A stretch of DNA of 64,000 bases from a candidate division WWE3 bacterium RIFOXYC1_FULL_40_10 (GTDB lineage Bacteria; Patescibacteriota; WWE3; UBA101185; UBA10185): contig MEWB01000001.1 of assembly GCA_001773215.1 (NCBI GenBank), positions 742,099-806,098 on the forward strand, in the 5' to 3' direction. How positions within the stretch are numbered: the first letter of the stretch is position 1; every line of letters begins with the position of its first letter. Shown here piece by piece: positions 1-64,000 of the stretch. Both the position numbers and the translations under genes were made by a program. The notes beneath the pieces are model-generated. The model saw nothing but the letters and a program-made list of their open reading frames with translations, made no database searches and had not been told where the DNA came from.

Positions 1-227
1 TTCTTTTTAATTGGGTGCTGGCTATCGCTAGGAGCGTCAATGATGTCATTGATAAAATAGACGCCTGATGAAATTAAACAAAATGCAACGAACGCGTATA
101 AAGAAAGATCCAAAGTTTTTCCAATAAACAACCTTCCTGCAAAAACAGGTGCCGCAAACAGGGAAAGATTCTTTAGCCATTGCCTTACTCTAGCGGTTCT
201 GAGAATTTGATAAATCGTAAATACCAT
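1..227 (-). CDS. Partial UbiA-family prenyltransferase (N-terminal ~75 aa; gene runs off the 5' window edge)
   Basis: Minus-strand frame reads MVFTIYQILRTARVRQWLKNLSLFAAPVFAGRLFIG...YFINDIIDAPSD. The RxWxKNLxxFA and NDxxDxxxD motifs are typical of UbiA / DPPR-synthase-type prenyltransferases. Not in the ORF track because it is truncated. Confidence 0.5.
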   Translation of the reverse strand, partial: MVFTIYQILRTARVRQWLKNLSLFAAPVFAGRLFIGKTLDLSLYAFVAFCLISSGVYFINDIIDAPSDSQHPIKK

Positions 228-259
228 AATATAGATATTAAGCTTATTTGCCGAATTTC

Positions 260-922
260 TCAAATGGTAGCGGTATAACCAAAGCCTCGAACTGTTTTAA
301 TAATGGGATTTCCCGAATCTGTTATTAGCTTATTTCTTAATCTCTTTATATGAACCTCGACTGTATTTGAGAAAACATAAATCCCCTGATTCCAAACATG
401 TTCTAACAGCTCCTCCTTTGAAATTATCTTGCCCTTATTCAAAATCAGATATATTAAGACATCGTATTCCCGCCTGGTAAGCGCAAGTTCCGTTCTCCCC
501 CTTTTTACAACTCGATCAATAAGGTTAGCAGTAAAAGGGCCGAATCTTACTATTTCTTTATTTGATAGCAAATGCCTGGTGCGAATCATAGCATTTATCT
601 GCGCTTTCAATAGTTGCGGATCTGTAGAAAAGTTACACACGTAATCGGCACCGGAGCTAAGGCAATCCACCAAGCCATTTGAGCTCTTACCAACAACCAC
701 TATCGGAGCCCCGGATTTATTTTGCCTAACAGACCTGCAAATTTCGCTCCCCGACATATCCTGAAGGTAATCTGACACCAAATAGATATCGTAGTCGTTA
801 ACCAAGGACATTTGAGTACCTTCATCTCCGCTCATTGCGATATCGACTACATACTCCTCCGACATTGCAGGAATAATCGAGTGCATAAAATTCGCATCGT
901 CGTTGATCAGCAATATTCTCAT
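260..922 (-). CDS. OmpR-family response regulator (receiver + winged-helix trans_reg_C)
   Basis: N-terminal receiver domain with NDD and an acceptor-Asp region. C-terminal winged-helix region (LTRREYDVLIYL...VEVHIKRLRNKL...TVRGFGY). No adjacent histidine kinase. Confidence 0.8.
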   Translation of the reverse strand: MRILLINDDANFMHSIIPAMSEEYVVDIAMSGDEGTQMSLVNDYDIYLVSDYLQDMSGSEICRSVRQNKSGAPIVVVGKSSNGLVDCLSSGADYVCNFSTDPQLLKAQINAMIRTRHLLSNKEIVRFGPFTANLIDRVVKRGRTELALTRREYDVLIYLILNKGKIISKEELLEHVWNQGIYVFSNTVEVHIKRLRNKLITDSGNPIIKTVRGFGYTATI

Positions 923-1023
923 AATTCCATCCTATAACTATATTTAAGCAAATATGAACGGAAGATGAAATACTATTTCGAGTTGCTTACCCACCCGAAA
1001 TTAATGTAGAATAGCACCCATCT

Positions 1024-1500
1024 ATGCTTTTAACACCTCACGTAATGGTTGGAACAGCAATAGCGGTCGCCGTATCCAATCCCTATATAGCTGTTCCCTT
1101 AGCATTTGCATCTCATTTTTTGGGAGATCTTGTACCTCACTGGGATTTTTTTTCTAACACAACAAGTGAAGAAAAAACGAAGGGCTGGCGTGTCCTTGGG
1201 GTAATGGCCGACTTAACAATCGGTGTGGGCCTGGGCGCCATGTTCACTTTTTTTGCACTCTGGAAACTCCAAAACACACCTCTAGCTCTAAATATATTTC
1301 TTTGCGGGATTGCCTCGGTACTACCTGATGTACTAATAGGACCTTATGTGTACAGAACGAACGGTGTTAATTTTTTGTCGTACTGGGCACATAAAATTCA
1401 GAGTAAAATGCAATTCCCCGCCCCATTGCCTTGGGGAATTGTTAGTCAAATAATTGTATCTCTGGCTTCCTTCGCAGTGATAGCCAATTTAGTGCTGTAA
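1024..1500 (+). CDS. Integral membrane protein, possibly a DUF457/YdjM-like membrane-bound metal-dependent hydrolase
   Basis: Four predicted TM helices; His/Asp-containing motifs (TPHVM, SHFLGDLVPHWD). Family assignment is tentative. Confidence 0.4.
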   Translation: MLLTPHVMVGTAIAVAVSNPYIAVPLAFASHFLGDLVPHWDFFSNTTSEEKTKGWRVLGVMADLTIGVGLGAMFTFFALWKLQNTPLALNIFLCGIASVLPDVLIGPYVYRTNGVNFLSYWAHKIQSKMQFPAPLPWGIVSQIIVSLASFAVIANLVL

Positions 1501-2938
1501 TACAGATACTCACAATTATCACACAAATCAACGACACCTTTACAAGATTTCCCTCTGAGGAAAGAAGCCCTATTCCACCGAAAATTGCCGTGGTAACCCA
1601 ATAAAATAGCGCTATCTTTCGGGGGCTAAAACCCCTGTCCAATAACAGGTGATGTAAATGCCCCCTATCCCCGCTAAATGGGCTTTTACCCATTAACAAA
1701 CGCCTCACCACAGTAACCAGGCCGTCTAAAAAGGGCACTATAATCACAAGGAATGAGATAACTATCTTGCTCTGTACCGAGATAGACATCGCGGCCAGTA
1801 CTAACCCAGCGGTAACCGCACTAAACCCCCACATTACTTTGGAAGGGAACCATGTATGTCTTACCGTACCAAATGCCGCGCCTGCGCTAATTGCCGCCAA
1901 AGTTGCTGTAGTCCAATGGCTATCTTTTAGGGGAGAAAATCTCAAAGATAGAACCATTATTATTAATGAACCTATTCCTATTATTCCTGCATACTGCCCG
2001 TCAATTCCATTAGACCAGGACAAAACGTTGAGCACCCACACGATCCATACCATGGTAATAACTGTTGAAAGCACAGGTCCCAGATTTAAACTAAATCCGC
2101 CCAGCTCCGAAACTCCCACAAAGGGTATACTTATAAACGAGAAGGTATTGCCCACCATAACATAAGGAACAATTGCCAAAAACATCAGAAACAGGCGATA
2201 TACAGGATTTTCCAGGAATTTCAAACCTGAAGACGGCAAGGTTTGTTGGATATCATCTAAAAACCCCAGTAGCGACAGCATGAACAAAGATACAAATAGG
2301 CTAATGTACCCGGATTTAAAACCTATCAATAAACCTGCTACCACCACAACTACAATGGAATACACAATCCCGGCACCTCTCGCCGAGGGTTGTTTCAATA
2401 TCATTCCTGGATGGGCATGTACGCTCGGATTAGTGATAATTCGTCTTTTTTGAGCAAAGGAAATATACACGGGCAAAATAATATAGGTAAGAACCAGCGC
2501 CACTATAAAAGGAAAAATAAAACGCGTGTACACGGGATTAACCAAAGGAGTGAATGTTCCGGACGCAACTTGGATGATTCTGTAGGAAGCAAAACTTAAA
2601 ATAATATTTGTTAAAAATACAAAGTAAAAAACTACATTATCAAAATATTTAATATATAACCTGTTAAATATTATTAGTGCCAAACCCATTAGAGTAGAAA
2701 AGGCGCCAAGCATCGGAAGAATAAAGATATTCCCCCTTGGAGCTAGTTGTAATTCTCCCCACTCTCTTCCGTACCAAAAAGGGATTGAAAGATTTAAATG
2801 CGGATATCTTAAATATACATAGATAAGGTGGACAAAAAAAGCACAGGAGTTCAAGAAAACGAAGCCTACTATTTGGTTCTTCAACTGAACCAAGGTAGTA
2901 TTCCTTATCTCGTTATAAATTCTAATAATTATATTCAT
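1442..2938 (-). CDS. MraY/WecA-family polyprenyl-phosphate sugar-1-phosphate transferase with an N-terminal TM extension
   Basis: Polytopic membrane protein. Carries GLLGFLDDI (DDxxD-type motif) and FSGDRGHLHHLLL (His-rich MraY/WecA motif). About 100 aa of extra N-terminal TM helices. Confidence 0.7.
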   Translation of the reverse strand: MNIIIRIYNEIRNTTLVQLKNQIVGFVFLNSCAFFVHLIYVYLRYPHLNLSIPFWYGREWGELQLAPRGNIFILPMLGAFSTLMGLALIIFNRLYIKYFDNVVFYFVFLTNIILSFASYRIIQVASGTFTPLVNPVYTRFIFPFIVALVLTYIILPVYISFAQKRRIITNPSVHAHPGMILKQPSARGAGIVYSIVVVVVAGLLIGFKSGYISLFVSLFMLSLLGFLDDIQQTLPSSGLKFLENPVYRLFLMFLAIVPYVMVGNTFSFISIPFVGVSELGGFSLNLGPVLSTVITMVWIVWVLNVLSWSNGIDGQYAGIIGIGSLIIMVLSLRFSPLKDSHWTTATLAAISAGAAFGTVRHTWFPSKVMWGFSAVTAGLVLAAMSISVQSKIVISFLVIIVPFLDGLVTVVRRLLMGKSPFSGDRGHLHHLLLDRGFSPRKIALFYWVTTAIFGGIGLLSSEGNLVKVSLICVIIVSICITALNWLSLRRKPEIQLFD

Positions 2939-2947
2939 ACAAACACC

Positions 2948-4495
2948 TTACCCTCGTTTGGGAGTATGATAGAGATCTTTCATGCGCTTGCCAAGCAACA
3001 TTCGAGTTTGAGCCTCAACCCATGGAAAAAACGAATAGGTTAACAGGTTAAGCATTATCAGCGGACCTTCGAAAACCACTGTGAACAGTTTTCGGATAAA
3101 ATGCCAATTTTTAGGCATTTCAGAAGACAGCTTGATTCTAAAATAGGCTCCGGGAATTAAACACACTAAGGTTACTGTTAATATGGCACTCATAATATCA
3201 GGGAGGCTATAGGCAAAATTAGACTGCTTAACGTAAGGATTAACCATGGTTACCAAGCTAAAACCAAAGGTTATCAAAAACACCATATTTACCAATATTA
3301 CTCTTTTTTGAAAATGCTTTATCATCCATTTAAGTTTTTTAACCATAGGTATCTTCCCGTTTCTCATGAATTCTTTAACAGATAAAGGAAAATCTATGGT
3401 GCCCCACCCCCACCTTAATAGCTGCTTATATAAGGCTATGTGAGAATCCAGGAAATTCTTACCTTCAACGGCATCAGCGGAATAGGGAATGTAATGCGGT
3501 TTACCTTCAAAGTCACCGTTTCGGGCAAAATAGGCCCTCCAATAAACTATAGTGTCATCCACACCAAGCTGTACATCCCAATAGTCGGCGTCCATTAGGG
3601 TTTGGAGCGACATCGAATATGCGGCAAATGTATCTTTCTCCGAACCGGAAGTTACTCCCCAATCGGATAAGGAACCCAAAGTCACGGCATTAGCCTCTAT
3701 CCTCATCAACATAGGAACTCGCCATAGGTTATTATTAAACAGATGAACTGCAGTGGAATAGTAATGATTATCCCTTCTATCAGTTGTGAGGTACAGATGC
3801 GTGAGCCTCGACAGAAATTGAGGGTTAAGCACGTGATCCGAATCGAACGTAGAAAAGATGTAGTTTCTCAAATTTTCTCCCAGGCTTTTAAGCTCCGCAA
3901 CAGCATGCTTTGCACCCCACGTTCTATTTGCTCCTGCAACGCCTATTGCCTCTCCCACTATTCCCGCAGGATGTGTGTAAATTAAAACTTTATGAAATTG
4001 GTTTTTTCTCCCCTGTAAAATCGTTTCGACACAGGGAATTATCACATCAGCTCCCCTTTCTTCAACTGAAATTACCAAAACGGTTTGCTTAGATGGAAAA
4101 GTTTGATTTAATAACGATTCTATACAGCCCCTTAACACAGACTCCGGCTCACTAACTGCGGGAACTAAAACGAAATGCCTAATATCTTCAAGTGAGGAAG
4201 GCAGTGTAGCTTTATCAGGGAGCGCTGAAAAATTAAGCTTTTTGCATTCTTCTGCCCAATTTATTGCCATATCTTTTACGTAATTTCTATACCCCACAAA
4301 TAGGCCGTATGTATGCCTAAATGCCAAAAAAGACCAATATACAGTTAAAAAGGTAAGGACATACACAATAGCTTGGGGTTGGAATATACCCAGCCAAATT
4401 GGGGAGGTTAGAAATATCCAAGTGAGCAAGCCTGGTACCATTTCAAGTATTCTGTATATTCTTATATCATTCTTATTAACAATTGATGCAATCAT
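2948..4495 (-). CDS. Membrane-bound processive family-2 glycosyltransferase (cellulose/chitin-synthase-like)
   Basis: TM helices at both ends. Central GT2 domain with DSD / DDT acidic motifs and a QLLRW (QxxRW) processivity signature. Confidence 0.7.
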   Translation of the reverse strand: MIASIVNKNDIRIYRILEMVPGLLTWIFLTSPIWLGIFQPQAIVYVLTFLTVYWSFLAFRHTYGLFVGYRNYVKDMAINWAEECKKLNFSALPDKATLPSSLEDIRHFVLVPAVSEPESVLRGCIESLLNQTFPSKQTVLVISVEERGADVIIPCVETILQGRKNQFHKVLIYTHPAGIVGEAIGVAGANRTWGAKHAVAELKSLGENLRNYIFSTFDSDHVLNPQFLSRLTHLYLTTDRRDNHYYSTAVHLFNNNLWRVPMLMRIEANAVTLGSLSDWGVTSGSEKDTFAAYSMSLQTLMDADYWDVQLGVDDTIVYWRAYFARNGDFEGKPHYIPYSADAVEGKNFLDSHIALYKQLLRWGWGTIDFPLSVKEFMRNGKIPMVKKLKWMIKHFQKRVILVNMVFLITFGFSLVTMVNPYVKQSNFAYSLPDIMSAILTVTLVCLIPGAYFRIKLSSEMPKNWHFIRKLFTVVFEGPLIMLNLLTYSFFPWVEAQTRMLLGKRMKDLYHTPKRG

Positions 4496-4518
4496 ATTAT
4501 ATTTAAGGCCGGTAGCTG

Positions 4519-5301
4519 CTATTTTAGCACGCTAAACAGTACCTTTGCGTTGGATGTTGTCTTTTCAGCGACTGCCTCAAGTGTACTATTTCGCGCAAAA
4601 GCAACTTTTTCAGCTACCAGCTTAACATTTGCCGGCTCGTTCGGTTCACCCCGATGACCTTGTGGGGGCAAGTAGGGAGAGTCCGTCTCCACTAATATTT
4701 TGTTCAACGGCATCTTTTTGACTACCTCAAGCAACTCCCTTCTAGCAGGATAGGTAATCATTCCCGAAAAGGAAATATAGAAACCACAATCCAATAGCTT
4801 TTTTGCGTAATCCCAATCCTGAGAAAAACAGTGAGCTACACCTTTTAAGCCTTGCGGAGCGTACTTTTCAATCACCGACAAAACAGTGTGATCCCCATTA
4901 CGATTGTGAATAATTAGAGGGAGCTTGTGCTCGACAGCTAATTGGGATTGCATATCAAAAAGCTCAATTTGAGACTCAATACTCCTTCCATTTTCCCATT
5001 CTGATATGTCGATTCCACATTCTCCGATACCAACTATTTTCTTAGAGATGTGCAACAAATCTTCTAGAGCAGAATGCAGTTTGGCGACACTTACATCTTT
5101 ATCTTCGTGGGGATAAATACCAATAGATGCATAAACCTGCTCATGCTTGTTAGCAGCCTTTATAGCTTTGTTGCTACCTTCAAGAGAAGTCCCCACATTT
5201 ACCAGGTACTTCACAGAATTTTGCATACAGTTGGCCAAAATAGCCTCGACTTGATCGGAATCCGGAAGATGGCAATGAGTGTCGATTAGTTCAATAGGCA
5301 T
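4519..5301 (-). CDS. tatD: TatD-family metal-dependent hydrolase/DNase
   Basis: N-terminal IDTHCHL motif and full-length TatD-like pattern, 260 aa. Confidence 0.85.
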   Translation of the reverse strand: MPIELIDTHCHLPDSDQVEAILANCMQNSVKYLVNVGTSLEGSNKAIKAANKHEQVYASIGIYPHEDKDVSVAKLHSALEDLLHISKKIVGIGECGIDISEWENGRSIESQIELFDMQSQLAVEHKLPLIIHNRNGDHTVLSVIEKYAPQGLKGVAHCFSQDWDYAKKLLDCGFYISFSGMITYPARRELLEVVKKMPLNKILVETDSPYLPPQGHRGEPNEPANVKLVAEKVAFARNSTLEAVAEKTTSNAKVLFSVLK

Positions 5302-5386
5302 ATGTTAGATTCTACCACTTCCGTGCTATGGGTTGCTAATATTCCGAAAAAATGTTATAAATACCGCAATATCAATGGAGGAACGA

Positions 5387-5598
5387 TGAAAAAGCACAAA
5401 ATAAAAGGACGCGAATCAGTAGCAATTGGATCAAAAAAATGTGTAAACTGCAAGGATCACAATCCACCAACAAAAGTGGTAACCAAGGATTTTGATCAGA
5501 AGGTAGTTACTGCAACCGGTCCTGAGATCAGAGTTTGGAAAAAGGGTGATTTTATTTGCCCAAATTGCGGGAAACCAATGGGGAGGATAGTTGTATGA
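5387..5598 (+). CDS. Small zinc-ribbon protein (CxxC...CxxC), 70 aa
   Basis: ATG at 5387 lies 7 nt after GGAGG. CVNC...CPNC pairs. I chose this internal start instead of the track start at 5302, which would overlap the divergent tatD start. Confidence 0.45.
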
Positions 5599-5738
5599 AA
5601 ATTAGCACTCGCGGACTCGTATATCGTAGAGACAACGAGCGTACATGCCCAACTTATAGATTGCTCTACGTTGCCTGGGTAATTGCTGGCAAAAGGAAGG
5701 TACCAAAGAAATGCCCCTGGTGCCACAAATTTCACTAG
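5596..5738 (+). CDS. Small Cys-rich mini-protein (47 aa), translationally coupled to the preceding zinc-ribbon ORF
   Basis: GGGAGG RBS then an ATG overlapping the upstream TGA (ATGA). CPTY...CPWC cysteines. Function unknown. Confidence 0.35.
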
Positions 5739-5755
5739 TGATCGGATTTGAGAAA

Positions 5756-5790
5756 CCTCGAACTTACTTTTCGGGGTTTTTTTATTTTAT
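5756..5790. terminator. Rho-independent terminator, likely bidirectional, between the zinc-ribbon ORFs and metG
   Basis: CCTCGAA-7 nt loop-TTCGGGG stem with one G.U pair, then TTTTTTTATTTTATTTT on the + strand. An A-run/hairpin/TTTCTC follows on the - strand after the metG stop. Confidence 0.5.
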
Positions 5791-7194
5791 TTTCGGAAAT
5801 AGCCCTTCCTGTGCCTTTATGTGACTATTCGAAAACTGAGCGATTATTTTATTAGAAGTATTGGGAACAAAAGGCTCATAGAGTTTGGCAATCCTAGTTA
5901 TTTCACCTACTTCGTAAATCAAAACTGCTTTGAGCTTTTCCTCATCTTCGATTTTCCAAGGTTCATTCTCATTTATATGTTTGTCCAAATTGCCCAATAA
6001 TTCCTTCAAGTGAGCAAGAACCAAATCCACTCGAAAATCTTTTTCAAAAGGATAGTCATCGGATGGAATACTGGGCAGATCATTAAACACAAAACCGGAT
6101 TTCTCAGCCATTTTTGCGATTCGCGCCACTGTATTTCCAAGACCATTTGCTAAATCAGAGTTATAAACTTCTTTTAAAGATTCTTCGGAAATATCAGAGT
6201 CTTCCACTATTGGACCCTGCTTTAGCAAATAATACCTAACAGCATCAACGCCATACTTTTGAACTAACTCAGTGGGTAATATTATATTCCCAAGAGATTT
6301 GCTAATTTTCCGGCCATTTAGATTTACAAACCCATGAACATAAACTTTGTTAGGAAGGCGGTAACCCACACTCTTCAACATTGCCGGCCACAGCAGAGTG
6401 TGCCACCTTGCAATATCTTTGCCTACAAAATGCACTATTTCAGTGTCCTCGTCCCAAAAACCTTTCGGTAAACCTTCGGTAACATAATTTATCAAAGCGT
6501 CAAACCATACGTAGATTACTTGCGCCGAATCCACCGGAGTTTGAATACCCCATGAAACCTTATATTTTGGCCTGGAAACTGTGATATCTTTTAAACCTGA
6601 TTCTAAAAATGCCAGCATTTCTTTGCGTTTTCCCTCAGGTTTAATTTCCAGTTCGTTCGACTCAATTAAATTTTTTAGAAAACCCTGGTATTTGGACCAT
6701 TTAAAGAAGTAATTTTCCTCATCTAGTTCTTGGATCTGACGCGATGGATGATTGGGACATTGTCCCTTTTCATCAAGTTCGGACAAAGTTTTATGAGCCT
6801 CACAACCTTCACAATAGAAGCCTTTGTATGTAGCTTTGTAAATGTCACCCGCAGCATAGGCTTTTTGAAAGAACTCTTCGGCTTTTGCCTTGTGATCCTC
6901 GTCGGTTGTTCTTATAAAACGGGTGTACGAAATGTTAAGCGCATCTATTTGCTCTTGATCGAGATTTGAAATTTCTGTTACATGCTGTAGTGGTGTTAGT
7001 CCTCTTTTCTCGGCGGCTTTTTGGCTTGTTGTGCCGTGTTCATCTGTACCTGTTGTAAACAAAACATTACTGTCACCTAGCTTTTTTCTTTGATAACGAG
7101 CATAGCTGTCGGCTAGTATCTTTTCGTAAGCATGTCCAATATGAATGACTCCGTTTGTGTAATCTATAGCTGTTGTAATAAATAACTTTTTCAT
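5782..7194 (-). CDS. metG: Methionyl-tRNA synthetase (compact form, 470 aa)
   Basis: HIGH motif (HIGHAYEK) and KMSKS motif (KISKSLGN). Class-I aaRS architecture. Confidence 0.9.
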   Translation of the reverse strand: MKKLFITTAIDYTNGVIHIGHAYEKILADSYARYQRKKLGDSNVLFTTGTDEHGTTSQKAAEKRGLTPLQHVTEISNLDQEQIDALNISYTRFIRTTDEDHKAKAEEFFQKAYAAGDIYKATYKGFYCEGCEAHKTLSELDEKGQCPNHPSRQIQELDEENYFFKWSKYQGFLKNLIESNELEIKPEGKRKEMLAFLESGLKDITVSRPKYKVSWGIQTPVDSAQVIYVWFDALINYVTEGLPKGFWDEDTEIVHFVGKDIARWHTLLWPAMLKSVGYRLPNKVYVHGFVNLNGRKISKSLGNIILPTELVQKYGVDAVRYYLLKQGPIVEDSDISEESLKEVYNSDLANGLGNTVARIAKMAEKSGFVFNDLPSIPSDDYPFEKDFRVDLVLAHLKELLGNLDKHINENEPWKIEDEEKLKAVLIYEVGEITRIAKLYEPFVPNTSNKIIAQFSNSHIKAQEGLFPKIK

Positions 7195-7198
7195 AGCA

Positions 7199-7558
7199 TT
7201 ATCGGTTCTTGATAATTAAGTATAACGCCCCATACAATAGCAAAAACAGGGTGATAGTCAAATAAGTTAAAAGCGAAAATGCCTTTAGAAAGGCAAAACC
7301 TACAATTCCGAAACTCATATAAAAAGACCACTTAGACAATTTTCTAAAGAACAGGCGTCGATCTACATTGGCTTTGAGTTTTTTGGATTTTACTTTGTAC
7401 AAAAGCAAAGATGAAGAAACTCCAAAGGTTAGAAATGTTACGAGTAGAAACAAACCTATTGTAAGTATTGAATATGGGGGAACCTTAAAAAGCAAATAGA
7501 AAAACAAACTCCACAGAACCAAAGCTGAAATAACAATTGCGTACAAAAACCTCGGCAT
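7199..7558 (-). CDS. Hypothetical small membrane protein (3-4 TM)
   Basis: Hydrophobic 119-aa ORF sitting 4 nt downstream of metG. Confidence 0.5.
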   Translation of the reverse strand: MPRFLYAIVISALVLWSLFFYLLFKVPPYSILTIGLFLLVTFLTFGVSSSLLLYKVKSKKLKANVDRRLFFRKLSKWSFYMSFGIVGFAFLKAFSLLTYLTITLFLLLYGALYLIIKNR

Positions 7559-7641
7559 GGATTTATTTTATCACTTGGGGAAAAGAAAGAGGTAGGGAAA
7601 ATTGCGTCTGGCACAGTTTCCCCCACCTCCAAAAGTCTACT

Positions 7642-7917
7642 CTACAGCAAAATTTTTCCGTCCATGAACAGAACTTTGAAACAACCTTCAGCGATTGAGG
7701 GATCAGCACAGACCATAACATCCAGGACGAAATCCGGATAAAGCTTCCGCTCGGACGTACAAACCAGCACCTGGACTGGAACATTCCCGTCGTCATCCCG
7801 CACCTTTAAAACGAGGGCTGCTGCATTCTCAAAATACATCTTCTTTTTATCTGCTTTTGGGCCAATAAAGTGAAGACGTTCTATACTCTTCGTACCTTCG
7901 CGGTTAACCAGCGTCAT
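7642..7917 (-). CDS. Hypothetical protein (91 aa)
   Basis: AAGGAG RBS 6 nt upstream of the ATG on the minus strand. Non-repetitive composition. Confidence 0.5.
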   Translation of the reverse strand: MTLVNREGTKSIERLHFIGPKADKKKMYFENAAALVLKVRDDDGNVPVQVLVCTSERKLYPDFVLDVMVCADPSIAEGCFKVLFMDGKILL

Positions 7918-7941
7918 TTTATAGTCTCCTTCGTGATATGA

Positions 7942-9006
7942 TTGATCTATATGGATTTTAGCATTTTTTTACTCATAAGTACAATCATCGTTGCTGCATT
8001 GGGTTTTTATTACCTAATAAACCAACTAAAAGCTCTAAAGGGAGAATTAGCTAAGGACGATAAGGACGTATTGGTGGAATGGCTAAAAGACATGAAAGGC
8101 TCCGTTGATAAAAACTCTGAAGTTCTGGAAAGACAGCTAAAAGATCAGAGAGGAACCATGGAAGAACAAATGAGAAATCAGCGGGAAGCCATGAATAAGC
8201 AAACTCAGCTTATTTGGGAACGACTTGATAAATCGGGAGACGTCATTAGAGAGGTGCAAAAACAGCTTGGCGGTATTACCGAGTTTGGTAAAGACATGAA
8301 AGATTTAAGTAACGTTTTAAAGTCTCCAAAACTACGCGGCGGCCTTGGAGAACAATTTTTATACGAAATACTTGCCAACTCCTTGCCTACAGAGATGTAT
8401 AAAACGCAATACAAGTTTAAAGACGGAGATATTTGTGATGCCGTAATCTTCACCGACCGAGGAATAATTCCAATCGACTCAAAATTTCCGATGGAAAATT
8501 TTAAAGCCATGATAGTCGCGGAAACTCCCGAAGCACGAGATAAAAGCAAAAAGGATTTTATTAAGGATGTGAAAAGGCGGATAGAGGAGATTTCCAGTAA
8601 ATATATTCTTCCGGGAGAGGGTACTACTGAACAGGCAATAATGTATGTTCCCTCGGAAAATGTGTCATACGAACTTCTGGTTAACACACCTGAAATCGAT
8701 GAGCACCTTAAAGCGAAAAGTATTATATTGGCTTCTCCAAATACATTAAGTTACTTCTTAAAAGTTTTGCTAATCGCCTTCCAACAGCACGAACTTGAAA
8801 AACACGCAGGCGAAATATTAAAAGCTTTAAATAGCGTGAAAATTGAGGCTGAAAAATTCGGAGACGACATCGGAGTATTGGAACATCACATCTCAAACGC
8901 CTACAAATCAATCGATACAGTGAAAAATAAATATACAAAGCTCTTCACTAAAATTGAGAATATACAAAGCATCGAAGCCCCGGAAGAAAAGGTATTGCTG
9001 CAATAA
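7942..9006 (+). CDS. rmuC: DNA recombination protein RmuC
   Basis: N-terminal TM, a long coiled-coil, then the RmuC nuclease-like region (GGLGEQFLYEIL...IPIDSKFPMENF...MYVPSE). The track start at 7942 is TTG; the first ATG is at 7951. Confidence 0.8.
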   Translation: MIYMDFSIFLLISTIIVAALGFYYLINQLKALKGELAKDDKDVLVEWLKDMKGSVDKNSEVLERQLKDQRGTMEEQMRNQREAMNKQTQLIWERLDKSGDVIREVQKQLGGITEFGKDMKDLSNVLKSPKLRGGLGEQFLYEILANSLPTEMYKTQYKFKDGDICDAVIFTDRGIIPIDSKFPMENFKAMIVAETPEARDKSKKDFIKDVKRRIEEISSKYILPGEGTTEQAIMYVPSENVSYELLVNTPEIDEHLKAKSIILASPNTLSYFLKVLLIAFQQHELEKHAGEILKALNSVKIEAEKFGDDIGVLEHHISNAYKSIDTVKNKYTKLFTKIENIQSIEAPEEKVLLQ

Positions 9007-9053
9007 CTTTCAAAAAAATACCTCGTAATGCAAAGCAATACGAGGTGGGCGAA

Positions 9054-9215
9054 CTAGGAACCATTTTGATCCGGCGGCCGTTCTAAGTCATCGGATTGAT
9101 CATCTGTGTTTGTAAACTTCACTCTTCCCGAAAACAAAGCGACCCCCACTGCTATAGCCAATATAACCAGTGCAAAAACACACAACCAAGGAATGATCTC
9201 TATAGGATTCGACAT
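9054..9215 (-). CDS. Small single-TM protein (53 aa), absent from the ORF track
   Basis: Reads MSNPIEIIPWLCVFALVILAIAVGVALFSGRVKFTNTDDQSDDLERPPDQNGS. Preceded on the minus strand by TATAAT and a GAGAGG RBS. Followed by a CCTCGTA/TACGAGG hairpin plus T-run. Confidence 0.45.
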   Translation of the reverse strand: MSNPIEIIPWLCVFALVILAIAVGVALFSGRVKFTNTDDQSDDLERPPDQNGS

Positions 9216-9261
9216 GTCTACCTCTCTATACAGGAATTATACCCCTTTTTGGTGGTAAACT

Positions 9262-12129
9262 ATGCAATACATGCCAAAAGCAACTATTAATTCAAATCAA
9301 AAAAAAGCAATAGAACACAAAAGTGGAGCCTTATTGGTTGTTGCAGGCGCCGGCACAGGCAAAACCAGAGTAATAACAGAGCGAATCAAGTATTTAATCC
9401 AAAAACAGAAAGTTAACTCAAACAGTATACTTGCATTAACTTTTACCGAAAAAGCCGCCAAGGAAATGAGTGACAGAGTTGGAGATGTGATGCCTTTGGG
9501 CTACGAAGAACCATGGATAAACACTTTCCATTCTTTTGCAGATCGAATTTTAAAAAAAGACGGCCTTGAAATTGGCCTTAACCCCTCTTACAAAATTATC
9601 TCCGGGGCAGATCAATGGCTGTTGGTGAGAAGGAATCTTTTCAAATTTAAATTGGCATATTTTAGACCGATGGGAAACCCCACAAAATTTATTTCCGCCA
9701 TTTTAAGCTTTATCTCCCGTCTTCAGGATGAAAGTGTATCTGTGGAAGAGTTCACCGAATTTTCTAAGAAATTCCAAGGAGATGGATCACCCGAGAGTGA
9801 ACTCGAACAACAAAAATGGGCTGAATTGGCTCACGTTTATTCCGAGTACACACGTTTAAAATCAGAGAAATCAGTTCTAGACTTTGGTGACCTAATAACC
9901 AATACATTACTTTTATTTAAGTCGAGACCAAACATATTAAAGAAATACAAAGACCAGTTCAAGCATATTTTGGTCGACGAATTTCAGGATACCAACTATG
10001 CCCAGTACGATCTTATTAAAATGCTCTTCGATGCTTCGGAGCATGACAGAAGTTTACTAGTTGTGGGGGACGACTCCCAGTCCATTTATAAATTCAGAGG
10101 AGCTGCAGTTTCAAACATTTTACAGTTTAAAGAGGACTTTCCGAAAGCAGATATGGTGACTCTCGTAGACAACTATCGATCTACACAAGAAATATTAGAT
10201 CCGGCCTATAAACTGATAGTAAACAATAATCCGGATACTCTCGAATCTAAGTTGGGAATTTCCAAGGAACTTAAAAGCAAAATTGGCTACTCAAAGATAA
10301 GCCCCGAAGTAATAGAAGCCGAAAATCAGGAAGTTGAAAATGAACTTATTGTTCAAAAGATTCTTGAAATACTAGGCAAGGAGCCCCAGTTCACTTTTAA
10401 AGATTTCGCAATTTTAGCGAGGGCAAACAGCCATTTAGAGCCTATTATTTTAGCGTTAAGAAAGCATGAAATTCCCTACCAACTAGTAGGAAATCGAGGA
10501 CTTTACGACAGAGACGAAGTTAGAGACATAATTGCCTTCTTAAAAATATTAATTAACCCAATCGACAGTGTGAATTTATACAAAGTCTTAAATATTCCCA
10601 CACTACATATATCACATACAGTGGTAGCAAAACTTTTAGCTGATACAAAATTTAAAAAAGTGAGCCTATGGCAAAGCTTACAGGATTGTGACGACGATAA
10701 TACAAAAACACTCTTAAAAAAGATCACAGACCTGCAAACTCACATGGCGAAATTTATGCCTGCCGAATTGGTTTACGAGTTGGTTAACTCGATCAACTAT
10801 TTAAGCCAGTTTACCAAGGTCGAAACGGTTGATAACGTGCTTTGCATTAAAAACTTGGATCTATTTTTACAGAGAGTAAAGAAATTTGAAAACGATTTTT
10901 ACTCTGAAAAGCGTGATACACCTACAACAAATGATTTTGTAGATTACCTGGAATTAGTTGTTGAGGCCGGGGAAAACCCCGCACAAGCCGAAGTCGAAGA
11001 CATCGATACAGTAAACCTAATGACAGTACACGCCTCTAAAGGTTTGGAATTTCCTGTTGTATTTATGCCGGCTTTGATTGCCGGAAGATTTCCTACTCGC
11101 AATCGTAAAGACCCAATTATGATACCTGAGGAGTTAATAAGAGAAACCCTACCCACCGGAGACGAGCATATTCAAGAGGAGAGACGGTTATTTTACGTTG
11201 GGATGACAAGAGCCCAAAAATACTTGTTTTTAACTTACTCTATCGATTACGGAGGCAGGAGAGAGTCGACTCCAAGCGGATACCTTAACGAAATCGGAAT
11301 AACTACTCAAAAAGTATCCCCTACGGAGTTGTCTGCCGCTCGACAGAACAGTTTGTTTGGAATGGCAAGCACTTTTAGAGACCCACTTGCGCTCGAACCG
11401 AAAAGTTTTGTCCCTTACGTCTTGAGCTACTCTCAAATAGATAAATACGAAACCTGCCCTTTACAGTATAAATATGCTTATGTTCTAAGGATTCCGACCC
11501 TACCAAATTCAGCTCTAAGCTTCGGGAGCACAATCCATGACACCTTGCGAGACTTTCACACCAAAAAAACTTTTGATAAAAATGTAACTTACGAAGATTT
11601 AATGGAGATGTATAAGAATAACTGGCAACCGTTGGGTTATTTGGAGGCAGAACATCGGGAACAAAGGTTTGAGGATGGGAAAGACATATTACGCAGATAT
11701 TTTGAAAAGCATACTAACGAGGAAATTAAACACAAAGCTTTAGAAAAGAACTTTAACATTAAAATAGGAGATGTTAAATTTACCGGCCGAATTGACCGAA
11801 TGGATGATTTAGGTGATGGCAAAGTAGAAATTGTCGATTACAAAACAGGGCAGGCCAAATCCCAAAAAGAAGTAGATAAGGACGAACAGGTTACAACATA
11901 TGCAATTGCTGCAAAGGAGGCTTTTGGGCTGGAGGCGGAAAAGCTGAGCCTGTACTTTGTAGAATCCGGCGAGAAAATTTCAACTACCAGAACACAAGAG
12001 CAACTTGATGCAATGAAAGATAAGATCAGGCTAATTATCGAAAAAATGAAGCGAGGCGATTTTGAGGCCACTCCGGGGATTCACTGCAGCTGGTGTGATT
12101 TTAAGGAAATTTGCCCATTTGCACTATAG
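9262..12129 (+). CDS. UvrD/Rep-family helicase fused to a C-terminal PD-(D/E)XK (RecB/Cas4-like) nuclease domain
   Basis: Walker A GAGTGKT, then helicase motifs. C-terminal IDRMDD...VEIVDYKTG plus a cysteine cluster (C...CSWCDF...CPF) typical of Fe-S RecB-family nucleases. Confidence 0.8.
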   Translation: MQYMPKATINSNQKKAIEHKSGALLVVAGAGTGKTRVITERIKYLIQKQKVNSNSILALTFTEKAAKEMSDRVGDVMPLGYEEPWINTFHSFADRILKKDGLEIGLNPSYKIISGADQWLLVRRNLFKFKLAYFRPMGNPTKFISAILSFISRLQDESVSVEEFTEFSKKFQGDGSPESELEQQKWAELAHVYSEYTRLKSEKSVLDFGDLITNTLLLFKSRPNILKKYKDQFKHILVDEFQDTNYAQYDLIKMLFDASEHDRSLLVVGDDSQSIYKFRGAAVSNILQFKEDFPKADMVTLVDNYRSTQEILDPAYKLIVNNNPDTLESKLGISKELKSKIGYSKISPEVIEAENQEVENELIVQKILEILGKEPQFTFKDFAILARANSHLEPIILALRKHEIPYQLVGNRGLYDRDEVRDIIAFLKILINPIDSVNLYKVLNIPTLHISHTVVAKLLADTKFKKVSLWQSLQDCDDDNTKTLLKKITDLQTHMAKFMPAELVYELVNSINYLSQFTKVETVDNVLCIKNLDLFLQRVKKFENDFYSEKRDTPTTNDFVDYLELVVEAGENPAQAEVEDIDTVNLMTVHASKGLEFPVVFMPALIAGRFPTRNRKDPIMIPEELIRETLPTGDEHIQEERRLFYVGMTRAQKYLFLTYSIDYGGRRESTPSGYLNEIGITTQKVSPTELSAARQNSLFGMASTFRDPLALEPKSFVPYVLSYSQIDKYETCPLQYKYAYVLRIPTLPNSALSFGSTIHDTLRDFHTKKTFDKNVTYEDLMEMYKNNWQPLGYLEAEHREQRFEDGKDILRRYFEKHTNEEIKHKALEKNFNIKIGDVKFTGRIDRMDDLGDGKVEIVDYKTGQAKSQKEVDKDEQVTTYAIAAKEAFGLEAEKLSLYFVESGEKISTTRTQEQLDAMKDKIRLIIEKMKRGDFEATPGIHCSWCDFKEICPFAL

Positions 12130-12202
12130 GTTGACGGAATACCTGCTTTGAGTTAAAATATCACAAATCCCAATAATTCAGTCGATAGAAAAGGAGCTGA
12201 AA

Positions 12203-12460
12203 ATGCTAATTTTTCAATTAGTTGCACCCATCGCGGCCGTGATGTTAGTTCTAATCATCGGCGGTTACTACGATAGAGCGGTCAAAGAGGCTTGTTATTT
12301 GAAACCGCAGGCCTCAGGAGAAGATCAACACGATGATTCTGAGCTGGATCACAGGATTAAGTTATACAGGTGCTTGCAAAAAGCGACCTTGTATTCCCTC
12401 ATCGAGGTTACACTGCTCGGTGCTCTCTTTATCACCCTGCTTTTCCCAGCACCGAAATGA
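12203..12460 (+). CDS. Small two-TM membrane protein, paralog 1 of 3
   Basis: AAGGAG RBS. TM-loop-TM architecture ending ...LLFP. Confidence 0.45.
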   Translation: MLIFQLVAPIAAVMLVLIIGGYYDRAVKEACYLKPQASGEDQHDDSELDHRIKLYRCLQKATLYSLIEVTLLGALFITLLFPAPK

Positions 12461-12491
12461 ACTTGGCTTGCAATAAGCAAAAAGGAGAAAC

Positions 12492-12761
12492 ATGGACGAA
12501 ATAGTTCTGCTTGTAACAAGGCTTATCGCGGGGGGAATAGCACTCGCTTTATTCCTGATAGGATTTTTGGCTGAGCTCAAATCGGACAAATATAAGGGCA
12601 TGGAGTCTAAGGCAAAACGCCAAAATATGCTAGGGGCGTCCAACAACTATAACGCCCTTGCTAAACGTTTCCGAATGACGGCGCGTTGGGCAATGTACTC
12701 TGGTTGGACATTCCTGGGGTTAGAGTTACTCCTGCTCCTATTTCCAATCCTGTGGAGGTAA
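12492..12761 (+). CDS. Small two-TM membrane protein, paralog 2 of 3
   Basis: AGGAG RBS. Same architecture as the first, also ending ...LLLFP. Confidence 0.45.
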   Translation: MDEIVLLVTRLIAGGIALALFLIGFLAELKSDKYKGMESKAKRQNMLGASNNYNALAKRFRMTARWAMYSGWTFLGLELLLLLFPILWR

Positions 12762-12763
12762 AG

Positions 12764-13051
12764 GTGAACATTTACACCATATCTGTCTGGTACCTGGCAG
12801 CTTTCCTGTTTGCAGTATTTTCCTCGCTTCTGGCAAAAGTGTTTGCAGCAAGGAACTACAGGGACAGCTGTTTTGCGTTGCTGAGGGCTCTTAACTCAGA
12901 TTCCAACTCTAATTTAGGCCAGGTTTTCTTGAACGAATATGTTAGGTTCAAGCTAACAGCCCTAAATATGGAACTTGCTGCCGAGATATGTCTTTACTTT
13001 GTTTTTCTTGGCATGCTGTTGTTTGTTATTGTTTACCTAAGAACATTGTGA
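12764..13051 (+). CDS. Small two-TM membrane protein, paralog 3 of 3 (GTG start)
   Basis: GGAGG RBS and a GTG start 3 nt after the stop of the previous ORF. The track's longer version from 12686 overlaps ORF 2. Confidence 0.4.
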   Translation: MNIYTISVWYLAAFLFAVFSSLLAKVFAARNYRDSCFALLRALNSDSNSNLGQVFLNEYVRFKLTALNMELAAEICLYFVFLGMLLFVIVYLRTL

Positions 13052-13058
13052 CCGATTC

Positions 13059-13097
13059 GGACCGGATGCTGAATTTTAGCAACCGGTCCTTTTGTTT
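13059..13097 (+). terminator. Rho-independent terminator after the membrane-protein trio
   Basis: GGACCGG-17 nt loop-CCGGTCC stem followed by TTTTGTTTC. Confidence 0.5.
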
Positions 13098-14024
13098 CTA
13101 CAAACTTGTTAGCGACCACTTGCTCAAAAGTCTCATCGTAGCACTTGTGTATTTTATATAAGGAAACTGCTGAGTTACTATTTCCCCGCCAAATTTTTCC
13201 TTAAAATGCGAGAAACCTCCCCAATTTTTGGTAAAACCGGGAAACCTGGGGTCGTCTAGTCCTTCCAGATCCAGATACATAAGCCCACACTTTTTTAGAT
13301 ATAAAATAGATTTCCACATCAACTCATATCCGGTATTTTGTCCTCTGCCTTTTGACGTAGTTCCCCCGGTAACAAATACCCCCGTTCCTTTATCAGCGAC
13401 AAAAAACTGCGCCCCCACAAGCTCTTTTTCTCCATCGTAAACAAAAACCATGTAGGCACTCTCTTTAAATGCCTTAACTCGCCCAAAGTAGTCGGACAAT
13501 GGCGGCATATAAAACTTTTTGGTTTGTGCGGTATTCTTAAAAACAGAAAAAGCTTTCTTAATAGTGTCCTCTTTAGGATATGTAAAAGTCTCCACCGTAG
13601 CACCCTCGCGCTGGGCTCGCCTAATAGCATACTTGCCACTTTTAGATATTTTTTTCCATAACTCTTCCTCACTGAGCTGTAAATTTATATACATTGTTTT
13701 AGTTGGAGTCTGTGGAAATCTGCTAACAACAAAACCCGCATTTAACAGTACCTGCTCATTTTGGCTCACTGAGGGTTCAATTTTAATAAAAGCCGCTTTT
13801 TGTTCCAAACAAATTTTTTCAATTTCCTCAATATCTGATTTATCCAAAACTCGGCATCTCTGAATCTTAACCAAACTTCCCAAAAGAAAAGGTTTAACTA
13901 AAATACCTACATCTTTGGATGTAAATATCATTTTCCACCCATAGATCGCCAGATAATCCCCCCACTTCTTCGACTGTCTGGGATCGGGAATAAAACTCAC
14001 CTCAGTGCTTTCAATATTTTCCAT
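13098..14024 (-). CDS. FemAB-family peptidyltransferase (peptidoglycan interpeptide-bridge formation), paralog B
   Basis: FemABX-like length (~310 aa). C-terminal GGFSHFKEKFGG is characteristic of the family. Confidence 0.6.
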   Translation of the reverse strand: MENIESTEVSFIPDPRQSKKWGDYLAIYGWKMIFTSKDVGILVKPFLLGSLVKIQRCRVLDKSDIEEIEKICLEQKAAFIKIEPSVSQNEQVLLNAGFVVSRFPQTPTKTMYINLQLSEEELWKKISKSGKYAIRRAQREGATVETFTYPKEDTIKKAFSVFKNTAQTKKFYMPPLSDYFGRVKAFKESAYMVFVYDGEKELVGAQFFVADKGTGVFVTGGTTSKGRGQNTGYELMWKSILYLKKCGLMYLDLEGLDDPRFPGFTKNWGGFSHFKEKFGGEIVTQQFPYIKYTSATMRLLSKWSLTSL

Positions 14025-14932
14025 CGGAGTTTGTTGGCAGTGTTAAATAAGTTGTATAAACCTGCATTTATCACTAAATCATACGAATCTATATAAATTA
14101 CGTGTTTTCCCCCAAATTTGGCTTTAAAGTTGCTAAAACCATAATACTGATCGGTTACATCATCGAGGTCAACAGCGGCCCCCCACATATCAAAGGTTTT
14201 AAAGTGATGCCTTTTGGCGTATAAAATTGCTTCCCAGCCTATTAAACAGCTTGCCTGTAAGTTCTTAAAATCTTCAGATGAACCTCCGTATGGATAATAA
14301 AGCGTATCCCCATAGGCAAGCAAAAACCATGAGGCTAAAATTTTCCCATCTATTTCCGCCGACAAAATCCTAACTTGGTCGTCAACTCCAAACAGCTCTC
14401 TAATTTTCCCGATATACTTTTTGGATCTGAAATAATATTTTTGCCTTTTGCCGGTGGCACTATATAGTTCGTAAAATTTATCGAAGGCTTTGTCTGAATG
14501 ATCTTCGGTTACCAGAACTCCTTTTTTCCTTGCATAGTTAATGTTGTACCTTTGCTTTGTATGAAGCTTACTATTTAATTCATCTTCCGATTGCGAAAGG
14601 TCTACTAGAAAATTTCCTTTAGCAAACTCATCTCGGGGAGAAACAACACAATGTCTTTTCAACACATCGGTCGCCAGGCTTTCTTCTTTTGTTCCTTTTA
14701 CAACATTGGGAACATCGAAATGTAAGGCTACACAATTGTTGTCTTCCAGAGATTTAACAAGTGGCACAAAGTCGACAACAAGAGGATCAACTCTTGGAGC
14801 ATAACCATAATACTTTCCCGAGAAAGGGATTGCATGTTTTGTGTACCAAACGTTACCGGCATTAACAACCGGAGTACCGAATTCCTCTTTAAATTTTGCC
14901 CAAAGCTGGGATTGCAAGATATGCCCTTCCAT
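13997..14932 (-). CDS. FemAB-family peptidyltransferase, paralog A (tandem, 28-nt overlap with the next)
   Basis: N-terminal QSxxWAKFK and C-terminal GFSNFKAKFGG FemAB-type motifs. Confidence 0.6.
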   Translation of the reverse strand: MEGHILQSQLWAKFKEEFGTPVVNAGNVWYTKHAIPFSGKYYGYAPRVDPLVVDFVPLVKSLEDNNCVALHFDVPNVVKGTKEESLATDVLKRHCVVSPRDEFAKGNFLVDLSQSEDELNSKLHTKQRYNINYARKKGVLVTEDHSDKAFDKFYELYSATGKRQKYYFRSKKYIGKIRELFGVDDQVRILSAEIDGKILASWFLLAYGDTLYYPYGGSSEDFKNLQASCLIGWEAILYAKRHHFKTFDMWGAAVDLDDVTDQYYGFSNFKAKFGGKHVIYIDSYDLVINAGLYNLFNTANKLRWKILKALR

Positions 14933-15102
14933 ACCTTATATTGTCGCATAAAGATCGTTTATTGCAATTACGCAAAGACCCAAGGTATAATTGCCTGGAC
15001 AATTTAATATTTGTTCCGTTGGTGCGGGACAGGGAGAGTTCGGTGTTTTGGTAGAAAAATGCCGGACACAGCCCGGCAAACTGAAAAGGGAGTCGGGCTT
15101 TT

Positions 15103-15840
15103 CTATTCTAGAGGTTTTATATGATTTCCTACGTCGTATTCGAGTTTTTTTGTTTTAATATCGCCCTTTACCCAATAGTAAATGGTTCTTGGGACTTGGT
15201 ATTTAACAAAACCCCATCTTCCGTATTTATCTAGGCGTCTTACCGAAAACAATATCTTGGGATCTTTCAACAAAGCATAATTGAATCCGGCCTTATGCAT
15301 GTATTTCATCAAAGAAAAATCCTCCCCACACTCAATAGCTTCGTCAAATCCCCCAACCTGATCAAATGCCTCTTTTCTGCAGTATATAAATGTCCCGATT
15401 GCCCCAGGAGTGAAATGCTTAGTTGCTTCAAGATAAAGATTGGCGGTCGAATACAAAAGTCTATCGAACAATCTGTTTGAAATTGGCCGATTATGGGATG
15501 TTAACATATCCGTTTTAGGATGGCCTTTAAGATAATCGGAAAGTTTCTTTAGGAAATCAGGTTCCAATACGGTGTCGGCATCAAAAAAACATAAGTTATC
15601 AGTGGACGCTTTAGAAGCAGCGAAGTTTCTTTGAAAAGATATTCCCTTTTTTTCCGGCACAAATATTTTTAAATCCAGCTGGGCTTCGTATCCCTTTACA
15701 ACTTCCATTGTTTTGTCGGTGGATTTTCCATCCACTAGTATAACTTCAAAGTTTTTATATGTTTGCAAAATTAGGGAATCTAAAAGTTTTCCAACATAAA
15801 ATTCTTCGTTTAGAGTAATAATTAGTACACTTAATTTCAT
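15103..15840 (-). CDS. Family-2 glycosyltransferase
   Basis: Reads MKLSVLIITLNEE...ILVDGKSTDKT...FFDADT (GT2 DxD region). Start set at the internal ATG at 15840, 4 nt after the ksgA stop, rather than the track start at 15885. Confidence 0.75.
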   Translation of the reverse strand: MKLSVLIITLNEEFYVGKLLDSLILQTYKNFEVILVDGKSTDKTMEVVKGYEAQLDLKIFVPEKKGISFQRNFAASKASTDNLCFFDADTVLEPDFLKKLSDYLKGHPKTDMLTSHNRPISNRLFDRLLYSTANLYLEATKHFTPGAIGTFIYCRKEAFDQVGGFDEAIECGEDFSLMKYMHKAGFNYALLKDPKILFSVRRLDKYGRWGFVKYQVPRTIYYWVKGDIKTKKLEYDVGNHIKPLE

Positions 15841-15844
15841 CTCA

Positions 15845-16612
15845 TCAATTATACAACTTATACAAGTCAAGCCATTTACCCACACCTAGATCCTGTGGTC
15901 TAAGAGAAGGGTCAATTCCCGCATCTAACAAAAGCTGCTTATCGAACCGCTTATTAATCATTTTTCGAGGGCTACCAAAACCTTTGTGCAAAAAACCTTC
16001 ATACTTTTTGATAAATTCTCTCGTAAATTTCTCTTCTCCCTGCTTTTTCTCCAGTTTAATTATTGAACTGTCCACCTTGGGAACAGGGTAAAAACTCATA
16101 TTAGAAATTGTTTTCACGTAAGTGGTGTCGTAAAAGGTCTGCACGAACACAGATAAATATGAGGCATCCGGCTCCATTGCACAAACCTTTTCTCCCACCT
16201 CTTTTTGCACCATAAAAACAGCCTTTTTGGCCATATTATCGGTTTGTATTAAAGCATGAAGTATTGGAGAGGTTATGTAATAGGGAATAGAACCCAATAC
16301 TTTGTATGGCTTATTCGGGGAGTTTTGCGGCAACCATTTAAGAAAGTTGTCGTAGATAACCGTGATATTTTTGTTGTTACTGTACCTGGCTGTAAGTTGT
16401 GCTACCAACCGAGGGTCATATTCCACGGCTAATACAGTGCAATTTAATTTGGCCAGTCGGTCAGTTAACACTCCTGTTCCGGGTCCGATCTCGATAACAA
16501 AGTCATTATCGGTCAAACTTAACTCCTCAATCATCATGTTGGCAACTGTTGTGTCTTGCAAAAAATTCTGCCCTAAATTTTTAATTGGCTTTATCACAAG
16601 GGAATTATACAT
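15845..16612 (-). CDS. ksgA: 16S rRNA (adenine1518/1519-N6)-dimethyltransferase RsmA/KsgA
   Basis: LGQNFLQD signature, SAM-binding VIEIGPGTG, KsgA length. Start taken at the MYNSLVIKP methionine, approximately 16612. Confidence 0.85.
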   Translation of the reverse strand: MYNSLVIKPIKNLGQNFLQDTTVANMMIEELSLTDNDFVIEIGPGTGVLTDRLAKLNCTVLAVEYDPRLVAQLTARYSNNKNITVIYDNFLKWLPQNSPNKPYKVLGSIPYYITSPILHALIQTDNMAKKAVFMVQKEVGEKVCAMEPDASYLSVFVQTFYDTTYVKTISNMSFYPVPKVDSSIIKLEKKQGEEKFTREFIKKYEGFLHKGFGSPRKMINKRFDKQLLLDAGIDPSLRPQDLGVGKWLDLYKLYN

Positions 16613-16620
16613 AAAAAATC

Positions 16621-16655
16621 CCCGAGGACTAAAATACATCCTCGGGAATAGAAAC
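16621..16655 (-). terminator. Terminator after the UvrD/PcrA helicase gene, immediately upstream of ksgA
   Basis: On the minus strand, CCGAGGA-loop-TCCTCGG followed by GGGATTTTTT running into the ksgA ATG. Confidence 0.4.
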
Positions 16656-16712
16656 TACGGGCACACAGTAGCAACTAATGTCCCCAGAATAAGCAAGGGG
16701 GTCTTTCTACTT

Positions 16713-18662
16713 CTACTCCCAGCTAAAGTTTCCCCGATCAACCTCCATATCTCCCATATACTCATCCATCTCCAACTGTATTTTTCCTCCGGTTCCAAAC
16801 ATACCTTTAGCTTCCAATAGTTTCGGAGGAATTTCGTCTAAAAATCGGCTAGGCAAATTGGTTTGGATACTCCCAAAGTACATTCTCGACTGCGTATTAG
16901 TTAGATACAATGTGCTCATTGCCCTGGTAATTGCCACATATGCTAAACGGCGCTCCTCTTCAAGCTCCTCTAAACTTTCCATCGAATTACTATGAGGAAA
17001 CAAGCCCTCTTCTAGGCCAACAATAAATACCACTTTAAACTCCAAACCTTTTGCGGCATGAATAGTCATCAAAGTTACAGCGTCAAAGTTTTCCGGATCG
17101 GTTCTGTCGGCACTTTCAATCAGCGCAACATTCTCTAAGAACGTATCAAGCTCTTTAAACCTGGAAGCCACTGTTTTCAACTCTTTCACATTTTCTATTC
17201 TCTGTTTACTCTCGTCGGTTCCGTCGTCGAGCCAACCCAAATAGCCTGTTTTTTCTAAGACTTCCTCCATAATCTGTAAAGTTGGTTTTTCTTTTGAGGC
17301 GGCTGTCCAGTTGGAAAAAGGCAATTTGGTCTTGGCTTCCACATCAGCCAAATTCCACCCTTGAGAAGCTAACATATCCTGGGTTTTTTTACCTATCCCT
17401 CTTGCCGGAACGTTTATTATTCTGTCCCAAGAAACTTTATCCTTTGGATTATGGATCACCCGCAGGTATGCAATAATATCCTTAATTTCTTTGCGCGAAT
17501 AAAAACGCACACCTCCAACTATTTTATAGGGAATATTGGCGCTTATTAAGCTCTCCTCTAAATTTCGTGATTGTGCATTCGTTCGATATAGCACAGCAAT
17601 TTGTTTATAAGTCATCCCCCCGGCAATACCCGTCAATATTTGCTCCACTACAAAAGCCGCTTCTTCTTTTTCGCTCCTACCCGTGAAAACGGTTATTTTC
17701 TCTCCTGCTCCGTTGTCGGTCCACAACTCAAGCGGAATGTGCGATGTGTTCTGGGAAATCACCCGTGTTGCAGCATCAAGAATTGTTTGCGTAGATCTAT
17801 AATTTTGTTCCAAATTGTAAACCTTCGAATCAGGATAATCTTTTTCGAAGTTCATTATGTTGCGGTAATCAGCTCCTCGAAAGCTGTAAATTGCCTGCGA
17901 CATATCTCCTACCACAAACAAGTTGCGGTGCATCTGGGCAAGCATTTTTGCCAGGGTGTACTGGGCGTGGTTTGTATCCTGATATTCATCGATCAAAATA
18001 TACTTAAATAATTTTTGATACTTATCCAAAACCTGGGGTACTTCTCTAAACAACCTAACAGTTTCGCTTAAGAGATCATCAAAATCCATGGCCTCGTTAT
18101 CCCTTAATCGCTTTTGATATTCCGGGTAAATTTTGGCCGCTGTTTTTTGAAAATAGCCTTGTGCATATTTTTGATATGCCTCGGCGCTTACAAGCTCGGA
18201 TTTACAGCCTGATATTGTGCCAAGAACTGCCTTGGGATTAAATTTTTTGGCTTCTATACCAAAGTCTTTCATTATCGCTTTTATTACCGAAACCTGATCA
18301 TCTGTATCATATATTACAAAAGATGATGAAAGTCCCAGGTGCTTGCCATCTATCCGCAAAATGCGTGAACATATAGAATGAAAAGTGCCTCCCCAGCTTA
18401 ACTTAGCATTTTTCTCTAACAGATGTGTTACTCGGCTTTTTATCTCTCCGGCAGCCTTGTTGGTAAAGGTTACGCATAAGATGTTAATTTCAGGAATTTT
18501 ATGTTCATTGATTAAATACGCTACCCGGTGGGTTAAAACCCTAGTCTTTCCCGAGCCCGGACCGGCTACTACTAAAGCAGGGCCTGTGTAATGTTTTACT
18601 GCGGCTATTTGCTGAGGATTTAGGTTGTTTAATAGAGTTGTCGTATCCACGAAGCATATCAT
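16713..18662 (-). CDS. pcrA: UvrD/PcrA-type ATP-dependent DNA helicase
   Basis: LNPQQIAAV...AGPGSGKTRVLTHRVAYLI, DEYQDTN and the remaining SF1 motifs. Start taken at the ATG at 18662; the track starts at a TTG at 18686. Confidence 0.85.
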   Translation of the reverse strand: MICFVDTTTLLNNLNPQQIAAVKHYTGPALVVAGPGSGKTRVLTHRVAYLINEHKIPEINILCVTFTNKAAGEIKSRVTHLLEKNAKLSWGGTFHSICSRILRIDGKHLGLSSSFVIYDTDDQVSVIKAIMKDFGIEAKKFNPKAVLGTISGCKSELVSAEAYQKYAQGYFQKTAAKIYPEYQKRLRDNEAMDFDDLLSETVRLFREVPQVLDKYQKLFKYILIDEYQDTNHAQYTLAKMLAQMHRNLFVVGDMSQAIYSFRGADYRNIMNFEKDYPDSKVYNLEQNYRSTQTILDAATRVISQNTSHIPLELWTDNGAGEKITVFTGRSEKEEAAFVVEQILTGIAGGMTYKQIAVLYRTNAQSRNLEESLISANIPYKIVGGVRFYSRKEIKDIIAYLRVIHNPKDKVSWDRIINVPARGIGKKTQDMLASQGWNLADVEAKTKLPFSNWTAASKEKPTLQIMEEVLEKTGYLGWLDDGTDESKQRIENVKELKTVASRFKELDTFLENVALIESADRTDPENFDAVTLMTIHAAKGLEFKVVFIVGLEEGLFPHSNSMESLEELEEERRLAYVAITRAMSTLYLTNTQSRMYFGSIQTNLPSRFLDEIPPKLLEAKGMFGTGGKIQLEMDEYMGDMEVDRGNFSWE

Positions 18663-18715
18663 AGGGCAAGGTAGGACCAAGCACAAGCTTTGAATAAATA
18701 AGGTTGAGCTATAGG

Positions 18716-18744
18716 TTGCCAGGAATTCCCCCTACTGGTATAAT
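18716..18744 (+). promoter_or_regulatory. Sigma70-like promoter TTGCCA-N17-TATAAT upstream of the 18780 gene
   Basis: Near-consensus hexamers with a 17-nt spacer. AAAGGAG RBS at ~18766. Confidence 0.5.
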
Positions 18745-18779
18745 CACTCAAATATTGGCTATTTAAAAGGAGCTGAGCA

Positions 18780-19328
18780 ATGGACACTTTGAGAAAAGGT
18801 TCGACTTTTTTTTATTCGGTTGTATTCGTAGTCGGTCTGGTGGTATTCATGCTTGCGACTATAGTTAGAGAAAACAATCTCGAGGAAAGGATTTCCGTTC
18901 TGGAAGCGCAAGTGGATGACAATAACGCAAGCGCCAGAGCGTGGATTGCTCGTGTAGAGCTACAGTGTTCCATTCCCATCTTTCAACTTCAGAAAGAGGC
19001 CGCTGATCGAGGGGAAATGATTCTTGAGGAGATGGAATATATCTCTGTAGATACGGCTCCCTATCTGGAAATTGTGTACCTAGGGGACTCTTACAAGGTC
19101 GCCGGAAGTCAGGGTAGATTTGTAAAACTCTACAATGGTTTTTTTGTTCAGATTCAACCGGTAGGGTCGAAAAATTTGATTGTATTCGACCATGTTTTCT
19201 CTCCAGGAGACTACGTAACAGCTAATCAAATTGGGTTCGAAGTAGGGATCGTTATATCTCATTACCAGGGTAGCATTGAACATTGGCGACTGGATTTTGA
19301 AACAGGCAAGGTCACAAAAATCAAATAA
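18780..19328 (+). CDS. Hypothetical membrane-anchored protein (N-terminal TM, 182 aa)
   Basis: RBS plus ATG. One N-terminal TM helix. Appears modestly GC-elevated by eye. Confidence 0.5.
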   Translation: MDTLRKGSTFFYSVVFVVGLVVFMLATIVRENNLEERISVLEAQVDDNNASARAWIARVELQCSIPIFQLQKEAADRGEMILEEMEYISVDTAPYLEIVYLGDSYKVAGSQGRFVKLYNGFFVQIQPVGSKNLIVFDHVFSPGDYVTANQIGFEVGIVISHYQGSIEHWRLDFETGKVTKIK

Positions 19329-19342
19329 TAAAGGAGATATCG

Positions 19343-19756
19343 ATGGTAATCGTGAGTGGTAACTATACTGGAAATAAGCTTGGTTACAGTGGGTTGTCGA
19401 AGCACGATCTACAAGTACTAAACACTGCAGTTGCTCAACGCGGCATTAGGATTTCGATAATTCCACTTCTAGATGTGGAACCCGGCACAGCACAGGTGTC
19501 AATCCTTGATATTCCTTGTCGAATTGACGAGGAAACCTTGGACAGGCTGTTGTGCGAAGCGATCGCCGCCACCTCGGAAACAGTTTTTGTTCACATTCCT
19601 AAGACATGTTGGAATATGTTGGGCAAGTTCCTCAAGGCAACAGAGTATTATCACCGAATTGAGCTCCTTGCAAGCAATCTAGGAACCATCGAGGGCTGGA
19701 ACGAATTTCTCGTTCAAGCGGAATTATGTCTTGCTGAACTACCTGCCGACGAGTAA
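19343..19756 (+). CDS. Hypothetical soluble protein (137 aa)
   Basis: GGAG RBS. Co-directional, 14 nt after the previous ORF. No recognisable motif. Confidence 0.5.
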   Translation: MVIVSGNYTGNKLGYSGLSKHDLQVLNTAVAQRGIRISIIPLLDVEPGTAQVSILDIPCRIDEETLDRLLCEAIAATSETVFVHIPKTCWNMLGKFLKATEYYHRIELLASNLGTIEGWNEFLVQAELCLAELPADE

Positions 19757-19820
19757 GTCTCCTGGGCCTGATTGAGTACTTTAGTACGAAATCGGGCCCA
19801 TTACTTGGTATCATATATTC

Positions 19821-20315
19821 ATGCACCAAATCCTAAAAATTGCACTTTTCACTGTACTGGCAACATTCACTATTATATTTACATATCCTTATGTTGCACC
19901 TTACATTTCTGAGCTTCTTGTAAACGTCACATCCCCGGCGGAATTTGAGTATGCAAATGTGAAAATAGGAGGACACATGGTAAAAGCCAAAATTGCCGAT
20001 ACAGTAAGCAAGAGGGATAAGGGACTCATGCAAGTGAAAACCCTCGGAAACCTACAGGGAATGCTTTTTATTTTCGAAAAACCCGGTTTCCATCGGATTT
20101 GGATGAAAGATATGCAAATACCTTTAGATATACTTTGGATTGATGACACCTTAAAAATAGTCCATTTAGAACAAGCGGTGACACCCTGTTCAGCCTCACA
20201 AAATCCTTGTCCTTCATATACGTCAGTTGATTCCGCGAAATATGTTTTAGAACTCAATTCCGGCTGGACTCAACGAAGCACTGTAAAAGTTGGCGATAGC
20301 GTGGAAATTAATTAA
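19821..20315 (+). CDS. DUF192 (COG1430) domain protein with N-terminal signal/anchor
   Basis: Pattern GLMQ...GMLFIF...FHRIWMKDMQIPLDILWID...IV matches the DUF192 consensus. Confidence 0.6.
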   Translation: MHQILKIALFTVLATFTIIFTYPYVAPYISELLVNVTSPAEFEYANVKIGGHMVKAKIADTVSKRDKGLMQVKTLGNLQGMLFIFEKPGFHRIWMKDMQIPLDILWIDDTLKIVHLEQAVTPCSASQNPCPSYTSVDSAKYVLELNSGWTQRSTVKVGDSVEIN

Positions 20316-21318
20316 CAGGATCTAAAAGATGATGTTCAATAGTTACTCCCTCCACAGAGTATGCGTAGTCAAGCATTAAAATCATATCCCCTTTTCTATC
20401 GTTACTTCCCAAAACCACTCCTACTACCTCCACTCCATTGTTCTTTGCATAAGTTACCAAGCACAATCCAGCTTCCTCAGTATATCCGGTCTTAACCCCA
20501 GCTACTCCTGGATAGCTGGATAACAAGTTCGTTTGATTATACAAAGAAAGATATTTGTGCTTGCTTGTGGCCGGAAGCTCCTTTTCCAAGGTGGCAGCCA
20601 CTTGCTTAAATTTTGGATTCTTAAGGGCATATCGAGTTAAATAAACCAAGTCTCTGGGAGAAGTATAGGAGGCATCATTTAACCCACTAGGATCAGTGAA
20701 ATAACTGTTTTTTAAACCCAACTCCTTGCCCTTTATATTCATCCACTCAACAAAGGTTTTTACATCCCCAGCAACTCCTTCAGCTATGGCATAGGCCGCA
20801 TCATTTCCCGAGTGCAAAACAAGACCATACAAAAGTTCCTCTAAAGTATAAACTTCTCCTTCTGAGATACCCATGGAATTTTCGCCGACTGTAGCGGCGT
20901 ATTCGGAAACAATGATCTCTTGATCCGGCTGCATGTGCTCTAAAGCCACAACGGCAGTGACTATTTTAATTAAACTTGCCAAAGGCCTGCGAGAATCCAA
21001 ATCCTTTTGAAATAAAATACTGCCATCATTGAGTTCCACTATCATCCCCGCCGCTCCATTTATATCAGGTTGCGTCGAAATACCCTTAACTTCCCCGACA
21101 TTCCAACCATCATCAGTAAAATAATCTCCTAATTTTGACGCCGCATATAGGTCAACTGCATCCGGCTGCCTAAACGATTTGACCTTTATTCCTCTCTCGG
21201 CCGGTTTTGTTAAAAATAGTAGATAAAGGGCAAGGCCTACGGAGAATATTACAAAAGAATAGGTGATCAGTGTACTCAAAAGTATTCGTGGCGAGGGGCT
21301 AGTTGGTCCAATTGTCAT
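20308..21318 (-). CDS. D-alanyl-D-alanine carboxypeptidase (PBP5/S11 family)
   Basis: SxxK (ASLIK), SGN (HSGND) and KTG (KTGYT) motifs with an N-terminal TM anchor. Start taken at the internal ATG at 21318 to avoid head-on overlap with the trxA start. Confidence 0.75.
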   Translation of the reverse strand: MTIGPTSPSPRILLSTLITYSFVIFSVGLALYLLFLTKPAERGIKVKSFRQPDAVDLYAASKLGDYFTDDGWNVGEVKGISTQPDINGAAGMIVELNDGSILFQKDLDSRRPLASLIKIVTAVVALEHMQPDQEIIVSEYAATVGENSMGISEGEVYTLEELLYGLVLHSGNDAAYAIAEGVAGDVKTFVEWMNIKGKELGLKNSYFTDPSGLNDASYTSPRDLVYLTRYALKNPKFKQVAATLEKELPATSKHKYLSLYNQTNLLSSYPGVAGVKTGYTEEAGLCLVTYAKNNGVEVVGVVLGSNDRKGDMILMLDYAYSVEGVTIEHHLLDPVN

Positions 21319-21392
21319 ATGCAAATGATATGTTATCATAGATAGTGCTTTACCAGGCAACAATTTTTTTAATTTATTTGGAGATTTAAAAG

Positions 21393-21656
21393 ATGTTAAC
21401 ACTTATTGATTTTTATGCTGATTGGTGTGGACCTTGCAAGATGATGTCACCGGTTTTAGAGAAACTCGAGAAAACTTATTCGGCTAAAGTAGAATTTAAA
21501 AAAGTAGACGTGGAGGCTGATGGGGCTATGTCGGCGAAATTCGGCATTCAAAGTATTCCCACTTTTGTGTTAGTAAAAGATGATAAAGAAATCGATCGGA
21601 GAATGGGCGCCGCACCCGAAGAAGTGATGAAACAGTGGATTAACAGCCACCTATAG
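21393..21656 (+). CDS. trxA: Thioredoxin
   Basis: WCGPC active site, 87 aa. Confidence 0.85.
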   Translation: MLTLIDFYADWCGPCKMMSPVLEKLEKTYSAKVEFKKVDVEADGAMSAKFGIQSIPTFVLVKDDKEIDRRMGAAPEEVMKQWINSHL

Positions 21657-21701
21657 GCAAAATTTGATATAATACCCCCAAATACAAACGTAGCGAAGGA
21701 G

Positions 21702-22100
21702 TTGAGCATGTATAAGATATTGATCGATGTCACAGGCAGACAACTACTTCTGCAAATGGCGACTATATCGAATGGGGTTGCTTTAGTCATGTCCGGAGAA
21801 GCGGTTGAGTCATCACAATTGATTTTCAAGGAGCTCCGTATCACCCAAGACTACAAGAAGGCAGTTACGGACTTGTTTGAGCAAATTTTGAGACTTGCGA
21901 GGGGTGAACTAACTATTGCAGAAAGCGGCATCGGTGACACTTTGATTACTGTACGCAAGACAGAAGAATTTACCGGGGTGACTAACAAAAAGATTTTTCA
22001 AATGTGCCTTGATAAGAACCCAAACTTTTGTTTTAACCTAACAATGGAGAATCTTTTACCCTTGTTCTGCAATCTTAACAGCTATATCTTAGGAGATTAA
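21702..22100 (+). CDS. Hypothetical soluble protein, member 1 of a tandem trio
   Basis: GGAG RBS. 132 aa. No known motif. Confidence 0.5.
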   Translation: MSMYKILIDVTGRQLLLQMATISNGVALVMSGEAVESSQLIFKELRITQDYKKAVTDLFEQILRLARGELTIAESGIGDTLITVRKTEEFTGVTNKKIFQMCLDKNPNFCFNLTMENLLPLFCNLNSYILGD

Positions 22101-22102
22101 AA

Positions 22103-22447
22103 ATGCTTGTTACTACTGATAGTAATTACTTCTTTTGGGGAGAAAAACGCCACAAGGGTTACTTAATAAAGCTAGGTGTGATGGAAGACTATTACACCGC
22201 CTTGATTACAAACGAAGAAGATGTAGAACTGTTCGTTGATGAAGTGAGTACGAAGAGCGAACTCGACAATCCGGTGTGGGAAGCCAAATTAGGTGAAACC
22301 CTCACGGTGACGAAAGTTCCCAATATCTTAAATAAAGGACCAATCTACATTGTAAAGGGAAACACTACACACCAAATAGGGATCGACCAAGCAGTGTTTG
22401 ACGAGTTCATCAAAGAGCTTATCGAATACTTTGGTACCACAACCTAA
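22103..22447 (+). CDS. Hypothetical soluble protein, member 2 of the trio
   Basis: Starts 3 nt after the previous stop. C-terminal ...IGIDQAVFDEFIKELIEYFGTTT. Confidence 0.5.
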   Translation: MLVTTDSNYFFWGEKRHKGYLIKLGVMEDYYTALITNEEDVELFVDEVSTKSELDNPVWEAKLGETLTVTKVPNILNKGPIYIVKGNTTHQIGIDQAVFDEFIKELIEYFGTTT

Positions 22448-22462
22448 CAAGCTGGAGGAAAA

Positions 22463-22804
22463 ATGAGTGGGATTATTGAGGACCGAGGTCTTTCTACGGC
22501 GGCACTTGAGTGGCGTGCGACACGCAAGGGATTTGTGATTCAGATAGTTGGGATAGACCATCAGGCCGAGTTTGTTATTAAACCGGATGACGTTGACACA
22601 GCGACACGCTTGGTAAGGGATATGATGGAGGGAAATGTTCTTGATGTAAAAGGCCGGCTGATTATCGCACCGGCGTTGGGAGAACTTCCGGAAGGGATCT
22701 TCCTTTTCATAATAATGATAAATGATACGTTTTTTGTTGTATCTGCAGATACACTGTTGATGGTGGCTAGAGACCTTGCCAAATACTTCGAACTCGATAC
22801 TTAG
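22463..22804 (+). CDS. Hypothetical soluble protein, member 3 of the trio
   Basis: GGAGG RBS. C-terminal ...VVSADTLLMVARDLAKYFELDT resembles member 2. Confidence 0.5.
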   Translation: MSGIIEDRGLSTAALEWRATRKGFVIQIVGIDHQAEFVIKPDDVDTATRLVRDMMEGNVLDVKGRLIIAPALGELPEGIFLFIIMINDTFFVVSADTLLMVARDLAKYFELDT

Positions 22805-22811
22805 GATTTTT

Positions 22812-22853
22812 GGCCGATGAGTAGATCACCCATACTCACCGGCCTTTTTGTTT
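22812..22853 (+). terminator. Rho-independent terminator after the trio
   Basis: GGCCG-A-TGAGTA...TACTCA-C-CGGCC extended hairpin followed by TTTTTGTTT. Confidence 0.5.
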
Positions 22854-22879
22854 AGAGAATTCTTTGTTATCATTTACTC

Positions 22880-23959
22880 ATGCCCGTTCGAATAGCAATT
22901 AACGGTTTTGGCCGTATCGGTAGATCCTCTTTCAAAATAGCCTTTGATAACCCCAAGGCTGAAATAGTTGCGATAAATGATCTCACAAATCCCCGCGTAC
23001 TGGCTCACTTACTAAAGTACGATACTGCCTATGGAATTTTTGACAAAGAAATTTATATGGAGGAAGACGGAAAAATAGTTCAGCTAAGCGATTACCACGG
23101 TGAAACCGATTTTTACACAACAACAGCTAAAGAAACCTATTTAGTAGTGGGCGGGAAAAAAACACTGGTAACTTCAATTCCAGATCCCACTCAACTCCCA
23201 TGGAAAGATCTAAATGTGGATATCGTTTTGGAGTGTACAGGCCGATATGTGGAAGGTGACGCCGCATTGGATCACCTTAAGGCAGGCGCAAAAAAAGTAG
23301 TGGTATCAGCACCAACAAAAGGAGGGACAATTCCAACATTTGTATTGGGAGCTAATCAAGATCAATATTTAGGCCAAAACGCATTTTCTAACGCTTCGTG
23401 CACCACAAATTGCACATCTCCGGTGGTATCTATAATTCATTCTAAATTTAAGGTCTTAAAGGCCATGTTAACCACAGTTCACGCCTTAACATCCGGGCAA
23501 AATTTAGTTGACGGACCTCCCAATCCACGAAAACCCGATTTACGCGAGGGCCGAGCGGCCGGATTTAACATGGTCCCCACTTCCACCGGTGCAGCCAAAG
23601 CTACTGTAGAAACAATCCCGGATCTTAAGGGAAAATTCGACGGAGTCTCCATTAGAGTACCTATTATTACCGGATCTATTACTGATATCGTTATGCTGGT
23701 AGAAAAAAAGACTACTGTAGAGGAAATAAATCAGACCTTCATCGAAGCTAAAGAAAACCCTATATACAAAGGGGTTTTGGATGCAACCTGGGAACCAATA
23801 GTTTCTTCGGACATAATAAAAAGCCACTACTCTGCAATTGTTGATCTGGCCTTTACCAGGGTTGTCGATGGAGACCTAGTAAAAGTTATGGCCTGGTACG
23901 ACAATGAATGGGGATACTCCAACCGCTTGGTTGAAATCGCAATCTTAGCCTGCGAATAG
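22880..23959 (+). CDS. gap: Glyceraldehyde-3-phosphate dehydrogenase
   Basis: NGFGRIGR Rossmann motif, catalytic SCTTNC, 359 aa. Confidence 0.9.
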   Translation: MPVRIAINGFGRIGRSSFKIAFDNPKAEIVAINDLTNPRVLAHLLKYDTAYGIFDKEIYMEEDGKIVQLSDYHGETDFYTTTAKETYLVVGGKKTLVTSIPDPTQLPWKDLNVDIVLECTGRYVEGDAALDHLKAGAKKVVVSAPTKGGTIPTFVLGANQDQYLGQNAFSNASCTTNCTSPVVSIIHSKFKVLKAMLTTVHALTSGQNLVDGPPNPRKPDLREGRAAGFNMVPTSTGAAKATVETIPDLKGKFDGVSIRVPIITGSITDIVMLVEKKTTVEEINQTFIEAKENPIYKGVLDATWEPIVSSDIIKSHYSAIVDLAFTRVVDGDLVKVMAWYDNEWGYSNRLVEIAILACE

Positions 23960-23976
23960 TGATAAAATAGTCCCAC

Positions 23977-24933
23977 ATGAGAAAACTTATAGAAGCTAAC
24001 ATAGAACCAAACACAAAAGTTTTTGTGGCGGCCGATTTGGATGTGGTTATTAAAAACGGAAAGATCCTAGAAAGCTATCGCCTTGAAAGCCTGCTACCAA
24101 CTTTAAACTTTATCATAAAAGCTGGGGCCACCCCGGTGATAGGCGGACATATGGGACAACCACATGGAGAGTATGATGAGGAACTATCAACGAAACACTT
24201 GCTACCTTTTTTTGATGAAAATCTAGGTAAGCACAGTTTTGAATTACTGGAAAATTTGCGCTTTGATAAACATGAGGAAGAAAATAATTTAGAGTACGCG
24301 AAAGAAATTGCACACGAATGCCTAATTTATGTGAACGAAAACTTCTCGACATCTCACAGAAAAAATGCTTCGATAACTCAAATCCCTACTTTTTTGCCTT
24401 CTTATGCAGGGTTGCATCTTCAGCAGGAAATTGAAACCTTAGAAGGATTGGCAAAGAATCCAAATAGACCTTTAGTTGCAATAGTAGGTGGAAAAAAGCT
24501 GGAAAGTAAAATCCCCGCGATAAACAAATTAATCAACATTTCCGACTTCGTACTCGTAGGAGGGAAACTCGGGTTGGACTGGACCGGAGAAATTCCCCAA
24601 AATTTAGTGCTTGCCCAAGACTATGTTGACGTTAGCAAAGATATTGGTGAAGAAACAATTACCCTATTTAAAGACAAGATAAAGTCAGCTAAAACAATAG
24701 TATGGGCGGGACCTATGGGACAGTTTGAGGACTCAAGATACACAAGAGGAAATTCGGCAGTTGCTGAAGCCATAATAGACTCCGGTGCATTCTCCATTGT
24801 GGGCGGCGGAGACACTATAGCAGCATTAGATTCCTTGAAGCTACTGGATAAAATGGGCTTTGTCTCAACAGGAGGTGGTGCCATGCTGGAATTAATAGCT
24901 ACGGGTACTATTTCGGGGATTGAGGTGTTATGA
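23977..24933 (+). CDS. pgk: Phosphoglycerate kinase (compact, 318 aa)
   Basis: N-domain GGHMGQP, ENLRF, STSHR. C-domain GGKKLESKI, GGGDT, STGGGA. Confidence 0.85.
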   Translation: MRKLIEANIEPNTKVFVAADLDVVIKNGKILESYRLESLLPTLNFIIKAGATPVIGGHMGQPHGEYDEELSTKHLLPFFDENLGKHSFELLENLRFDKHEEENNLEYAKEIAHECLIYVNENFSTSHRKNASITQIPTFLPSYAGLHLQQEIETLEGLAKNPNRPLVAIVGGKKLESKIPAINKLINISDFVLVGGKLGLDWTGEIPQNLVLAQDYVDVSKDIGEETITLFKDKIKSAKTIVWAGPMGQFEDSRYTRGNSAVAEAIIDSGAFSIVGGGDTIAALDSLKLLDKMGFVSTGGGAMLELIATGTISGIEVL

Positions 24934-25202
24934 AAAAACAAAATACCCTGACCATATCAAAAAGTAACAAGTGTATCGGCTGTGAGATGTGTGTGTTCGA
25001 AACACAGAGGCAGCTTAAAAGAATTGGCTTAGAAGGATCCTTAATTAGGATATTTAGAGATAATGATATAGGGAAAGATTCATCATATAAGGTATTGATC
25101 GATCCTACTATCGTGGCTTGTGACTTAGAAAAAATTGCTGCAATTTGCCCAAACCAAGTTTTAGTTATTTCCAGTGAGGACACCGATGAATTTGTCATCT
25201 AA
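24930..25202 (+). CDS. Ferredoxin-like small Fe-S protein (CxxCxxC...CP)
   Basis: The start overlaps the pgk stop (ATGA). CIGCEMC plus a distal AAICP, typical of a single [4Fe-4S] ferredoxin. Confidence 0.5.
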   Translation: MKKQNTLTISKSNKCIGCEMCVFETQRQLKRIGLEGSLIRIFRDNDIGKDSSYKVLIDPTIVACDLEKIAAICPNQVLVISSEDTDEFVI

Positions 25203-26025
25203 AAAAGTTTTAGTAATCAACCTGGAAACCGAAGAGACCGAGGTTAAAACGTACAAAGAGTTGCACAAATTCGTGGGAGGCATAGGACTTGGGCTTAAGT
25301 TATATGAATTGTATTACAAACAAGACCCTTTAATATTCTCCATAGGACCGCTAAACGGATTTTACCCATTCGCTTCCAAAACCTCGGTTTTGCTTAATAA
25401 CGAAGGCGTGATCGAGGATCTATATATCGGAGGCAACTTATCAACCAGAATAAGATTCTGCGGACTTGATTCGATAGTAATAATAGGAACAGCCAAAAAT
25501 AATCTAGTGGTGGATATACTCAATACAAACGTAAAGTTTGAAAAGGGCGTTCCTATAGAAAATCTCGGATTACCAGGTAAAAGAAGCGTTCTTAGGGTTT
25601 TTGAAAACAAAGCCTTGCTCGAGGACTATTTTCAAACCCCGCATGACTTTTTATATAAAACTCTAAAAAACAAACGAGTAGATGGGGTTGTGGTAACAGG
25701 TTCGGAAGTTTTTTCAGTAGATAAATTCTCAGATTACACTGTTCTATACAATAAAATATTGTCCCAGAGAGATGAGATAAGCATTAAGGCCGATACATAT
25801 CCATCGTGCAGTAACTGCCCTCGGGGTTGTCAAAGATCCATAAAAGGGGAAATTGGAGGTAATGTACTTACTCACTGCCTAGTGACGTGCCAGTTTGCAG
25901 ACTCAATTTTCAATAATATAGGAATAGTCTTTTCATGCCTCAACACACTGGGGTATGATTATAATCACGAGGATTTGGAAAATGCCCCATCGCTCGTTGA
26001 AGAATTACTTAAAAAGCTGTCCTAA
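25174..26025 (+). CDS. Truncated aldehyde:ferredoxin oxidoreductase-like protein (AOR N-domain plus Cys motif, lacking the pterin domains)
   Basis: INLETEETEVKTY / VGGIGLGLKLY / IGPLNG / GGNLSTRIRFCGLDSIVIIG parallels the AOR N-domain. CSNCPRGC parallels the AOR cluster motif CxxCxxxC. Only 283 aa; an alternative ATG lies at 25186. Confidence 0.5.
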   Translation: MRTPMNLSSKKVLVINLETEETEVKTYKELHKFVGGIGLGLKLYELYYKQDPLIFSIGPLNGFYPFASKTSVLLNNEGVIEDLYIGGNLSTRIRFCGLDSIVIIGTAKNNLVVDILNTNVKFEKGVPIENLGLPGKRSVLRVFENKALLEDYFQTPHDFLYKTLKNKRVDGVVVTGSEVFSVDKFSDYTVLYNKILSQRDEISIKADTYPSCSNCPRGCQRSIKGEIGGNVLTHCLVTCQFADSIFNNIGIVFSCLNTLGYDYNHEDLENAPSLVEELLKKLS

Positions 26026-26027
26026 CA

Positions 26028-26677
26028 TGAAACTGATCACTGCCAACTGGAAAATGAATATGTCCACCGAGGAAGCTCTTGAATGGGCTACACGGTTTCG
26101 TGAAATTATACCCAAGCCTTTGGTGAACTCTAAAGTGATAGTTGCGCCCTCGTTAGTTCATTTGCCTTTAATATTCGAAGTTCTATATAAAACAGGCGTT
26201 GAGTTGGCGGCGCAGGATATCTCGTTATTCGAGAAAGGCGCTCACACGGGAGAAGTTGGCGGCTTTCAACTTAGAGACTTCTGTAAATATTGCATCATTG
26301 GACACAGCGAGAGGAATGAGACAACGGAAACCGTTTTACTGAAAAGGGATGCTTGTCTTTCCTCCGGCTTGACACCAATAATATGCTTCAGCGACAACTC
26401 CTTAGTCAGGATTTTATCCAAGAAAGGTGTTATACTTGCTCGGGAAAATCCTCAAAACATCTCTGTGAACGGTGTATATAGAGAAGATAACATTGAGGCT
26501 ATAGAAAGAATATTCTCTGAACTCCCCAAAGAGACCCAAGTAATATACGGCGGATCCGTAAATAGGCAAAACGCACCGAAATTGGCGCATATTTCGGGAT
26601 TAGAAGGCGTCCTGGTAGGCAATGCCAGTTTGGATCCTCAACATTTTGTAGAGATAATTGAAATATTTGATAAATGA
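26028..26677 (+). CDS. tpiA: Triosephosphate isomerase
   Basis: ANWKMN, IGHSERN, GGS...NA motifs. Start taken at the MKLITANWKMN methionine 3 nt after the upstream stop, rather than the track start at 25955. Confidence 0.85.
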
Positions 26678-27741
26678 AATACTGCGATTTGCATAAACAA
26701 CTTAATACAACTGAAAAACCACAGGGAAGCGGTACTAAACTGTATATTTCATTAGCAATCATTACAGCAGTTCTTTTGGCTTTTGGAGGTTTTATACTAA
26801 AGGGAAATATTAGACCCATATCAATTATTGCGAACGCGACAATGGTGAATCTTAAAGAAACCGATGGCAGAACCAATATACTAATTGTAGGTTCGGATAG
26901 GCGCGATTACGGAACTTTGGCTGAAAACCCGGTGTTAACAGATACTATACTAGTTGCCTCAATTGGAAAGTTCGACAAAGACGTGGTGCTGATATCTATT
27001 CCCAGGGACTTGTGGGTAGAACTTCCGGGCGGAGGGCAAGAAAAAGTTAATTCGGTATATGCGATTGAAACAGCTCGCGGAAATGACGGAATGGCTAATT
27101 TAGACAAAGTTATTGAGGATATCCTTGGAATGCCTATTCACTATCATACAATGGTTACTTTTGGGCTTTTTCAGGAAATTATAGACATTTTGGGAGGAGT
27201 CGAAGTGGAGGTGGCAAATTCATTCACCGACTACTATTACCCTGTAGAAGGCAAAGAAAATGCACCAATGAACGAACGCTACGAAACAATAAGCTTTAAA
27301 CAAGGCACTGCTACTATGGACGGGGAAACCGCACTTAAATTTGTTCGATCCAGAAAGGGCGATAACGATGAGGGAACTGACTTTGCGCGAGCTAAAAGGC
27401 AACAGGCGGTGATAGCCTCAATTAAGAAGAAAGCGTTAAATTTGGGTACACTTTTAAATCCAATAAAACTTAAAGGACTTTACGATGCCTATTCCTCGAA
27501 TGTTGAAACAAACATGGATTTTGGAACGATAGAAAATTTTTACTTACTTTCCCAACAAATAAATTTCGAAAAGATAGTCTCTATTGTTTTAGATGATAGA
27601 AGCTCAGCTATTGAAGGCGGGTTGTTGTATGCACCTGCAGATACCACTCTTTATGGCGGGAAGTATGTGCTAATACCTCAAACCGGAGATTACTCTCAAA
27701 TACACGCCTACATACAAAAATACCTATTTGGCGGAAAGTAG
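26674..27741 (+). CDS. LytR-CpsA-Psr (LCP) family cell-envelope phosphotransferase
   Basis: N-terminal TM. NILIVGSDRR...TDTILVASI...ISIPRDLWV...KVNSVYA...GGV LCP core. Confidence 0.8.
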   Translation: MKYCDLHKQLNTTEKPQGSGTKLYISLAIITAVLLAFGGFILKGNIRPISIIANATMVNLKETDGRTNILIVGSDRRDYGTLAENPVLTDTILVASIGKFDKDVVLISIPRDLWVELPGGGQEKVNSVYAIETARGNDGMANLDKVIEDILGMPIHYHTMVTFGLFQEIIDILGGVEVEVANSFTDYYYPVEGKENAPMNERYETISFKQGTATMDGETALKFVRSRKGDNDEGTDFARAKRQQAVIASIKKKALNLGTLLNPIKLKGLYDAYSSNVETNMDFGTIENFYLLSQQINFEKIVSIVLDDRSSAIEGGLLYAPADTTLYGGKYVLIPQTGDYSQIHAYIQKYLFGGK

Positions 27742-27749
27742 CTTACTAA

Positions 27750-28448
27750 ATGATAATTATCGTTCACGGTGATGATTCAGCAAAATCCAGAGCACAGGCT
27801 ATTAATCATTTTAAAAAGCAAGCCTTGGGTACTAAGTTTGAACTTAAGCTCGAAGACTCTACCCCGGACATTCTTTATGAGTTAACTCACAAGAAAGACC
27901 TTTTCGGGGGATATACATCGGTGATTTTGGATATTACCGGAAGTAAAAGCCCAGACTTTGAGGGTTATCAAAAAATACTTGAATCAGTTCCTACTGAAAA
28001 TACTCTAATTATCTTTTCTTCAAAGGATCTTCCAAAAAACCACTTTGTAATAAAAATGGCGCAAAAAGAAAAAATAAAGGTGTTTGAGAATAACCCTATC
28101 CCAAGCGGGAATATTTTTAAATTTATAGACTCTTTATTCAACAAAGATCGTGTAGGTACATATAAAGAACTTACCTCCCTTGCAAAGGATGATGTAGATA
28201 ACTTTTATATTTTTTCTATGATTTTATACGGGCTCAGAAATCTAATACATGCCGATATCAAATCTGTTAAATTTCAGCAGATGCAGAGTTTTCAGCAAAC
28301 AAAGCTTAGTCAGCAAACCAAGAAGTTCGGCGAAAGCAAACTTAAGAACCTTTTGGAAGAGCTATACCTACTTGATAAAAGGGTTAAAACAGGCGAAATT
28401 GACGCTGACCTAATGATAACCATAGCTATAGAAAAAGTGCTCTGTTAA
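27750..28448 (+). CDS. DNA polymerase III delta-subunit-like protein (HolA-like), tentative
   Basis: Length and N-terminal pattern (IIIVHGDD...LFGG...LIIFSS...KVFE) resemble compact HolA. Weak. Confidence 0.4.
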   Translation: MIIIVHGDDSAKSRAQAINHFKKQALGTKFELKLEDSTPDILYELTHKKDLFGGYTSVILDITGSKSPDFEGYQKILESVPTENTLIIFSSKDLPKNHFVIKMAQKEKIKVFENNPIPSGNIFKFIDSLFNKDRVGTYKELTSLAKDDVDNFYIFSMILYGLRNLIHADIKSVKFQQMQSFQQTKLSQQTKKFGESKLKNLLEELYLLDKRVKTGEIDADLMITIAIEKVLC

Positions 28449-28458
28449 AATAAAGCAG

Positions 28459-29235
28459 ATGCCCAGATTTAGACGTAAAACCTACATTAAAGATAATTCA
28501 TTTGACACAATTTACAGGTCGGTAAACTACCCATTCTTTCTACAGTCAAAGGTATTCTCAGGTATTCTGTTGGCTGCCGGGGTTCTTGTAATGTCCACTC
28601 AAGTCATCGTCCCTGTTATTATCTTTAAAACTCAGGATAATATATCGAAACCTGCAAATAGCAGTTTACTGGGGTGGGCAGCGGGATTCGGGGATTTCTC
28701 TTTTACTGAATTAAAGTCCGCTTCCCCCTATAAGTTGGCAAAACAGGTAAAGGGAACCAATACAACAATACTGCCTGAAAAGGAAAGCCTTACAGTACTA
28801 AATAACAGCATATCCACATTAGATATTCCAAAGCTTGGTATAGCCAACGCGCAAATCGAAATAAATTCCCCAAACCTGAGCCCTGATAATTTACTTGGAC
28901 ACTACCCCGGATCCGCCTTGCCGGGACAGGTTGGAAATTCTTTTATCTACGGACACTCAGTTCTGCCATGGTTCTATAATCCAAGAAATTATAAAACCAT
29001 ATTTTCCACCTTAGACAAACTAAAGCCAGGGGATACATTTACAATCACAAAAGGGACCGACGTTTACACATATAAGGTTTCTTATACCGAAGTTCAGAAA
29101 CCAAGCAATGTAAACCCACTAGCTGAGTTTAGACCAAAGGAGTTTAATGAAAGCACTATGACCCTTATGACATGCTGGCCGGCGGGAACAAAATCTAGCA
29201 GATTAATGGTACGTGCGGAGTTAATCGAATTGTAA
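28459..29235 (+). CDS. Sortase-family transpeptidase
   Basis: N-terminal TM anchor, catalytic His region (IYGHSV), TLMTCWP Cys motif and a downstream Arg. Confidence 0.75.
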   Translation: MPRFRRKTYIKDNSFDTIYRSVNYPFFLQSKVFSGILLAAGVLVMSTQVIVPVIIFKTQDNISKPANSSLLGWAAGFGDFSFTELKSASPYKLAKQVKGTNTTILPEKESLTVLNNSISTLDIPKLGIANAQIEINSPNLSPDNLLGHYPGSALPGQVGNSFIYGHSVLPWFYNPRNYKTIFSTLDKLKPGDTFTITKGTDVYTYKVSYTEVQKPSNVNPLAEFRPKEFNESTMTLMTCWPAGTKSSRLMVRAELIEL

Positions 29236-29239
29236 GAGG

Positions 29240-29776
29240 TTAAAATCTTCTGTATCTGGAAGTGTATCTCACATCTCTATTTAGATCTTCGATGATTCTT
29301 TGCTCAAAGTTGGTCATAGCCAAGCGGCGCGGATTTAGTTTATTCCAATAAAAGGCGATTCCAAAGATAAACACAGATAAAAGTAACCCAATCGTAACCT
29401 CCAATACTCCTCCGTCGGGAACTGATACTGTGGTTTGAGGAACGGGAACAGGGGGGAGACCGGTTTCCACAGTTGTTGTGGTTGTGTCAGTATCAGCTAA
29501 TACAGCAGGCACAGGTCTATACCTATTTGTTGGGATTGTGGTGGCAATAAGTTCCTTTTTTGCTAGCCCTCCAAAGGGGGAACTTTCAGTAACACCGGCC
29601 ACACTTGGCGCATTTTCTTTCTGGACAGTGCTTGACTCTGAAGTTAGTAATTCGGAATCCGATGTGTTTTCCGATCCGGTTAACAAATAGTAAATAACAC
29701 TAAAGACAATAAGAGATACAGATAAGGTGAGTACAAAAGTTTTAAATCCTTTTTTAGCTTGGTCAGTACTAGTCAT
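29240..29776 (-). CDS. Two-TM Thr/Pro-rich protein convergent with the sortase gene
   Basis: N-terminal TM, a Ser/Thr/Pro-rich linker (TDTTTTTVETGLPPVPVP), a C-terminal TM, then a basic tail. Confidence 0.4.
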   Translation of the reverse strand: MTSTDQAKKGFKTFVLTLSVSLIVFSVIYYLLTGSENTSDSELLTSESSTVQKENAPSVAGVTESSPFGGLAKKELIATTIPTNRYRPVPAVLADTDTTTTTVETGLPPVPVPQTTVSVPDGGVLEVTIGLLLSVFIFGIAFYWNKLNPRRLAMTNFEQRIIEDLNRDVRYTSRYRRF

Positions 29777-29951
29777 AGGCAGGTTTGAACCTAGTTAGGT
29801 ATTCTATGTCAATGGTAACATTTATAGGTATGGAACTGTCAAGAACTTCCTTGGAAATGTATCCATCTTTGTTAAAGGAACGAAAGTCTGCGGAAAGCCA
29901 TAATAACAACCCTATTATCGACGCTATACTTGCAAATATAAGACTTTTCAT
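29769..29951 (-). CDS. Small secreted or signal-anchored protein (60 aa)
   Basis: N-terminal hydrophobic signal-like segment. Overlaps the upstream gene by 8 nt. Confidence 0.3.
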   Translation of the reverse strand: MKSLIFASIASIIGLLLWLSADFRSFNKDGYISKEVLDSSIPINVTIDIEYLTRFKPAYD

Positions 29952-29956
29952 ACAAG

Positions 29957-30532
29957 TTACTCTTTAAATTCCTCCGGAACGAAATATATAGACACCTCCA
30001 AATTCACATCAGTTTTTCCATAATCCTCTCGAGCCGTTAGTTTATTTACAGTTGAAATCCGCTTCAGGTTTTCTATATTTTCAACCAGCACATTAAGTTC
30101 CCCGATCCCGTTTAATTGAAGCAAAATAGGTACTTCTCCCGGTCTTTCCGAAACCACCTCACCCGCGCTGATGTTTTTAATGTAAAAGCCCGATCGAGAA
30201 GTTGCGATAAATATTTCATGCAGATAAGACTCCAACTGGGGACTTGATGGCATTAAATTGTCAAAAGGTTTAAAAAACTCCTCGGAATTATTAATAATAT
30301 TGCTTGTCTTTTTTAGCTCTATCAAATTCTTTTCCAGTTGAATAGAAATTTCCTGAGTCTGGGTTATTAATTTTTGCTTCTCCGAAATAACTTTTATCAA
30401 GGGGTAAGCCCCGTAGACTATAAATATCAAAAAACCAGCTAGTGCCAGAGTTGAGTGAATGCTCGTTTTTACTCGGGTTAGTTGGAGGGTTCGCTTAAAT
30501 TCAGCTATTTGTGCATTTGGTTCGTAAGTCAT
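29957..30532 (-). CDS. PilO-like type IV pilus assembly protein
   Basis: Short cytoplasmic N-terminus, one TM, a coiled-coil, then a periplasmic domain. Overlaps the PilN-like gene by 4 nt. Confidence 0.45.
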   Translation of the reverse strand: MTYEPNAQIAEFKRTLQLTRVKTSIHSTLALAGFLIFIVYGAYPLIKVISEKQKLITQTQEISIQLEKNLIELKKTSNIINNSEEFFKPFDNLMPSSPQLESYLHEIFIATSRSGFYIKNISAGEVVSERPGEVPILLQLNGIGELNVLVENIENLKRISTVNKLTAREDYGKTDVNLEVSIYFVPEEFKE

Positions 30533-31131
30533 TTTCCATTCTTTCTAAACGTACCCTCCATCTCTAACTCGTAGCTCTTATTATCATTTCTTAGAGTTGC
30601 AGAGACTAGAGATAGCTGATCCACTTTTTGAGTATCAAGGTAATAATTAACGGCGTTTGCAAAATGGAGTGCAGTGGGACCAACAAATTTAATTGTAAAC
30701 CCGTCTTTAGTCAGCACCACTGACAAAACTACTATATCCAAATCAGTAATACCCATTGCAGTATCTATGCTGGAACTTATTTTCTCTTGAGATTGCAAAA
30801 TTCTTTTGTAAACGGTGATTTTATCCCCTATTACTCGTGCCTTCGCCTCGTATTGGGAATAGGGGGATAACTCTTGAAAATTCTCATTCATAGTTTTAAC
30901 TGAAAATTGCAGTCGGGAATCTACCGATTTCTCATACAAAAATAAAACAATGAACACAATAGCCATAACTCCGATAGCTATCCGATAAAAGGTTAACAAT
31001 TTTTCAAATTTGGGAGATGCAAAAGAAGAAGATGGGAAACTTAACAGATCTACACCTGGCACCACTTCTTCCCGCTGAGGAGATAGCCTATTTTTTAATA
31101 GGTTTAATAAGGGCAGAAATTTTTGAAGCAT
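30529..31131 (-). CDS. PilN-like type IV pilus assembly protein
   Basis: The N-terminal LNLLK resembles the PilN INLLP PilM-binding motif, followed by a TM and coiled-coil. Its start overlaps the rpsT 3' end. Confidence 0.45.
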   Translation of the reverse strand: MLQKFLPLLNLLKNRLSPQREEVVPGVDLLSFPSSSFASPKFEKLLTFYRIAIGVMAIVFIVLFLYEKSVDSRLQFSVKTMNENFQELSPYSQYEAKARVIGDKITVYKRILQSQEKISSSIDTAMGITDLDIVVLSVVLTKDGFTIKFVGPTALHFANAVNYYLDTQKVDQLSLVSATLRNDNKSYELEMEGTFRKNGK

Positions 31132-31369
31132 ACTTAGATTTTAGCCTATTTGCCCTATTAATATGAAGCACTTTCTCTTTAGATGCTTTATCTAACACTT
31201 TTTGCGCAACAACAAGCTTTTCGGTTAGTACTTTAATGTCTTCTTTATCTTTTAAACCCTGCTCAATATTTTTTAAGCTGTTTTTTATTCTCCTTTTCCA
31301 AAAAAGATTATGTGACTCCTTTTTTGCGGAGCTTCTTACTGCCTTTTTAGCTGATAAAGTATTTGCCAT
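31088..31369 (-). CDS. rpsT: 30S ribosomal protein S20
   Basis: MANTLSAKKAVRSSAKKESHN... matches the S20 N-terminus (MANxKSAKKR). 93 aa from the internal ATG; the track ORF extends upstream to 31417. Confidence 0.8.
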   Translation of the reverse strand: MANTLSAKKAVRSSAKKESHNLFWKRRIKNSLKNIEQGLKDKEDIKVLTEKLVVAQKVLDKASKEKVLHINRANRLKSKYASKISALIKPIKK

Positions 31370-31429
31370 AACGGGTCGTATCATAGCATACCAAAAGAAT
31401 AATGGGAAGAGAACCATAAATCCTGTACA

Positions 31430-33088
31430 ATGGGCAGCATGGAATTAATCAGTTCGCTTAGAAAATTCGGTACTAATTCGTTCTTATATCGCTCCCAAAA
31501 TACAATATTGTCTGCCGCCTTTATATTGGCAATAGCCAGCGGAGCTAATGCTGTTTTGGGACTAATCAAAAACCGTCTGCTGGCGGGGTACTTTGGAATT
31601 TCCCCCGAACTAACGGTTTTCTTCACAGCAGAAAAGATTCCAAACATGATTTATGCCATATTAGTGGTAGGTGCAATTTCAACCATTTTAATACCCGTTT
31701 TATCCGGGGATTTAGAAAAAAATAAAGAAAAAGCCTACGAATCCGCTTCAGTTGTTATAACAGGAATATTTTTCGTTTTTTTGATAATGGCTACTATATT
31801 TTTTATCCTCGCACCACAAATAATTAATTTGCTATCAGTGGGCAAGTTCAGCGGTTACGAAAACCATTTAGGGACGACATTATTCAGACTAATGGTAGGG
31901 GCTCAATTAATTCTAATAGCAGGAAGCATGGTTTCAAGCCTTTTACAATCACATAAAAAGTTTATTTTCCCCGCTCTGGCTCCGCTTCTGTACAACGTGG
32001 GCATGATCTTAGGCATTATAATTTTCTCAAACAAGCTGGGAATATTCGGGCCTGCTTTTGGTGTGCTTATCGGAGCGGTATTGCATCTTTCCATTCAATT
32101 GCCCGCTTTAGCCCAAACCGGCTTCAAGTTTAAACCAAGTCTTAATCTAAAAAACAAAACAATGATAAAAACTTTAGGACTCATTCCACCACGTATTATA
32201 AGTGTACTAACAGCAAATATCGCCGGAACAATCGATAATAGTTTTGCTATTCTTATTTCCGATCCTTCATCCATTATCCTAAGGTTTGCCAATCAACTTC
32301 AATCATTTCCCGTAAACATTTTTGGAATTTCTCTGGCTTCTGCCAGTCTACCAACACTTGCCGCAGAATGTTCATCTGAAGACAGAGACAAGTTCAAGAA
32401 AACTTTCATCACATCTCTAACTCAAATGGTGTTTTTAACGGCGCCTTTAAGTGCAATTTTGCTTGTTTTGAGAGTACCTGCAGTACGTTTAGTTTACGGT
32501 ACCCCTGAATTCCCTTGGTGGGCCACCGTAACTACAGCTTACACATTAGCCTTTTATAGCCTCTCTATAGTTCCCCAGAGTGTAAACTATTTAATTACGC
32601 GCGCCTTCTATGCTCAAAAAGACACATTAACACCGGCAATTGTTCATGTTGCAACAACACTGATATATATTGGCCTAACAGCCACACTAATCCTCAGGGC
32701 GAAATACGAAGTTTGGGTTATCGCTTTCACTTTCTCTGTAACCTCTTATTTGGATACTTTTTTGCTTTTCTATCTGTTAAACAGAAAAGTTAAAGGGTTT
32801 GATATCGAGAGAATATCTTCATCGCTAACCAAAATCGGCTATTCCACTTTACTTATGGGATTAGCCCTGTATATTCCTATTAAGCTCTTGGATCAGGTAA
32901 TATTCGATACCGCAAAAACCATCAATTTGCTTATGCTAACAGGAATTGCAGGGCTTTTTGGGATGCTAACCTACCTCCTTCTAACCAAGTTCTTTAATGT
33001 TCAGGAGATTGAACTTTTGTATAAAGTGATGAGAAAACTTAAATTCAAAACCGAACAATTGCCCCAAGACATCAAGCCTACAGAGTAG
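31430..33088 (+). CDS. murJ: Lipid II flippase MurJ/MviN
   Basis: 14-TM MOP-superfamily pattern, 552 aa, MviN-like N-terminus. Confidence 0.8.
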   Translation: MGSMELISSLRKFGTNSFLYRSQNTILSAAFILAIASGANAVLGLIKNRLLAGYFGISPELTVFFTAEKIPNMIYAILVVGAISTILIPVLSGDLEKNKEKAYESASVVITGIFFVFLIMATIFFILAPQIINLLSVGKFSGYENHLGTTLFRLMVGAQLILIAGSMVSSLLQSHKKFIFPALAPLLYNVGMILGIIIFSNKLGIFGPAFGVLIGAVLHLSIQLPALAQTGFKFKPSLNLKNKTMIKTLGLIPPRIISVLTANIAGTIDNSFAILISDPSSIILRFANQLQSFPVNIFGISLASASLPTLAAECSSEDRDKFKKTFITSLTQMVFLTAPLSAILLVLRVPAVRLVYGTPEFPWWATVTTAYTLAFYSLSIVPQSVNYLITRAFYAQKDTLTPAIVHVATTLIYIGLTATLILRAKYEVWVIAFTFSVTSYLDTFLLFYLLNRKVKGFDIERISSSLTKIGYSTLLMGLALYIPIKLLDQVIFDTAKTINLLMLTGIAGLFGMLTYLLLTKFFNVQEIELLYKVMRKLKFKTEQLPQDIKPTE

Positions 33089-33090
33089 CT

Positions 33091-34881
33091 ATGAACCAAC
33101 AAAATATTAGAAATTTTTGCATAATTGCCCATATCGACCACGGGAAATCTACGTTGGCAGATAGATTTTTGGGGATCACAAATACAATCGATAAAAGAAA
33201 ACTCATCGCCCAAACTTTGGACTCTATGGATTTAGAAAAAGAAAAAGGAATAACAATTAAACTTAAGTCTATAAGAATGCTCTACACATTGGATAACACG
33301 GATTATGAGTTAAATTTAATTGATACACCGGGTCATGTAGATTTTTCTTACGAAGTATCCCGCTCCTTGGCGGCATGCGAAGGCGCAATTTTAGTAGTTG
33401 ACGCGACTCAAGGTATCCAGGCCCAAACCGTGAGCAATGTTTTTAAAGCTATGGATGCCAACCTAAAGATTATTCCAGTTTTAAACAAAATCGATCTTAC
33501 CAATGCTCAAGTGGAAAAAGTTACGGGCGACTTATGCCAATCATTTGGATTTAAAGCAGATGAAATCCTTAAAGTATCGGCAAAAACAGGAGAAGGTGCC
33601 AAACAACTGTTGGAACAGGTAATTAAGCTTGTACCACCACCAATCAAAAACACCTCGACCGACCTAAGAGCTTTAGTTTTTGATTCATACTACGATGAAC
33701 ACTTAGGCGTTATTGCATTAGTAAAAATAGTTGATGGCCGAGTAGATGAAGGAAAAACCCAGCTAAAGCTTATAGCTTCTGGGGGCACCTTTTATCCTGA
33801 GGAGGTTGGCTACCTCCAGCTAAAGAGGATGAGCTCCGGAAAACTAGAAACAGGTGAAGTCGGCTATATTGCCACGGGGTTAAAGGATATAAAAAAGGTC
33901 AAGTCTGGTGACACCATTACACAGAGCAGCTCTAGCGCTAGACCTCTCCCTGGGTATAAGGAGATCAAGCCATTCGTTTTTGTATCTATATACCCCACTG
34001 ATAATGGTCAATATCCACATTTGAGAGATGCCCTGGAAAAGCTTTCTCTGTCTGATTCCTCGTTAAGCTTTGAACCTGAAACTAACACGGCTCTGGGTTT
34101 TGGGTTTAGATGCGGGTTTTTAGGACTCTTGCATGCTGACGTTGTTCAGGAAAGACTTGAACGGGAATACAATCTGAACTTGATTTCTACTACTCCAACG
34201 GTTGAGTACTATGTGGTTTTAACCAACGGTGAAAGGGTAAATGTTAGAACTCCTTCACAGTTTCCCGATAGGTCGAGAATAGATCATGTTCTGGAACCAT
34301 GGATCCTAACTAATATTGTTACTCCATCAGAATACGTGGGCAACATTATTAAACTCTGCGAAGAGCGAAGGGGTGTTTTAAGAAAAATGGATTATCCTAA
34401 CGAATCCCAAACTGTATTTGAATATGAATTACCCCTGGCCGAACTGGTGTTTAATTTTTTTGATGATTTAAAAAGTTGCTCATCGGGATTTGCCAGTTTA
34501 GATTATGAATTTTTGGACTACCGTGAGGTAGACGCGGTAAAAATGGATATTTTAGTACATGAATCTGTGGTGGACCCGCTTTCGCATGTAATTTTAAGGG
34601 CGAAAGCCGAGGAAATGGGTAGAATACTGCTTAAAAAGCTTAAAGAAATAATCCCCCGCCAACAATTTAAAGTTTCACTACAAGCGGCAATAGGCGGGAA
34701 AATAATCGCCCGAGAAGATATACCGGCGGCAGGGAAAAACGTGCTGGCAAAGTTATCAGGCGGCCACAGAGAAAGAAAAGACAAGGTGTTAGAGCGCCAA
34801 AAAAAGGGAAAAGAACGCATGAAACGGATCGGAAAGGTGGATATTCCCCAGGAGGCGTTTAGACAGATTTTGAGTTCGTAA
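33091..34881 (+). CDS. lepA: Elongation factor 4 (LepA)
   Basis: NFCIIAHIDHGKSTL G1, DTPGHVDF, NKID, and the LepA-specific C-terminal domain. Confidence 0.9.
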   Translation: MNQQNIRNFCIIAHIDHGKSTLADRFLGITNTIDKRKLIAQTLDSMDLEKEKGITIKLKSIRMLYTLDNTDYELNLIDTPGHVDFSYEVSRSLAACEGAILVVDATQGIQAQTVSNVFKAMDANLKIIPVLNKIDLTNAQVEKVTGDLCQSFGFKADEILKVSAKTGEGAKQLLEQVIKLVPPPIKNTSTDLRALVFDSYYDEHLGVIALVKIVDGRVDEGKTQLKLIASGGTFYPEEVGYLQLKRMSSGKLETGEVGYIATGLKDIKKVKSGDTITQSSSSARPLPGYKEIKPFVFVSIYPTDNGQYPHLRDALEKLSLSDSSLSFEPETNTALGFGFRCGFLGLLHADVVQERLEREYNLNLISTTPTVEYYVVLTNGERVNVRTPSQFPDRSRIDHVLEPWILTNIVTPSEYVGNIIKLCEERRGVLRKMDYPNESQTVFEYELPLAELVFNFFDDLKSCSSGFASLDYEFLDYREVDAVKMDILVHESVVDPLSHVILRAKAEEMGRILLKKLKEIIPRQQFKVSLQAAIGGKIIAREDIPAAGKNVLAKLSGGHRERKDKVLERQKKGKERMKRIGKVDIPQEAFRQILSS

Positions 34882-34919
34882 ATAGAACACTTCTTAGATA
34901 AATCCTTTATAATTAACTT

Positions 34920-37900
34920 GTGAAAAATTTATTTCTGACCTTTCTAATTAGTATATTTTCTGTTGCATTTTTTTTCACTTGTACAAATATTACTTGGGCT
35001 GCACCTTCGTTAACTTCAGTGGGTACTATTTCATCAGGGCGCACGTATTTTGGCTTTCCAACAGAGATTGGTGATGTAAACGGAGATGGGTATGATGATA
35101 TCGTCGCTAGTGACTACAATTTTTCTACCGCCGGAATGGTGAATATTTATTATGGGGGAACCTCCTTTAATAATACCCTTGATGCTTCAATTCTAGGAGA
35201 AGAAAGCTCTAATTACTTCGGGTTCGCGGAATCCGCAGCTATCTCACTAAAGGATATCACTAACGACGGTAAATCGGAACTTCTGGCGGGTGCCTGGGGT
35301 TATTCGTCTTCTAATGGACGTTTTTATGCCTTTAACAATAAAGATTTCGTACCAGGACTTTCGGCAAACACGGCTGAATTACAAGCTACAGGAAATGGTA
35401 CGGACCGATATTATTTTGGGATGGGTATTGGTGCGGGAGATTTTGATGGGGATGGTGATAATGACATAGTTATTGCCGCACCTACTTCGGTTGCAAATCA
35501 AGGTGCTATTCAGCTGTTCCAAAATAACAACGGTGTTATTGATTTTGATAACCGGTGGGGTTTCACAACAGTCACCAATGTGAGATTAATGGGGTATATG
35601 AATGGAGTCAAGATAGGTGATTTTAACGGTGATGGTAGAGACGATATATTGACCGGAGATAACTACTCTTATGCGGGTTACATCGGAAAGGATTTAGATA
35701 TATTTCTCAGCGTAGGCGATGGCTCCTTAACCGAAGTTAACTTCTCAACAGCCGCTGCCGGGGATTACTTTGGCAGAGCTGGTACTTTTCACACGGGAGA
35801 CATTAATAACGACGGCAAGGACGATTTTTGCGCGGGCGCCTATTTGTATAATTCATACGCCGGTAGAATTACCTGTTGGTATGGTAGGGAAACATTTCTT
35901 TCCTCCTACGCTTACAACACAGCAGATGTGTTTATCAACGGAGGGGCTGCTAATGATTCTTTCGGCCGAGCTGTTGATATTGCAGATGTAAATAACGACG
36001 GTTATCCGGATCTTATGGTAGGTGCCTATCAAGCCTACGCCCCAGCCGGTTCAACACACGGTAAGGCTTATGTCTACAAAAACACCGGCACCGGTTCCGG
36101 TATAGATACAAGCTCCCCATGGATTTCAGAAATTAAAACCTCGGGCAATGCATATTTTGGCAGCGATATTAACTCGGGGGATATTGATGCTGACGGCTGG
36201 AAAGATATAGCAGTTTTGCAAGGCAACGGAGCCAGCGTACTAAATATGTACGAGATGTCACATGGGTCACCTTCAATTACCTTTATCAGTACAACAACAG
36301 GCGGAAACCTTGTTGGAACCTCCTCCGACAGCGATGCAAGTTACACACTAGCCGGAGTTGGATGGAGCACCTCAAACACATTACCCGGAACGTGGACTGC
36401 CTGTACTGCTAATGACAGTACTTTTGACGAATCAACCGAAGCCTTTACATGTGATCTATCTGCGTATGCAAACGGAACATATTCACTGTATTTTAGAAGT
36501 TACGACCAAAACTCCGTATATATGTCGACCCAGCTTTACGCAAGTGACTCAATAACAGTAGATAAGAATCCACCCAATGTATTATCGCTTAGTCCGGCTT
36601 CTGCCGGAATTATATCCACAGCTACTCCAACCCTTACCGGTACATTAAACAAAACTGGAGATTGCCGCGCCAGTACTACCGACGAAAGTTACGATAACAT
36701 GAGTGATAATGTTGACTGTACCGGCGATGGAACTGTAAGTGCAAGCTGCGCGATTCCCGCCTTGGGTTTAGATGGCTCGAAAACCTTGTACATTTCTTGT
36801 CAGGATGATTCCGGTTATAAAGACTCCACTGCAACAAACGAGGAAATTATATATACACTAGATACACTTGCACCATCAATAATCATGGATAGCCTTACGA
36901 CCCCCACAAGTGACGCAACTACCTCCTTCACGGGCACCGCAAATGACGTAACAAGCCCTATCCAAACGGTTGAGTATCAAGTGGATACTACATCAGGAAG
37001 TTGGATAGCGTGTACTGCCTATGACAGTACCTTTGACGAAGCTTCTGAAACTGTCACCTGTACAATTTCACCGGCACTAAGCGATGGGATACATACAATT
37101 TATTTTCGAGCTCAAGACGACGCAGGGCACTACGTTGTAGTATCAAACTACGGCGAGGAACAAATCACCATCGATACTATAGCCCCAACACCCGATTCAA
37201 CCCGGCAAAAAATAGGAACCAAGGACGAGCCAAAACAGTTAAAAGGCATTGGAACTGAGGTTATAAAAAAGAACTCCAAGAAATTCAAATTGTATTTTGA
37301 TCTAAAAGATGCGACTTCATCCATAGAGCATTACATAATTTCCCAGAACAGAGACTTTGAGGACTCAAGCTGGAAAGCTTTCGATGGAGATGCGAGCGTT
37401 GAATTCAAGGCCGACGGCAAAAAACAGCTTTACATAAGATTTAAAGATGCGGCCGGCAATATATCCGATACGTTCGAACAAACTATCCAGATAGACACCC
37501 AACCGCCGGAACTACAAGTAACTAAAATAGGCACTTTCGAACCGGATTTTACAGAACACAAAAACTATTTTTACTCAGAGAATTTAGTGAGAATAGCTGG
37601 AACTGTTGAAAAAGATGCAGATTTGCGAGTTTACGTGAACAACGGATTAATTGAGGACATTCAAGATATAAATGAGCTCGGAAATTGGGAGGTTACACAC
37701 GATTTTAACTTTGGAAAAAGTGAAGTGCGTTTTGAGGCTGAAGATGACTTTAAAAATATTACCAAGCTCGAATTTAACTTAACAATCGATTCTATAGCCC
37801 AAACTACCCAGCAAGCATTAGGAACTTTTACCCAAATGGTTGAACCTTCACTTCAACCTGAAGAACTAGAACCAGCGGGGGACACTGTGGAAATAAAAAC

Positions 37901-37985
37901 TGAGGTACAGGGAACTGCCACAGCGACACCAGTAAAAAAGACCTTCTGGCAGAATATTTTAGGCTGGTTTGGCATCAAATATTAG
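34920..37985 (+). CDS. Large secreted surface protein with FG-GAP/integrin-alpha-like beta-propeller repeats and Ig-like domains
   Basis: GTG start, then a signal peptide. At least six DxDGDGxxD / GDxNxDGxxD calcium-binding FG-GAP repeats. Duplicated ~150-aa C-terminal modules (WTACTANDSTFDE / WIACTAYDSTFDE). Confidence 0.7.
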   Translation: MKNLFLTFLISIFSVAFFFTCTNITWAAPSLTSVGTISSGRTYFGFPTEIGDVNGDGYDDIVASDYNFSTAGMVNIYYGGTSFNNTLDASILGEESSNYFGFAESAAISLKDITNDGKSELLAGAWGYSSSNGRFYAFNNKDFVPGLSANTAELQATGNGTDRYYFGMGIGAGDFDGDGDNDIVIAAPTSVANQGAIQLFQNNNGVIDFDNRWGFTTVTNVRLMGYMNGVKIGDFNGDGRDDILTGDNYSYAGYIGKDLDIFLSVGDGSLTEVNFSTAAAGDYFGRAGTFHTGDINNDGKDDFCAGAYLYNSYAGRITCWYGRETFLSSYAYNTADVFINGGAANDSFGRAVDIADVNNDGYPDLMVGAYQAYAPAGSTHGKAYVYKNTGTGSGIDTSSPWISEIKTSGNAYFGSDINSGDIDADGWKDIAVLQGNGASVLNMYEMSHGSPSITFISTTTGGNLVGTSSDSDASYTLAGVGWSTSNTLPGTWTACTANDSTFDESTEAFTCDLSAYANGTYSLYFRSYDQNSVYMSTQLYASDSITVDKNPPNVLSLSPASAGIISTATPTLTGTLNKTGDCRASTTDESYDNMSDNVDCTGDGTVSASCAIPALGLDGSKTLYISCQDDSGYKDSTATNEEIIYTLDTLAPSIIMDSLTTPTSDATTSFTGTANDVTSPIQTVEYQVDTTSGSWIACTAYDSTFDEASETVTCTISPALSDGIHTIYFRAQDDAGHYVVVSNYGEEQITIDTIAPTPDSTRQKIGTKDEPKQLKGIGTEVIKKNSKKFKLYFDLKDATSSIEHYIISQNRDFEDSSWKAFDGDASVEFKADGKKQLYIRFKDAAGNISDTFEQTIQIDTQPPELQVTKIGTFEPDFTEHKNYFYSENLVRIAGTVEKDADLRVYVNNGLIEDIQDINELGNWEVTHDFNFGKSEVRFEAEDDFKNITKLEFNLTIDSIAQTTQQALGTFTQMVEPSLQPEELEPAGDTVEIKTEVQGTATATPVKKTFWQNILGWFGIKY

Positions 37986-38037
37986 TATGAAACCCTGCGA
38001 AAGGATGGACCTAACTACTGGGTGAGATCCTCTTCCC

Positions 38038-38067
38038 CTTGCACTCTCGAGCTTATAGTGCTATAAA
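38038..38067 (+). promoter_or_regulatory. CIRCE-like HrcA operator overlapping a sigma70-like promoter upstream of groES
   Basis: CTTGCACTC-N9-TAGTGCTAT matches 14/18 of TTAGCACTC-N9-GAGTGCTAA. TTGCAC-N17-TATAAA hexamers overlap the repeat. Confidence 0.55.
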
Positions 38068-38124
38068 TTTGTATGTGTTGACTAACTAAGTCACCCGGTT
38101 ATTAATTTAAGAAACTAAATTTCT

Positions 38125-38430
38125 ATGATCACACTAAACAAAATTAAACCTCTAGCAGACAACGTTCTCATAGAACCACTGCAAAAGGAAACCACTACCC
38201 CATCAGGGATATTTATTCCAGACACTGTAAATAAAGAAAAGCCTCAAGAAGGCAAAATTGTTGCCGCAGGACCCGGAAGAAAAGATGAAGATGGCAAATT
38301 AATTGAAATGCAGGTAAAAGTCGGAAACGTAGTTATGTATAAAAAATGGGGCGGAACTGAAATTAAAGTAGAAGGAAAAGAAGTTTTACTGGTCAAAGAA
38401 GAGGATATTTTGGCCATAGTGGAGGAATAA
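38125..38430 (+). CDS. groES: Co-chaperonin GroES
   Basis: [11 protein letters not shown]...GKIVAAGPG...VGNVVMY, 101 aa. Confidence 0.9.
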
Positions 38431-38433
38431 ATC

Positions 38434-40074
38434 ATGCCAAAACAAATTATTTATGATGAAAAAGCACGAGCAAAACTTAAAGCCGGTGTTGACGCCTTGG
38501 CAAAAGCCGTTGCAACAACTTTAGGTCCAAAAGGAGGCAATGTAGCCTTGGATAAAAGCTGGGGAACTCCTCAGGTAGTTCACGACGGAGTGACAGTAGC
38601 AAAAGAAATAGAACTGGAAGATAAATTCGAAAACATGGGCGCTCAAATAGTAAAAGAGGCTGCCTCAAAAACAAACGACACAGCCGGAGATGGCACTACA
38701 ACTTCTACAGTTTTAGCACAAGCTTTGGTTGAAGAAGGACTAAAAAATGTATCGGCTGGCGCAAATCCCATGATGATAAGACGTGGTCTAGAAAAGGCAG
38801 TCGCCCTAGCAGTTGAAGAAATAAAAAAACTAGCAAAACCTATTTCTAATAAAGAAGAAAAAGCTCAAGTCGCAATTATTTCTTCACAAAGCGAAAAAAT
38901 TGGGAATTTAATCGCAGAAGCTATGGAAAAAGTGGGATCCGCAGGAGTAATCACAGTTGATGAATCAAAAACGGCCGAGATTGAATTGGAATACAAAGAA
39001 GGTATGCAATTTGATCGCGGGTATGTTAGTCCTTACTTTGTAACAAATGCCGAAAAAATGGAAGCGGAAATTGAGGATCCTTACATTTTGGTAACCGACC
39101 AAAAAATCTCAAATATGCAGGATATGATGCCTATGCTCGAAAGCCTGGTAAAAGTTTCTAAAAATTTGGTGATACTAGCTGATGAAGTAGACGGGGAAGC
39201 ATTGGCTACTTTAGTGGTTAACAAGCTACGTGGTGTTCTAAATGTTTTAGCTGTAAAGGCCCCAGGGTTCGGGGATCGCCGCAAAGCAATACTGGAAGAT
39301 ATAGCCACCTTAACAGGAGCTAATATAATTAGCCAAGACACGGGTCGAAAACTCGATTCGGTGACTGTGGAAGACTTAGGCCACTGCGACAGAATAATAA
39401 GCGATAAAGACAACACCACAATTGTAGGAGGTAAAGGCAAAGAAGACACTATTAACGATAGGGTTAAAATAATCCAGGCGCAAATAGAACAAACTACAGC
39501 CGAATACGACAAAGAAAAACTTCAGGAAAGAATGGCTAAATTAACAGGCGGAGTAGCAGTTATAAACGTGGGAGCTTCAACAGAATCCGAATTAAAAGAA
39601 CTTAAGTTAAGAGTTGAAGACGCAGTCAATGCTACTAAAGCCGCAGTAGAAGAAGGCATAGTCGCCGGAGGTGGAATTACTTTCTTGAATATTAGACCTG
39701 CACTTGAAAAATTAACCTTACTAGGTGATGAGGCCACAGGAGCAAAAATACTTCTAAAAGCTTTAGAAAAGCCCGCAAGATTGATCATTAGAAACGCTGG
39801 TGCCGACGATGGCAAGGTATTAGCCGAAATCGAAAGACAGGCAAAAGACAATATTAATACAGGATTTGATGTAATTTCCATGGATTATGTTGACCTAGTG
39901 AAAAAGGGAATTATTGATCCGGCTAAAGTTGCCCGAAGTGCTCTGCAGAACGCAGTTAGTGCCGCAACTATGATTATTACAACCGAATGCTTGGTAACCG
40001 ATACCCCAAAGAAAGAATCCGAAACACCGGCAATGCCCGGAGGCGGAATGGGTGGCATGGGCGGAATGATGTAA
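38434..40074 (+). CDS. groEL: Chaperonin GroEL
   Basis: Full-length Hsp60 with a C-terminal GGM repeat ([13 protein letters not shown]). Confidence 0.95.
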
Positions 40075-40104
40075 GAAAAATTTCGTAGTTAAGTTTAACA
40101 GCAT

Positions 40105-40140
40105 GAGGCGAGGGCTTTAGCCCTCGCCTCCCGTTTATTT
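40105..40140. terminator. Rho-independent terminator after groEL (bidirectional position)
   Basis: Perfect 11-bp stem GAGGCGAGGGC-TTTA-GCCCTCGCCTC followed by CCGTTTATTT. Confidence 0.75.
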
Positions 40141-40536
40141 CTAGGCTATCACTAAATTAAAAACAAAGTGTATGAAAATCGACAAACAAATCCCCGGAAC
40201 TACCCAATAAATCCCTTTTCTAAACGAATTCCACATAATAGTTAGAGTGCCACAGTGGAGTGTAACAAGTCCTAAAAATTTAGGTAAAAGCAAGTATACA
40301 GTCCCAAGCGCCCATAAATTCATAGAAAATAATACCGTCTCAGACAAAGTAAACAACACTCCAAATATTAATACCCACTTTATGCTTCTGTCTTTGTTTC
40401 GATAAAATAGCCCTGCAATTAGAACCAATTTCGCTAATTCCTCCACCAAGTACGGATAAGGTAGAACTTTTTCAACAGGCAACAGCAAAAAAGGAAAAAT
40501 TACACTTAGAAAACCCAGCCAGGGTATTTTACTCAT
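40141..40536 (-). CDS. Hypothetical 4-TM membrane protein (131 aa)
   Basis: Hydrophobic ORF whose start (ATGA) overlaps the stop of the upstream lipoprotein gene. Confidence 0.45.
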   Translation of the reverse strand: MSKIPWLGFLSVIFPFLLLPVEKVLPYPYLVEELAKLVLIAGLFYRNKDRSIKWVLIFGVLFTLSETVLFSMNLWALGTVYLLLPKFLGLVTLHCGTLTIMWNSFRKGIYWVVPGICLSIFIHFVFNLVIA

Positions 40537-42439
40537 TTTCTATACCTTCGATATAGTTATTATTTATCCAACCATCTAAATATTCTTTTCCTTCTACTAT
40601 GAAATCCACTTTTACCTTTGTCCAACCGCCTATTTCCTCCATAAAGGTAACCTCCCTAGACTCAGGTATCTTTCCTATGATCGCCGAGCTTAAAGAGCCT
40701 TTTTCCCTAACATTTACCGGATAACTATCTATTACAAGGACTCGAACTTTTTTTTCATTCTTTTGCTCTACAGCAGTCTCCTGAGCTACAGGGACCAACT
40801 CCTTGGATGGTTGCGTAACTTCAGCAGATTTGACTTCAGGGACGTAAACCTTGGGTACCTTGTTTTTTATTAGATAAATTGCCCCAAATAGTAACCCAAT
40901 GCTTGATGCCGCAACAAATATTACCAGTATAATGCCGTACCGCGGCCGTAACTTATTCTGAGTTACACTTGGAATGATCTGAGATACAGAGGCGGGTTGA
41001 TAGCCTGTGACTTTTCTCATATAGTAGGCCATAAAAACAAATCCCCCTATTAGCACTATTATTAAACCCCACACTCCCAAAGTCTGAGCACCACCAATAA
41101 ACCCTGTCATAGAGCCCAGTGCCCCCACCGACGAAACCAAATTCTCCAAACTATCCAATTTTTTATAAGCTTCCTGCTTTTCAGATTCAGCTTCTCTATA
41201 TGCTCTAATTTTTCCCTGAGGGGTGGCTGCTTCCTGCTGGATCCTAATGATTCTAGCCAAAGCGGCATCAACATCAGATTTTAGTAAAGTACCTTGAGCG
41301 TAATAGCTCGTACCCTTTAAAGGTTTATACAAACTCTCAGCCTGGGATTTAATAGAATCAAGTTCTTCTTGAGAAATTTGCCACACATCGGTTACCTCTA
41401 CTGTTATAACCTGGGTTTTTCCGGGGGCAAGTTCGAATTCAGCACTAACATAATAAGCCTCAGTGGTTGCGTCGTAATCAATTTTTAGCCCCAAGTCCAT
41501 TTCTAGAATATCTTCTCTTTTAATTTCTTTAGGGAGGTAATATTTTAAGGGAACAGTTTGATTAGATACGGTTGAAGGGTTGGTAATTAGTGTTTTGAAA
41601 ATAATACTTCCTTCTTCAAGCCAAGTCTTAATAATGGGTTGGTTAGTGACTTTTTCAAGAAGCTGTCTGTTTACATCAACAACAGCTCTCAAAGCCATTA
41701 GCTTGTTTTTTACCTCTTTAGTGTCGTCCAAGCTTGTTTCTGCTAACGAAAGTATTGAGTCAACGTCCTCGACAGTATTTATATCGTCGATTTCATCGGA
41801 AATATCATCTACTTTGTTATAAATATCCTCAGCAGAGTAAGTCCCCCACTTTGCTACAAGGGCATCTATATCTACCTCTATGGCAGTTAACTTATCTACC
41901 TGGTCCTTAACTCCCTTAACTTTTCCAAAGACCGTATTGGCAACCGAAGTGTCGGAAGGGGAACCGATTAAAGTTACAATATCCCCTAAATCATAGTTAT
42001 TTACCGTTTGTATCGCCAAAAGGGTGTCATCAACCGAAGTAGATATATCCTCAAAATCATCTCCAACAATAAAACTCTTGTCGTAATACCCTGTTTCTCC
42101 CCCGTAGGTACAAGAAATTAAAGCTCTGTAAAAACCTTCGGGAGTTGTAATATTCGATGTATAGCTATGCCAACCGTCACTACTCGCCACCATGGCATGA
42201 TCTTCTAGAACTAAATCCCCACTGGGATTTCTAATATCAAGTGTGCATGCTGAAGATACAATAGGCGCCCCTGTGTTATCAAAAACGAACTCCCCAATTA
42301 CGCAATCTACTCCGGACCGGCAACGCTGATAATCCTGAGCCCCTTGAGTAGAAAGAAAACATGCACTCAACAAAGTGAGTGTTGTTACAAGCAAGGTTCT
42401 GGATACTAAACTAACTTTTCTTACTTTCATCCTTACCAT
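40529..42439 (-). CDS. Large surface lipoprotein with C-terminal TM segments and an SH3b-like tail
   Basis: Signal peptide with lipobox LLSAC. A long extracellular region, two TM helices, and a C-terminal GWTKVKV...GW segment. Confidence 0.5.
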   Translation of the reverse strand: MVRMKVRKVSLVSRTLLVTTLTLLSACFLSTQGAQDYQRCRSGVDCVIGEFVFDNTGAPIVSSACTLDIRNPSGDLVLEDHAMVASSDGWHSYTSNITTPEGFYRALISCTYGGETGYYDKSFIVGDDFEDISTSVDDTLLAIQTVNNYDLGDIVTLIGSPSDTSVANTVFGKVKGVKDQVDKLTAIEVDIDALVAKWGTYSAEDIYNKVDDISDEIDDINTVEDVDSILSLAETSLDDTKEVKNKLMALRAVVDVNRQLLEKVTNQPIIKTWLEEGSIIFKTLITNPSTVSNQTVPLKYYLPKEIKREDILEMDLGLKIDYDATTEAYYVSAEFELAPGKTQVITVEVTDVWQISQEELDSIKSQAESLYKPLKGTSYYAQGTLLKSDVDAALARIIRIQQEAATPQGKIRAYREAESEKQEAYKKLDSLENLVSSVGALGSMTGFIGGAQTLGVWGLIIVLIGGFVFMAYYMRKVTGYQPASVSQIIPSVTQNKLRPRYGIILVIFVAASSIGLLFGAIYLIKNKVPKVYVPEVKSAEVTQPSKELVPVAQETAVEQKNEKKVRVLVIDSYPVNVREKGSLSSAIIGKIPESREVTFMEEIGGWTKVKVDFIVEGKEYLDGWINNNYIEGIENE

Positions 42440-42578
42440 CCGACTTTAGAGCGCTCTTAAATTCCTTGATGGCATCTCCCAATCCTCTTGCCAGCTCGGG
42501 GAGTTTCTTTCCACCAAAAAGCAGAAGCAAAACGAGCAAAACTACAACAATTTCAGTTGTTCCGATATTTCCAAACAA
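42411..42578 (-). CDS. tatA: Sec-independent translocase TatA/E (55 aa, TTG start), missed by the ORF track
   Basis: AGGAGG RBS 8 nt upstream of TTG. (M)FGNIGTTEIVVVLLVLLLLFGGKKLPELARGLGDAIKEFKSALK matches the TatA TM helix plus amphipathic helix. The 3' end overlaps the start of the next gene. Confidence 0.65.
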   Translation of the reverse strand: MFGNIGTTEIVVVLLVLLLLFGGKKLPELARGLGDAIKEFKSALKSDGKDESKKS

Positions 42579-42583
42579 TCAGT

Positions 42584-43276
42584 TCACCTCCTAGTCTTTT
42601 TAAGACAAAAAATTGTTATTTCAAACAAAAGTACTAATGGAACTACCATTGCTACCATAGATAATACGTCTGTAGGCGGTAGCAACGCTACAAAAATTAT
42701 AGCACAGGCAAAGATATAGGGACGTTTAGAAATTAACATTTCAAGTTCTAAGATCCCAACCTTCACTAATACTGCCAACACAATCGGAAATTCAAACACC
42801 AGTCCAAGCATTGTGGCGGTGATTAGCACTTGAGAGATAAATACCTGGATATCCCAATAATTACCAATTCTTGTACCATAAAGCAAATCAGCAAATGTAA
42901 AAATAACGAATTTCATTAACAAGACGCCAAATATAAACCCAACGAAAAACAATACCAAAGCTAAGAAAGAATAAGTCGCAACTAGGCGCCGTTCACCTTT
43001 ATTTAAAGCAGGAAGGACAAATCTAGCCAATAAAAAAACCACTACCGGCAGGGTAATTACTATAGCCACAAGAAAACCAGTATTAGCGGAGAGATTAAAT
43101 ACCTGTAGAGGGGATGTAACAGTCATCTGGATATTGGTAAGATTAAAAATTTTTAGAAAAATTACGAGTAAATTCTTCGAAAATCCAAACCCCAAACAAA
43201 AGGCAACTATAAAAAAAGCTCCTACAACCAAAGCAATTTTTCTTAAGCTGGCCAAATAGTGATCGTACCTAGTCAC
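42584..43276 (-). CDS. tatC: Sec-independent translocase TatC
   Basis: 6-TM TatC pattern, 230 aa. Confidence 0.8.
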   Translation of the reverse strand: MTRYDHYLASLRKIALVVGAFFIVAFCLGFGFSKNLLVIFLKIFNLTNIQMTVTSPLQVFNLSANTGFLVAIVITLPVVVFLLARFVLPALNKGERRLVATYSFLALVLFFVGFIFGVLLMKFVIFTFADLLYGTRIGNYWDIQVFISQVLITATMLGLVFEFPIVLAVLVKVGILELEMLISKRPYIFACAIIFVALLPPTDVLSMVAMVVPLVLLFEITIFCLKKTRR

Positions 43277-43277
43277 A

Positions 43278-45680
43278 TTAACCCCCGCTAGCTCTTAAAT
43301 ATCTGGACAAAGTAATGTGCTGCCGCGACGCTGTGGACCCCCCAAGCGAAATGGGAGGGCTCATTGGTAAGGCATCCGTCCAATAATCCAACGAGCCTGA
43401 GTCCAAAGTGTGACTTGTAGGATAGGTGACCACGATATCATCAAAGTAAACGTAAGCGTTGGTTGTGATAGCTCCTGTCCGGGCACTTAGAGAAACCGTT
43501 ATCTGTCCGTAAGCGGTTATCGGAGTGAATGGAAGTTGTAAAAGTTGCCAGTCGGTTGTTTCTGTGGCCTGAACATAGGTTATCGTTCCATCATCGTAAT
43601 CTATAGTTAATCTTGGTAATTGATGGGTTCCTGAATAATAATTCGCTGAGGCTATCTTGCACCATATCCCTACTATCATGGTTTTGTTTTGGATATTTCC
43701 CGTAGGGATAGTAAACTGCCAATCATTTAACGAATTAGTGCTGTTTTCGGGCTTGTAACGTATAGCCAACCCATCCGCCGTATGACAAGTGGTATCAGTA
43801 AGCCCTGCACCTGTGGACTGGGTTACTCCATACTTAAAATAGCAGGTGTGGTTGTTAGCCACCTGGTCGTTGGTATCAATTTTTATATAAGAACCAAGAG
43901 TCATGCCAGAATAATTATTCACATCATTTGTAGAACCCAAAATACAGTTCTTAACGATAACTCTCTGGTAGGTAGACGAGGTTATATCTATATTGTTCGT
44001 TCCTGCAGACTTGTTTCCCCATTCGCAATCCTCAAATACCGTGTCAATAGTATTTACCGTAAGTGATACATTGCTCGTTGCTTTATCAGAATGACAACGA
44101 GTAAACGTGTTTAAAATAAATGTACCGTAGATTCTGTAACCACCCGCTCCCCCACATATTCTCATATCTGTAAAAGTACAGTTTACGCAGTTGCTCAGAA
44201 GAAGCGGGTCGTATGTACCCGAACCAGAACCACCGCTCTGAATGTTACTTATTGTAGAATTAAGGGCATAACTGATGTAGAACGTGGCATTAGCACCAAG
44301 GTTCCCCGCATAAATATGATCAATGGTTCCATTAAATATCGTCAAACCTTTAGAGTTTCCCCAGTCCCCTTGTCTCATAAATATATACTGGTAGTGGGTT
44401 CCTGTCATGGCTGTTGTAACAGCGGTTACTGCTGCATAGCTAACCAAATTGGGTCCCAACGTAGTAGTTCTTTGCATAATCAAAGTGTCTATTTCGTAAG
44501 GGGTAAAGCGGGTTGTGTCTATTGCCCCATATGAGGTACACTGCAACATCACACAACCAGAATCAACAAATACACCACTAACTTTCCACGTGTGAAATTG
44601 ACCGCCCGCCATTGAACCAGTGCCATTAAGTTTTATTCCACACCTGCTTGCTCTGGTAAAATTCCAAACAACAAAATCTGCATAGTGCAGATAAGTAAGA
44701 TTAGCAACGGTTGTTATAGATGTGCCCGATATAGAAGAAATTGTTGGTGACTCATAGCCGACATTTAAGCTGTTAGCACCCAGAACATCAATCACATCTG
44801 TGGCTACCCATGATGCCGACATATCATCGGTAGTAGTGATAATCTTTTGGGAGGCTGCAGCGTTAGAAGCCAGGGTTGTATAATAACTTGTCGGCTTCTC
44901 CCCATACAATGAGATCTCATTTTGTATTGGAACTGCATAATTAACTCCAAAATAATGATTAGCGATATTTATAATAGCTTGCTGAGCATAAGGTATTCTG
45001 TTTGTACTATCACCAACCTCAAGCCGTAAATCTCTTGACCAATAAAGACTGGTGACCGTAAGAGTGTAACTTGCTGCTGGTGTACTATCCCACACAAGAT
45101 GCGTATTAACTCCTGTAGCGACTGTCGTCGCGGTGATGCTCTGGTCAATGGTAAAAACTTGCCCGTCACGAAAAACAATATTGTCTCCCGACGAATAAGA
45201 GGTCGTCGCTGTGAGAACAACGCCATAACTATACCCCGAACGAAGGTAAACTTGGCCCGAAGCACTTGCTTGTATCCACCATCTCCATGTAGAAGCACCG
45301 GTTGTAACAGCAGCAGCGGTGCCAAGCTCAAAATAATGACCCATTAAGTATCCAGCCACATAACCACTATGAGTACTTAAAATATCAGATTGTGTTGCTG
45401 TTACTGTAGCCCCTGCTACATCTCCCCATGCACCACCAGAGTATTGTTGAAGTTTCACAGTTACCGTAGTACCTGCCGCAAAAGCTCCGTTTGTGGATAA
45501 TGCTATAAACACACCTTCGCAATCTCCTGCTTCATTCGGGGTAAATTCTTGAGTCCTTACTGTGCCTATATCAGTTCCCGCAGAAGCCTCAGACATATTC
45601 GGTGCCCACGAAAAAGCCACCACTTTTTGTGGTGTTAAGGTCGAAAAAGCTCCTCCCGCTTTATAGAAAATTGTTGCCAT
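43278..45680 (-). CDS. Large Thr/Ser/Gly-rich right-handed beta-helix (pectate-lyase-fold-like) protein without a signal peptide
   Basis: 800 aa. Parallel beta-helix-type repeats (NCTFTDMRICGG..., IVKNCILGSTND...). No N-terminal hydrophobic segment. Located 1 nt upstream of tatC. Confidence 0.5.
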   Translation of the reverse strand: MATIFYKAGGAFSTLTPQKVVAFSWAPNMSEASAGTDIGTVRTQEFTPNEAGDCEGVFIALSTNGAFAAGTTVTVKLQQYSGGAWGDVAGATVTATQSDILSTHSGYVAGYLMGHYFELGTAAAVTTGASTWRWWIQASASGQVYLRSGYSYGVVLTATTSYSSGDNIVFRDGQVFTIDQSITATTVATGVNTHLVWDSTPAASYTLTVTSLYWSRDLRLEVGDSTNRIPYAQQAIINIANHYFGVNYAVPIQNEISLYGEKPTSYYTTLASNAAASQKIITTTDDMSASWVATDVIDVLGANSLNVGYESPTISSISGTSITTVANLTYLHYADFVVWNFTRASRCGIKLNGTGSMAGGQFHTWKVSGVFVDSGCVMLQCTSYGAIDTTRFTPYEIDTLIMQRTTTLGPNLVSYAAVTAVTTAMTGTHYQYIFMRQGDWGNSKGLTIFNGTIDHIYAGNLGANATFYISYALNSTISNIQSGGSGSGTYDPLLLSNCVNCTFTDMRICGGAGGYRIYGTFILNTFTRCHSDKATSNVSLTVNTIDTVFEDCEWGNKSAGTNNIDITSSTYQRVIVKNCILGSTNDVNNYSGMTLGSYIKIDTNDQVANNHTCYFKYGVTQSTGAGLTDTTCHTADGLAIRYKPENSTNSLNDWQFTIPTGNIQNKTMIVGIWCKIASANYYSGTHQLPRLTIDYDDGTITYVQATETTDWQLLQLPFTPITAYGQITVSLSARTGAITTNAYVYFDDIVVTYPTSHTLDSGSLDYWTDALPMSPPISLGGSTASRQHITLSRYLRASGG

Positions 45681-45686
45681 ACCACC

Positions 45687-46160
45687 CTAGCTTCTTTCCT
45701 TCGTGCCATAAGCGATTGTTTTATCAGCAGAGGCACAAACAAGGTAAATACTCTGCCCGGATCCCAAATCCATATTCAGACTTCCCCCCGAGGAAATCAA
45801 TCTTCTCAAAGCGGATGTACCAGCAATACCGGAACTCCATCCCCAATAAACACTGCTATCGGAGCTGTTGTAAATATCTAAAATATAATCTTTTGAGGGA
45901 ACATTCCCACTAGCCGGGCATTGGTACGCAGTATCCTGGGTGGTAAGCGTCAACGAATAATCCGCCCCCGACCCAGAGAAATTCTTGATGCCTATGGGAT
46001 CCGGTACACCTGTGGAACCAAAACTTAGGGCGTTGGATTTTTTGTTTAATAAAAAACCCACCAAAGAAACAATTCCGATAGAAAAAAGGTATTTAAAAAA
46101 CTTCCTGCGCTCGTAATCAGGTTTTTCAATATCAATTAGTGTAGTTATTCGGTCGTTCAT
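45687..46160 (-). CDS. Small exported protein with a twin-arginine (RRKFFKYL) signal or anchor
   Basis: Reads MNDRITTLIDIEKPDYERRKFFKYLFSIGIVSLVGFLL: an n-region, RR-x-FF-K, then an h-region. Two Cys in the mature part. Confidence 0.5.
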   Translation of the reverse strand: MNDRITTLIDIEKPDYERRKFFKYLFSIGIVSLVGFLLNKKSNALSFGSTGVPDPIGIKNFSGSGADYSLTLTTQDTAYQCPASGNVPSKDYILDIYNSSDSSVYWGWSSGIAGTSALRRLISSGGSLNMDLGSGQSIYLVCASADKTIAYGTKERS

Positions 46161-46215
46161 ATTGGCAGATTTCTGTACATTATTATAAATGTTATGTCTA
46201 TGAACGACAATGGTC

Positions 46216-48075
46216 CTAGTTATACCCCTCGGCCTGCAGTTTAAATGCTTCTGCGTAAAACCCCCCCATAGCCATCAATTCCTCGTGGGAGCCTTCCTCC
46301 ACAATCACTCCCCCGTCGATTACAATTATCCTGTCGGCATTTCGTACTGTGGAAAATTTGTGTGAAATTATAATAACGGTTTTATTTTTGAAAAACTTAT
46401 AAATGTTACCAAAGATTTTCGATTCCGATACAGGATCGATAGCTGCAGTAGGCTCGTCAAAAATCACCAAGGGGGCATCTCTATAAAAAAACCTGGCAAT
46501 AGCTATTTTTTGCCACTGGCCTGAGGAAGGTCTAATACCTCCTTTATATCTTTCACTTAAAACCTGTTTAAATTTGTTCGGATAATCTTGGATAAACGAA
46601 TAGCAATCAGCCGACTTAGCCGACTCCTCAACTTTCTCTCTATCGATTGGTTTAGAGGTATCACCTATGTAAATATTCTCTTCCGCGGTTAACTGGCCGT
46701 AAGTGTTATATTCCTGAAAAAGTGTTCCCATGTTTTTATACAAAGATTCCGAAGAGATTTCGTTTATGTTTGTGCCATTAACATAAATACCACCCTTGTC
46801 TACTGGGTAAAATCTGCAAAGCAATTTAACTAAAGTTGTCTTTCCCGCCCCGTTTTTACCAACAATGGCAAGTTTTTCGTTTGGCTTGATCCTAAGATCT
46901 AGTCCTTTTAATACATATCTGTCAGTTCGGGGATACTTAAAACTTACATTATCTAATCTGATTTCAGGGCCTTCTTTAAACTTAGAAACCCTTACGGAGC
47001 CATCTTTAAAAGTTGACTCCATTGCAAACAAGGTATACATATCCTTGTATCTCAATGCCGATTCCAACACGTCATTTACGCTAGAAATGAATGAGTCCAG
47101 CGTATTTCTAAAAGATTCAATTGTTCTATACCAAAAAGTTACATCTCCTATAGAGATAAGTTTTAGAAAAAGCCTTCTAATAACCTCTGCGAGCATACCA
47201 AAGGATATTACATTCGTAACCAGAGTGAAACTATAATCGGATATCATCCATTCTTTCCATGTATCTATAGATTTTTTGGCGAATTTCTCACTAAAATCCA
47301 TAAATAACTTATCTAAAAAGTTATGAGAATTTGTGATATTTATTTCCTCTAGTTTTGAAGATTCCGATAGATTAGAGGCACAGGCAACTGCCTGCCTACG
47401 CTCCTCTGTTGTGTCAAACTCCAAATTAAACAAGCGCCTTCGAAACTTTTTATCGATGTATATATAGGGTATATAAACCAATACCAAAATTGCCACGAAG
47501 CTAGGAGCAAATGTAAATACCAATCCTCCTGTAGTGAAAACTTTAACAATAGTAGAAAATATGGATATAGATTGACTATAGAAATCTACTGCACTCCACA
47601 AATAGTCCTGCGCTCGTGTGATTTTGTCGTTAACCCCGGGCTGCTCGAGAGTTTGTATTCCTAGAACTTGTAATTTTTGATAAAAATATCTTCGAACTTT
47701 GTAACGGTTTCTGGTACGCAAATAGGTGCGGGATAAGCGATAGAAAAATCTTATTATCATCATTAAAAAGTTATAAGCAAATAGTACTCCTAGTATCTTG
47801 TAGGTGTCGGATAACTGTGGGTTTGTACCCTGCGAAAGTTTGATCAATGAGTCTATTAGCCAACCCATTAAATACGCGTTCACCAAATCCTGTAGGTAAA
47901 AAATGGTATCTCCTACCACATAAATGATAGAGTTGATAGGATCAACTTTGAACATTAATTCTATTACCCATTTTAGAACCTGCACAAACTCTTTTGTGGA
48001 AAGTTTCTTGCTGAAGGAATCGTTGGAATCTTGTGGTTTGGATGTGGTTTCTTTAGACATAAAAGGCTTCCTCAT
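46216..48075 (-). CDS. ABC exporter, fused permease-ATPase (MsbA/MdlB-like)
   Basis: N-terminal 6-TM domain. Walker A GKNGAGKTT, signature SSGQWQKIAIAR, Walker B VIFDEPTAAID. Confidence 0.8.
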   Translation of the reverse strand: MRKPFMSKETTSKPQDSNDSFSKKLSTKEFVQVLKWVIELMFKVDPINSIIYVVGDTIFYLQDLVNAYLMGWLIDSLIKLSQGTNPQLSDTYKILGVLFAYNFLMMIIRFFYRLSRTYLRTRNRYKVRRYFYQKLQVLGIQTLEQPGVNDKITRAQDYLWSAVDFYSQSISIFSTIVKVFTTGGLVFTFAPSFVAILVLVYIPYIYIDKKFRRRLFNLEFDTTEERRQAVACASNLSESSKLEEINITNSHNFLDKLFMDFSEKFAKKSIDTWKEWMISDYSFTLVTNVISFGMLAEVIRRLFLKLISIGDVTFWYRTIESFRNTLDSFISSVNDVLESALRYKDMYTLFAMESTFKDGSVRVSKFKEGPEIRLDNVSFKYPRTDRYVLKGLDLRIKPNEKLAIVGKNGAGKTTLVKLLCRFYPVDKGGIYVNGTNINEISSESLYKNMGTLFQEYNTYGQLTAEENIYIGDTSKPIDREKVEESAKSADCYSFIQDYPNKFKQVLSERYKGGIRPSSGQWQKIAIARFFYRDAPLVIFDEPTAAIDPVSESKIFGNIYKFFKNKTVIIISHKFSTVRNADRIIVIDGGVIVEEGSHEELMAMGGFYAEAFKLQAEGYN

Positions 48076-48194
48076 TTTGAGCTGTACTCACTTTTTTGTC
48101 AAGACTTTACAATTAACATTGTAATATGTGAATTTGATTTTTTTACCAAACATTAGTAGAATTCCCCTCACATAAAGGCGTAAAGGAGAAAGTA

Positions 48195-48584
48195 ATGCCT
48201 ACTACACAAAAATGTCACCTAATGTTCGTAAACTTCCAGAACCAAACACAGAAAGTAGGTCCTGAGCTTGTGGTCGAGCTTAGTAACCTGGTGGACAAAG
48301 TACTCACACCGGGATTTGAGAAAAAAGTACGAACTATGATCCGATCGGCACTTAAGTCTGCGCATAACTACGGAGCCCACGGAGTTGTGTGTCTTCTGTC
48401 TGTCAATCGCTACCCCCCTAAAAAGCTGTTCGAAGTGAACCTTGCTCAATGGCATTACAACCAGGACAAGTTTCAGGATCGAGGGTGGAATCACGACGAG
48501 TTTATGGCTGAAATTCTCAGAAACGCATGCTCGGAAATGCTCCAAGCACTTGCTCATCTAGCCACTTTCCCAAACAGTGAGTAG
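48195..48584 (+). CDS. Hypothetical soluble protein (129 aa), modestly GC-shifted orphan
   Basis: AAAGGAG RBS. Sits between the ABC gene promoter region and a strong terminator. No known motif. Confidence 0.5.
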   Translation: MPTTQKCHLMFVNFQNQTQKVGPELVVELSNLVDKVLTPGFEKKVRTMIRSALKSAHNYGAHGVVCLLSVNRYPPKKLFEVNLAQWHYNQDKFQDRGWNHDEFMAEILRNACSEMLQALAHLATFPNSE

Positions 48585-48597
48585 CTAAACTTAGTCA

Positions 48598-48636
48598 AAG
48601 GAGGGGAAACTAAATATTTTCCCTCCTTATTTTATT
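48598..48636. terminator. Terminator shared by the convergent 48195 (+) and nucleotidyltransferase (-) genes
   Basis: GGAGGGGAAA-loop-TTTCCCTCC stem followed by TTATTTTATT. Confidence 0.55.
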
Positions 48637-49490
48637 CCATAACCCTCAAGGATTTTTCCGTATGTTGATAAAACTCTATTCGTACAATCGTTCTTATTAA
48701 AATGGATAATCCCTTTTTCAACAACTTCCGTTGTTTTTCTTCTTTTCATGTAATACAACTGCATCTTCATCGCGAGCCATTCTATAAAATCCAAAAACCT
48801 CCCTCTTATAACTCGTTTATTTCTAAAGATCAGCGGCAGGTCAATCGGGAAGTTGGCGAAGTACTTAAAAACCCAATCATTCGCCCGCATAAATTTAAAG
48901 TAATAATCCCTTTTGTTTATAATTGGCTGCATTAGCAAAATATCATGAGCAATATATAAATTTCGCTTGCTCTTCTCCCAAACCATATTGGCCTCATCTA
49001 CATATAAATTCGGACAAATTCGGCCGGCCTCAGAACCGTTTTTAGGATACTTGTTAGTTATTATTAATATCAAAGCTACAAATCCCCTCACCAGCCAGAT
49101 TCGATTTTTTTGTGTCACTATAAACAGGTCCAAATCGGAGTTTGAGGTAGCACTGTATGCTGCAACGGATCCAGTTATCCCGACGTATCTAACCCAGGGT
49201 AAACTGCCTATTAATCCAATTACTTTAGTGTTCTCTCTTATCAAGTGCCTAGAATTTTTTTGGCGGTTTCCCCACTTTACCGGCCGACAACCGCTTAAGT
49301 AATAAAGGTGATTCTTACGTTTAATTTTGTCCTCGGAAATAAGTTTTTTTATTGCTTCCGCCACTTCACTTCCTGAAAAGGCAGTGTCTGTGACTAAGAA
49401 AGTACACAGTTGATAATAAGACAAAGGGTAATCAAAAACTGTTCGATACGCTAAAGTCTTTAAAATTGCATCTTTACAGTCAAATGCCAT
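48627..49490 (-). CDS. Pol-beta-superfamily nucleotidyltransferase-fold protein with an N-terminal winged-helix-like region
   Basis: GITGSVAAYSATSNSDLDLFIV fits hG[GS]x9-13DxD. 287 aa. Start overlaps the rnhA stop by 11 nt. Function unknown. Confidence 0.5.
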   Translation of the reverse strand: MAFDCKDAILKTLAYRTVFDYPLSYYQLCTFLVTDTAFSGSEVAEAIKKLISEDKIKRKNHLYYLSGCRPVKWGNRQKNSRHLIRENTKVIGLIGSLPWVRYVGITGSVAAYSATSNSDLDLFIVTQKNRIWLVRGFVALILIITNKYPKNGSEAGRICPNLYVDEANMVWEKSKRNLYIAHDILLMQPIINKRDYYFKFMRANDWVFKYFANFPIDLPLIFRNKRVIRGRFLDFIEWLAMKMQLYYMKRRKTTEVVEKGIIHFNKNDCTNRVLSTYGKILEGYGIK

Positions 49491-49890
49491 TTTTTTCGTC
49501 TAATGCTTCGTTTACTAAGGCATCAGCCTCCTTATTTTCAGTACGGGGTATGTGAACATAAGTAACCTTTTTGTAGTCCCGTTCCAGTTCCTTAGCTTTT
49601 TTCCAGAATTCTTTCATCCTATCATTCTTTACTTTGTAAACCCCCTTTAGTTGCTTTACTATTAACTCACTATCGAGATAACAAATTATTTCGCTAGCTC
49701 CTTTATCAGTTCCTGCCATCAAACCCGCAATCAAACCCATGTACTCGGCTTCATTGTTTGTTTTAGTACCAAGATATCTATTCGACGAAAAAATCGTCTC
49801 ACAATTCTCATCCTTTAACACTATCCCAAAAGCGGCCGGCCCAGGATTTCCCCTAGCCCCTCCATCAGAGAATAAAGTCATTTTTGCCAT
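49480..49890 (-). CDS. rnhA: Ribonuclease HI
   Basis: SDGGARGNPGPAAFG...EAEY...D RNase H fold motifs, 136 aa. Confidence 0.85.
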   Translation of the reverse strand: MAKMTLFSDGGARGNPGPAAFGIVLKDENCETIFSSNRYLGTKTNNEAEYMGLIAGLMAGTDKGASEIICYLDSELIVKQLKGVYKVKNDRMKEFWKKAKELERDYKKVTYVHIPRTENKEADALVNEALDEKNGI

Positions 49891-50492
49891 AAATATTCCT
49901 TTATAGAAATTAACAAACTTGAAACGATCAAACCCAGCAAACCCCCTGCTACAACGTATTGCCAGAGAAAAATAAAGCCTTGATGCACCAGAGGAGGTGA
50001 TGAAATTTTGGATATAACTATATTTGAGTCCCCATACTCATTGGATGCAGAAACCACTTCTAAAACTGATCCCACAACAGCATCCCAGGTTTTCACAGCA
50101 CCTTCGGCTGTGGGAGACTTTACTGTTACTGTAACAAGCTGTGAACCCTGTTTTTTGGCATTTACTGCCTTTCCAAACTGACTGAAAGTTCTATCATCTG
50201 TACTCATGGCAAGCTTTTGTAAAGCCATGTTTTTCACGTCCACGCTTTCAATTAACGCTAAAACGGTATTTGTATAATTCATGGAAACTTGCTGGGAGTA
50301 ATAACCTTCGTAATTAAAAGCATCCGAAGCAAACAAAGGTTGAATTTTGCGGGTTACTATTAGAGTACCTTCTGCATAATATGGTTTTGGTAAATAGAAT
50401 AGGATTAACCCCAAAGATAATCCCAGTATTAAGGACAAAACGAGAGTTTTTGGTTTTTTCATTAAAATACCAAGTAATTGTTTAAGTTCCAT
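49878..50492 (-). CDS. Wzz/CpsC-like polysaccharide co-polymerase (chain-length determinant)-like protein
   Basis: An N-terminal TM and a C-terminal TM flank a ~150-aa extracytoplasmic domain. The N-terminus resembles the Wzz family. Confidence 0.45.
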   Translation of the reverse strand: MELKQLLGILMKKPKTLVLSLILGLSLGLILFYLPKPYYAEGTLIVTRKIQPLFASDAFNYEGYYSQQVSMNYTNTVLALIESVDVKNMALQKLAMSTDDRTFSQFGKAVNAKKQGSQLVTVTVKSPTAEGAVKTWDAVVGSVLEVVSASNEYGDSNIVISKISSPPLVHQGFIFLWQYVVAGGLLGLIVSSLLISIKEYLWQK

Positions 50493-50499
50493 AGTTGGG

Positions 50500-50528
50500 A
50501 TTATACGTTAGTCGCCAAATTGTGCCAA
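50500..50528 (-). promoter_or_regulatory. Sigma70-like promoter TTGGCA-N17-TATAAT placing the TSS at or 1 nt before the ATG of the Wzz-like gene (leaderless)
   Basis: Consensus hexamers. Only 7 nt separate the -10 from the ATG at 50492, and there is no SD. Confidence 0.45.
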
Positions 50529-50562
50529 GAAAAACCGCCAGGAGCAAAAAACTCGTTGGCGG
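50529..50562 (-). terminator. Terminator after the 89-aa acidic protein gene
   Basis: On the minus strand, CCGCCA-16 nt loop-TGGCGG then TTTTTCT. Confidence 0.4.
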
Positions 50563-50571
50563 TTGCATTGG

Positions 50572-50841
50572 CTAGGCACTGACGTAAAGAGCATCCTCGT
50601 ACATACAGTCCTCGTCATCGTCATCGTAGTCATCTTCCACTTCATATCCCATACTTTCAAATAAAGTTACTAGGTCGGCCTCAACTTCAAACCTTTTTGC
50701 TTGATCCAGGGCTTCTGTCCAAACTCCATTCCCTGCGAAATATTTGTGATCACTATACCTTTGAACAACAAAAGCATAGTAGAGAATATCATCGGGATCC
50801 GGCCCAACTTGAATCGGAATTATACAGATATAATTGGCCAT
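50572..50841 (-). CDS. Small acidic protein (89 aa, Asp/Glu-rich C-terminus)
   Basis: GAGACAGC RBS-like sequence upstream. Divergent from hrcA. Confidence 0.45.
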   Translation of the reverse strand: MANYICIIPIQVGPDPDDILYYAFVVQRYSDHKYFAGNGVWTEALDQAKRFEVEADLVTLFESMGYEVEDDYDDDDEDCMYEDALYVSA

Positions 50842-50905
50842 TGCTGTCTCCTTTTAGAAAATCGGTTCGTTATAGTATACAACATTTATCACTTCACAAA
50901 ACCCA

Positions 50906-50933
50906 TTGACACTGTTATCACTCGTGCTATATT
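50906..50933 (+). promoter_or_regulatory. Sigma70-like promoter TTGACA-N16-TATATT with an embedded degenerate CIRCE half-site upstream of hrcA
   Basis: TTATCACTC-N9-TAGTGACAG: the first half matches 8/9 of TTAGCACTC, the second half 5/9. The -10 lies 8 nt before the hrcA ATG (leaderless-like). Confidence 0.4.
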
Positions 50934-50941
50934 AGTGACAG

Positions 50942-51664
50942 ATGTTAACTGAAAGACAAATAAAACTCATAGAGGCAATTATCAACGAATATATTAATAC
51001 TTCCGAGCCTGTTGGGTCGGTGGAACTGGTTGATAGATACAATCTCAAGTTCTCTGCCGCAACAGTACGAAACGAAATGGCACGGCTCATAGAAATGGGC
51101 TTTTTACAAATGCTACACGCTTCCTCGGGGAGAGTTCCTACAAAATCAGCTTATCGATTTTATTTAACCGACTTAATGGACGAAGAAGAAATTCCGGTGT
51201 TACAAGAAGTAGCTATGAAGCAGCGCCTTTGGCCATCAAGATACCAATTCGAAAGATTACTTAAGGATGCTGCTATTGCTTTATCGGAAATGACTAACTA
51301 TTTGGTAATCGCCTCTACCAGCGACGGATATATTACAAATGCAGGTGCTTCAAACGTGTTGGAAAATCGCGAATTTTGGGACATAGACGCTGCTAAAGCC
51401 GCATTACAGCTTTTGGATGACAGAGAGCTATTTGAAAACATCTTAAGCTCAGTGCCACAAACAACCGAAGTTAAATGCTTAATAGAGGATGAAATTGGAA
51501 TAGAAAAACTGGCAAACTGTGCGATAGTGTACGCCGATTATAAAACACCAAATAAGAGCGGAAATATAGCTGTGCTTGGACCTTCAAGGATGCGATATCA
51601 TCAAGTTGTACCAGATGTGAGATATACAAAATCTGTGATTGAAGAACTAGGCGGGGCATGGTAA
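50942..51664 (+). CDS. hrcA: Heat-inducible transcription repressor HrcA (compact, 240 aa)
   Basis: MLTERQIKLIEAIINEYINTSEPVGS winged-helix N-terminus typical of HrcA. Sits upstream of grpE-dnaK. Confidence 0.8.
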   Translation: MLTERQIKLIEAIINEYINTSEPVGSVELVDRYNLKFSAATVRNEMARLIEMGFLQMLHASSGRVPTKSAYRFYLTDLMDEEEIPVLQEVAMKQRLWPSRYQFERLLKDAAIALSEMTNYLVIASTSDGYITNAGASNVLENREFWDIDAAKAALQLLDDRELFENILSSVPQTTEVKCLIEDEIGIEKLANCAIVYADYKTPNKSGNIAVLGPSRMRYHQVVPDVRYTKSVIEELGGAW

Positions 51665-51681
51665 CAATTTCTAATTAACTT

Positions 51682-52143
51682 ATGGACGATAGTAGCCAAC
51701 CAAAAGCGGATAATAATATAGAGAATCAACTTAGAGAGGTTGAAACTAAGTTAGTCGAGATGGAAAATAACTGGAAGAGAGCATTGGCAGACTATAAAAA
51801 TTTAGAAAAAAGAGTAATTGAAGAAAAAGAATATATTTTAAAAACTGCGGGAGTAGCAATCATTGCTCAGCTTTTACCTGTGATGGACAATTTGGAAATG
51901 GTCTCGAAACATTGTGATGATACAGGGTTGAAAATAACTGTTAAAGACTTTAAGGGTATTTTTGGGGAACTTGGAGTTGAAGAGATAAATCCAATTGAAC
52001 AACACTTTTCTTCTGACACAATGGACGCTATCGAAACTGTGGAAGGTGAAAAGGACAAGGTTATCGAGGTATTAAGAAAAGGTTACAAAATTAATGGTAA
52101 TTTAATTAGACCTGCCGGAGTAAAGGTAGGCAAAGGAAAATAA
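51682..52143 (+). CDS. grpE: Nucleotide exchange factor GrpE
   Basis: Coiled-coil N-terminus plus GrpE C-terminal pattern (YKNLEKR...LPVMDNLE...[16 protein letters not shown]). Confidence 0.85.
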
Positions 52144-52145
52144 AT

Positions 52146-54035
52146 ATGGCGAAAATATTAGGAATAGATTTAGGAACTACTAACTCGTGCATGGCCGTTA
52201 TGGAAAGCGGTCAGCCGAAAGTAATTCCAAATGCGGAGGGTGGCAACACAACTCCATCAATAGTAGTTGCCGACCAAAACATAGTTGGTGTGCCTGCAAA
52301 ACGCCAGCAAATAGTAAACCCAAAAAATACTGTTTACAGTATAAAAAGATTGATGGGCATGAAATACTCGGATCCCGAGGTTCAGGAAATGAAAAAAAAT
52401 TACCCCTACGCTATCGTCGAAGGTCCAAATGGATTAGCCTGCGTAGAGGTCGAAGGAAAAACTTACACACCTCAAGAAGTTTCTGCCAAAATTTTGGCTA
52501 AAATGAAAGCAGATGCTGAAAAGTTTTTGGGACAAACGATTACCCAAGCGGTTATTACAGTTCCGGCATACTTTAACGACGCCCAAAGAAACGCTACCAA
52601 AGAGGCAGGGCAGATCGCGGGATTTACAGTTGAGAGAATTATTAACGAGCCTACCGCGGCATCACTTGCCTACGGTCTCGACAAGAAAACCAATCAAAAA
52701 ATAGTGGTCTACGACTTGGGAGGCGGAACATTTGATGTTTCCGTTTTAGAAGTTGGGGACGGAGTATTTGAAGTTAAATCAACAAGTGGTGATACACACT
52801 TGGGTGGCGATGACTTTGACAAAAAAGTAATGGACTGGCTTTTGGAGGAATTTAAAAAAGAATCAGGAATAGATTTGGTAGGTGACAGACAGGCTTTACA
52901 AAGATTAAAAGATGCCGCCGAAAAAGCCAAGATTGAATTGTCGTCAACAATGGAAACCGAAATCAGTATTCCGTTTATCACGGCTGATCAAACGGGACCT
53001 AAGCATTTATCTTTGAAATTAACCAGATCGAAACTGGAGCAGCTTGTCGATGACTTACTTCAAAGAACTATAAAACCTATGGAAAATGCGTTAAAAGACG
53101 CCGGTTTAGACAAAAGCGCAATAGATGAAGTGGTAATGGTAGGCGGCATGACCAGGATGCCTAAGGTAAACGAAATTGTTAAAAACTTCTACGGCAAAGA
53201 ACCTCATAAAGGTGTAAATCCCGACGAAGTTGTAGCAGTAGGAGCCGCTATCCAAGGTGGAGTCCTAGGAGGAGATGTTAAAGATGTGTTGCTTTTGGAC
53301 GTAACTCCACTAACATTGGGCATCGAAACCCTCGGGGGAGTCTCTACTCCATTGATTAAGCGAAATACCACAATTCCTACATCTGCGTCACAGGTGTTTT
53401 CAACAGCGGCCGATAACCAGACAAGCGTAGAAATAAATGTATTACAAGGAGAACGCGAAATGGCGGCTGATAATAAATCGTTGGGCAGGTTTATGCTCGA
53501 CGGAATTCCCCCTGCTCCAAGAGGCATGCCTCAGGTAGAAGTTACCTTTGACATAGACGCAAACGGAATAATAAACGTTTCAGCAAAGGACAAAGCTACA
53601 AATAAGGTTCAAAAAATAACTATTCAAGGTGGCACAGGGCTTGGAAAAGATGAAATAGAAAAAATGGTTAAAGATGCCGAGGCTCACGCCAGCGAAGATA
53701 AAAAGCGTAAAGAACAGGTTGACGCAAGGAATGTTGCCGATACTTTGTGCTACACAGCTGAGAAGGCATTGAAAGATGCCGGAGATAAAGTTCCTGCTGA
53801 TGTAAAAAGCTCTATTGAATCTAAGGTAAAAGATATAAGGGATGTGTTACAAACTGCGGATGTGGAAACATTGAAGTCTAAAACGGAAGCTTTAAGCTCG
53901 GAAATCCAGAAAATTGGGGAAGCAATGTATAAGCAGGGGCAGGAGCAGAATCCAAATCCAAACCCAGGAGAAGGCCCAAAGGCAGAAGATGATAACAAAA
54001 AGGACGAGCCTGTTGAGGGTGAGGTCGTGGAATAA
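52146..54035 (+). CDS. dnaK: Chaperone DnaK (Hsp70)
   Basis: [16 protein letters not shown], and the full Hsp70 NBD/SBD; 629 aa. Confidence 0.95.
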
Positions 54036-54047
54036 CACTACTATAGG

Positions 54048-54076
54048 TTGACAAATCCTTTGTTTTTTGCTATAAT
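54048..54076 (+). promoter_or_regulatory. Perfect-consensus sigma70 promoter TTGACA-N17-TATAAT immediately after dnaK
   Basis: Exact consensus hexamers with a 17-nt spacer. Drives the GC-shifted Cys-rich ORF. Confidence 0.6.
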
Positions 54077-54147
54077 ACCGGCATATATGGCTCCAGCTAT
54101 CCAATGCATTGCAAAGGAAGAAAATTCACGGAGCAAAAGGAGTGTTT

Positions 54148-54654
54148 GTGAAAAACGAAGGGTTTTTGAAAAATGGTAAGGTTCCAAAGGAAGTAAAGAC
54201 CCTGCTCAAAGAGGCCTATTCCACGGGTGGCTTTCTCACCCTGATAGAGAAAACAATAGAAATGCTTGGCAGATATAGTATGCCATGCTGGCGTCTTATG
54301 AATCAGTCCATCAAGACACTGCCAGTCCCAGATATGGAAACCATCAACAAATTCCTTGCCCTTGAGCTCCCTCCATCTATCAAAGAGGTAGCACGGGACT
54401 TCTGGCCAAGATACGAAGAAAAGGTATTTTGGAGCGGGCTAATCGAGGATCAGGAATATGCATCTATCGAAGAAGCCCGGGTTGCAGAACCGGAAACACC
54501 TTGGTTTCACAAGACCACGCTGTGGTTTGTGAGAGAAGGCCCCTGGCTAAACGTCTCTTGCAAGGGGATTTGTGTGGACACCAATTGCCGGTGCAATGGT
54601 TCAACCTGGTATTATGATGATTCGCATAGATACCGGGAAGAATACGATCTTTAA
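54148..54654 (+). CDS. Hypothetical Cys-rich protein (168-181 aa), compositionally atypical orphan
   Basis: AAGGAG-5 nt-GTG start at 54148; the track alternative is a TTG at 54109. C-terminal CKGICVDTNCRCNG. GC and codon choice (CTG, CCC, GGC) look higher than the neighbours by eye. Confidence 0.5.
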   Translation: MKNEGFLKNGKVPKEVKTLLKEAYSTGGFLTLIEKTIEMLGRYSMPCWRLMNQSIKTLPVPDMETINKFLALELPPSIKEVARDFWPRYEEKVFWSGLIEDQEYASIEEARVAEPETPWFHKTTLWFVREGPWLNVSCKGICVDTNCRCNGSTWYYDDSHRYREEYDL

Positions 54655-54773
54655 TTTCAAATAAGAAGAGCAGAAATCTACTATTTGTAGATACCGTAAG
54701 CAAAGACCTAGCTTACAGGTACCCCGCCTGCCGCCTTATTCAAAGGTAAATAGGGGATGATGCAATTATTAAA

Positions 54774-54805
54774 CCCGCAGAACTTATTATCTGCGGGTTT
54801 TTTTT
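54774..54805 (+). terminator. Strong rho-independent terminator
   Basis: CCCGCAGA-8 nt loop-TCTGCGGG followed by TTTTTTTTATT. Confidence 0.75.
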
Positions 54806-54816
54806 ATTCCCCACGC

Positions 54817-54845
54817 TTGCCCCCATAACCCAAAAGAGATAATAT
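54817..54845 (+). promoter_or_regulatory. Sigma70-like promoter TTGCCC-N17-TAATAT, 9 nt upstream of the 54855 ATG
   Basis: Hexamers and spacing fit. No SD, and the distance implies a leaderless or ~3-nt-leader transcript. Confidence 0.4.
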
Positions 54846-54854
54846 TTAACCATT

Positions 54855-55115
54855 ATGGATATATTACAAATTGCCCTCATAGTAGTATTGATTCTTTTAG
54901 CAGTTAACTTAGTAATAGTTGCAATATACGTTACCCTGACGATGCGAGAATTTAGAGCGGCTATTAAAAAAGCCAGTAACGTACTTGATAATGTGGAAAC
55001 CGTGTCGGAACCCCTTTCTGCGGTTGCCGGAATAATTGCCGGTGTATCTCAAAGTGTTAAAACAATTAAAGAAATTGGTAATTTAATTGATTCTAAAAAG
55101 AGAAAGGAGGAATAA
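54855..55115 (+). CDS. YtxG-like (DUF948) small membrane-anchored protein
   Basis: N-terminal TM plus a helical C-terminus. Paired with the YtxH-like gene downstream, as in the Bacillus ytxGH arrangement. Confidence 0.45.
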   Translation: MDILQIALIVVLILLAVNLVIVAIYVTLTMREFRAAIKKASNVLDNVETVSEPLSAVAGIIAGVSQSVKTIKEIGNLIDSKKRKEE

Positions 55116-55118
55116 AAC

Positions 55119-55445
55119 ATGACGGAAAATATTGAGAAGAAAAAAAGCGGATTTGTTGGAGGAGCTTTTTTGGGAGCCTTATTTGGATCGATACTTGGAA
55201 TTCTGTTCGCACCCGCTTCAGGTAAGGAAACACGCGGTAAGATTAAGGAAGGAGCTAAGGATGTAGCTGAAAAAGGAAAAGACGTTTACGAAGCAGCTAA
55301 AGATAAGATAGAACCTATTGTTAAAGAAGCTTCAGAAAAAGCTAAAGCTGCAGCCGAGGCCGGAAAAGACTTCGTTACAGATGCAAAAGAGGAAATCGAA
55401 GAAAAAATCGAAGAAGTGAAAGAAAAGCTTTCCTCTAGGGAATAA
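55119..55445 (+). CDS. YtxH-like protein
   Basis: GxxxGxxxGxLFAPASGKETR N-terminal motif, then a Lys/Glu/Ala-rich helical region. GGAGG RBS. Confidence 0.6.
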   Translation: MTENIEKKKSGFVGGAFLGALFGSILGILFAPASGKETRGKIKEGAKDVAEKGKDVYEAAKDKIEPIVKEASEKAKAAAEAGKDFVTDAKEEIEEKIEEVKEKLSSRE

Positions 55446-55453
55446 CTACAAAT

Positions 55454-55858
55454 ATGGATCAAAACCTGCCTATTAATCCTGACATAAGTAATCCGGTGTT
55501 GCCTTTGGGCCACCGGGTTATCCAGCCTGCTAAGGTTGAAGCCGCCGGATATATGCCTGTTAGTGTAGAGAGCGTAAGTTCTATATCGGCAGAACAAAAC
55601 AGTGAAGCGCAAAGAACTCCCGAGGCATTCACCCTACCTAATCAAGCACTGGCTCCATCAGTTGACCAACCGGCACCTATACCTCCCCAGCAAACACAGC
55701 AGCAGCCTGCCGTTTCGAACGTAGTAAATACTACTGATCAAGTTTTGCCTGAGCATAAGCTAATAACAAGCGATACCCTAACAACCCTAGCAGACCAAGA
55801 GGAACAAGAGTTTATTGATAAAGTAGAGGAGGCTCATGGAGTTGGAAGCCACAATTAA
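55454..55858 (+). CDS. Low-complexity Pro/Gln-rich hypothetical protein (134 aa)
   Basis: PAPIPPQQTQQQPAVS segment. The 3' end overlaps the start of the coupling-ATPase gene by 23 nt. Confidence 0.4.
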   Translation: MDQNLPINPDISNPVLPLGHRVIQPAKVEAAGYMPVSVESVSSISAEQNSEAQRTPEAFTLPNQALAPSVDQPAPIPPQQTQQQPAVSNVVNTTDQVLPEHKLITSDTLTTLADQEEQEFIDKVEEAHGVGSHN

Positions 55859-58238
55859 TTCCTGGATAAGCTACTTTTTTATGGCATTAATTGCCGGGAT
55901 AGTATTTTTTTCGATCATACTGTTTTTTGCCTGGAGAAAAAAGAAGAAAAACGAAACCGCATACCAATACAACCTTACCTTTTTGCACATTAAAGTACCC
56001 AGTACAAACGAGTATGAAATAAAAATAGCCGAAACCTTTTTTTCCAATTTGATCGGTTTGAAAAAAAGTTTTTGGCAGTCGTTATTTTCTGATCAATACA
56101 GAATTTCCTTTGAAATAGTATCCAAAAGTGACGGTATCGGATTTTACGTGGTAGTACCCGATGAAATTGCCGCTCTTGTAGAAAAACAAATCAACGCAGC
56201 TTACCCTGAGGCCGAGATAGATATCGTTAATCCCCAGGAAATTTGGGACCGGGGCGAATATACAAAAGTAGCGGAATTAAAGCTGAAAGGAGCAAATTAT
56301 TATCCAATAAAAGATCATGAAGACATCAAAAATGATCCCCTAAAGGGTATTACTTCGGCAATGAGTAAGATGGGGAATGACGAAGTGTTAGCCCTGCAAT
56401 ATATAATCGCCCCAGCCAGTGACGCGTGGAGACTAGCCGGACGCAGTTTTGTTACCAGGATTAAAAACTCAGCGGCCAACCCTGAAAAAAAGACTAACGT
56501 TGACACGTCCTTTTTAGAAAAAATTGAAAAAAAGATCGCAAATCCCGGATTTTATACAAAAATAAGGATAGTATCCATCGCCAAGGATCCGTTTGCAGCG
56601 GAAACCTTGATTCAAAACGCTATTAATTCATTCGAGCAGTTTTCCGATGTTAACTACAATAAATTCGTTAGGAGAACCCCTTTTTCGAATAAAAGATGGA
56701 TTAACAATTTCGTGTATAGAAAAATGGATCCGATAGAAATTGCCATCCCTGTGGTTGGCACAATTTTGTTCACAAATGTATCAGTTCTAAACACTGTAGA
56801 GCTTGCCACAATATTCCACATGCCTAATAAAGACACCGGCACACCCAAAATTTTGTGGCTGACTGCCAGAAAAGCCTCTGCCCCGGCAAATGTTCCCTCG
56901 GAAGGATTGTATCTTGGCAAAAATATATTTAGAGGCGTGGAAAAACCTATTTTCATGAATGAAAAGGACCGTTCGCGGCATTTTTACATAATTGGACAAA
57001 CCGGTACCGGTAAATCCGTGCTAATGAAGTGGTTGGCACTGCAGGATATAAAAAATGGGGAGGGTTTGGCGATAATCGATCCCCATGGTACAGACATTTC
57101 AGACCTGTTACCTCAAATACCACGCGAAAGAATTGATGACGTTATCTATTTCGACGCATCCGACACAGAACGCCCTCTGGGAATTAACTTACTGGAAGCT
57201 CATTCCGAAGAAGAGAAGCACATGGTCATTAATTCATTTATTGCTTTATTGTACAAACTGTATGATCCCAACCACCAAGGCATTATGGGACCACAGTTAG
57301 AGCGTTCAATTCGTAACTGCATGCTCACTGCAATGGCAGACCCTACAAGTACAATGATCGACGTGATGCGCTTGCTAATTGACGGCAATTATTACAAAAA
57401 ATTCTTGCCGATGCTTAACGATCCTTTGGTTACAAGATATTGGACGGATGAAATGGCCAATACCAGCGACTATCACAAAAGTGAAAAAATGGGCTACATG
57501 GTATCTAAGTTTGATCGCTTTGTAACCGACAGAACCATGAGAAATATAATAGGTCAACCAACCTCAGCCTTTAATTTTCCTGATATTATGGCTCAAAAGA
57601 AAATCCTTCTTATCGATCTTGCTAAAGGTAAGCTTGGAGAAGAAAATTCCACGTTCTTAGGCCTTCTGCTTGTACCACGCATTTTGGCAGCTGCCCTGCA
57701 ACGCCACAAATTAATAGGAACGGATTTTCCTAATTTCTATTTATACGTAGACGAATTCCAAAACTTTGCTACTCCCGACTTTGCGACAATTCTATCCGAG
57801 GCCAGAAAATATAAATTGAATCTTATTGTGGGACACCAGTTTATAGATCAATTAGAAGACGATATTAAAGAGGCAATATTTGGAAACGTGGGGACGATGG
57901 CAACTTTTAGAGTTGGCTCTGATGACGCGGAATTCCTAAAAACTCAGTTTGAGCCAACCTTTACCGACAGAGACTTAATAAATCTCCCGATATTTAACAG
58001 CTACATGAAACTGCTCATTGACGGCCACCCTTCTCCACCATTCTCATTAGTTGTAGATACTGAAAAAACATTTAGCCAACCAAGTGATCCCGATGTAGAA
58101 AAAACCATAATCCAAAATTCCCGAATGAAATACGGCAAAAGCGCGGAGGAAGTTGAAAAGTTCATTACCAAAGCCGCGGGAATAGAGGAACCGAAAGTAG
58201 AGGAGTTCCCTGCTTTACGACCGAAGCTGCCATTCTAA
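55836..58238 (+). CDS. TraD/TraG/VirD4-like (type IV coupling protein-like) membrane ATPase
   Basis: N-terminal TM. Walker A IIGQTGTGKS then AIIDPHG. Walker B LYVDEFQNF then KYKLNLIVGHQFIDQLEDDIKEAIFGNVGTMATFRVGSDD, paralleling the TraD C-terminal NBD (LFIDEL...GLRVVAGLQSTSQLDDVYG). Confidence 0.65.
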   Translation: MELEATINSWISYFFMALIAGIVFFSIILFFAWRKKKKNETAYQYNLTFLHIKVPSTNEYEIKIAETFFSNLIGLKKSFWQSLFSDQYRISFEIVSKSDGIGFYVVVPDEIAALVEKQINAAYPEAEIDIVNPQEIWDRGEYTKVAELKLKGANYYPIKDHEDIKNDPLKGITSAMSKMGNDEVLALQYIIAPASDAWRLAGRSFVTRIKNSAANPEKKTNVDTSFLEKIEKKIANPGFYTKIRIVSIAKDPFAAETLIQNAINSFEQFSDVNYNKFVRRTPFSNKRWINNFVYRKMDPIEIAIPVVGTILFTNVSVLNTVELATIFHMPNKDTGTPKILWLTARKASAPANVPSEGLYLGKNIFRGVEKPIFMNEKDRSRHFYIIGQTGTGKSVLMKWLALQDIKNGEGLAIIDPHGTDISDLLPQIPRERIDDVIYFDASDTERPLGINLLEAHSEEEKHMVINSFIALLYKLYDPNHQGIMGPQLERSIRNCMLTAMADPTSTMIDVMRLLIDGNYYKKFLPMLNDPLVTRYWTDEMANTSDYHKSEKMGYMVSKFDRFVTDRTMRNIIGQPTSAFNFPDIMAQKKILLIDLAKGKLGEENSTFLGLLLVPRILAAALQRHKLIGTDFPNFYLYVDEFQNFATPDFATILSEARKYKLNLIVGHQFIDQLEDDIKEAIFGNVGTMATFRVGSDDAEFLKTQFEPTFTDRDLINLPIFNSYMKLLIDGHPSPPFSLVVDTEKTFSQPSDPDVEKTIIQNSRMKYGKSAEEVEKFITKAAGIEEPKVEEFPALRPKLPF

Positions 58239-58275
58239 CGACGAATGTATCTTTTGTTGTATAATCTCATTATTA

Positions 58276-59481
58276 ATGTTTAAGCTGCCATTTTTAAATA
58301 AAACTCAAAAATCAGATAGATTTTTAACTATTCACATTAGCACTAGTGAAGTGAAATGCTTAGCCATTTACTGTGAAAACGGGATCTTCAAGATAATTGG
58401 ACATGGCATTGCCGAGCTCGAACCGGGAAATGTAAGAGGCGGGATAATAATAGATAAGGAGAAAGTGGCAACGGCCCTCCAGGACACAATAGAAAAAGCT
58501 ACGGAGCATTCCGAAGAAACCATTTCGGATGTAATTTTTGGTGTGGGAAGCAACCTTTGTACAAGTTTAATGACTACCATACGATCAAAAAGAGCCGCCA
58601 GAACTCCTATCGAAGAAAATGAATTAGAAGACTTATATAGCAAAGTAAACGAAACTGCATTCATTCAAGCCCAAAACGAATTTCTTGAAATTACAGGCGA
58701 TTCTGAGACTGAGCTGGTTTCGATAACCTCTTCAAACGTTTATCTAAAATCCGAAGGCCAAAAAGTGGATTCGTTGATTGGCAAGCCTGCCGGGGTAATT
58801 GAAATAGCTGTGTTCAACTCATACGCTCCAAATTATCACGTTAAAGCTCTTCAACAACTTGCTAAAAAGTGTGAACTTGATATCTTGGCCATCGGATCTG
58901 AACTCTACTCCCTTGTTCAAAATATTATTCAAACTAACAGGGAAACTCTGGATTTCGTAATATTAGACATTGGGACTGACTATACAAATGCTGCTGTTGT
59001 GTTTTCGGGTGGAGTGGTTTCGAACAAGAGTTTGAATATTGGATACTCACACTTTGTTGATGCATTAAATGACCGTATGGGAATAACTGTGGAAGAGTCC
59101 AGAAAGATACTGAGAACTTATTTGGCCGGCGGACTATCCCAATCGGAAGGGTTTGTGGTTTTGGAAGCTCTACGAGACGTGATAGAAGTGTGGCTATTGG
59201 GATTAGAAATGCTATTTAGAGAGTTTTACGGAGTAAAAACTTTCCCATCAAAAATATTTATAACAGGTGCGGGCGCGGATATAAAAGAAATATTGGATTC
59301 TATAAAAACAGAACCATGGACTAAGACTGTACCCTTTAAATCGCCTCCGGTATTTTCTAAACTAAGTTTTTCCGATTTACGGGATATAGTGGATAGCACC
59401 AGTAGGGTAAATAAGTCAGAGTGGGTTTCTGCAGCAAGCCTTGCAGTTATCTATAATGAGATAGGAAATCAAAATGACTAA
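58276..59481 (+). CDS. FtsA/PilM-like actin-fold ATPase
   Basis: Phosphate-1 (LTIHISTSEVKCLAI), connect and phosphate-2 (ILDIGTDYTNAAVVFSGGV) motifs, plus ITGAGA, at FtsA-like spacing. No ftsZ follows. Confidence 0.55.
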   Translation: MFKLPFLNKTQKSDRFLTIHISTSEVKCLAIYCENGIFKIIGHGIAELEPGNVRGGIIIDKEKVATALQDTIEKATEHSEETISDVIFGVGSNLCTSLMTTIRSKRAARTPIEENELEDLYSKVNETAFIQAQNEFLEITGDSETELVSITSSNVYLKSEGQKVDSLIGKPAGVIEIAVFNSYAPNYHVKALQQLAKKCELDILAIGSELYSLVQNIIQTNRETLDFVILDIGTDYTNAAVVFSGGVVSNKSLNIGYSHFVDALNDRMGITVEESRKILRTYLAGGLSQSEGFVVLEALRDVIEVWLLGLEMLFREFYGVKTFPSKIFITGAGADIKEILDSIKTEPWTKTVPFKSPPVFSKLSFSDLRDIVDSTSRVNKSEWVSAASLAVIYNEIGNQND

Positions 59482-60997
59482 ACTAGAACTGGAAATTTAC
59501 GAAGACGTTTTCGCTGTCACAAGCAAAATAAAGGAACTTAACGATTCTGGTATTGAGCTTATTATTCCGCAGGGATCAGTGTTATTCGAAAACATCTTGA
59601 ACCTAAAATTGTTAAAAGCACAAGCCGACAAGTTCGAAAAAACAGTTCAATTTACCACAAAAGATACGATAGGCAACACACTAATAGAAATGCTTGAGGA
59701 TAAAAGAGACACCTTTACCTCGACGGAACCGGAGACCGAAAGCCCTAAGGAAATAGTTGCCGTTCCAAAATATAAATTTAACTTTCCGAAAATAAATATG
59801 AAAGCGTTTAAACTACCCAAGTCCAACAAAGCAGTTTTGTTAATTCCTTTAATTTTAGTATTATTCGGAGCCCTTTACTGGTATGTAGGGAAAAAACAAA
59901 CAAAAGCTTTTGCCCAGGTTGTAGTAAAAACGGAACCTTTGGTTAGAAGTGTCACAGTAAGAATTGATGTTAATCAGGTAACTAATCCTGAAACGAAAAT
60001 TCTAAAGGGCGCAACCCTTGCTACTACATATGAAGGAACTCAAAAAATACCAACTACCGGAGAAAAAATTGAGGGTGAAAAAGCCGAAGGTGAAATCATT
60101 ATTTATAATATGACCGACACCGAGGTTAAGTTATCAAAAGGAACTGAATTAACTTACGACAAAGAAAGCTTAAAATTTGAATTAAAGGATGCGGTGACCG
60201 TTGCCGGAAAGTCGTTAACTTCCACCGACGAAACTGAAGGAACAGGCACTTACGTTTTCGGAGAAGCAAAGGCTAGTATAAGAGCAAAAGAAATCGGTGC
60301 CGAGTATAACCTGGATAAAGGGAGAGACTTGCTTGTTAAGAACTATTCCATATCTGAGATAAAAGTTAAAACCAACCAACAACTCTCAGGTGGAAAAAGC
60401 GAAAAAATAAGCGTGGTCACACAGGAAGATAGAACTGCCCTCTCAACAAAGCTTTTAGAGGAAAACAAACAGTTAGCCGGGGATTTGCTTAAAAAACAGC
60501 TGAAATCCGGAGAAAAGCTGGTGGCAGGATCGGAAAGCATAGCCATAGTTAAAGAATCATTCGATTTTAAGGTTGACGATAAAGCAAAGGAATTAACTCT
60601 GGTACAATCGGTTGAAATAAAAGGGTTGGTTTATAAAGTAAAGGAACTCGAAGAATTACTGGACAAACTTGCAGACAATCTAATCCCAGATGGTTACAAA
60701 GCAGCTAACCAGGCAAAGGAAATAAAAGCAGAGGTTCTGGGTAACTCGGATGGAAGTGTTGTAACACCTCTTATAGCCGATATTCAAGCGACCCTAAAAA
60801 CGTATATAATCCCCGATTACGACGAAGCAAAACTGAAGCAACAGCTCCTTAATAAAAACCCCGCTGAGTCCCAAAAAATTCTTGGGGGCTTGCGTGATAT
60901 AAAAACCTACGAATTCAAAATAACCCCGGGCATTCCATTCTTCCAGCGTGTCCCTACGGATCCAAATTTAATTACTATCAAAGTAGTAACCGAGTAA
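59474..60997 (+). CDS. Bitopic membrane protein (cytoplasmic ~110 aa, one TM, ~370-aa extracytoplasmic Lys/Glu/Thr-rich domain)
   Basis: Overlaps the upstream stop by 8 nt. Single TM KAVLLIPLILVLFGALYWYV. No known motif. Confidence 0.45.
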   Translation: MTKLELEIYEDVFAVTSKIKELNDSGIELIIPQGSVLFENILNLKLLKAQADKFEKTVQFTTKDTIGNTLIEMLEDKRDTFTSTEPETESPKEIVAVPKYKFNFPKINMKAFKLPKSNKAVLLIPLILVLFGALYWYVGKKQTKAFAQVVVKTEPLVRSVTVRIDVNQVTNPETKILKGATLATTYEGTQKIPTTGEKIEGEKAEGEIIIYNMTDTEVKLSKGTELTYDKESLKFELKDAVTVAGKSLTSTDETEGTGTYVFGEAKASIRAKEIGAEYNLDKGRDLLVKNYSISEIKVKTNQQLSGGKSEKISVVTQEDRTALSTKLLEENKQLAGDLLKKQLKSGEKLVAGSESIAIVKESFDFKVDDKAKELTLVQSVEIKGLVYKVKELEELLDKLADNLIPDGYKAANQAKEIKAEVLGNSDGSVVTPLIADIQATLKTYIIPDYDEAKLKQQLLNKNPAESQKILGGLRDIKTYEFKITPGIPFFQRVPTDPNLITIKVVTE

Positions 60998-61006
60998 TAC
61001 AGCTCA

Positions 61007-61420
61007 ATGGCAGATACCAAGACGTACATAGGGATAGATTATGGTGAAACCAACATAGGGGTAGCCCTGGGAAAGAATGGGTTAGTTAATCCTATAAGTG
61101 TGCTTTCCGGAAAAAACCCCCAGGTAGCTATTAACGAGCTTAACAAACTCGCTCTAAACAATAAGGTAGAATGTTTCGTAGTAGGAATTCCCCTAACAGC
61201 CGAGGGAAAAGAAACAAAAAAATCTTTAAAAATTAGACAATTTTCTAAATTACTTCGAGTATACTCAAAGAAAAAAGTTGTCTTTCAGGATGAACATCAC
61301 AGCTCGATGGATGCACAAAAAGAGATCTTGTCCGAAGGATTATCAAAGAAGAACAGACATACCATCGACCATTACTCTGCCGCATTGATATTAAAACGAT
61401 TTTTCGACGAGAATCAGTAA
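61007..61420 (+). CDS. ruvX: Holliday-junction resolvase-like RuvX/YqgF
   Basis: YIGIDYGETNIGVALG, then ECFVVGIPL, then DE...S, then DHYSAALIL: the RNase H-like YqgF pattern. 137 aa. Confidence 0.8.
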   Translation: MADTKTYIGIDYGETNIGVALGKNGLVNPISVLSGKNPQVAINELNKLALNNKVECFVVGIPLTAEGKETKKSLKIRQFSKLLRVYSKKKVVFQDEHHSSMDAQKEILSEGLSKKNRHTIDHYSAALILKRFFDENQ

Positions 61421-61428
61421 GAGGCTAA

Positions 61429-61650
61429 TTACTCAGCCTTTTCCACCTTCATCTTAACTTCTTTTGACTCACAGTGCATACACTCAAAATTCTCGCCGGG
61501 GAGCAAACAGGACGGGCACATATATACACCATCCTTAAGGACAAGTTCCTCTTGTTTGCAGGTATTACACAGGAAAATAACATCATCCTGTGATATTTCT
61601 CCGCAATTTGGACAGATAAATTTAGTATTGGGTTTTATAAGTTCTTCCAT
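61429..61650 (-). CDS. Double zinc-ribbon small protein (73 aa)
   Basis: CPNC...CNTC and CPSC...CMHC cysteine pairs. Confidence 0.5.
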   Translation of the reverse strand: MEELIKPNTKFICPNCGEISQDDVIFLCNTCKQEELVLKDGVYMCPSCLLPGENFECMHCESKEVKMKVEKAE

Positions 61651-61703
61651 ATAGCTATTTTACATAAATTTAATACTTAGTAAAAGATGCTAAAATTTAC
61701 TTA

Positions 61704-61886
61704 ATGGAAATTTTACTTCTTCTTTTGAAAATATACCTGATAATAGGCTTTATCTATGCGTCTTATATCTTTGTGAATAGACTAAACAGGTGGTATATGT
61801 TTCTAATAGACATATTAGTAGGCCCCCTTTTACTTGTATATGTTGTATACGCCGGAGTGATTAAAAAGAGAAAGGTGCCATTTTAG
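61704..61886 (+). CDS. Small two-TM membrane protein (60 aa)
   Basis: Hydrophobic ORF directly upstream of the HAD hydrolase gene. Confidence 0.3.
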   Translation: MEILLLLLKIYLIIGFIYASYIFVNRLNRWYMFLIDILVGPLLLVYVVYAGVIKKRKVPF

Positions 61887-62630
61887 ATGTATAAAAGACT
61901 TATAGAAGGAAAAAAAGCAATCTTCTTCGACTTGGATGGGACTCTAGTGGACAATGCTCACCTATGGAAAGCAGCGTATAACCGAGTTTTAGAAACTGAA
62001 CGAGGCGCAGGCCTATTTACAGTTGATGACTACTTTGAAATGGGAAAGTCTACCAAAGATCAATGGCTTAACCTAAAAGCAGTGTTAAAAATTGAAACCC
62101 CACTTCAAGAATTAATGGATAAAACTTATACAAACTACCTGCAGCTTGTTAAAGATAGTGAACTTGCACCAAGGGAAGGTTTTACAAGGTTAATGTTCGA
62201 TCTTAAAGACAAAGGACTAAAGATGGCACTAGTTACAGGAACTAAAAGGGATATTACGTCTGAGGTATTAGCCAAGATTCAAGTTGAAAATATCTTTGAT
62301 TTAGTTGTGTGCGGAGACGAAGTTAGAAGAGAGAAACCTGATCCCATGATTTACAAGTATGCTGCCAAAAAGCTTGGTGTAAAGCCAAAGGAAGTGTTGG
62401 TGTTTGAAGATTCTATGATCGGGGCACGCTCCGCAGCAAAAGCCGGCATGGACTTGGCTATATTATGGGACGGAGAAATACCCAGGTATGATTATCCTGG
62501 TAATGTAGTACTATTTTTGGGAGACTTTGTGGCATTGGGAGGAAACCTGGACAAAGATCTTTACGAAACGCTCAAAGACGCTGCCCAATATTTTACCGAT
62601 TTAAGAAATAACCCTGGAAAAGTGGATTAA
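61887..62630 (+). CDS. HAD-superfamily hydrolase (beta-phosphoglucomutase/phosphatase-like)
   Basis: FFDLDGTLVDN motif I, VTGT motif II, K...FEDS motif III/IV. Confidence 0.75.
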   Translation: MYKRLIEGKKAIFFDLDGTLVDNAHLWKAAYNRVLETERGAGLFTVDDYFEMGKSTKDQWLNLKAVLKIETPLQELMDKTYTNYLQLVKDSELAPREGFTRLMFDLKDKGLKMALVTGTKRDITSEVLAKIQVENIFDLVVCGDEVRREKPDPMIYKYAAKKLGVKPKEVLVFEDSMIGARSAAKAGMDLAILWDGEIPRYDYPGNVVLFLGDFVALGGNLDKDLYETLKDAAQYFTDLRNNPGKVD

Positions 62631-62884
62631 TCCACAAACTGAAATATTATGTGCTCGATTTTTAATATGTAGGTTGGTCTTTTGGCCCATTTTACAACCT
62701 TCCACAAGCTTTTCTCGTCACCGCTAACCAATAACTCGGCATCGTCCAAAGAGGAATAGTTGATATCTTCGTATTTCATGCCATGTAAACGAATCTTGGT
62801 TTTTAGCACCAGATCAGCCCAAAGCCTTTGAAACTTGCCTTTTATACGAATTTTTAGTTTTTTAGCCGAATTTTCTTTATTCAT
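62627..62884 (-). CDS. Hypothetical small basic protein (~85 aa from the internal ATG)
   Basis: MNKENSAKKLKIRIKGK... The track's longer version starts at 63019. Function unknown. Confidence 0.35.
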   Translation of the reverse strand: MNKENSAKKLKIRIKGKFQRLWADLVLKTKIRLHGMKYEDINYSSLDDAELLVSGDEKSLWKVVKWAKRPTYILKIEHIIFQFVD

Positions 62885-62974
62885 AGAACTCCTTTCCAGA
62901 CGATAGAACACTATAACACAGTATGTACCATTTAGCAACTCCCTTTTTGAACAGGGAAGCTGTATAATTGACTC

Positions 62975-63550
62975 ATGTATTTGCTTAAATCCTTCGTAAA
63001 AAACCCTGAAAAAACACACTACTACGGAGAGGACAACGATGAGCAGATCCTATTTGTATTTAGAGCAAGTATGTTAACAATAATTCCCTGGGTAACTCTC
63101 TCTGCCCTTTTTGCAATACTGCCTGTATTTGTTGTACCTGCACTTAGTTCTTTGCATTACAACGGAACAAATCTAATATCCGGAGGCTTTTTATTCTCAT
63201 TTTTGTTGTTTTGGTATTTATTCTCACTTGGTTATTTTTTTCAGAACTTTTTAAACTGGTACTTTAATGTACATATTGTTACCAGCAAAAAAATCGTTGA
63301 TATGGATTTTCATGGCATACTTTATAAGAATATTTCCGAAACTACCTTGACAAACATTGAGGATGTCACATCCACTGTAAAAGGAACCATTGGAATTGTT
63401 TTCAATATAGGTGATGTAATAATTCAAACTGCGGCGGAAAACCCTGAGTTTGAGTTTAGCAAGGTAGCAAACCCCGCTAAAATCAGGGACTTAATTGCAG
63501 ACTTAGTTGCTGTAAGGAGGAAAGATGACCCTAATAGACGTAATAACTAA
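62975..63550 (+). CDS. Two-TM membrane protein with a possible bacterial PH (DUF304-like) C-terminal domain
   Basis: Two TM helices followed by a ~90-aa beta-rich domain. Tentative. Confidence 0.4.
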   Translation: MYLLKSFVKNPEKTHYYGEDNDEQILFVFRASMLTIIPWVTLSALFAILPVFVVPALSSLHYNGTNLISGGFLFSFLLFWYLFSLGYFFQNFLNWYFNVHIVTSKKIVDMDFHGILYKNISETTLTNIEDVTSTVKGTIGIVFNIGDVIIQTAAENPEFEFSKVANPAKIRDLIADLVAVRRKDDPNRRNN

Positions 63551-63764
63551 CATTGCAACCCCCGGCGGATTTGTTACTTTTATTGAGCTAATAATCGTGC
63601 TCGTTATGGGCTTGTACGTACTCTACTCCTTTATAGTCTTAAGACAGGTCGATCTTATGAATAAGAGTTTAATGACCCCTGAGGGAAGTTTATTTAAATT
63701 ATTGGGGTGGTTTCACTTTGTATCCGCGCTAATTATTCTCTTTTTGGGTATAATGGCATTATGA
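63525..63764 (+). CDS. Small two-TM membrane protein (79 aa)
   Basis: Overlaps the upstream gene by 26 nt. Confidence 0.4.
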   Translation: MTLIDVITNIATPGGFVTFIELIIVLVMGLYVLYSFIVLRQVDLMNKSLMTPEGSLFKLLGWFHFVSALIILFLGIMAL

Positions 63765-64000
63765 AAAAACGCCTCATAGCAAAGTTGCAGAAATTGGAAC
63801 CTGCTTTAAATCCCGGGTCGAATGTTTTTTCAAAATGCATCTCGATAGAACCCGAGACCAAGGACAAGAGACTAAAAAAAGGTTTAGTATATGGTGTTTT
63901 TTCTTTTTCCTCTCCATACACTATTGATAGTGCAGTGGTTGAAAAAATAGTGAACGATGTAATCGAGGATTCCTATTATCAATCTGACAACATTTCCCCC
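63761..64000 (+). CDS. Partial hypothetical protein (N-terminal 80 aa; runs off the 3' window edge)
   Basis: The ATG overlaps the upstream TGA (ATGA). The ORF stays open to the window end. Confidence 0.3.
   Translation, partial: MKKRLIAKLQKLEPALNPGSNVFSKCISIEPETKDKRLKKGLVYGVFSFSSPYTIDSAVVEKIVNDVIEDSYYQSDNISP

Follow-up and report, generated by a model that had tools for sequence, protein, structure and literature searches.

A ferredoxin-like gene and a pterin-less derivative of aldehyde:ferredoxin oxidoreductase conserved in the glycolytic operon of WWE3 bacteria

AOR-type systems and the WWE3 locus

Tungstopterin enzymes of the aldehyde:ferredoxin oxidoreductase (AOR) family, such as Pyrococcus furiosus AOR (Pfu AOR; 1aor), FOR (1b25), WOR5 (6x1o), BamB (4z3w) and AorB (8c0z), are proteins of ~600 aa with an adjoining gene for a ferredoxin-type partner. 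In archaea, their physiological partners are single-cluster ferredoxins. Single-cluster [4Fe-4S] ferredoxins of the P. furiosus/T. maritima type (Fer4_13, Fer4_15) have ~80-90 aa and the ligand set CxxCxxC…CP. In two-subunit AOR-type enzymes (WOR5-S/L, AorA/B, BamC/B, E. coli YdhY/YdhV), an AOR-like gene is paired with one for a small Fe-S subunit with three or four cluster motifs.

A comparable pair, here termed fdx and mini-AOR, occurs in candidate division WWE3 bacterium RIFOXYC1_FULL_40_10 (contig MEWB01000001.1). The window, i.e. the whole 64-kb stretch analysed (742,099–806,098, forward), contains the conserved gene block trx-gap-pgk-fdx-miniAOR-tpiA-lytR-holA-srt, with the following features.

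21393..21656, + strand: thioredoxin gene trx (WCGPC), first of the block; Pfam PF00085, E 1.8e-26; upstream position kept at most related loci
22880..23959, + strand: gap, NAD-type GAPDH of 359 aa; Gp_dh_N E 3e-32, Gp_dh_C E 1e-49
23977..24933, + strand: pgk, short, 318 aa; PF00162, E 3.8e-79
24930..25202, + strand: fdx, 90-aa one-cluster ferredoxin-like protein; CxGCExC…CP conservation and Fer4 matches of orthologues
25186..26025, + strand: mini-AOR, 279-aa pterin-less AOR derivative; AFOR_N match and profile alignments
26027..26677, + strand: tpiA, 216 aa; PF00121, E 5e-41; best PDB match 7r7m_A, E 4.6e-60
26674..27741, + strand: LytR_cpsA_psr gene (lytR), conserved downstream neighbour; PF03816, E 6.9e-35, and synteny

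The best-scoring promoter-like site (21312-21339) lies ahead of trx. The pgk stop codon (TGA, 24931-24933) and the fdx ATG (24930) share an ATGA, as the sequence-only reading had observed for its 90-aa ORF, and the end of fdx (25202) overlaps the mini-AOR start. For this second gene, that reading correctly saw the overlap and took 283 aa, counted from the GTG at 25174 in the ORF listing, but the N-termini of orthologues (MNLxxKKVL) favour the ATG at 25186 and thus 279 aa. A single nucleotide separates the mini-AOR stop (26023-26025) from the tpiA ATG (26027). A Pfam scan of twenty other window ORFs (the ten largest, seven upstream and three between trx and gap) revealed no PFOR, hydrogenase, Moco or tungstate genes.

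The ferredoxin signature (CIGCEMC…CP) that had been recognized by eye in fdx is borne out by its orthologues. The four cysteines (codons 24972-24974, 24981-24983, 24990-24992 and 25146-25148, the last followed by Pro), corresponding to C15, C18, C21 and C73-P74, do not vary in an alignment of 22 sequences and stay at or above 90% conservation in a set of 73. Against Fer4-type Pfam models, the window's own protein stays under every Pfam cutoff (E 0.03-0.11); 19 of the 22 orthologues match Fer4 (best E 8.7e-6) and 10 match the single-cluster model Fer4_15 (best E 1e-4). Ligand set and size (~60-90 aa) are those of single-cluster [4Fe-4S] ferredoxins, from which fdx differs by a lineage-specific E-x-QRQ…IR core and by its pairing, mostly with overlap, with the mini-AOR gene. 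Its alignment with the first ferredoxin module of WOR5-S (6x6u_B/6x1o_B, positions 9-77) is full-length though weak (E 0.007-0.008), the profile reaches only E 0.37 with 8c0z_C, and fdx has one cluster motif in contrast to the three or four of these small subunits.

Architecture of mini-AOR

Mini-AOR shares with the AOR family a homologous domain 1 and the [4Fe-4S] ligand set CxxCxxxC…C. In contrast to the family, it lacks about 300 residues, namely those separating domain 1 from the Cys loop, almost the whole of domains 2 and 3, and the C-terminal end, as well as the pterin-binding motifs and the active-site residues. Three segments are distinguished.

25195..25770, + strand: complete AOR domain 1 (residues 8-199, GTG numbering); hhalign against full-length AORs, probability 100, E 1.1e-45, template 4-226
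25807..25830, + strand: C-S-N-C-P-R-G-C, aligned with the AOR motif CxxCxxxC (Pfu AOR Cys288/291/295)
25831..26019, + strand: C-terminal helical segment, equivalent to AOR domain-3 residues ~475-537; hhalign of this slice against full-length AORs, probability 97.7, E 1.4e-12

Pfam AFOR_N (PF02730) covers residues 11-130 (E 2.4e-17; 63.8 bits for a cutoff of 29.8), and mini-AOR can be assigned to the AOR fold. Both the AOR-type N-domain and the equivalence of CSNCPRGC with the AOR cysteine motif, proposed earlier from the letters of the sequence, are thereby corroborated. In an E-INS-i alignment, domain 1 has two small deletions and has lost the GRxGxGAVMGSK-type motif, at the position of which TPHDFLYK is found (TTPExFLE in the consensus). 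Relative to AOR, one stretch of about 50 aa, another of about 185 aa and the last 45-60 aa are missing as well. Neither the first DxxGLD motif nor the regions of Glu313 and His448 remain, and in the second DxxGL[CD] motif the Asp is replaced (H-C-L-V-T-C); these motifs, together with GRxGxGAVMGSK, we take to be the pterin-binding elements of AOR, and the Glu and His its catalytic residues. No match to AFOR_C (PF01314) occurs in mini-AOR at E<=1, and no AFOR_C-like remnant, frameshifted or otherwise, is detected by tblastn anywhere in the 64-kb window. Mini-AOR cannot be an aldehyde oxidoreductase.

The cluster ligands have a different fate. The cysteines of CSNCPRGC are invariant in one alignment (A1); in another (A3), this holds for the first two, with the third reaching at least 90% conservation. 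A cysteine of the C-terminal segment (25888-25890) corresponds to Pfu AOR Cys494, the fourth [4Fe-4S] ligand, when mapped onto 1aor via the closest full-length relative (P0177), whose alignment with P. furiosus AOR spans both proteins from end to end (E 2e-72). C212, C215, C219 and C239 of mini-AOR (GTG numbering) align in this way with the four AOR ligands, presumably C288, C291, C295 and C494 in 1aor; in 71 sequences, the most distant at 27% identity, three never vary and the remaining one is conserved to at least 90%, so that the cysteine motif is indeed kept in orthologues. Also in the C-terminal segment are a fifth Cys, conserved for the most part (25936-25938), and a ‘HEDLE’ motif whose His does not vary.

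On the strength of these alignments, mini-AOR is internally deleted and not just truncated, because its last ~60 residues are the domain-3 segment with the fourth ligand instead of the residues that come next after CxxCxxxC in AOR. This segment is retained in cis and joined directly after the CxxCxxxC loop. A simple C-terminal truncation is rejected, since both hhalign and tblastn (P0167 residues 454-518 onto window positions 25864-26049, E 1.8e-4) place the last ~60 aa at domain-3 residues ~475-537; the C-terminal profile alone gives nothing significant against the PDB. Of the ‘truncated’ AOR described at first, the absence of AFOR_C and of any remnant in the window stands, and the truncation gives way to internal deletions that spare all four ligands. 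AlphaFold2 predicts from 71 sequences a compact, confidently folded, stand-alone protein; this run replaced one with 26 close sequences, where the Fe-S region had a pLDDT <50.

GAPOR has AOR-family ancestry and a glycolytic context in common with mini-AOR. Mini-AOR differs from it by the lack of a catalytic domain and by the normal NAD-type GAPDH and PGK encoded in its own operon. It has no match to the GAPOR model NF040818 at E<=1 and is recognized by the generic AOR model only. Against the GAPOR model (cutoff 1300), its full-length relatives reach 18-31 bits; their E values are 1e-4 to 1e-8 with GAPOR_Arch and 1e-18 to 1e-46 with the generic AOR model. As mini-AOR matches only the generic model and P0177 matches Pfu AOR itself, GAPOR ancestry is rejected. 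The suggestion of a GAPOR relic kept as a mini Fe-S protein is thus narrowed to an AOR relic paired with a ferredoxin.

Conservation and relatives at the same locus

The fdx–miniAOR–tpiA arrangement is found in about 70 WWE3 species. The fdx gene adjoins mini-AOR in 69 of 70 loci, and tpiA follows directly in 68, the other two ending at contig ends. The fdx stop overlaps the mini-AOR ATG or lies <=20 nt from it in 62/64 loci, and mini-AOR ORFs are intact (276-310 aa) in 63 of 64 measured loci, the last one being cut by a contig end. With dS near saturation (~1.5), omega values are approximate: 0.059 for mini-AOR, 0.046 for fdx, 0.044 for gap and 0.059 for pgk. Across 26 sequences, 53 mini-AOR residues are invariant, among them in domain 1 the polar residues S68-K69-T70, E81-D82, R92, D99 and GLPGK.

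Related contigs have longer or shorter genes in the same syntenic slot, encoding either 538-554-aa proteins with AFOR_N and AFOR_C or 215-aa forms, and the small ferredoxin gene stands beside both. The longer AOR-like proteins (P0166, P0167, P0170, P0175) share with mini-AOR the slot order (pgk or gap)-small ferredoxin-AOR-like-lytR-holA and are, among full-length proteins, its nearest relatives (E 1e-18 to 1e-10). Unlike mini-AOR, they retain a divergent AFOR_C, some lack the cluster cysteines, and on their contigs lytR, which adjoins these longer forms too, follows the pair in place of tpiA, with pgk or gap sometimes absent. The 215-aa form retains the four cluster-ligand cysteines. Conversely, these are lost in P0167, P0171 and P0175, and therefore an AOR-like protein can persist without a cluster; the small partners of P0167 and P0175 still have their own cysteines. 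The 550, 280 and 215-aa forms at one locus give a reductive series.

Mini-AOR as a decaying pseudogene of a full-length AOR is, under these conditions, practically untenable. Such a reading could lean on the longer AOR-like genes found in the same slot, and a full-length AOR in relatives had been named in advance as a sign of decay; the longer genes do occur, but they show the origin of the short form. The intact ORFs, an omega equal to that of pgk, the invariant residues and the conserved translational coupling all refute decay, in keeping with the initial impression of an intact, coupled gene. Several mini-AOR members are named ‘aldehyde:ferredoxin oxidoreductase’ in JGI annotation. The literature on AOR-type proteins of WWE3 and Patescibacteria yielded no published description of mini-AOR, which is annotated by domain name only.

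Function of the pair and its alternatives

We consider it about an even bet (probability ∼0.5) that fdx and mini-AOR form a tungsten- and pterin-free [4Fe-4S] electron-transfer pair derived from a two-subunit AOR-type enzyme. The ancestor would have had a small Fe-S subunit and a catalytic subunit, and would have shrunk by reductive evolution. Mini-AOR would have kept domain 1 together with precisely those four cysteines by which the AOR cluster is bound, with the tungstopterin- and substrate-binding parts deleted, and fdx one CxxCxxC…CP [4Fe-4S] site. Translational coupling would supply the two proteins in equal amounts, and expression would occur together with the core glycolytic operon. Docking of fdx onto mini-AOR may resemble that of AOR with its ferredoxin or Fe-S subunit, with single electrons passed between the two clusters. 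The few enzymes of these fermenters that depend on ferredoxin would then have in the pair a carrier or adaptor of ferredoxin type. The analysis itself shows homology, architecture, conserved ligands, fold, synteny and purifying selection; that the proteins bind clusters, form a complex and transfer electrons, and with which partners, is what we infer. Besides the longer relatives that persist without the cluster cysteines, three considerations weigh against the electron-transfer pair. The invariant polar residues of domain 1 seem to exceed the needs of a passive scaffold and hint at binding of a ligand or partner, a ~200-aa domain that serves one cluster is a costly thing to keep for a genome of ~0.9 Mb, and the likeness of fdx to AOR-associated Fe-S subunits (E 0.007) is weak.

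The same polar residues, many of them of surface type, would suit a sensor of redox state, iron or oxygen, or a subunit that regulates or scaffolds the lower-glycolysis module. The cluster(s) would then report redox state, and domain 1 would adjust flux by binding GAPDH, PGK, TPI or thioredoxin instead of carrying catabolic electrons. A fixed place inside trx-gap-pgk-…-tpiA (62-69 of 70 loci), tight coupling to tpiA and the persistence of Cys-less 550-aa relatives, which fits cluster-independent binding, agree with this role. Nevertheless, gene order within one lineage is heritable without a functional link, the longer-form contigs have the pair followed by lytR and can miss pgk or gap, and a DNA-binding or known sensor domain is absent. 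Moreover, what persists most through the size series is the set of four ligands with the ferredoxin partner, a pattern that favours electron transfer and leaves the sensor a minority view, perhaps one chance among several. A ferredoxin:thioredoxin-reductase-like role, evoked by the upstream trx, was set aside, as there is no extra conserved Cys pair for a redox-active disulfide.

It is tempting to go further and see in the pair, in place of a generic carrier, a dedicated, tungsten-free and ferredoxin-linked part of the GAPDH-PGK-TPI core, for instance docked to GAPDH or TPI, where it would sense or divert reducing power from triose phosphates, or binding a phosphorylated triose at the vestigial pterin-phosphate site. 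A functional link to the triose-phosphate steps is drawn solely from gene order, and this role seems unlikely; if true, it would add a previously unknown accessory, born from a tungstoenzyme, to the most conserved metabolic module of Patescibacteria. New chemistry, with a cluster and a vestigial pterin-phosphate surface (SKT, GG) binding a phosphorylated triose or other small molecule in a ferredoxin-linked, tungsten-free enzyme, is improbable. The SK(T) and GG motifs do sit, in at least 90% of sequences, at alignment positions of the pterin-phosphate/Mg site, presumably Arg76 and Asn93 in Pfu AOR, and the operon context and strong purifying selection over the whole length accord with an enzyme. 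However, all four cluster ligands are Cys, leaving no open Fe site, the AOR active-site residues (Glu313 and His448 regions) are deleted, and the operon already has complete NAD-type GAPDH, PGK and TPI. We know of no precedent for such chemistry. That the pterin domains are encoded elsewhere and assemble in trans into a W or Mo enzyme, as the JGI names might suggest, is very hard to sustain. The 64-kb window contains no AFOR_C-like sequence, the domain-3 segment with the fourth ligand is present in cis right after the CxxCxxxC loop, the AlphaFold2 model is a confident compact stand-alone fold, and the pterin-phosphate motif of domain 1 is lost. CPR bacteria generally lack cofactor biosynthesis.

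If fdx and mini-AOR are an electron-transfer pair, a metalloenzyme would have been pared down to the part that transfers electrons, the AOR fold outlasting the loss of ~300 residues and of the cofactor under selection like that on glycolytic enzymes. The annotation ‘aldehyde:ferredoxin oxidoreductase’ would wrongly add aldehyde oxidation and a need for tungsten to metabolic reconstructions of WWE3/Katanobacteria. The 550, 280 and 215-aa series offers a model of stepwise domain loss, and the fixed place in the gap-pgk-tpiA operon a handle on the balance of reducing equivalents in CPR bacteria. These minimal fermenters may even rely on the pair as their main ferredoxin system. For the complete WWE3 genome RAAC2, in which the fdx–miniAOR locus is present (L015), Kantor et al. 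2013 (PMC3812714) report a ‘ferredoxin oxidoreductase-like protein’ along with PFOR and a group 3b NiFe hydrogenase.

Locus and domain make-up of the fdx/miniAOR pair

Re-reading the sequence around pgk-tpiA returns the ORFs, overlaps and gene order that the sequence-only reading had described:

22880-23959: gap (Pfam Gp_dh_N/C)
23977-24933: pgk (Pfam PGK)
24930-25202, + strand: fdx, a 90-aa ferredoxin-like protein; its ATG overlaps the pgk TGA
25186-26025, + strand: miniAOR, a 279-aa AFOR_N protein; its ORF overlaps fdx
26027 onwards: tpiA (Pfam TIM)
neighbouring gene: lytR (Pfam LytR_cpsA_psr)

The automatic start of the AFOR_N frame is GTG 25174 (283 aa); M-x-x-x-x-KKVL, the N-terminus in every orthologue, places it at ATG 25186. 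From gap to srt, the plus strand of the window contains no terminator-like sites.

Pfam assigns the 283-aa ORF to AFOR_N (PF02730; E 2.4e-17, 63.8 bits, cutoff 29.8), as proposed from sequence, and finds no AFOR_C in it; from NCBIfam only the generic AOR model matches miniAOR, limited to the N-terminus. The protein had been described as a truncated AOR. In profile-profile comparison with a full-length AOR alignment, residues 8-199 represent the entire AOR domain 1 (probability 100, E 1.1e-45), and a C-terminal slice (residues ~220-282) matches positions 475-537 of P0177, a 604-aa AOR, with no continuation into AOR domain 2 (probability 97.7, E 1.4e-12). This placement is backed by a tblastn match of residues 454-518 of the longer relative P0167 to window 25864-26049 (E 1.8e-4). 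Thus, miniAOR is an AOR with internal deletions and not a C-terminal truncation. When canonical, intermediate and short forms are aligned with one another (E-INS-i), it is seen to lack two short domain-1 stretches, with replacement of a GRxGxGAVMGSK-type motif, ~50 aa from domain 1 to the Cys loop, ~185 aa past this loop (the ‘YDYE’, ‘GLD’ and ‘HLD…DQ’ regions, i.e. the pterin-binding/active-site part) and the final 45-60 aa.

P0177 aligns end to end with Pyrococcus furiosus AOR (1aor_A, E 2e-72). Its CFGCPVGC falls on 1aor C288, C291 and C295, and the Cys in ‘SLHACLF’ on C494, the four [4Fe-4S] ligands of AOR (Chan et al. 1995). By this mapping, C212, C215, C219 and C239 of miniAOR (counted from the GTG; codons 25807-25830 and 25888-25890) constitute the complete AOR ligand set. 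AlphaFold with 26 close homologues leaves the Fe-S region unresolved (pLDDT 67); with 71 sequences, to 27% identity, low-confidence segments are absent (pLDDT 94.9, pTM 0.93). A Foldseek search with the miniAOR model finds the expected structural match to AOR (1aor_A, E 1.8e-15), all nine significant matches being AOR-family structures, and therefore nearly every residue is placed as its counterpart in full AOR. By implication, though not by proof, the cysteines are all four poised for cluster binding.

The small partner belongs to a family, taken from the upstream ORF of 72 related loci, that conserves C-x-G-C-E-x-C … QRQ … IR … D..P … CP..V. In a 22-sequence alignment C15, G17, C18, C21 and C73 are invariant; the additional Cys of the window protein (VAC) is not conserved among loci. 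On its own, window fdx reaches Fer4 models only at E 0.03-0.1 (Pfam), with Fer4 matches in 19 of the 22 members (best E 8.7e-6) and matches to the single-cluster model Fer4_15 in 10. The sole near-full-length PDB matches of the fdx profile, 6x6u_B and 6x1o_B (WOR5 Fe-S subunit; positions 9-77), are weak (E 0.007-0.008), and the AOR-associated subunits 9mqx_E and 8c0z_C rank lower. This weak similarity would fit an AOR-type enzyme of two subunits as the source, its small subunit having been cut to one cluster.

Conservation and ancestry

A word-indexed search yields 281 miniAOR homologues, with source names such as ‘candidate division WWE3’ and ‘Patescibacteria group’; the best 120 all have 254-309 aa and AFOR_N alone. 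Several ~280-aa proteins (P0002, P0004, P0006 and others), named ‘AOR N-terminal domain-containing protein’ by NCBI, carry the JGI name ‘aldehyde:ferredoxin oxidoreductase’, an over-annotation that could mislead metabolic reconstructions. Among 50%-identity representatives, an exhaustive search returns ~45 full-length short forms, to ~28% identity, then proteins of 538-554 aa and, below them, ordinary ~600-aa AORs.

Scanning one genome per GTDB species locates the short form at 70 loci, including the complete genome of WWE3 RAAC2 (CP006914.1). As seen by tblastn with window proteins, the block trx-gap-pgk-fdx-miniAOR-tpiA-lytR-holA-srt occurs nearly everywhere: fdx is detected at 69/70 loci, pgk lies immediately upstream at 62/70, and tpiA follows miniAOR at 68/70, the remaining two ending at contig ends. 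Of 64 loci measured, 62 have the fdx stop overlapping the miniAOR ATG or within 20 nt of it (median -11 nt); miniAOR stops ~0 nt from tpiA, and its ORF has 276-310 aa. What never varies is the core fdx-miniAOR-tpiA. Variants include 0.4-2.6 kb of extra DNA between gap and pgk (L007, L018, L021, L027, L035, L044, L050 and others; 17 nt in the window), gap-fdx-miniAOR-tpiA without pgk (L020, L025, L034, L048, L075, L071, L087) and trx-fdx-miniAOR-tpiA without gap and pgk (L074); upstream of fdx in L037, no trx, gap or pgk matches were found.

Median omega values (pairwise NG86, 13-32 pairs per gene), approximate since dS is ~1.5 and near saturation, are 0.059 for miniAOR, 0.046 for fdx, 0.044 for gap, 0.059 for pgk, 0.057 for lytR and 0.126 for tpiA. 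Despite this approximation, purifying selection on fdx and miniAOR is as strong as on the glycolytic enzymes, which excludes a pseudogene reading.

In this same genomic slot stand the genes for the nearest longer relatives, all with AFOR_N plus a divergent AFOR_C. P0166 (538 aa) stands in pgk-[79-aa Fd]-AOR-like-lytR-holA…S20-MurJ, P0167 (550 aa; L089 7001-8653) in UvrD-gap-…-[78-aa Fd]-AOR-like-lytR-holA-srt…PilO/N-S20, and P0170 and P0175 (L091 4102-5751) in Fd-AOR-like-lytR. The cluster cysteines are kept in P0166 and P0170, and both CxxCxxxC and the fourth Cys are lost in the 550-aa P0167, P0171 and P0175; next to P0167 and P0175, the small Fd retains CxxCxxC…CP. In these Cys-less relatives the AOR-like protein seems to persist without a cluster. 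Forms of 198-220 aa (P0172, P0169, P0173, P0180) have domain 1 shortened further, with four Cys kept in P0169 and P0172 but not in P0173 and P0180; P0172 (215 aa; L092 5001-5648, GCA_026396615.1) follows pgk and a 79-aa Fd and keeps CxxCxxxC…C.

Collectively, the sizes at this locus form a series (~600, ~550, ~280 and ~215 aa) along which domain 1 persists in its N-terminal half, together with the C-terminal helices, the ferredoxin partner and, mostly, the cluster ligands. Longer AOR genes at this locus, which the sequence-only reading would have taken as a sign of decay, do exist, but show where a stable derivative came from. Its idea that an AOR relic survives as a mini Fe-S protein, partnered by a ferredoxin, holds; simple truncation does not, and GAPOR ancestry is not supported, as NCBIfam gives generic AOR only and P0177 aligns with P. 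furiosus AOR.

Functional readings of the pair

Nothing that binds pterin or substrate is left in miniAOR, which rules out aldehyde oxidation. Both fdx and miniAOR retain a [4Fe-4S] ligand set, and the two sets are conserved and co-translated. The most economical reading is that both proteins would form an electron-transfer module, like AOR's cluster-to-ferredoxin end. WWE3 RAAC2 is a fermenter with an EMP pathway, PFOR, ADP-forming acetyl-CoA synthetase and a 3b NiFe hydrogenase, and its electron carriers include a protein that resembles ferredoxin oxidoreductase (Kantor et al. 2013, PMC3812714); it is plausible that the pair is a ferredoxin system serving these enzymes. The Cys-less relatives are a weak point of electron transfer. 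Domain 1 is large and has many invariant polar residues, so that it may instead bind or regulate the triose-phosphate enzymes, or even have a catalytic role linked to them. The gap/pgk/tpiA context is suggestive but limited to one lineage, and contigs with the longer forms have no tpiA there.

TIM, GAPDH and PGK are a near-universal core of CPR metabolism; the paper reporting this does not mention the pair (Jaffe et al. 2020, PMC7304191), no description of which was found in the literature searched. Known to databases by domain name only, it is of interest to those who study tungstoenzymes, how Fe-S proteins evolve, and CPR metabolism.

Other proteins of the window

Window PGK (23977-24933) has just 318 aa, its match to the 379-position Pfam model being broken into three stretches; those of WWE3 relatives have 320-344 aa. 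Glycolytic enzymes appear shortened in this WWE3 lineage. TIM (26027-26677) has 216 aa, as has its top solved relative 7r7m_A (E 4.6e-60), and most ordinary ~250-aa TIMs align to it mostly over residues 3-145. Some Katanobacteria TIMs cluster with archaeal TIMs (Jaffe et al. 2020, PMC7304191).

Between trx and gap (21702-22804) lie three ORFs of 132, 114 and 113 aa without any Pfam match, the second and third lacking mutual similarity. The trx-gap distance is below ~50 nt in many related loci (e.g. L001-L005, L008-L017), and the stretch may be a lineage-specific insertion. The Pfam scan is blank for 43278-45680 (800 aa) and 59474-60997 (507 aa). Another 800-aa protein (55836-58238), with HerA (DUF87) and TraG-D_C domains, resembles a coupling ATPase of type IV secretion or conjugation, and a 1021-aa protein (34920-37985) carries FG-GAP repeats and a Big_13 domain.

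Follow-up and report, generated by a model that had tools for sequence, protein, structure and literature searches.

A 2025 survey counted 5,713 VirD4-like coupling protein (T4CP) homologues in 2,918 Patescibacteria genomes, only 148 of them near virB4, and noted that exaptation 'cannot be ruled out' (PMC12102498). T4SS are widespread in Patescibacteria and essential in S. epibionticum (PMC12102498; PMC11665869), and the pilM gene of CPR genomes is usually found together with pilN and pilO (PMC6744442). Here we analyzed a 64,000-nucleotide stretch (the window) of chromosomal DNA from an ultrasmall bacterium of candidate division WWE3 (Patescibacteria/CPR), in which an orphan ATPase gene stands next to a divergent FtsA-like gene. 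We read this neighbourhood as two separate conserved gene modules, and less probably as one new transport machine. Our main reading, that the cluster joins two separately conserved housekeeping modules in the WWE3 chromosome with the roles proposed below for each, is given a probability of about 0.55.

Organization of the gene cluster

The cluster is composed of seven co-directional, closely packed genes (54855-61420; Table 1), whose packing is operon-like, with overlaps or gaps of at most 37 nt. A strong terminator-like hairpin is located directly 5' of it (54771-54800), and no terminator was found within 54855-61420. An 88-95-aa gene occupies the position equivalent to that of the first gene, before YtxH, in the WWE3 loci L001, L082 and L085, and L001, L082, L084 and L085 all keep a YtxH gene 5' of the small ORF and the ATPase. 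A preliminary description of the region had reported an overlapping Pro/Gln-rich ORF, a coupling ATPase, an FtsA/PilM-like protein not followed by ftsZ and an overlapping single-TM protein; all the genes and motifs were recovered where it had placed them, and the gene following the trio is ruvX. In agreement with that description, no relaxase, VirB4/VirB6 or integrase was detected in the window when most of its ORFs of 110 aa or more were compared with Pfam; a few ORFs matched no Pfam family.

Table 1. Positions in the window of the cluster genes, selected motifs and the pilN/pilO-like pair.
Feature	Position	Strand	Evidence and remarks
Small membrane protein, 86 aa	54855..55115	+	ORF, no Pfam match; first gene of cluster, partner of YtxH gene
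YtxH-family protein, 108 aa	55119..55445	+	Pfam YtxH 1.4e-19, 70.7 bits
Disordered Pro/Gln-rich protein, 134 aa	55454..55858	+	ORF; P 11%, Q 10%
Membrane ATPase, 800 aa, single-pass	55836..58238	+	TM helix, DUF8128 domain, VirD4/TrwB-type P-loop motor, C-terminal KLPF
ATPase Walker A GQTGTGKS, residues 387-394	56994..57017	+	G387, G390, G392, K393 invariant in 31 diverse CPR members
ATPase Walker B LYVDEFQNF, residues 636-644	57741..57767	+	D639, E640, F641, Q642, N643 invariant in 31 diverse CPR members
ATPase C-terminal K-L-P-F tail	58224..58235	+	P799, F800 invariant in 32 WWE3 homologues
FtsA-family actin-fold protein, 401 aa	58276..59481	+	Nucleotide-binding motifs degenerate, no C-terminal amphipathic helix, N-terminal MFKLPF conserved
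Bitopic membrane protein, 507 aa	59474..60997	+	Cytoplasmic domain, linker, TM, ectodomain resembling baseplate-J
RuvX (YqgF) nuclease, last cluster gene	61007..61420	+	Pfam RuvX 9e-29; TIGR00250 69.8 bits, above cutoff
PilO	29957-30532		Pfam PilO 28.6 bits, above cutoff
PilN-like protein	30529-31131		No Pfam match; PilN-like layout, N-terminus MLQKFLPLLNLLK

The T4CP-like and baseplate-J-like families both have relatives in mobile elements, as would be expected if the cluster were what remains of an integrated element of conjugative or phage origin. However, the GC content at 54-62 kb (0.38-0.42) is the same as in the remainder of the window, integrase, relaxase, tRNA and tail genes are all absent, many species share the chromosomal synteny with dnaK, ftsK, alaS and ruvX, and ATPase identity is 60-69% within WWE3 and 35-48% throughout CPR, levels consistent with vertical inheritance. 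These observations contradict an element remnant, which we consider extremely improbable.

The ATPase and its small upstream partner

The ATPase contains one hydrophobic segment (residues 10-33) and, besides the Walker motifs, the motif IIDPHG (residues 413-418) and the stretches KYKLNLIVGHQFIDQLEDD (658-676) and GNVGTMATFRVGSDD (683-697). The window protein matched Pfam DUF87 (31.5 bits) and TraG-D_C (27.4 bits) above cutoff and TrwB_AAD_bind just under it (19.4 bits), together with partial NCBIfam matches to TraD and VirD4-like models. Among 31 diverse CPR family members, TrwB_AAD_bind (best 1.2e-12) and TraG-D_C were matched by all and T4SS-DNA_transf by 14, while FtsK_SpoIIIE matches were weak; TrwB and DotL were the best solved-structure relatives. 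Judged by sequence, the ATPase is nearest to coupling proteins of the VirD4/TrwB type, and profile searches favour this family over the FtsK/SpoIIIE clade, as the preliminary label of TraD/VirD4-like coupling ATPase had proposed; the word orphan also holds, no relaxase or T4SS genes being present among the scanned ORFs of the window. We found 5,551 homologues, and DUF8128 is recorded on all of them, including a 100%-identical protein. At least 600 full-length ATPase-matching stretches (35-65% identity) were found in species-representative genomes, spanning Microgenomates, Dojkabacteria/WS6, Saccharibacteria and Parcubacteria; both the full-length ATPase and the small-protein/ATPase pair occur in all CPR classes sampled.

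The small Pro/Gln-rich ORF and the start of the ATPase gene share 23 nt, and the ribosome-binding site of the ATPase (GAGGAGG) lies within this ORF. In nearly every locus, and in all CPR classes, the ATPase is preceded on the same strand by an ORF of 72-318 aa (mostly 100-190), which is its sole constant neighbour; 20 of these ORFs form one family by BLAST. The small protein had no Pfam or NCBIfam match, and its conservation within WWE3 is confined to an acidic C-terminal motif, D.LT.LAD.EE.EFI.KV..AH. We propose that this disordered protein and the membrane-anchored ATPase, whose catalytic motifs are intact, constitute a first module (55454-58238) in which the small protein would dock on the ATPase via its conserved C-terminal helix. 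From its family and neighbourhood, the ATPase may form a membrane-bound hexamer that translocates DNA or protein, and it would do so with neither a conjugative T4SS nor a relaxase encoded nearby.

A different role would be that of true coupling protein for a monoderm-type T4SS of Patescibacteria (with VirB4, VirB6 and others) whose genes lie elsewhere in the genome, delivering substrates to or from host cells, with the FtsA-like pair unrelated to it. The T4CP type of the motor, the frequent encoding of T4CP genes apart from virB4 and the wide distribution and essentiality of the T4SS all fit this proposal. On the other hand, few of the surveyed homologues lie near virB4 (148 of 5,713; PMC12102498), and the S. 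epibionticum t4cp homologue, which may or may not belong to the DUF8128 family, is non-essential although the T4SS is essential. Furthermore, the N-terminus, with one TM and about 300 aa of DUF8128, is unlike that of canonical T4CPs, and the constant partner of the ATPase is a small disordered protein and no T4SS component. A coupling role of this kind appears unlikely to us.

The FtsA-like protein and its bitopic partner

The 401-aa protein carries the motifs LTIHISTSEV (17-26), ILDIGTDYTNAAVVFSGGV (229-247) and ITGAGA (329-334). Its NCBIfam matches were pilM (1.4e-11) and ftsA (8.4e-10), both far under their curated cutoffs. The AlphaFold2 model (pLDDT 91) gave query-normalised Foldseek TM-scores of 0.66-0.70 with FtsA and 0.58-0.64 with PilM, the single best E-value being that of a PilM chain, and these results bear out the FtsA/PilM-like fold seen previously. 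The family comprises 386 clusters at E<=1e-30, and ftsA was the best NCBIfam match in 37/37 wider family members (best 4e-36, versus 7e-13 for pilM). No ftsZ was found beside the FtsA-like gene in any of the contexts seen; in TM7x, a Saccharibacterium, the genes annotated as ftsA and ftsZ likewise lie far from each other.

The 507-aa gene overlaps the FtsA-like gene by 8 nt. Its product has a conserved cytoplasmic alpha/beta domain (1-76), a disordered linker, one TM (~120-142) and about 365 extracytoplasmic residues. Foldseek searches with its AlphaFold2 model (pLDDT 85) returned the baseplate wedge/J proteins of diffocin, phi812, phiCD508 and Mu and the GlxA barrel (E 1e-5 to 1e-8), and almost every one of 45 viral matches carried the name baseplate J or wedge. 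The FtsA-like and 507-aa genes are adjacent in 11 contexts (the window, L001, L002, L004, L082, L084, L085, L086/87, L089, L091 and L092), the 507-aa homologue (E 1e-38 to 1e-195) always being directly 3'; L086 has the partner as two genes, one for the cytoplasmic domain and the other for the TM and ectodomain. Directly 3' of the 507-aa homologue lies ruvX in seven contexts (the window, L001, L082, L084, L085, L089 and L092), and in L083 a sortase gene lies between the two. alaS is found 5' of the pair in L084, L085, L089 and L092, mltG a few genes away in L082, L084, L085, L089 and L092, mreB-mreC beside it in L092, and ftsK-rodZ (L091) or ftsE-ftsX (L086/87) directly 3'. The pair is usually set between alaS and ruvX-mltG, or by ftsK-rodZ, mreBC or ftsEX, mostly without the ATPase. 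Such neighbourhood themes are weak evidence in CPR because these genomes are small and gene-dense.

These data bear on an alternative named in the preliminary description, that the actin-like gene is simply ftsA with ftsZ elsewhere and a conserved divisome neighbourhood: the family-wide ftsA matches and the mltG, mreBC, ftsK-rodZ and ftsEX neighbours agree with it, but the window protein scores 38 bits against an FtsA equivalog cutoff of 176. The gene looks like a CPR form of ftsA in a division/morphogenesis neighbourhood, and it may instead be a paralogue. The WWE3 protein has lost conserved residues for binding ATP as well as the amphipathic helix at its C-terminus, so that it probably reaches the membrane through the cytoplasmic domain of its partner; some relatives (L089, L092) finish in helices that look amphipathic by eye. 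We propose that the FtsA-family protein, the bitopic partner and RuvX make up a second module (58276-61420), probably the CPR counterpart of FtsA plus a transmembrane partner dedicated to it. This module may serve in division and wall morphogenesis, either as a cytoskeletal tether or as a scaffold that crosses the envelope.

The preliminary description also suggested that the trio may cooperate with the distant pilN/pilO-like pair, a suggestion that no observation made here favours. The FtsA/PilM-like protein could alternatively be the missing PilM of the type IV pilus, and its partners would then be the products of the orphan pilN/pilO-like pair (29957-31131). These genes are preceded by rpsT and not by pilM, the window protein matches PilM as well as FtsA by sequence, and the PilN-like start MLQKFLPLLNLLK resembles INLLP, the PilM-binding motif. 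Against this, the TM-scores favour FtsA, members of the wider family match ftsA much better than they do pilM, every lineage pairs the protein with a translationally coupled bitopic partner of its own, pilus genes are lacking in 11/11 FtsA-like neighbourhoods, and a canonical pilM may simply lie elsewhere in the genome. We therefore regard a PilM function as very unlikely.

Linkage between the two modules

Proximity of the ATPase and the FtsA-like gene is restricted to WWE3 and close relatives, where the modules lie 0-5 kb apart in every locus examined. Between them are alaS in L085, alaS and four other ORFs in L084, and, in L082 and L001, ORFs that encode 625 or 822 aa. Direct adjacency in the window is probably derived, since relatives have alaS or other large genes between the modules, and the loss or relocation of intervening genes in the window lineage would be its simplest reading. 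Neither the FtsA-like nor the 507-aa gene was found within 8 kb of the ATPase in 76 loci from non-WWE3 CPR classes, and the ATPase was not found in L083 or L086-L092. The three-gene linkage expected from the preliminary description therefore held within WWE3 and its close relatives and failed in those 76 loci and in L086/87, L089, L091 and L092, which have the pair without the ATPase.

A K(L/I)PF tail is present on the ATPase in the window, L001, L002, L004, L082 and L085, and echoes the MFKLPF N-terminus of the FtsA-like protein. It is missing in L084 and all other CPR classes, where the ATPase ends about 25 residues earlier. This echo is the sole sign that the two modules may communicate physically in the WWE3 lineage, and a genuine functional link within WWE3 and relatives is possible.

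The preliminary description had suggested that ATPase, FtsA/PilM-like and bitopic proteins form one undescribed DNA or protein translocation machine, which could be pictured as a hexameric motor at the centre, an actin-like ring in the cytoplasm and a baseplate-J-like ring outside the cell. The co-directional genes with gaps of at most 37 nt and no internal terminator, the 0-5 kb spacing in all WWE3-type loci and the tail matching KLPF are in line with this suggestion, and the trio recalls the architecture of PilM-PilN or GspL around a secretion ATPase. However, the ATPase is CPR-wide and occurs without the other two genes nearby in the 76 non-WWE3 loci, the pair occurs without the ATPase in four contexts, alaS or other ORFs part the modules in L085, L084, L082 and L001, L084 has both modules and no tail, and the FtsA-like gene has a neighbourhood of its own. 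One apparatus is thus weakly supported and, in our judgement, quite unlikely.

Comparison with known systems

The ATPase is the kind of orphan T4CP homologue already counted in Patescibacteria, and it differs from canonical T4CPs in its N-terminal architecture. The modelled ectodomain of the 507-aa protein appears to resemble phage baseplate-J, and for the FtsA-like protein and this partner we propose FtsA-FtsN or PilM-PilN as the working likeness.

Gene cluster and its setting in the window

The small Pro/Gln-rich ORF, the ATPase gene, the FtsA-like gene, the gene of the 507-aa bitopic protein and ruvX belong to a cluster of seven co-directional genes with intergenic gaps of 37 nt or less, whose upstream members encode an 86-aa membrane protein and a YtxH protein. 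Every ORF named in the preliminary description was found in place and all the motifs quoted there were located in the sequences. The two overlaps that it described were also present, the small ORF sharing 23 nt with the start of the ATPase gene and the 507-aa gene overlapping the FtsA-like gene by 8 nt. As had been noted, no ftsZ lies downstream of the FtsA-like gene, since ruvX comes after the 507-aa gene, starting 9 nt behind it. A strong terminator-like hairpin of 11 bp stands just 5' of the cluster and none was found inside it, the GC content of the cluster equals that of the remaining window, and Rfam gave no credible match to an RNA family at 53900-62000. Pfam analysis of most window ORFs of at least 110 aa returned housekeeping functions only, including hrcA-grpE-dnaK, groEL, murJ, lepA, glycolysis genes, UvrD-type helicases, tatC and a sortase, and it agreed with the reported absence of relaxase, VirB4/VirB6 and integrase genes.

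Several other features of the window were also observed. A segment lying between dnaK and the cluster carries a perfect sigma-70 consensus (TTGACA, 17 nt, TATAAT, plus a TG upstream of it), followed by a TTG-start ORF of 181 aa that has no Pfam match; with the hairpin at its end, this segment looks like a self-contained transcription unit, and no Rfam family matched it. A second 800-aa ORF, unrelated to the ATPase, lies just upstream of tatC on the same strand and has a weak G8-domain match and no other family. Additionally, a 1,021-aa protein with FG-GAP repeats and a bacterial Ig-like domain is probably a surface adhesin.

Coordinates of the features discussed, in window positions
Feature	Position	Strand	Remark
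Sortase gene	28459-29235	+	adjoins the PilN-like/PilO genes
PilN-like/PilO pair	29957-31131	-	
rpsT to small membrane ORFs	29957-31417	-	rpsT, PilN-like gene, PilO, two small membrane ORFs
1,021-aa protein	34920-37985		probable surface adhesin
tatC	42584-43276	-	
Second 800-aa ORF	43278-45680	-	weak G8-domain match
Possible transcription unit	54048-54800		promoter, 181-aa ORF, terminator
Sigma-70 consensus	54048-54076		
181-aa ORF	54109-54654		TTG start
Terminator-like hairpin	54771-54800		
Seven-gene cluster	54855-61420	+	
YtxH gene	55119-55445	+	
Small Pro/Gln-rich ORF	55454-55858	+	134 aa
ATPase gene	55836-58238	+	800 aa
KLPF-encoding repeat, first copy	58224-58235		end of the ATPase gene
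FtsA-like gene	58276-59481	+	401 aa
KLPF-encoding repeat, second copy	58282-58293		start of the FtsA-like gene
Bitopic partner gene	59474-60997	+	507 aa

A T4CP-like ATPase conserved across the CPR

The 800-aa protein had been described as a T4CP-like ATPase, and its best matches in Pfam, NCBIfam and the PDB bear this out. Walker A occupies residues 387-394 and Walker B residues 636-644, and in Pfam the protein matched DUF87/HerA (31.5 bits) and TraG-D_C (27.4 bits, cutoff 22), with TrwB_AAD_bind slightly under its cutoff (19.4 against 20.5 bits) and no match to T4SS-DNA_transf. The T4CP family cutoffs considered were those of PF02534, PF10412 and the TIGR TraD models; NCBIfam gave partial matches to SXT-TraD and to a VirD4-like family that were far under the TraD/VirD4 cutoffs (50 against 366 for SXT_TraD). 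Among 31 diverse CPR members, TrwB_AAD_bind and TraG-D_C were matched in all and T4SS-DNA_transf in 14, with best E-values in the CPR relatives of 1.2e-12 for TrwB_AAD_bind and 1.3e-12 for T4SS-DNA_transf, and the closest solved relatives in a PDB search were TrwB and DotL. The possibility that the protein is an FtsK/SpoIIIE was also considered. FtsK_SpoIIIE was matched weakly in 11 of the 31 relatives and not at all in the window protein, the FtsK_SpoIIIE motor, alpha and gamma domains and 4-TM anchor were not found in it, and a separate complete FtsK is encoded near the ATPase in three WWE3-type loci (L001, L082 and L085). Because both the family matches and the solved relatives favour a T4CP, we regard the ATPase as T4CP-like and reject the FtsK alternative.

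The protein begins with a single hydrophobic segment (residues 10-33) and carries an N-terminal domain of about 300 aa, DUF8128 (PF26449), ahead of Walker A, while the spacing of about 240 aa between Walker A and Walker B is of a size compatible with an inserted all-alpha domain. Precomputed annotation places PF26449 on a 100%-identical protein (P0001) and on 120 of 120 homologues among the matches listed; profile searches against the PDB found no solved relative of this domain, and a literature search on DUF8128 found nothing useful. The ATPase has 5,551 homologues, with 60-69% identity within WWE3; among species-representative genomes, full-length matches at 35-65% identity numbered at least 600 and came from Microgenomates, Dojkabacteria/WS6, Saccharibacteria and Parcubacteria. 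Both the Gly and Lys of Walker A and the Asp and Glu of Walker B are invariant in the 31 diverse members, together with many other residues, and these invariant catalytic residues point to an active enzyme.

Among most ORFs of at least 110 aa in the 64-kb window, no T4SS or relaxase gene that could accompany the ATPase was found. In this regard, a survey of 2,918 Patescibacteria genomes recovered 5,713 VirD4-like T4CP homologues, 148 of them near virB4 and most far away from it, found the S. epibionticum homologue to be non-essential and left exaptation of the orphan homologues possible (PMC12102498, Microb Genom 2025). The ATPase family most probably corresponds to the same genes. The family has already been noticed, as an uncharacterised orphan T4CP in the literature and as a DUF in Pfam.

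Clustering of the neighbours of the ATPase at 80 loci gave a sole constant companion, a same-strand ORF directly upstream that is 72-318 aa long, mostly 100-190. Its product is disordered and variable in length, and ends in a helix that is conserved within each class and class-specific (D.LT.LAD.EE.EFI.KV..AH in WWE3). In Microgenomates the gene order is nrdR, class II ribonucleotide reductase, cobalamin adenosyltransferase, small ORF and ATPase, and 3' of the ATPase come an opposite-strand XerC/D-type tyrosine recombinase (27 loci) and then DivIC/FtsB (19 loci), a neighbourhood exemplified from nrdR to DivIC by loci L006 and L009. The ATPase gene comes after the ribosomal-protein/secY block in Saccharibacteria, and in WWE3 it is preceded by ftsK, a RodZ-like gene, a small gene and ytxH. 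A 589-aa Levybacteria protein encoded downstream of the ATPase was considered as a homologue of the 507-aa protein on a weak profile match and was discarded when profile-profile comparison gave no real homology.

The FtsA-like protein and its bitopic partner

The proposed actin-fold, FtsA/PilM-like identity of the 401-aa protein likewise held. Its AlphaFold2 model (pLDDT 91) has an actin fold with the 1C/SHS2 subdomain and aligns with structures of FtsA (Foldseek TM-score 0.66-0.70, E about 1e-21 to 1e-25) and of PilM (0.58-0.64). A profile of 33 homologues matched the two about equally in the PDB (PilM 1.8e-14, FtsA 1.4e-13), and the window protein reached neither the FtsA equivalog cutoff (TIGR01174, 38.3 against 175.85 bits) nor those of PilM (TIGR01175, 44 against 133; PilM_2, PF11104, 20.7 against 27). 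An exhaustive profile search gave a far larger family than the initial word-indexed search, with 386 clusters at E<=1e-30 and a smooth score gradient. Its distant members keep intact DxGT, DxGGGTTD and GGGS motifs, and ftsA was the best model for 37 of 37 wider members (best 4e-36, against 7e-13 for pilM), the one wider member with a score shown lying under the ftsA equivalog cutoff. On these motifs and model scores, the family is related to FtsA and not to PilM.

Within WWE3 the nucleotide-binding motifs have become degenerate: in place of the phosphate-1 Asp the window protein has His, and only 16 of 33 members have Asp at this site; the phosphate-2 DxG varies and the adenosine GxG is retained. 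The chains stop right at the last fold helix, so that the C-terminal amphipathic helix is absent; by eye, the relatives at L089 and L092 have amphipathic-looking C-terminal segments. In addition, a disordered N-terminus, MxKLPF, is conserved in the WWE3 proteins. The FtsA-like gene has no ftsZ beside it in 11 of 11 contexts, and about 90 fetched loci gave no FtsZ signature. In TM7x, too, the genes annotated as ftsA (TM7x_02800) and ftsZ (TM7x_00785) are far apart, and for this reason adjacency to ftsZ or the dcw genes may not be a valid criterion for FtsA in the CPR. A literature search on FtsZ in WWE3 found nothing useful.

Two members of the family (225-235 bits to the WWE3 profile) carry N-terminal fusions to the FtsA-like domain, a TIR domain in P0358 (808 aa, locus L090) and a caspase-like Peptidase_C14 domain in P0373 (969 aa). 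The HicB-like and HTH genes beside the TIR fusion suggest that the FtsA-like domain has been taken up there into a system of conflict or defence. Among the fold-search matches of the FtsA-like model was also 9a51, an integrative model of B. subtilis Mbl, an MreB-like actin, with YtxH; a YtxH gene stands at the head of our cluster and is conserved there in WWE3.

The 507-aa protein is, as described, a single-TM protein with an extracytoplasmic domain. In its AlphaFold2 model (pLDDT 85) a conserved alpha/beta domain on the cytoplasmic side (residues 1-76) is joined by a disordered linker to the TM segment (about 120-142), which is followed by a beta-rich ectodomain (about 143-507). Pfam, NCBIfam and PDB profile searches gave no sequence family and no solved relative, the sole Pfam match being a GlxA barrel under cutoff (20 bits); the beta-barrel of the ectodomain also matches the GlxA barrel in fold. 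With Foldseek the ectodomain aligns to the baseplate wedge/J proteins of diffocin, phi812, phiCD508, cyanophage A-1(L) and Mu over local 3Di alignments of 330-450 columns (E 1e-5 to 2e-9) with a global TM-score of only 0.15-0.19, and 45 viral models match the fold, nearly all of them named baseplate J or wedge. Given the low global scores, the resemblance of the modelled ectodomain is local and domain-wise, with a different domain arrangement. Pfam Baseplate_J did not match the protein, and a literature search on baseplate J in Patescibacteria yielded nothing useful. A 746-aa homologue (P0264, locus L083) looked by eye like a fusion to a reduced actin-like N-terminal domain, an idea dropped as evidence for want of support (hhalign probability 0.3%, no support in Pfam).

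The preliminary description had raised cooperation of these proteins with a distant pilN/pilO-like pair. That pair is real, PilO being over cutoff and the PilN-like protein beginning with LPLLNLLK; the PilN-like gene (N-terminus MLQKFLPLLNLLK) stands between rpsT and PilO. No pilM or other pilus gene lies beside it, with rpsT upstream, and a sortase gene adjoins it on the opposite strand. The pair lies 27 kb from the FtsA-like gene, behind rpsT, and no link between them was found, the FtsA-like gene having its own coupled partner everywhere. Normally, the pilM of a CPR genome lies together with pilN/pilO (PMC6744442); the FtsA-like gene is not encoded with pilN/pilO and pilus genes, and its downstream partner is not PilN-like.

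Two separable modules

A homologue of the 507-aa protein is encoded directly 3' of the FtsA-like gene in 11 contexts (the window, L001, L002, L004, L082, L084, L085, L089, L091, L092 and L086/87; E 1e-38 to 1e-195). At L086/87 the partner is split into a gene for the cytoplasmic domain (E 8e-11) and one for the TM segment plus ectodomain (E 1e-45). In L086 (8155-10475; also L087) these are a 278-aa gene, in which the cytoplasmic domain is followed by a long disordered tail, and a 450-aa gene. The conserved order, the translational coupling and this split-gene variant make it very likely that the FtsA-like and 507-aa proteins physically pair. The usual order is alaS, FtsA-like gene, partner, ruvX and mltG (L084, L085, L089 and L092); in L092 mltG directly follows ruvX and is followed by mreB-mreC, whereas the pair lies directly 5' of ftsK-rodZ in L091 and of ftsE-ftsX in L086/87.

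The ATPase gene is absent from L083 and from L086-L092, and the pair was found within 8 kb of the ATPase in none of 76 non-WWE3 ATPase loci. Between the ATPase and the pair lie alaS in L085, alaS and four other ORFs in L084, a 625-aa or 822-aa ORF in L082 and L001, and two genes in one further locus. Because the deeper WWE3-type loci carry genes between them, the simplest explanation of the adjacency in the window is that two modules, the small ORF with the ATPase and the pair with ruvX, have secondarily come to lie side by side. Of the preliminary proposal that the three proteins form one new apparatus, the individual annotations stand and the single-machine reading is weakly supported.

A KLPF sequence present in both modules

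A residual link between the modules is a C-terminal extension of about 25 residues, ending in K/R-(L/I/F)-P-F, found only in WWE3 ATPases. It is present in the window, L001, L002, L004, L082 and L085 and absent from L084 and all other classes, with P799 and F800 unchanged across 32 homologues. KLPF also occurs near the start of the FtsA-like protein, at residues 3-6, with at least 90% conservation of L4 and P5. The tail is reminiscent of the C-terminal peptide by which FtsZ binds FtsA, and also of the IPF-COOH tip of SSB. Two stretches of the window read AAGCTGCCATT(C/T), identical at 11 of 12 nt, and encode KLPF at the ATPase C-terminus and at the FtsA-like N-terminus; the Leu4 codon of the FtsA-like gene is CTG in 6 of 6 WWE3 loci examined. 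Gene conversion between the two gene ends would account for the shared nucleotides of the window, but codons vary between loci, which argues for conservation of KLPF at the protein level and led us to reject it.

A wider PF-COOH docking network was also rejected, since such endings are not conserved in relatives and have a base rate of about 1 in 170 ORFs. These endings were the KVPF of a 60-aa window ORF, not conserved in relatives, and the SSB-tip-like DDSDDLPF of FtsK in L001 (3951-6245), not kept in the FtsK of L082, L085 and L091. We take the KLPF similarity between the modules, seen in sequence, as a lead and not as evidence of a complex.

Interpretation and significance

The first module is best read as a CPR-wide, membrane-bound translocase derived from a T4CP with a small adaptor protein, and the second as a CPR form of FtsA with a dedicated TM partner acting in division or wall morphogenesis. 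The latter reading is based on the FtsA affinity of the wider family, the recurrence of mltG, mreBC, ftsK-rodZ and ftsEX near the pair and the distance between ftsA and ftsZ in TM7x. A bolder reading, to which we give roughly one chance in eight, is that in WWE3 the CPR-wide motor has been recruited to the FtsA-like scaffold through its K(L/I)PF tail, forming a division-site or host-contact translocon. In such an assembly the lineage-specific tail of the ATPase would dock on the FtsA-like protein, whose N-terminal MFKLPF would mimic that FtsZ-peptide-like tail, and a conjugation-type DNA or protein translocase would be placed at a trans-envelope scaffold whose outer face would be a baseplate-J-like ring. 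If true, it would be a translocon without a described counterpart. In a broader form of this reading, the DUF8128 ATPase and its small partner could be a transport motor that defines the CPR and operates independently of a T4SS.

A large part of bacterial diversity belongs to the Patescibacteria, whose conserved proteins mostly lack an assigned role. With 35-69% identity across the superphylum and intact catalytic residues, the DUF8128/T4CP-like ATPase ranks among the best conserved of these proteins, and defining its constant partner, domain layout and independence from T4SS genes narrows the hypotheses on its function. The pair is a concrete candidate for tethering the division or morphogenesis machinery to the envelope in wall-bearing ultrasmall cells, and shows a phage baseplate-J-like fold apparently reused as the extracellular domain of a cellular membrane protein. 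Furthermore, both modules have homologues in Saccharibacteria, which are culturable and genetically manipulable, so that these proposals are testable there.

Comparison with known systems

Like T4CPs (TrwB of R388, VirD4, TraD/TraG, DotL/IcmO), the ATPase is a membrane-anchored P-loop motor belonging to the FtsK/HerA superfamily, with Walker A and B and a TraG-D_C region past Walker B. T4CPs usually have two TM helices with the motor directly after them, whereas the ATPase has one predicted TM segment and an extra cytoplasmic domain, DUF8128, ahead of the motor. It also differs in having no relaxase or T4SS genes nearby, in its chromosomal, vertically inherited housekeeping pattern, and in its constant partner, the small disordered upstream protein. 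Neither DUF8128 and the constant small ORF nor the K(L/I)PF tail and the proximity of the FtsA-like module are described in the accessible part of the orphan T4CP survey (PMC12102498).

Compared with FtsA (for example S. aureus 3WT0/3WQT, T. maritima 4A2A, V. maritimus 7Q6I), the window protein has the actin fold and 1C (SHS2) subdomain in common, and the wider family best matches TIGR01174 and has division and morphogenesis genes nearby. However, the window protein is 13-17% identical, under the equivalog cutoff and never beside ftsZ, and WWE3 members lack the conserved phosphate-binding residues and the C-terminal amphipathic helix and add the conserved MFKLPF peptide and the constant downstream bitopic partner.

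An FtsA-like actin-fold cytoplasmic protein with a bitopic protein encoded directly downstream is also the arrangement of PilM-PilN and of GspL in type II secretion, and the sequence and fold match to PilM is comparable with that to FtsA. The window partner, however, has a baseplate-J-like ectodomain in place of the ferredoxin-like PilN/PilO fold and a folded 76-aa cytoplasmic domain in place of the short INLLP peptide of PilN, and pilus genes are absent near the pair in the 11 neighbourhoods. As to baseplate J/gp47 (phage Mu gp47, phi812, diffocin, phiCD508), to which the ectodomain aligns locally, the 507-aa protein is instead membrane-anchored and outward-facing, and contractile-tail or sheath genes are absent around its gene. 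The FtsA-like/baseplate-J-like pair appears to be undescribed in the searchable literature, and it is a variant of a known pattern, an actin-fold scaffold with a bitopic partner.
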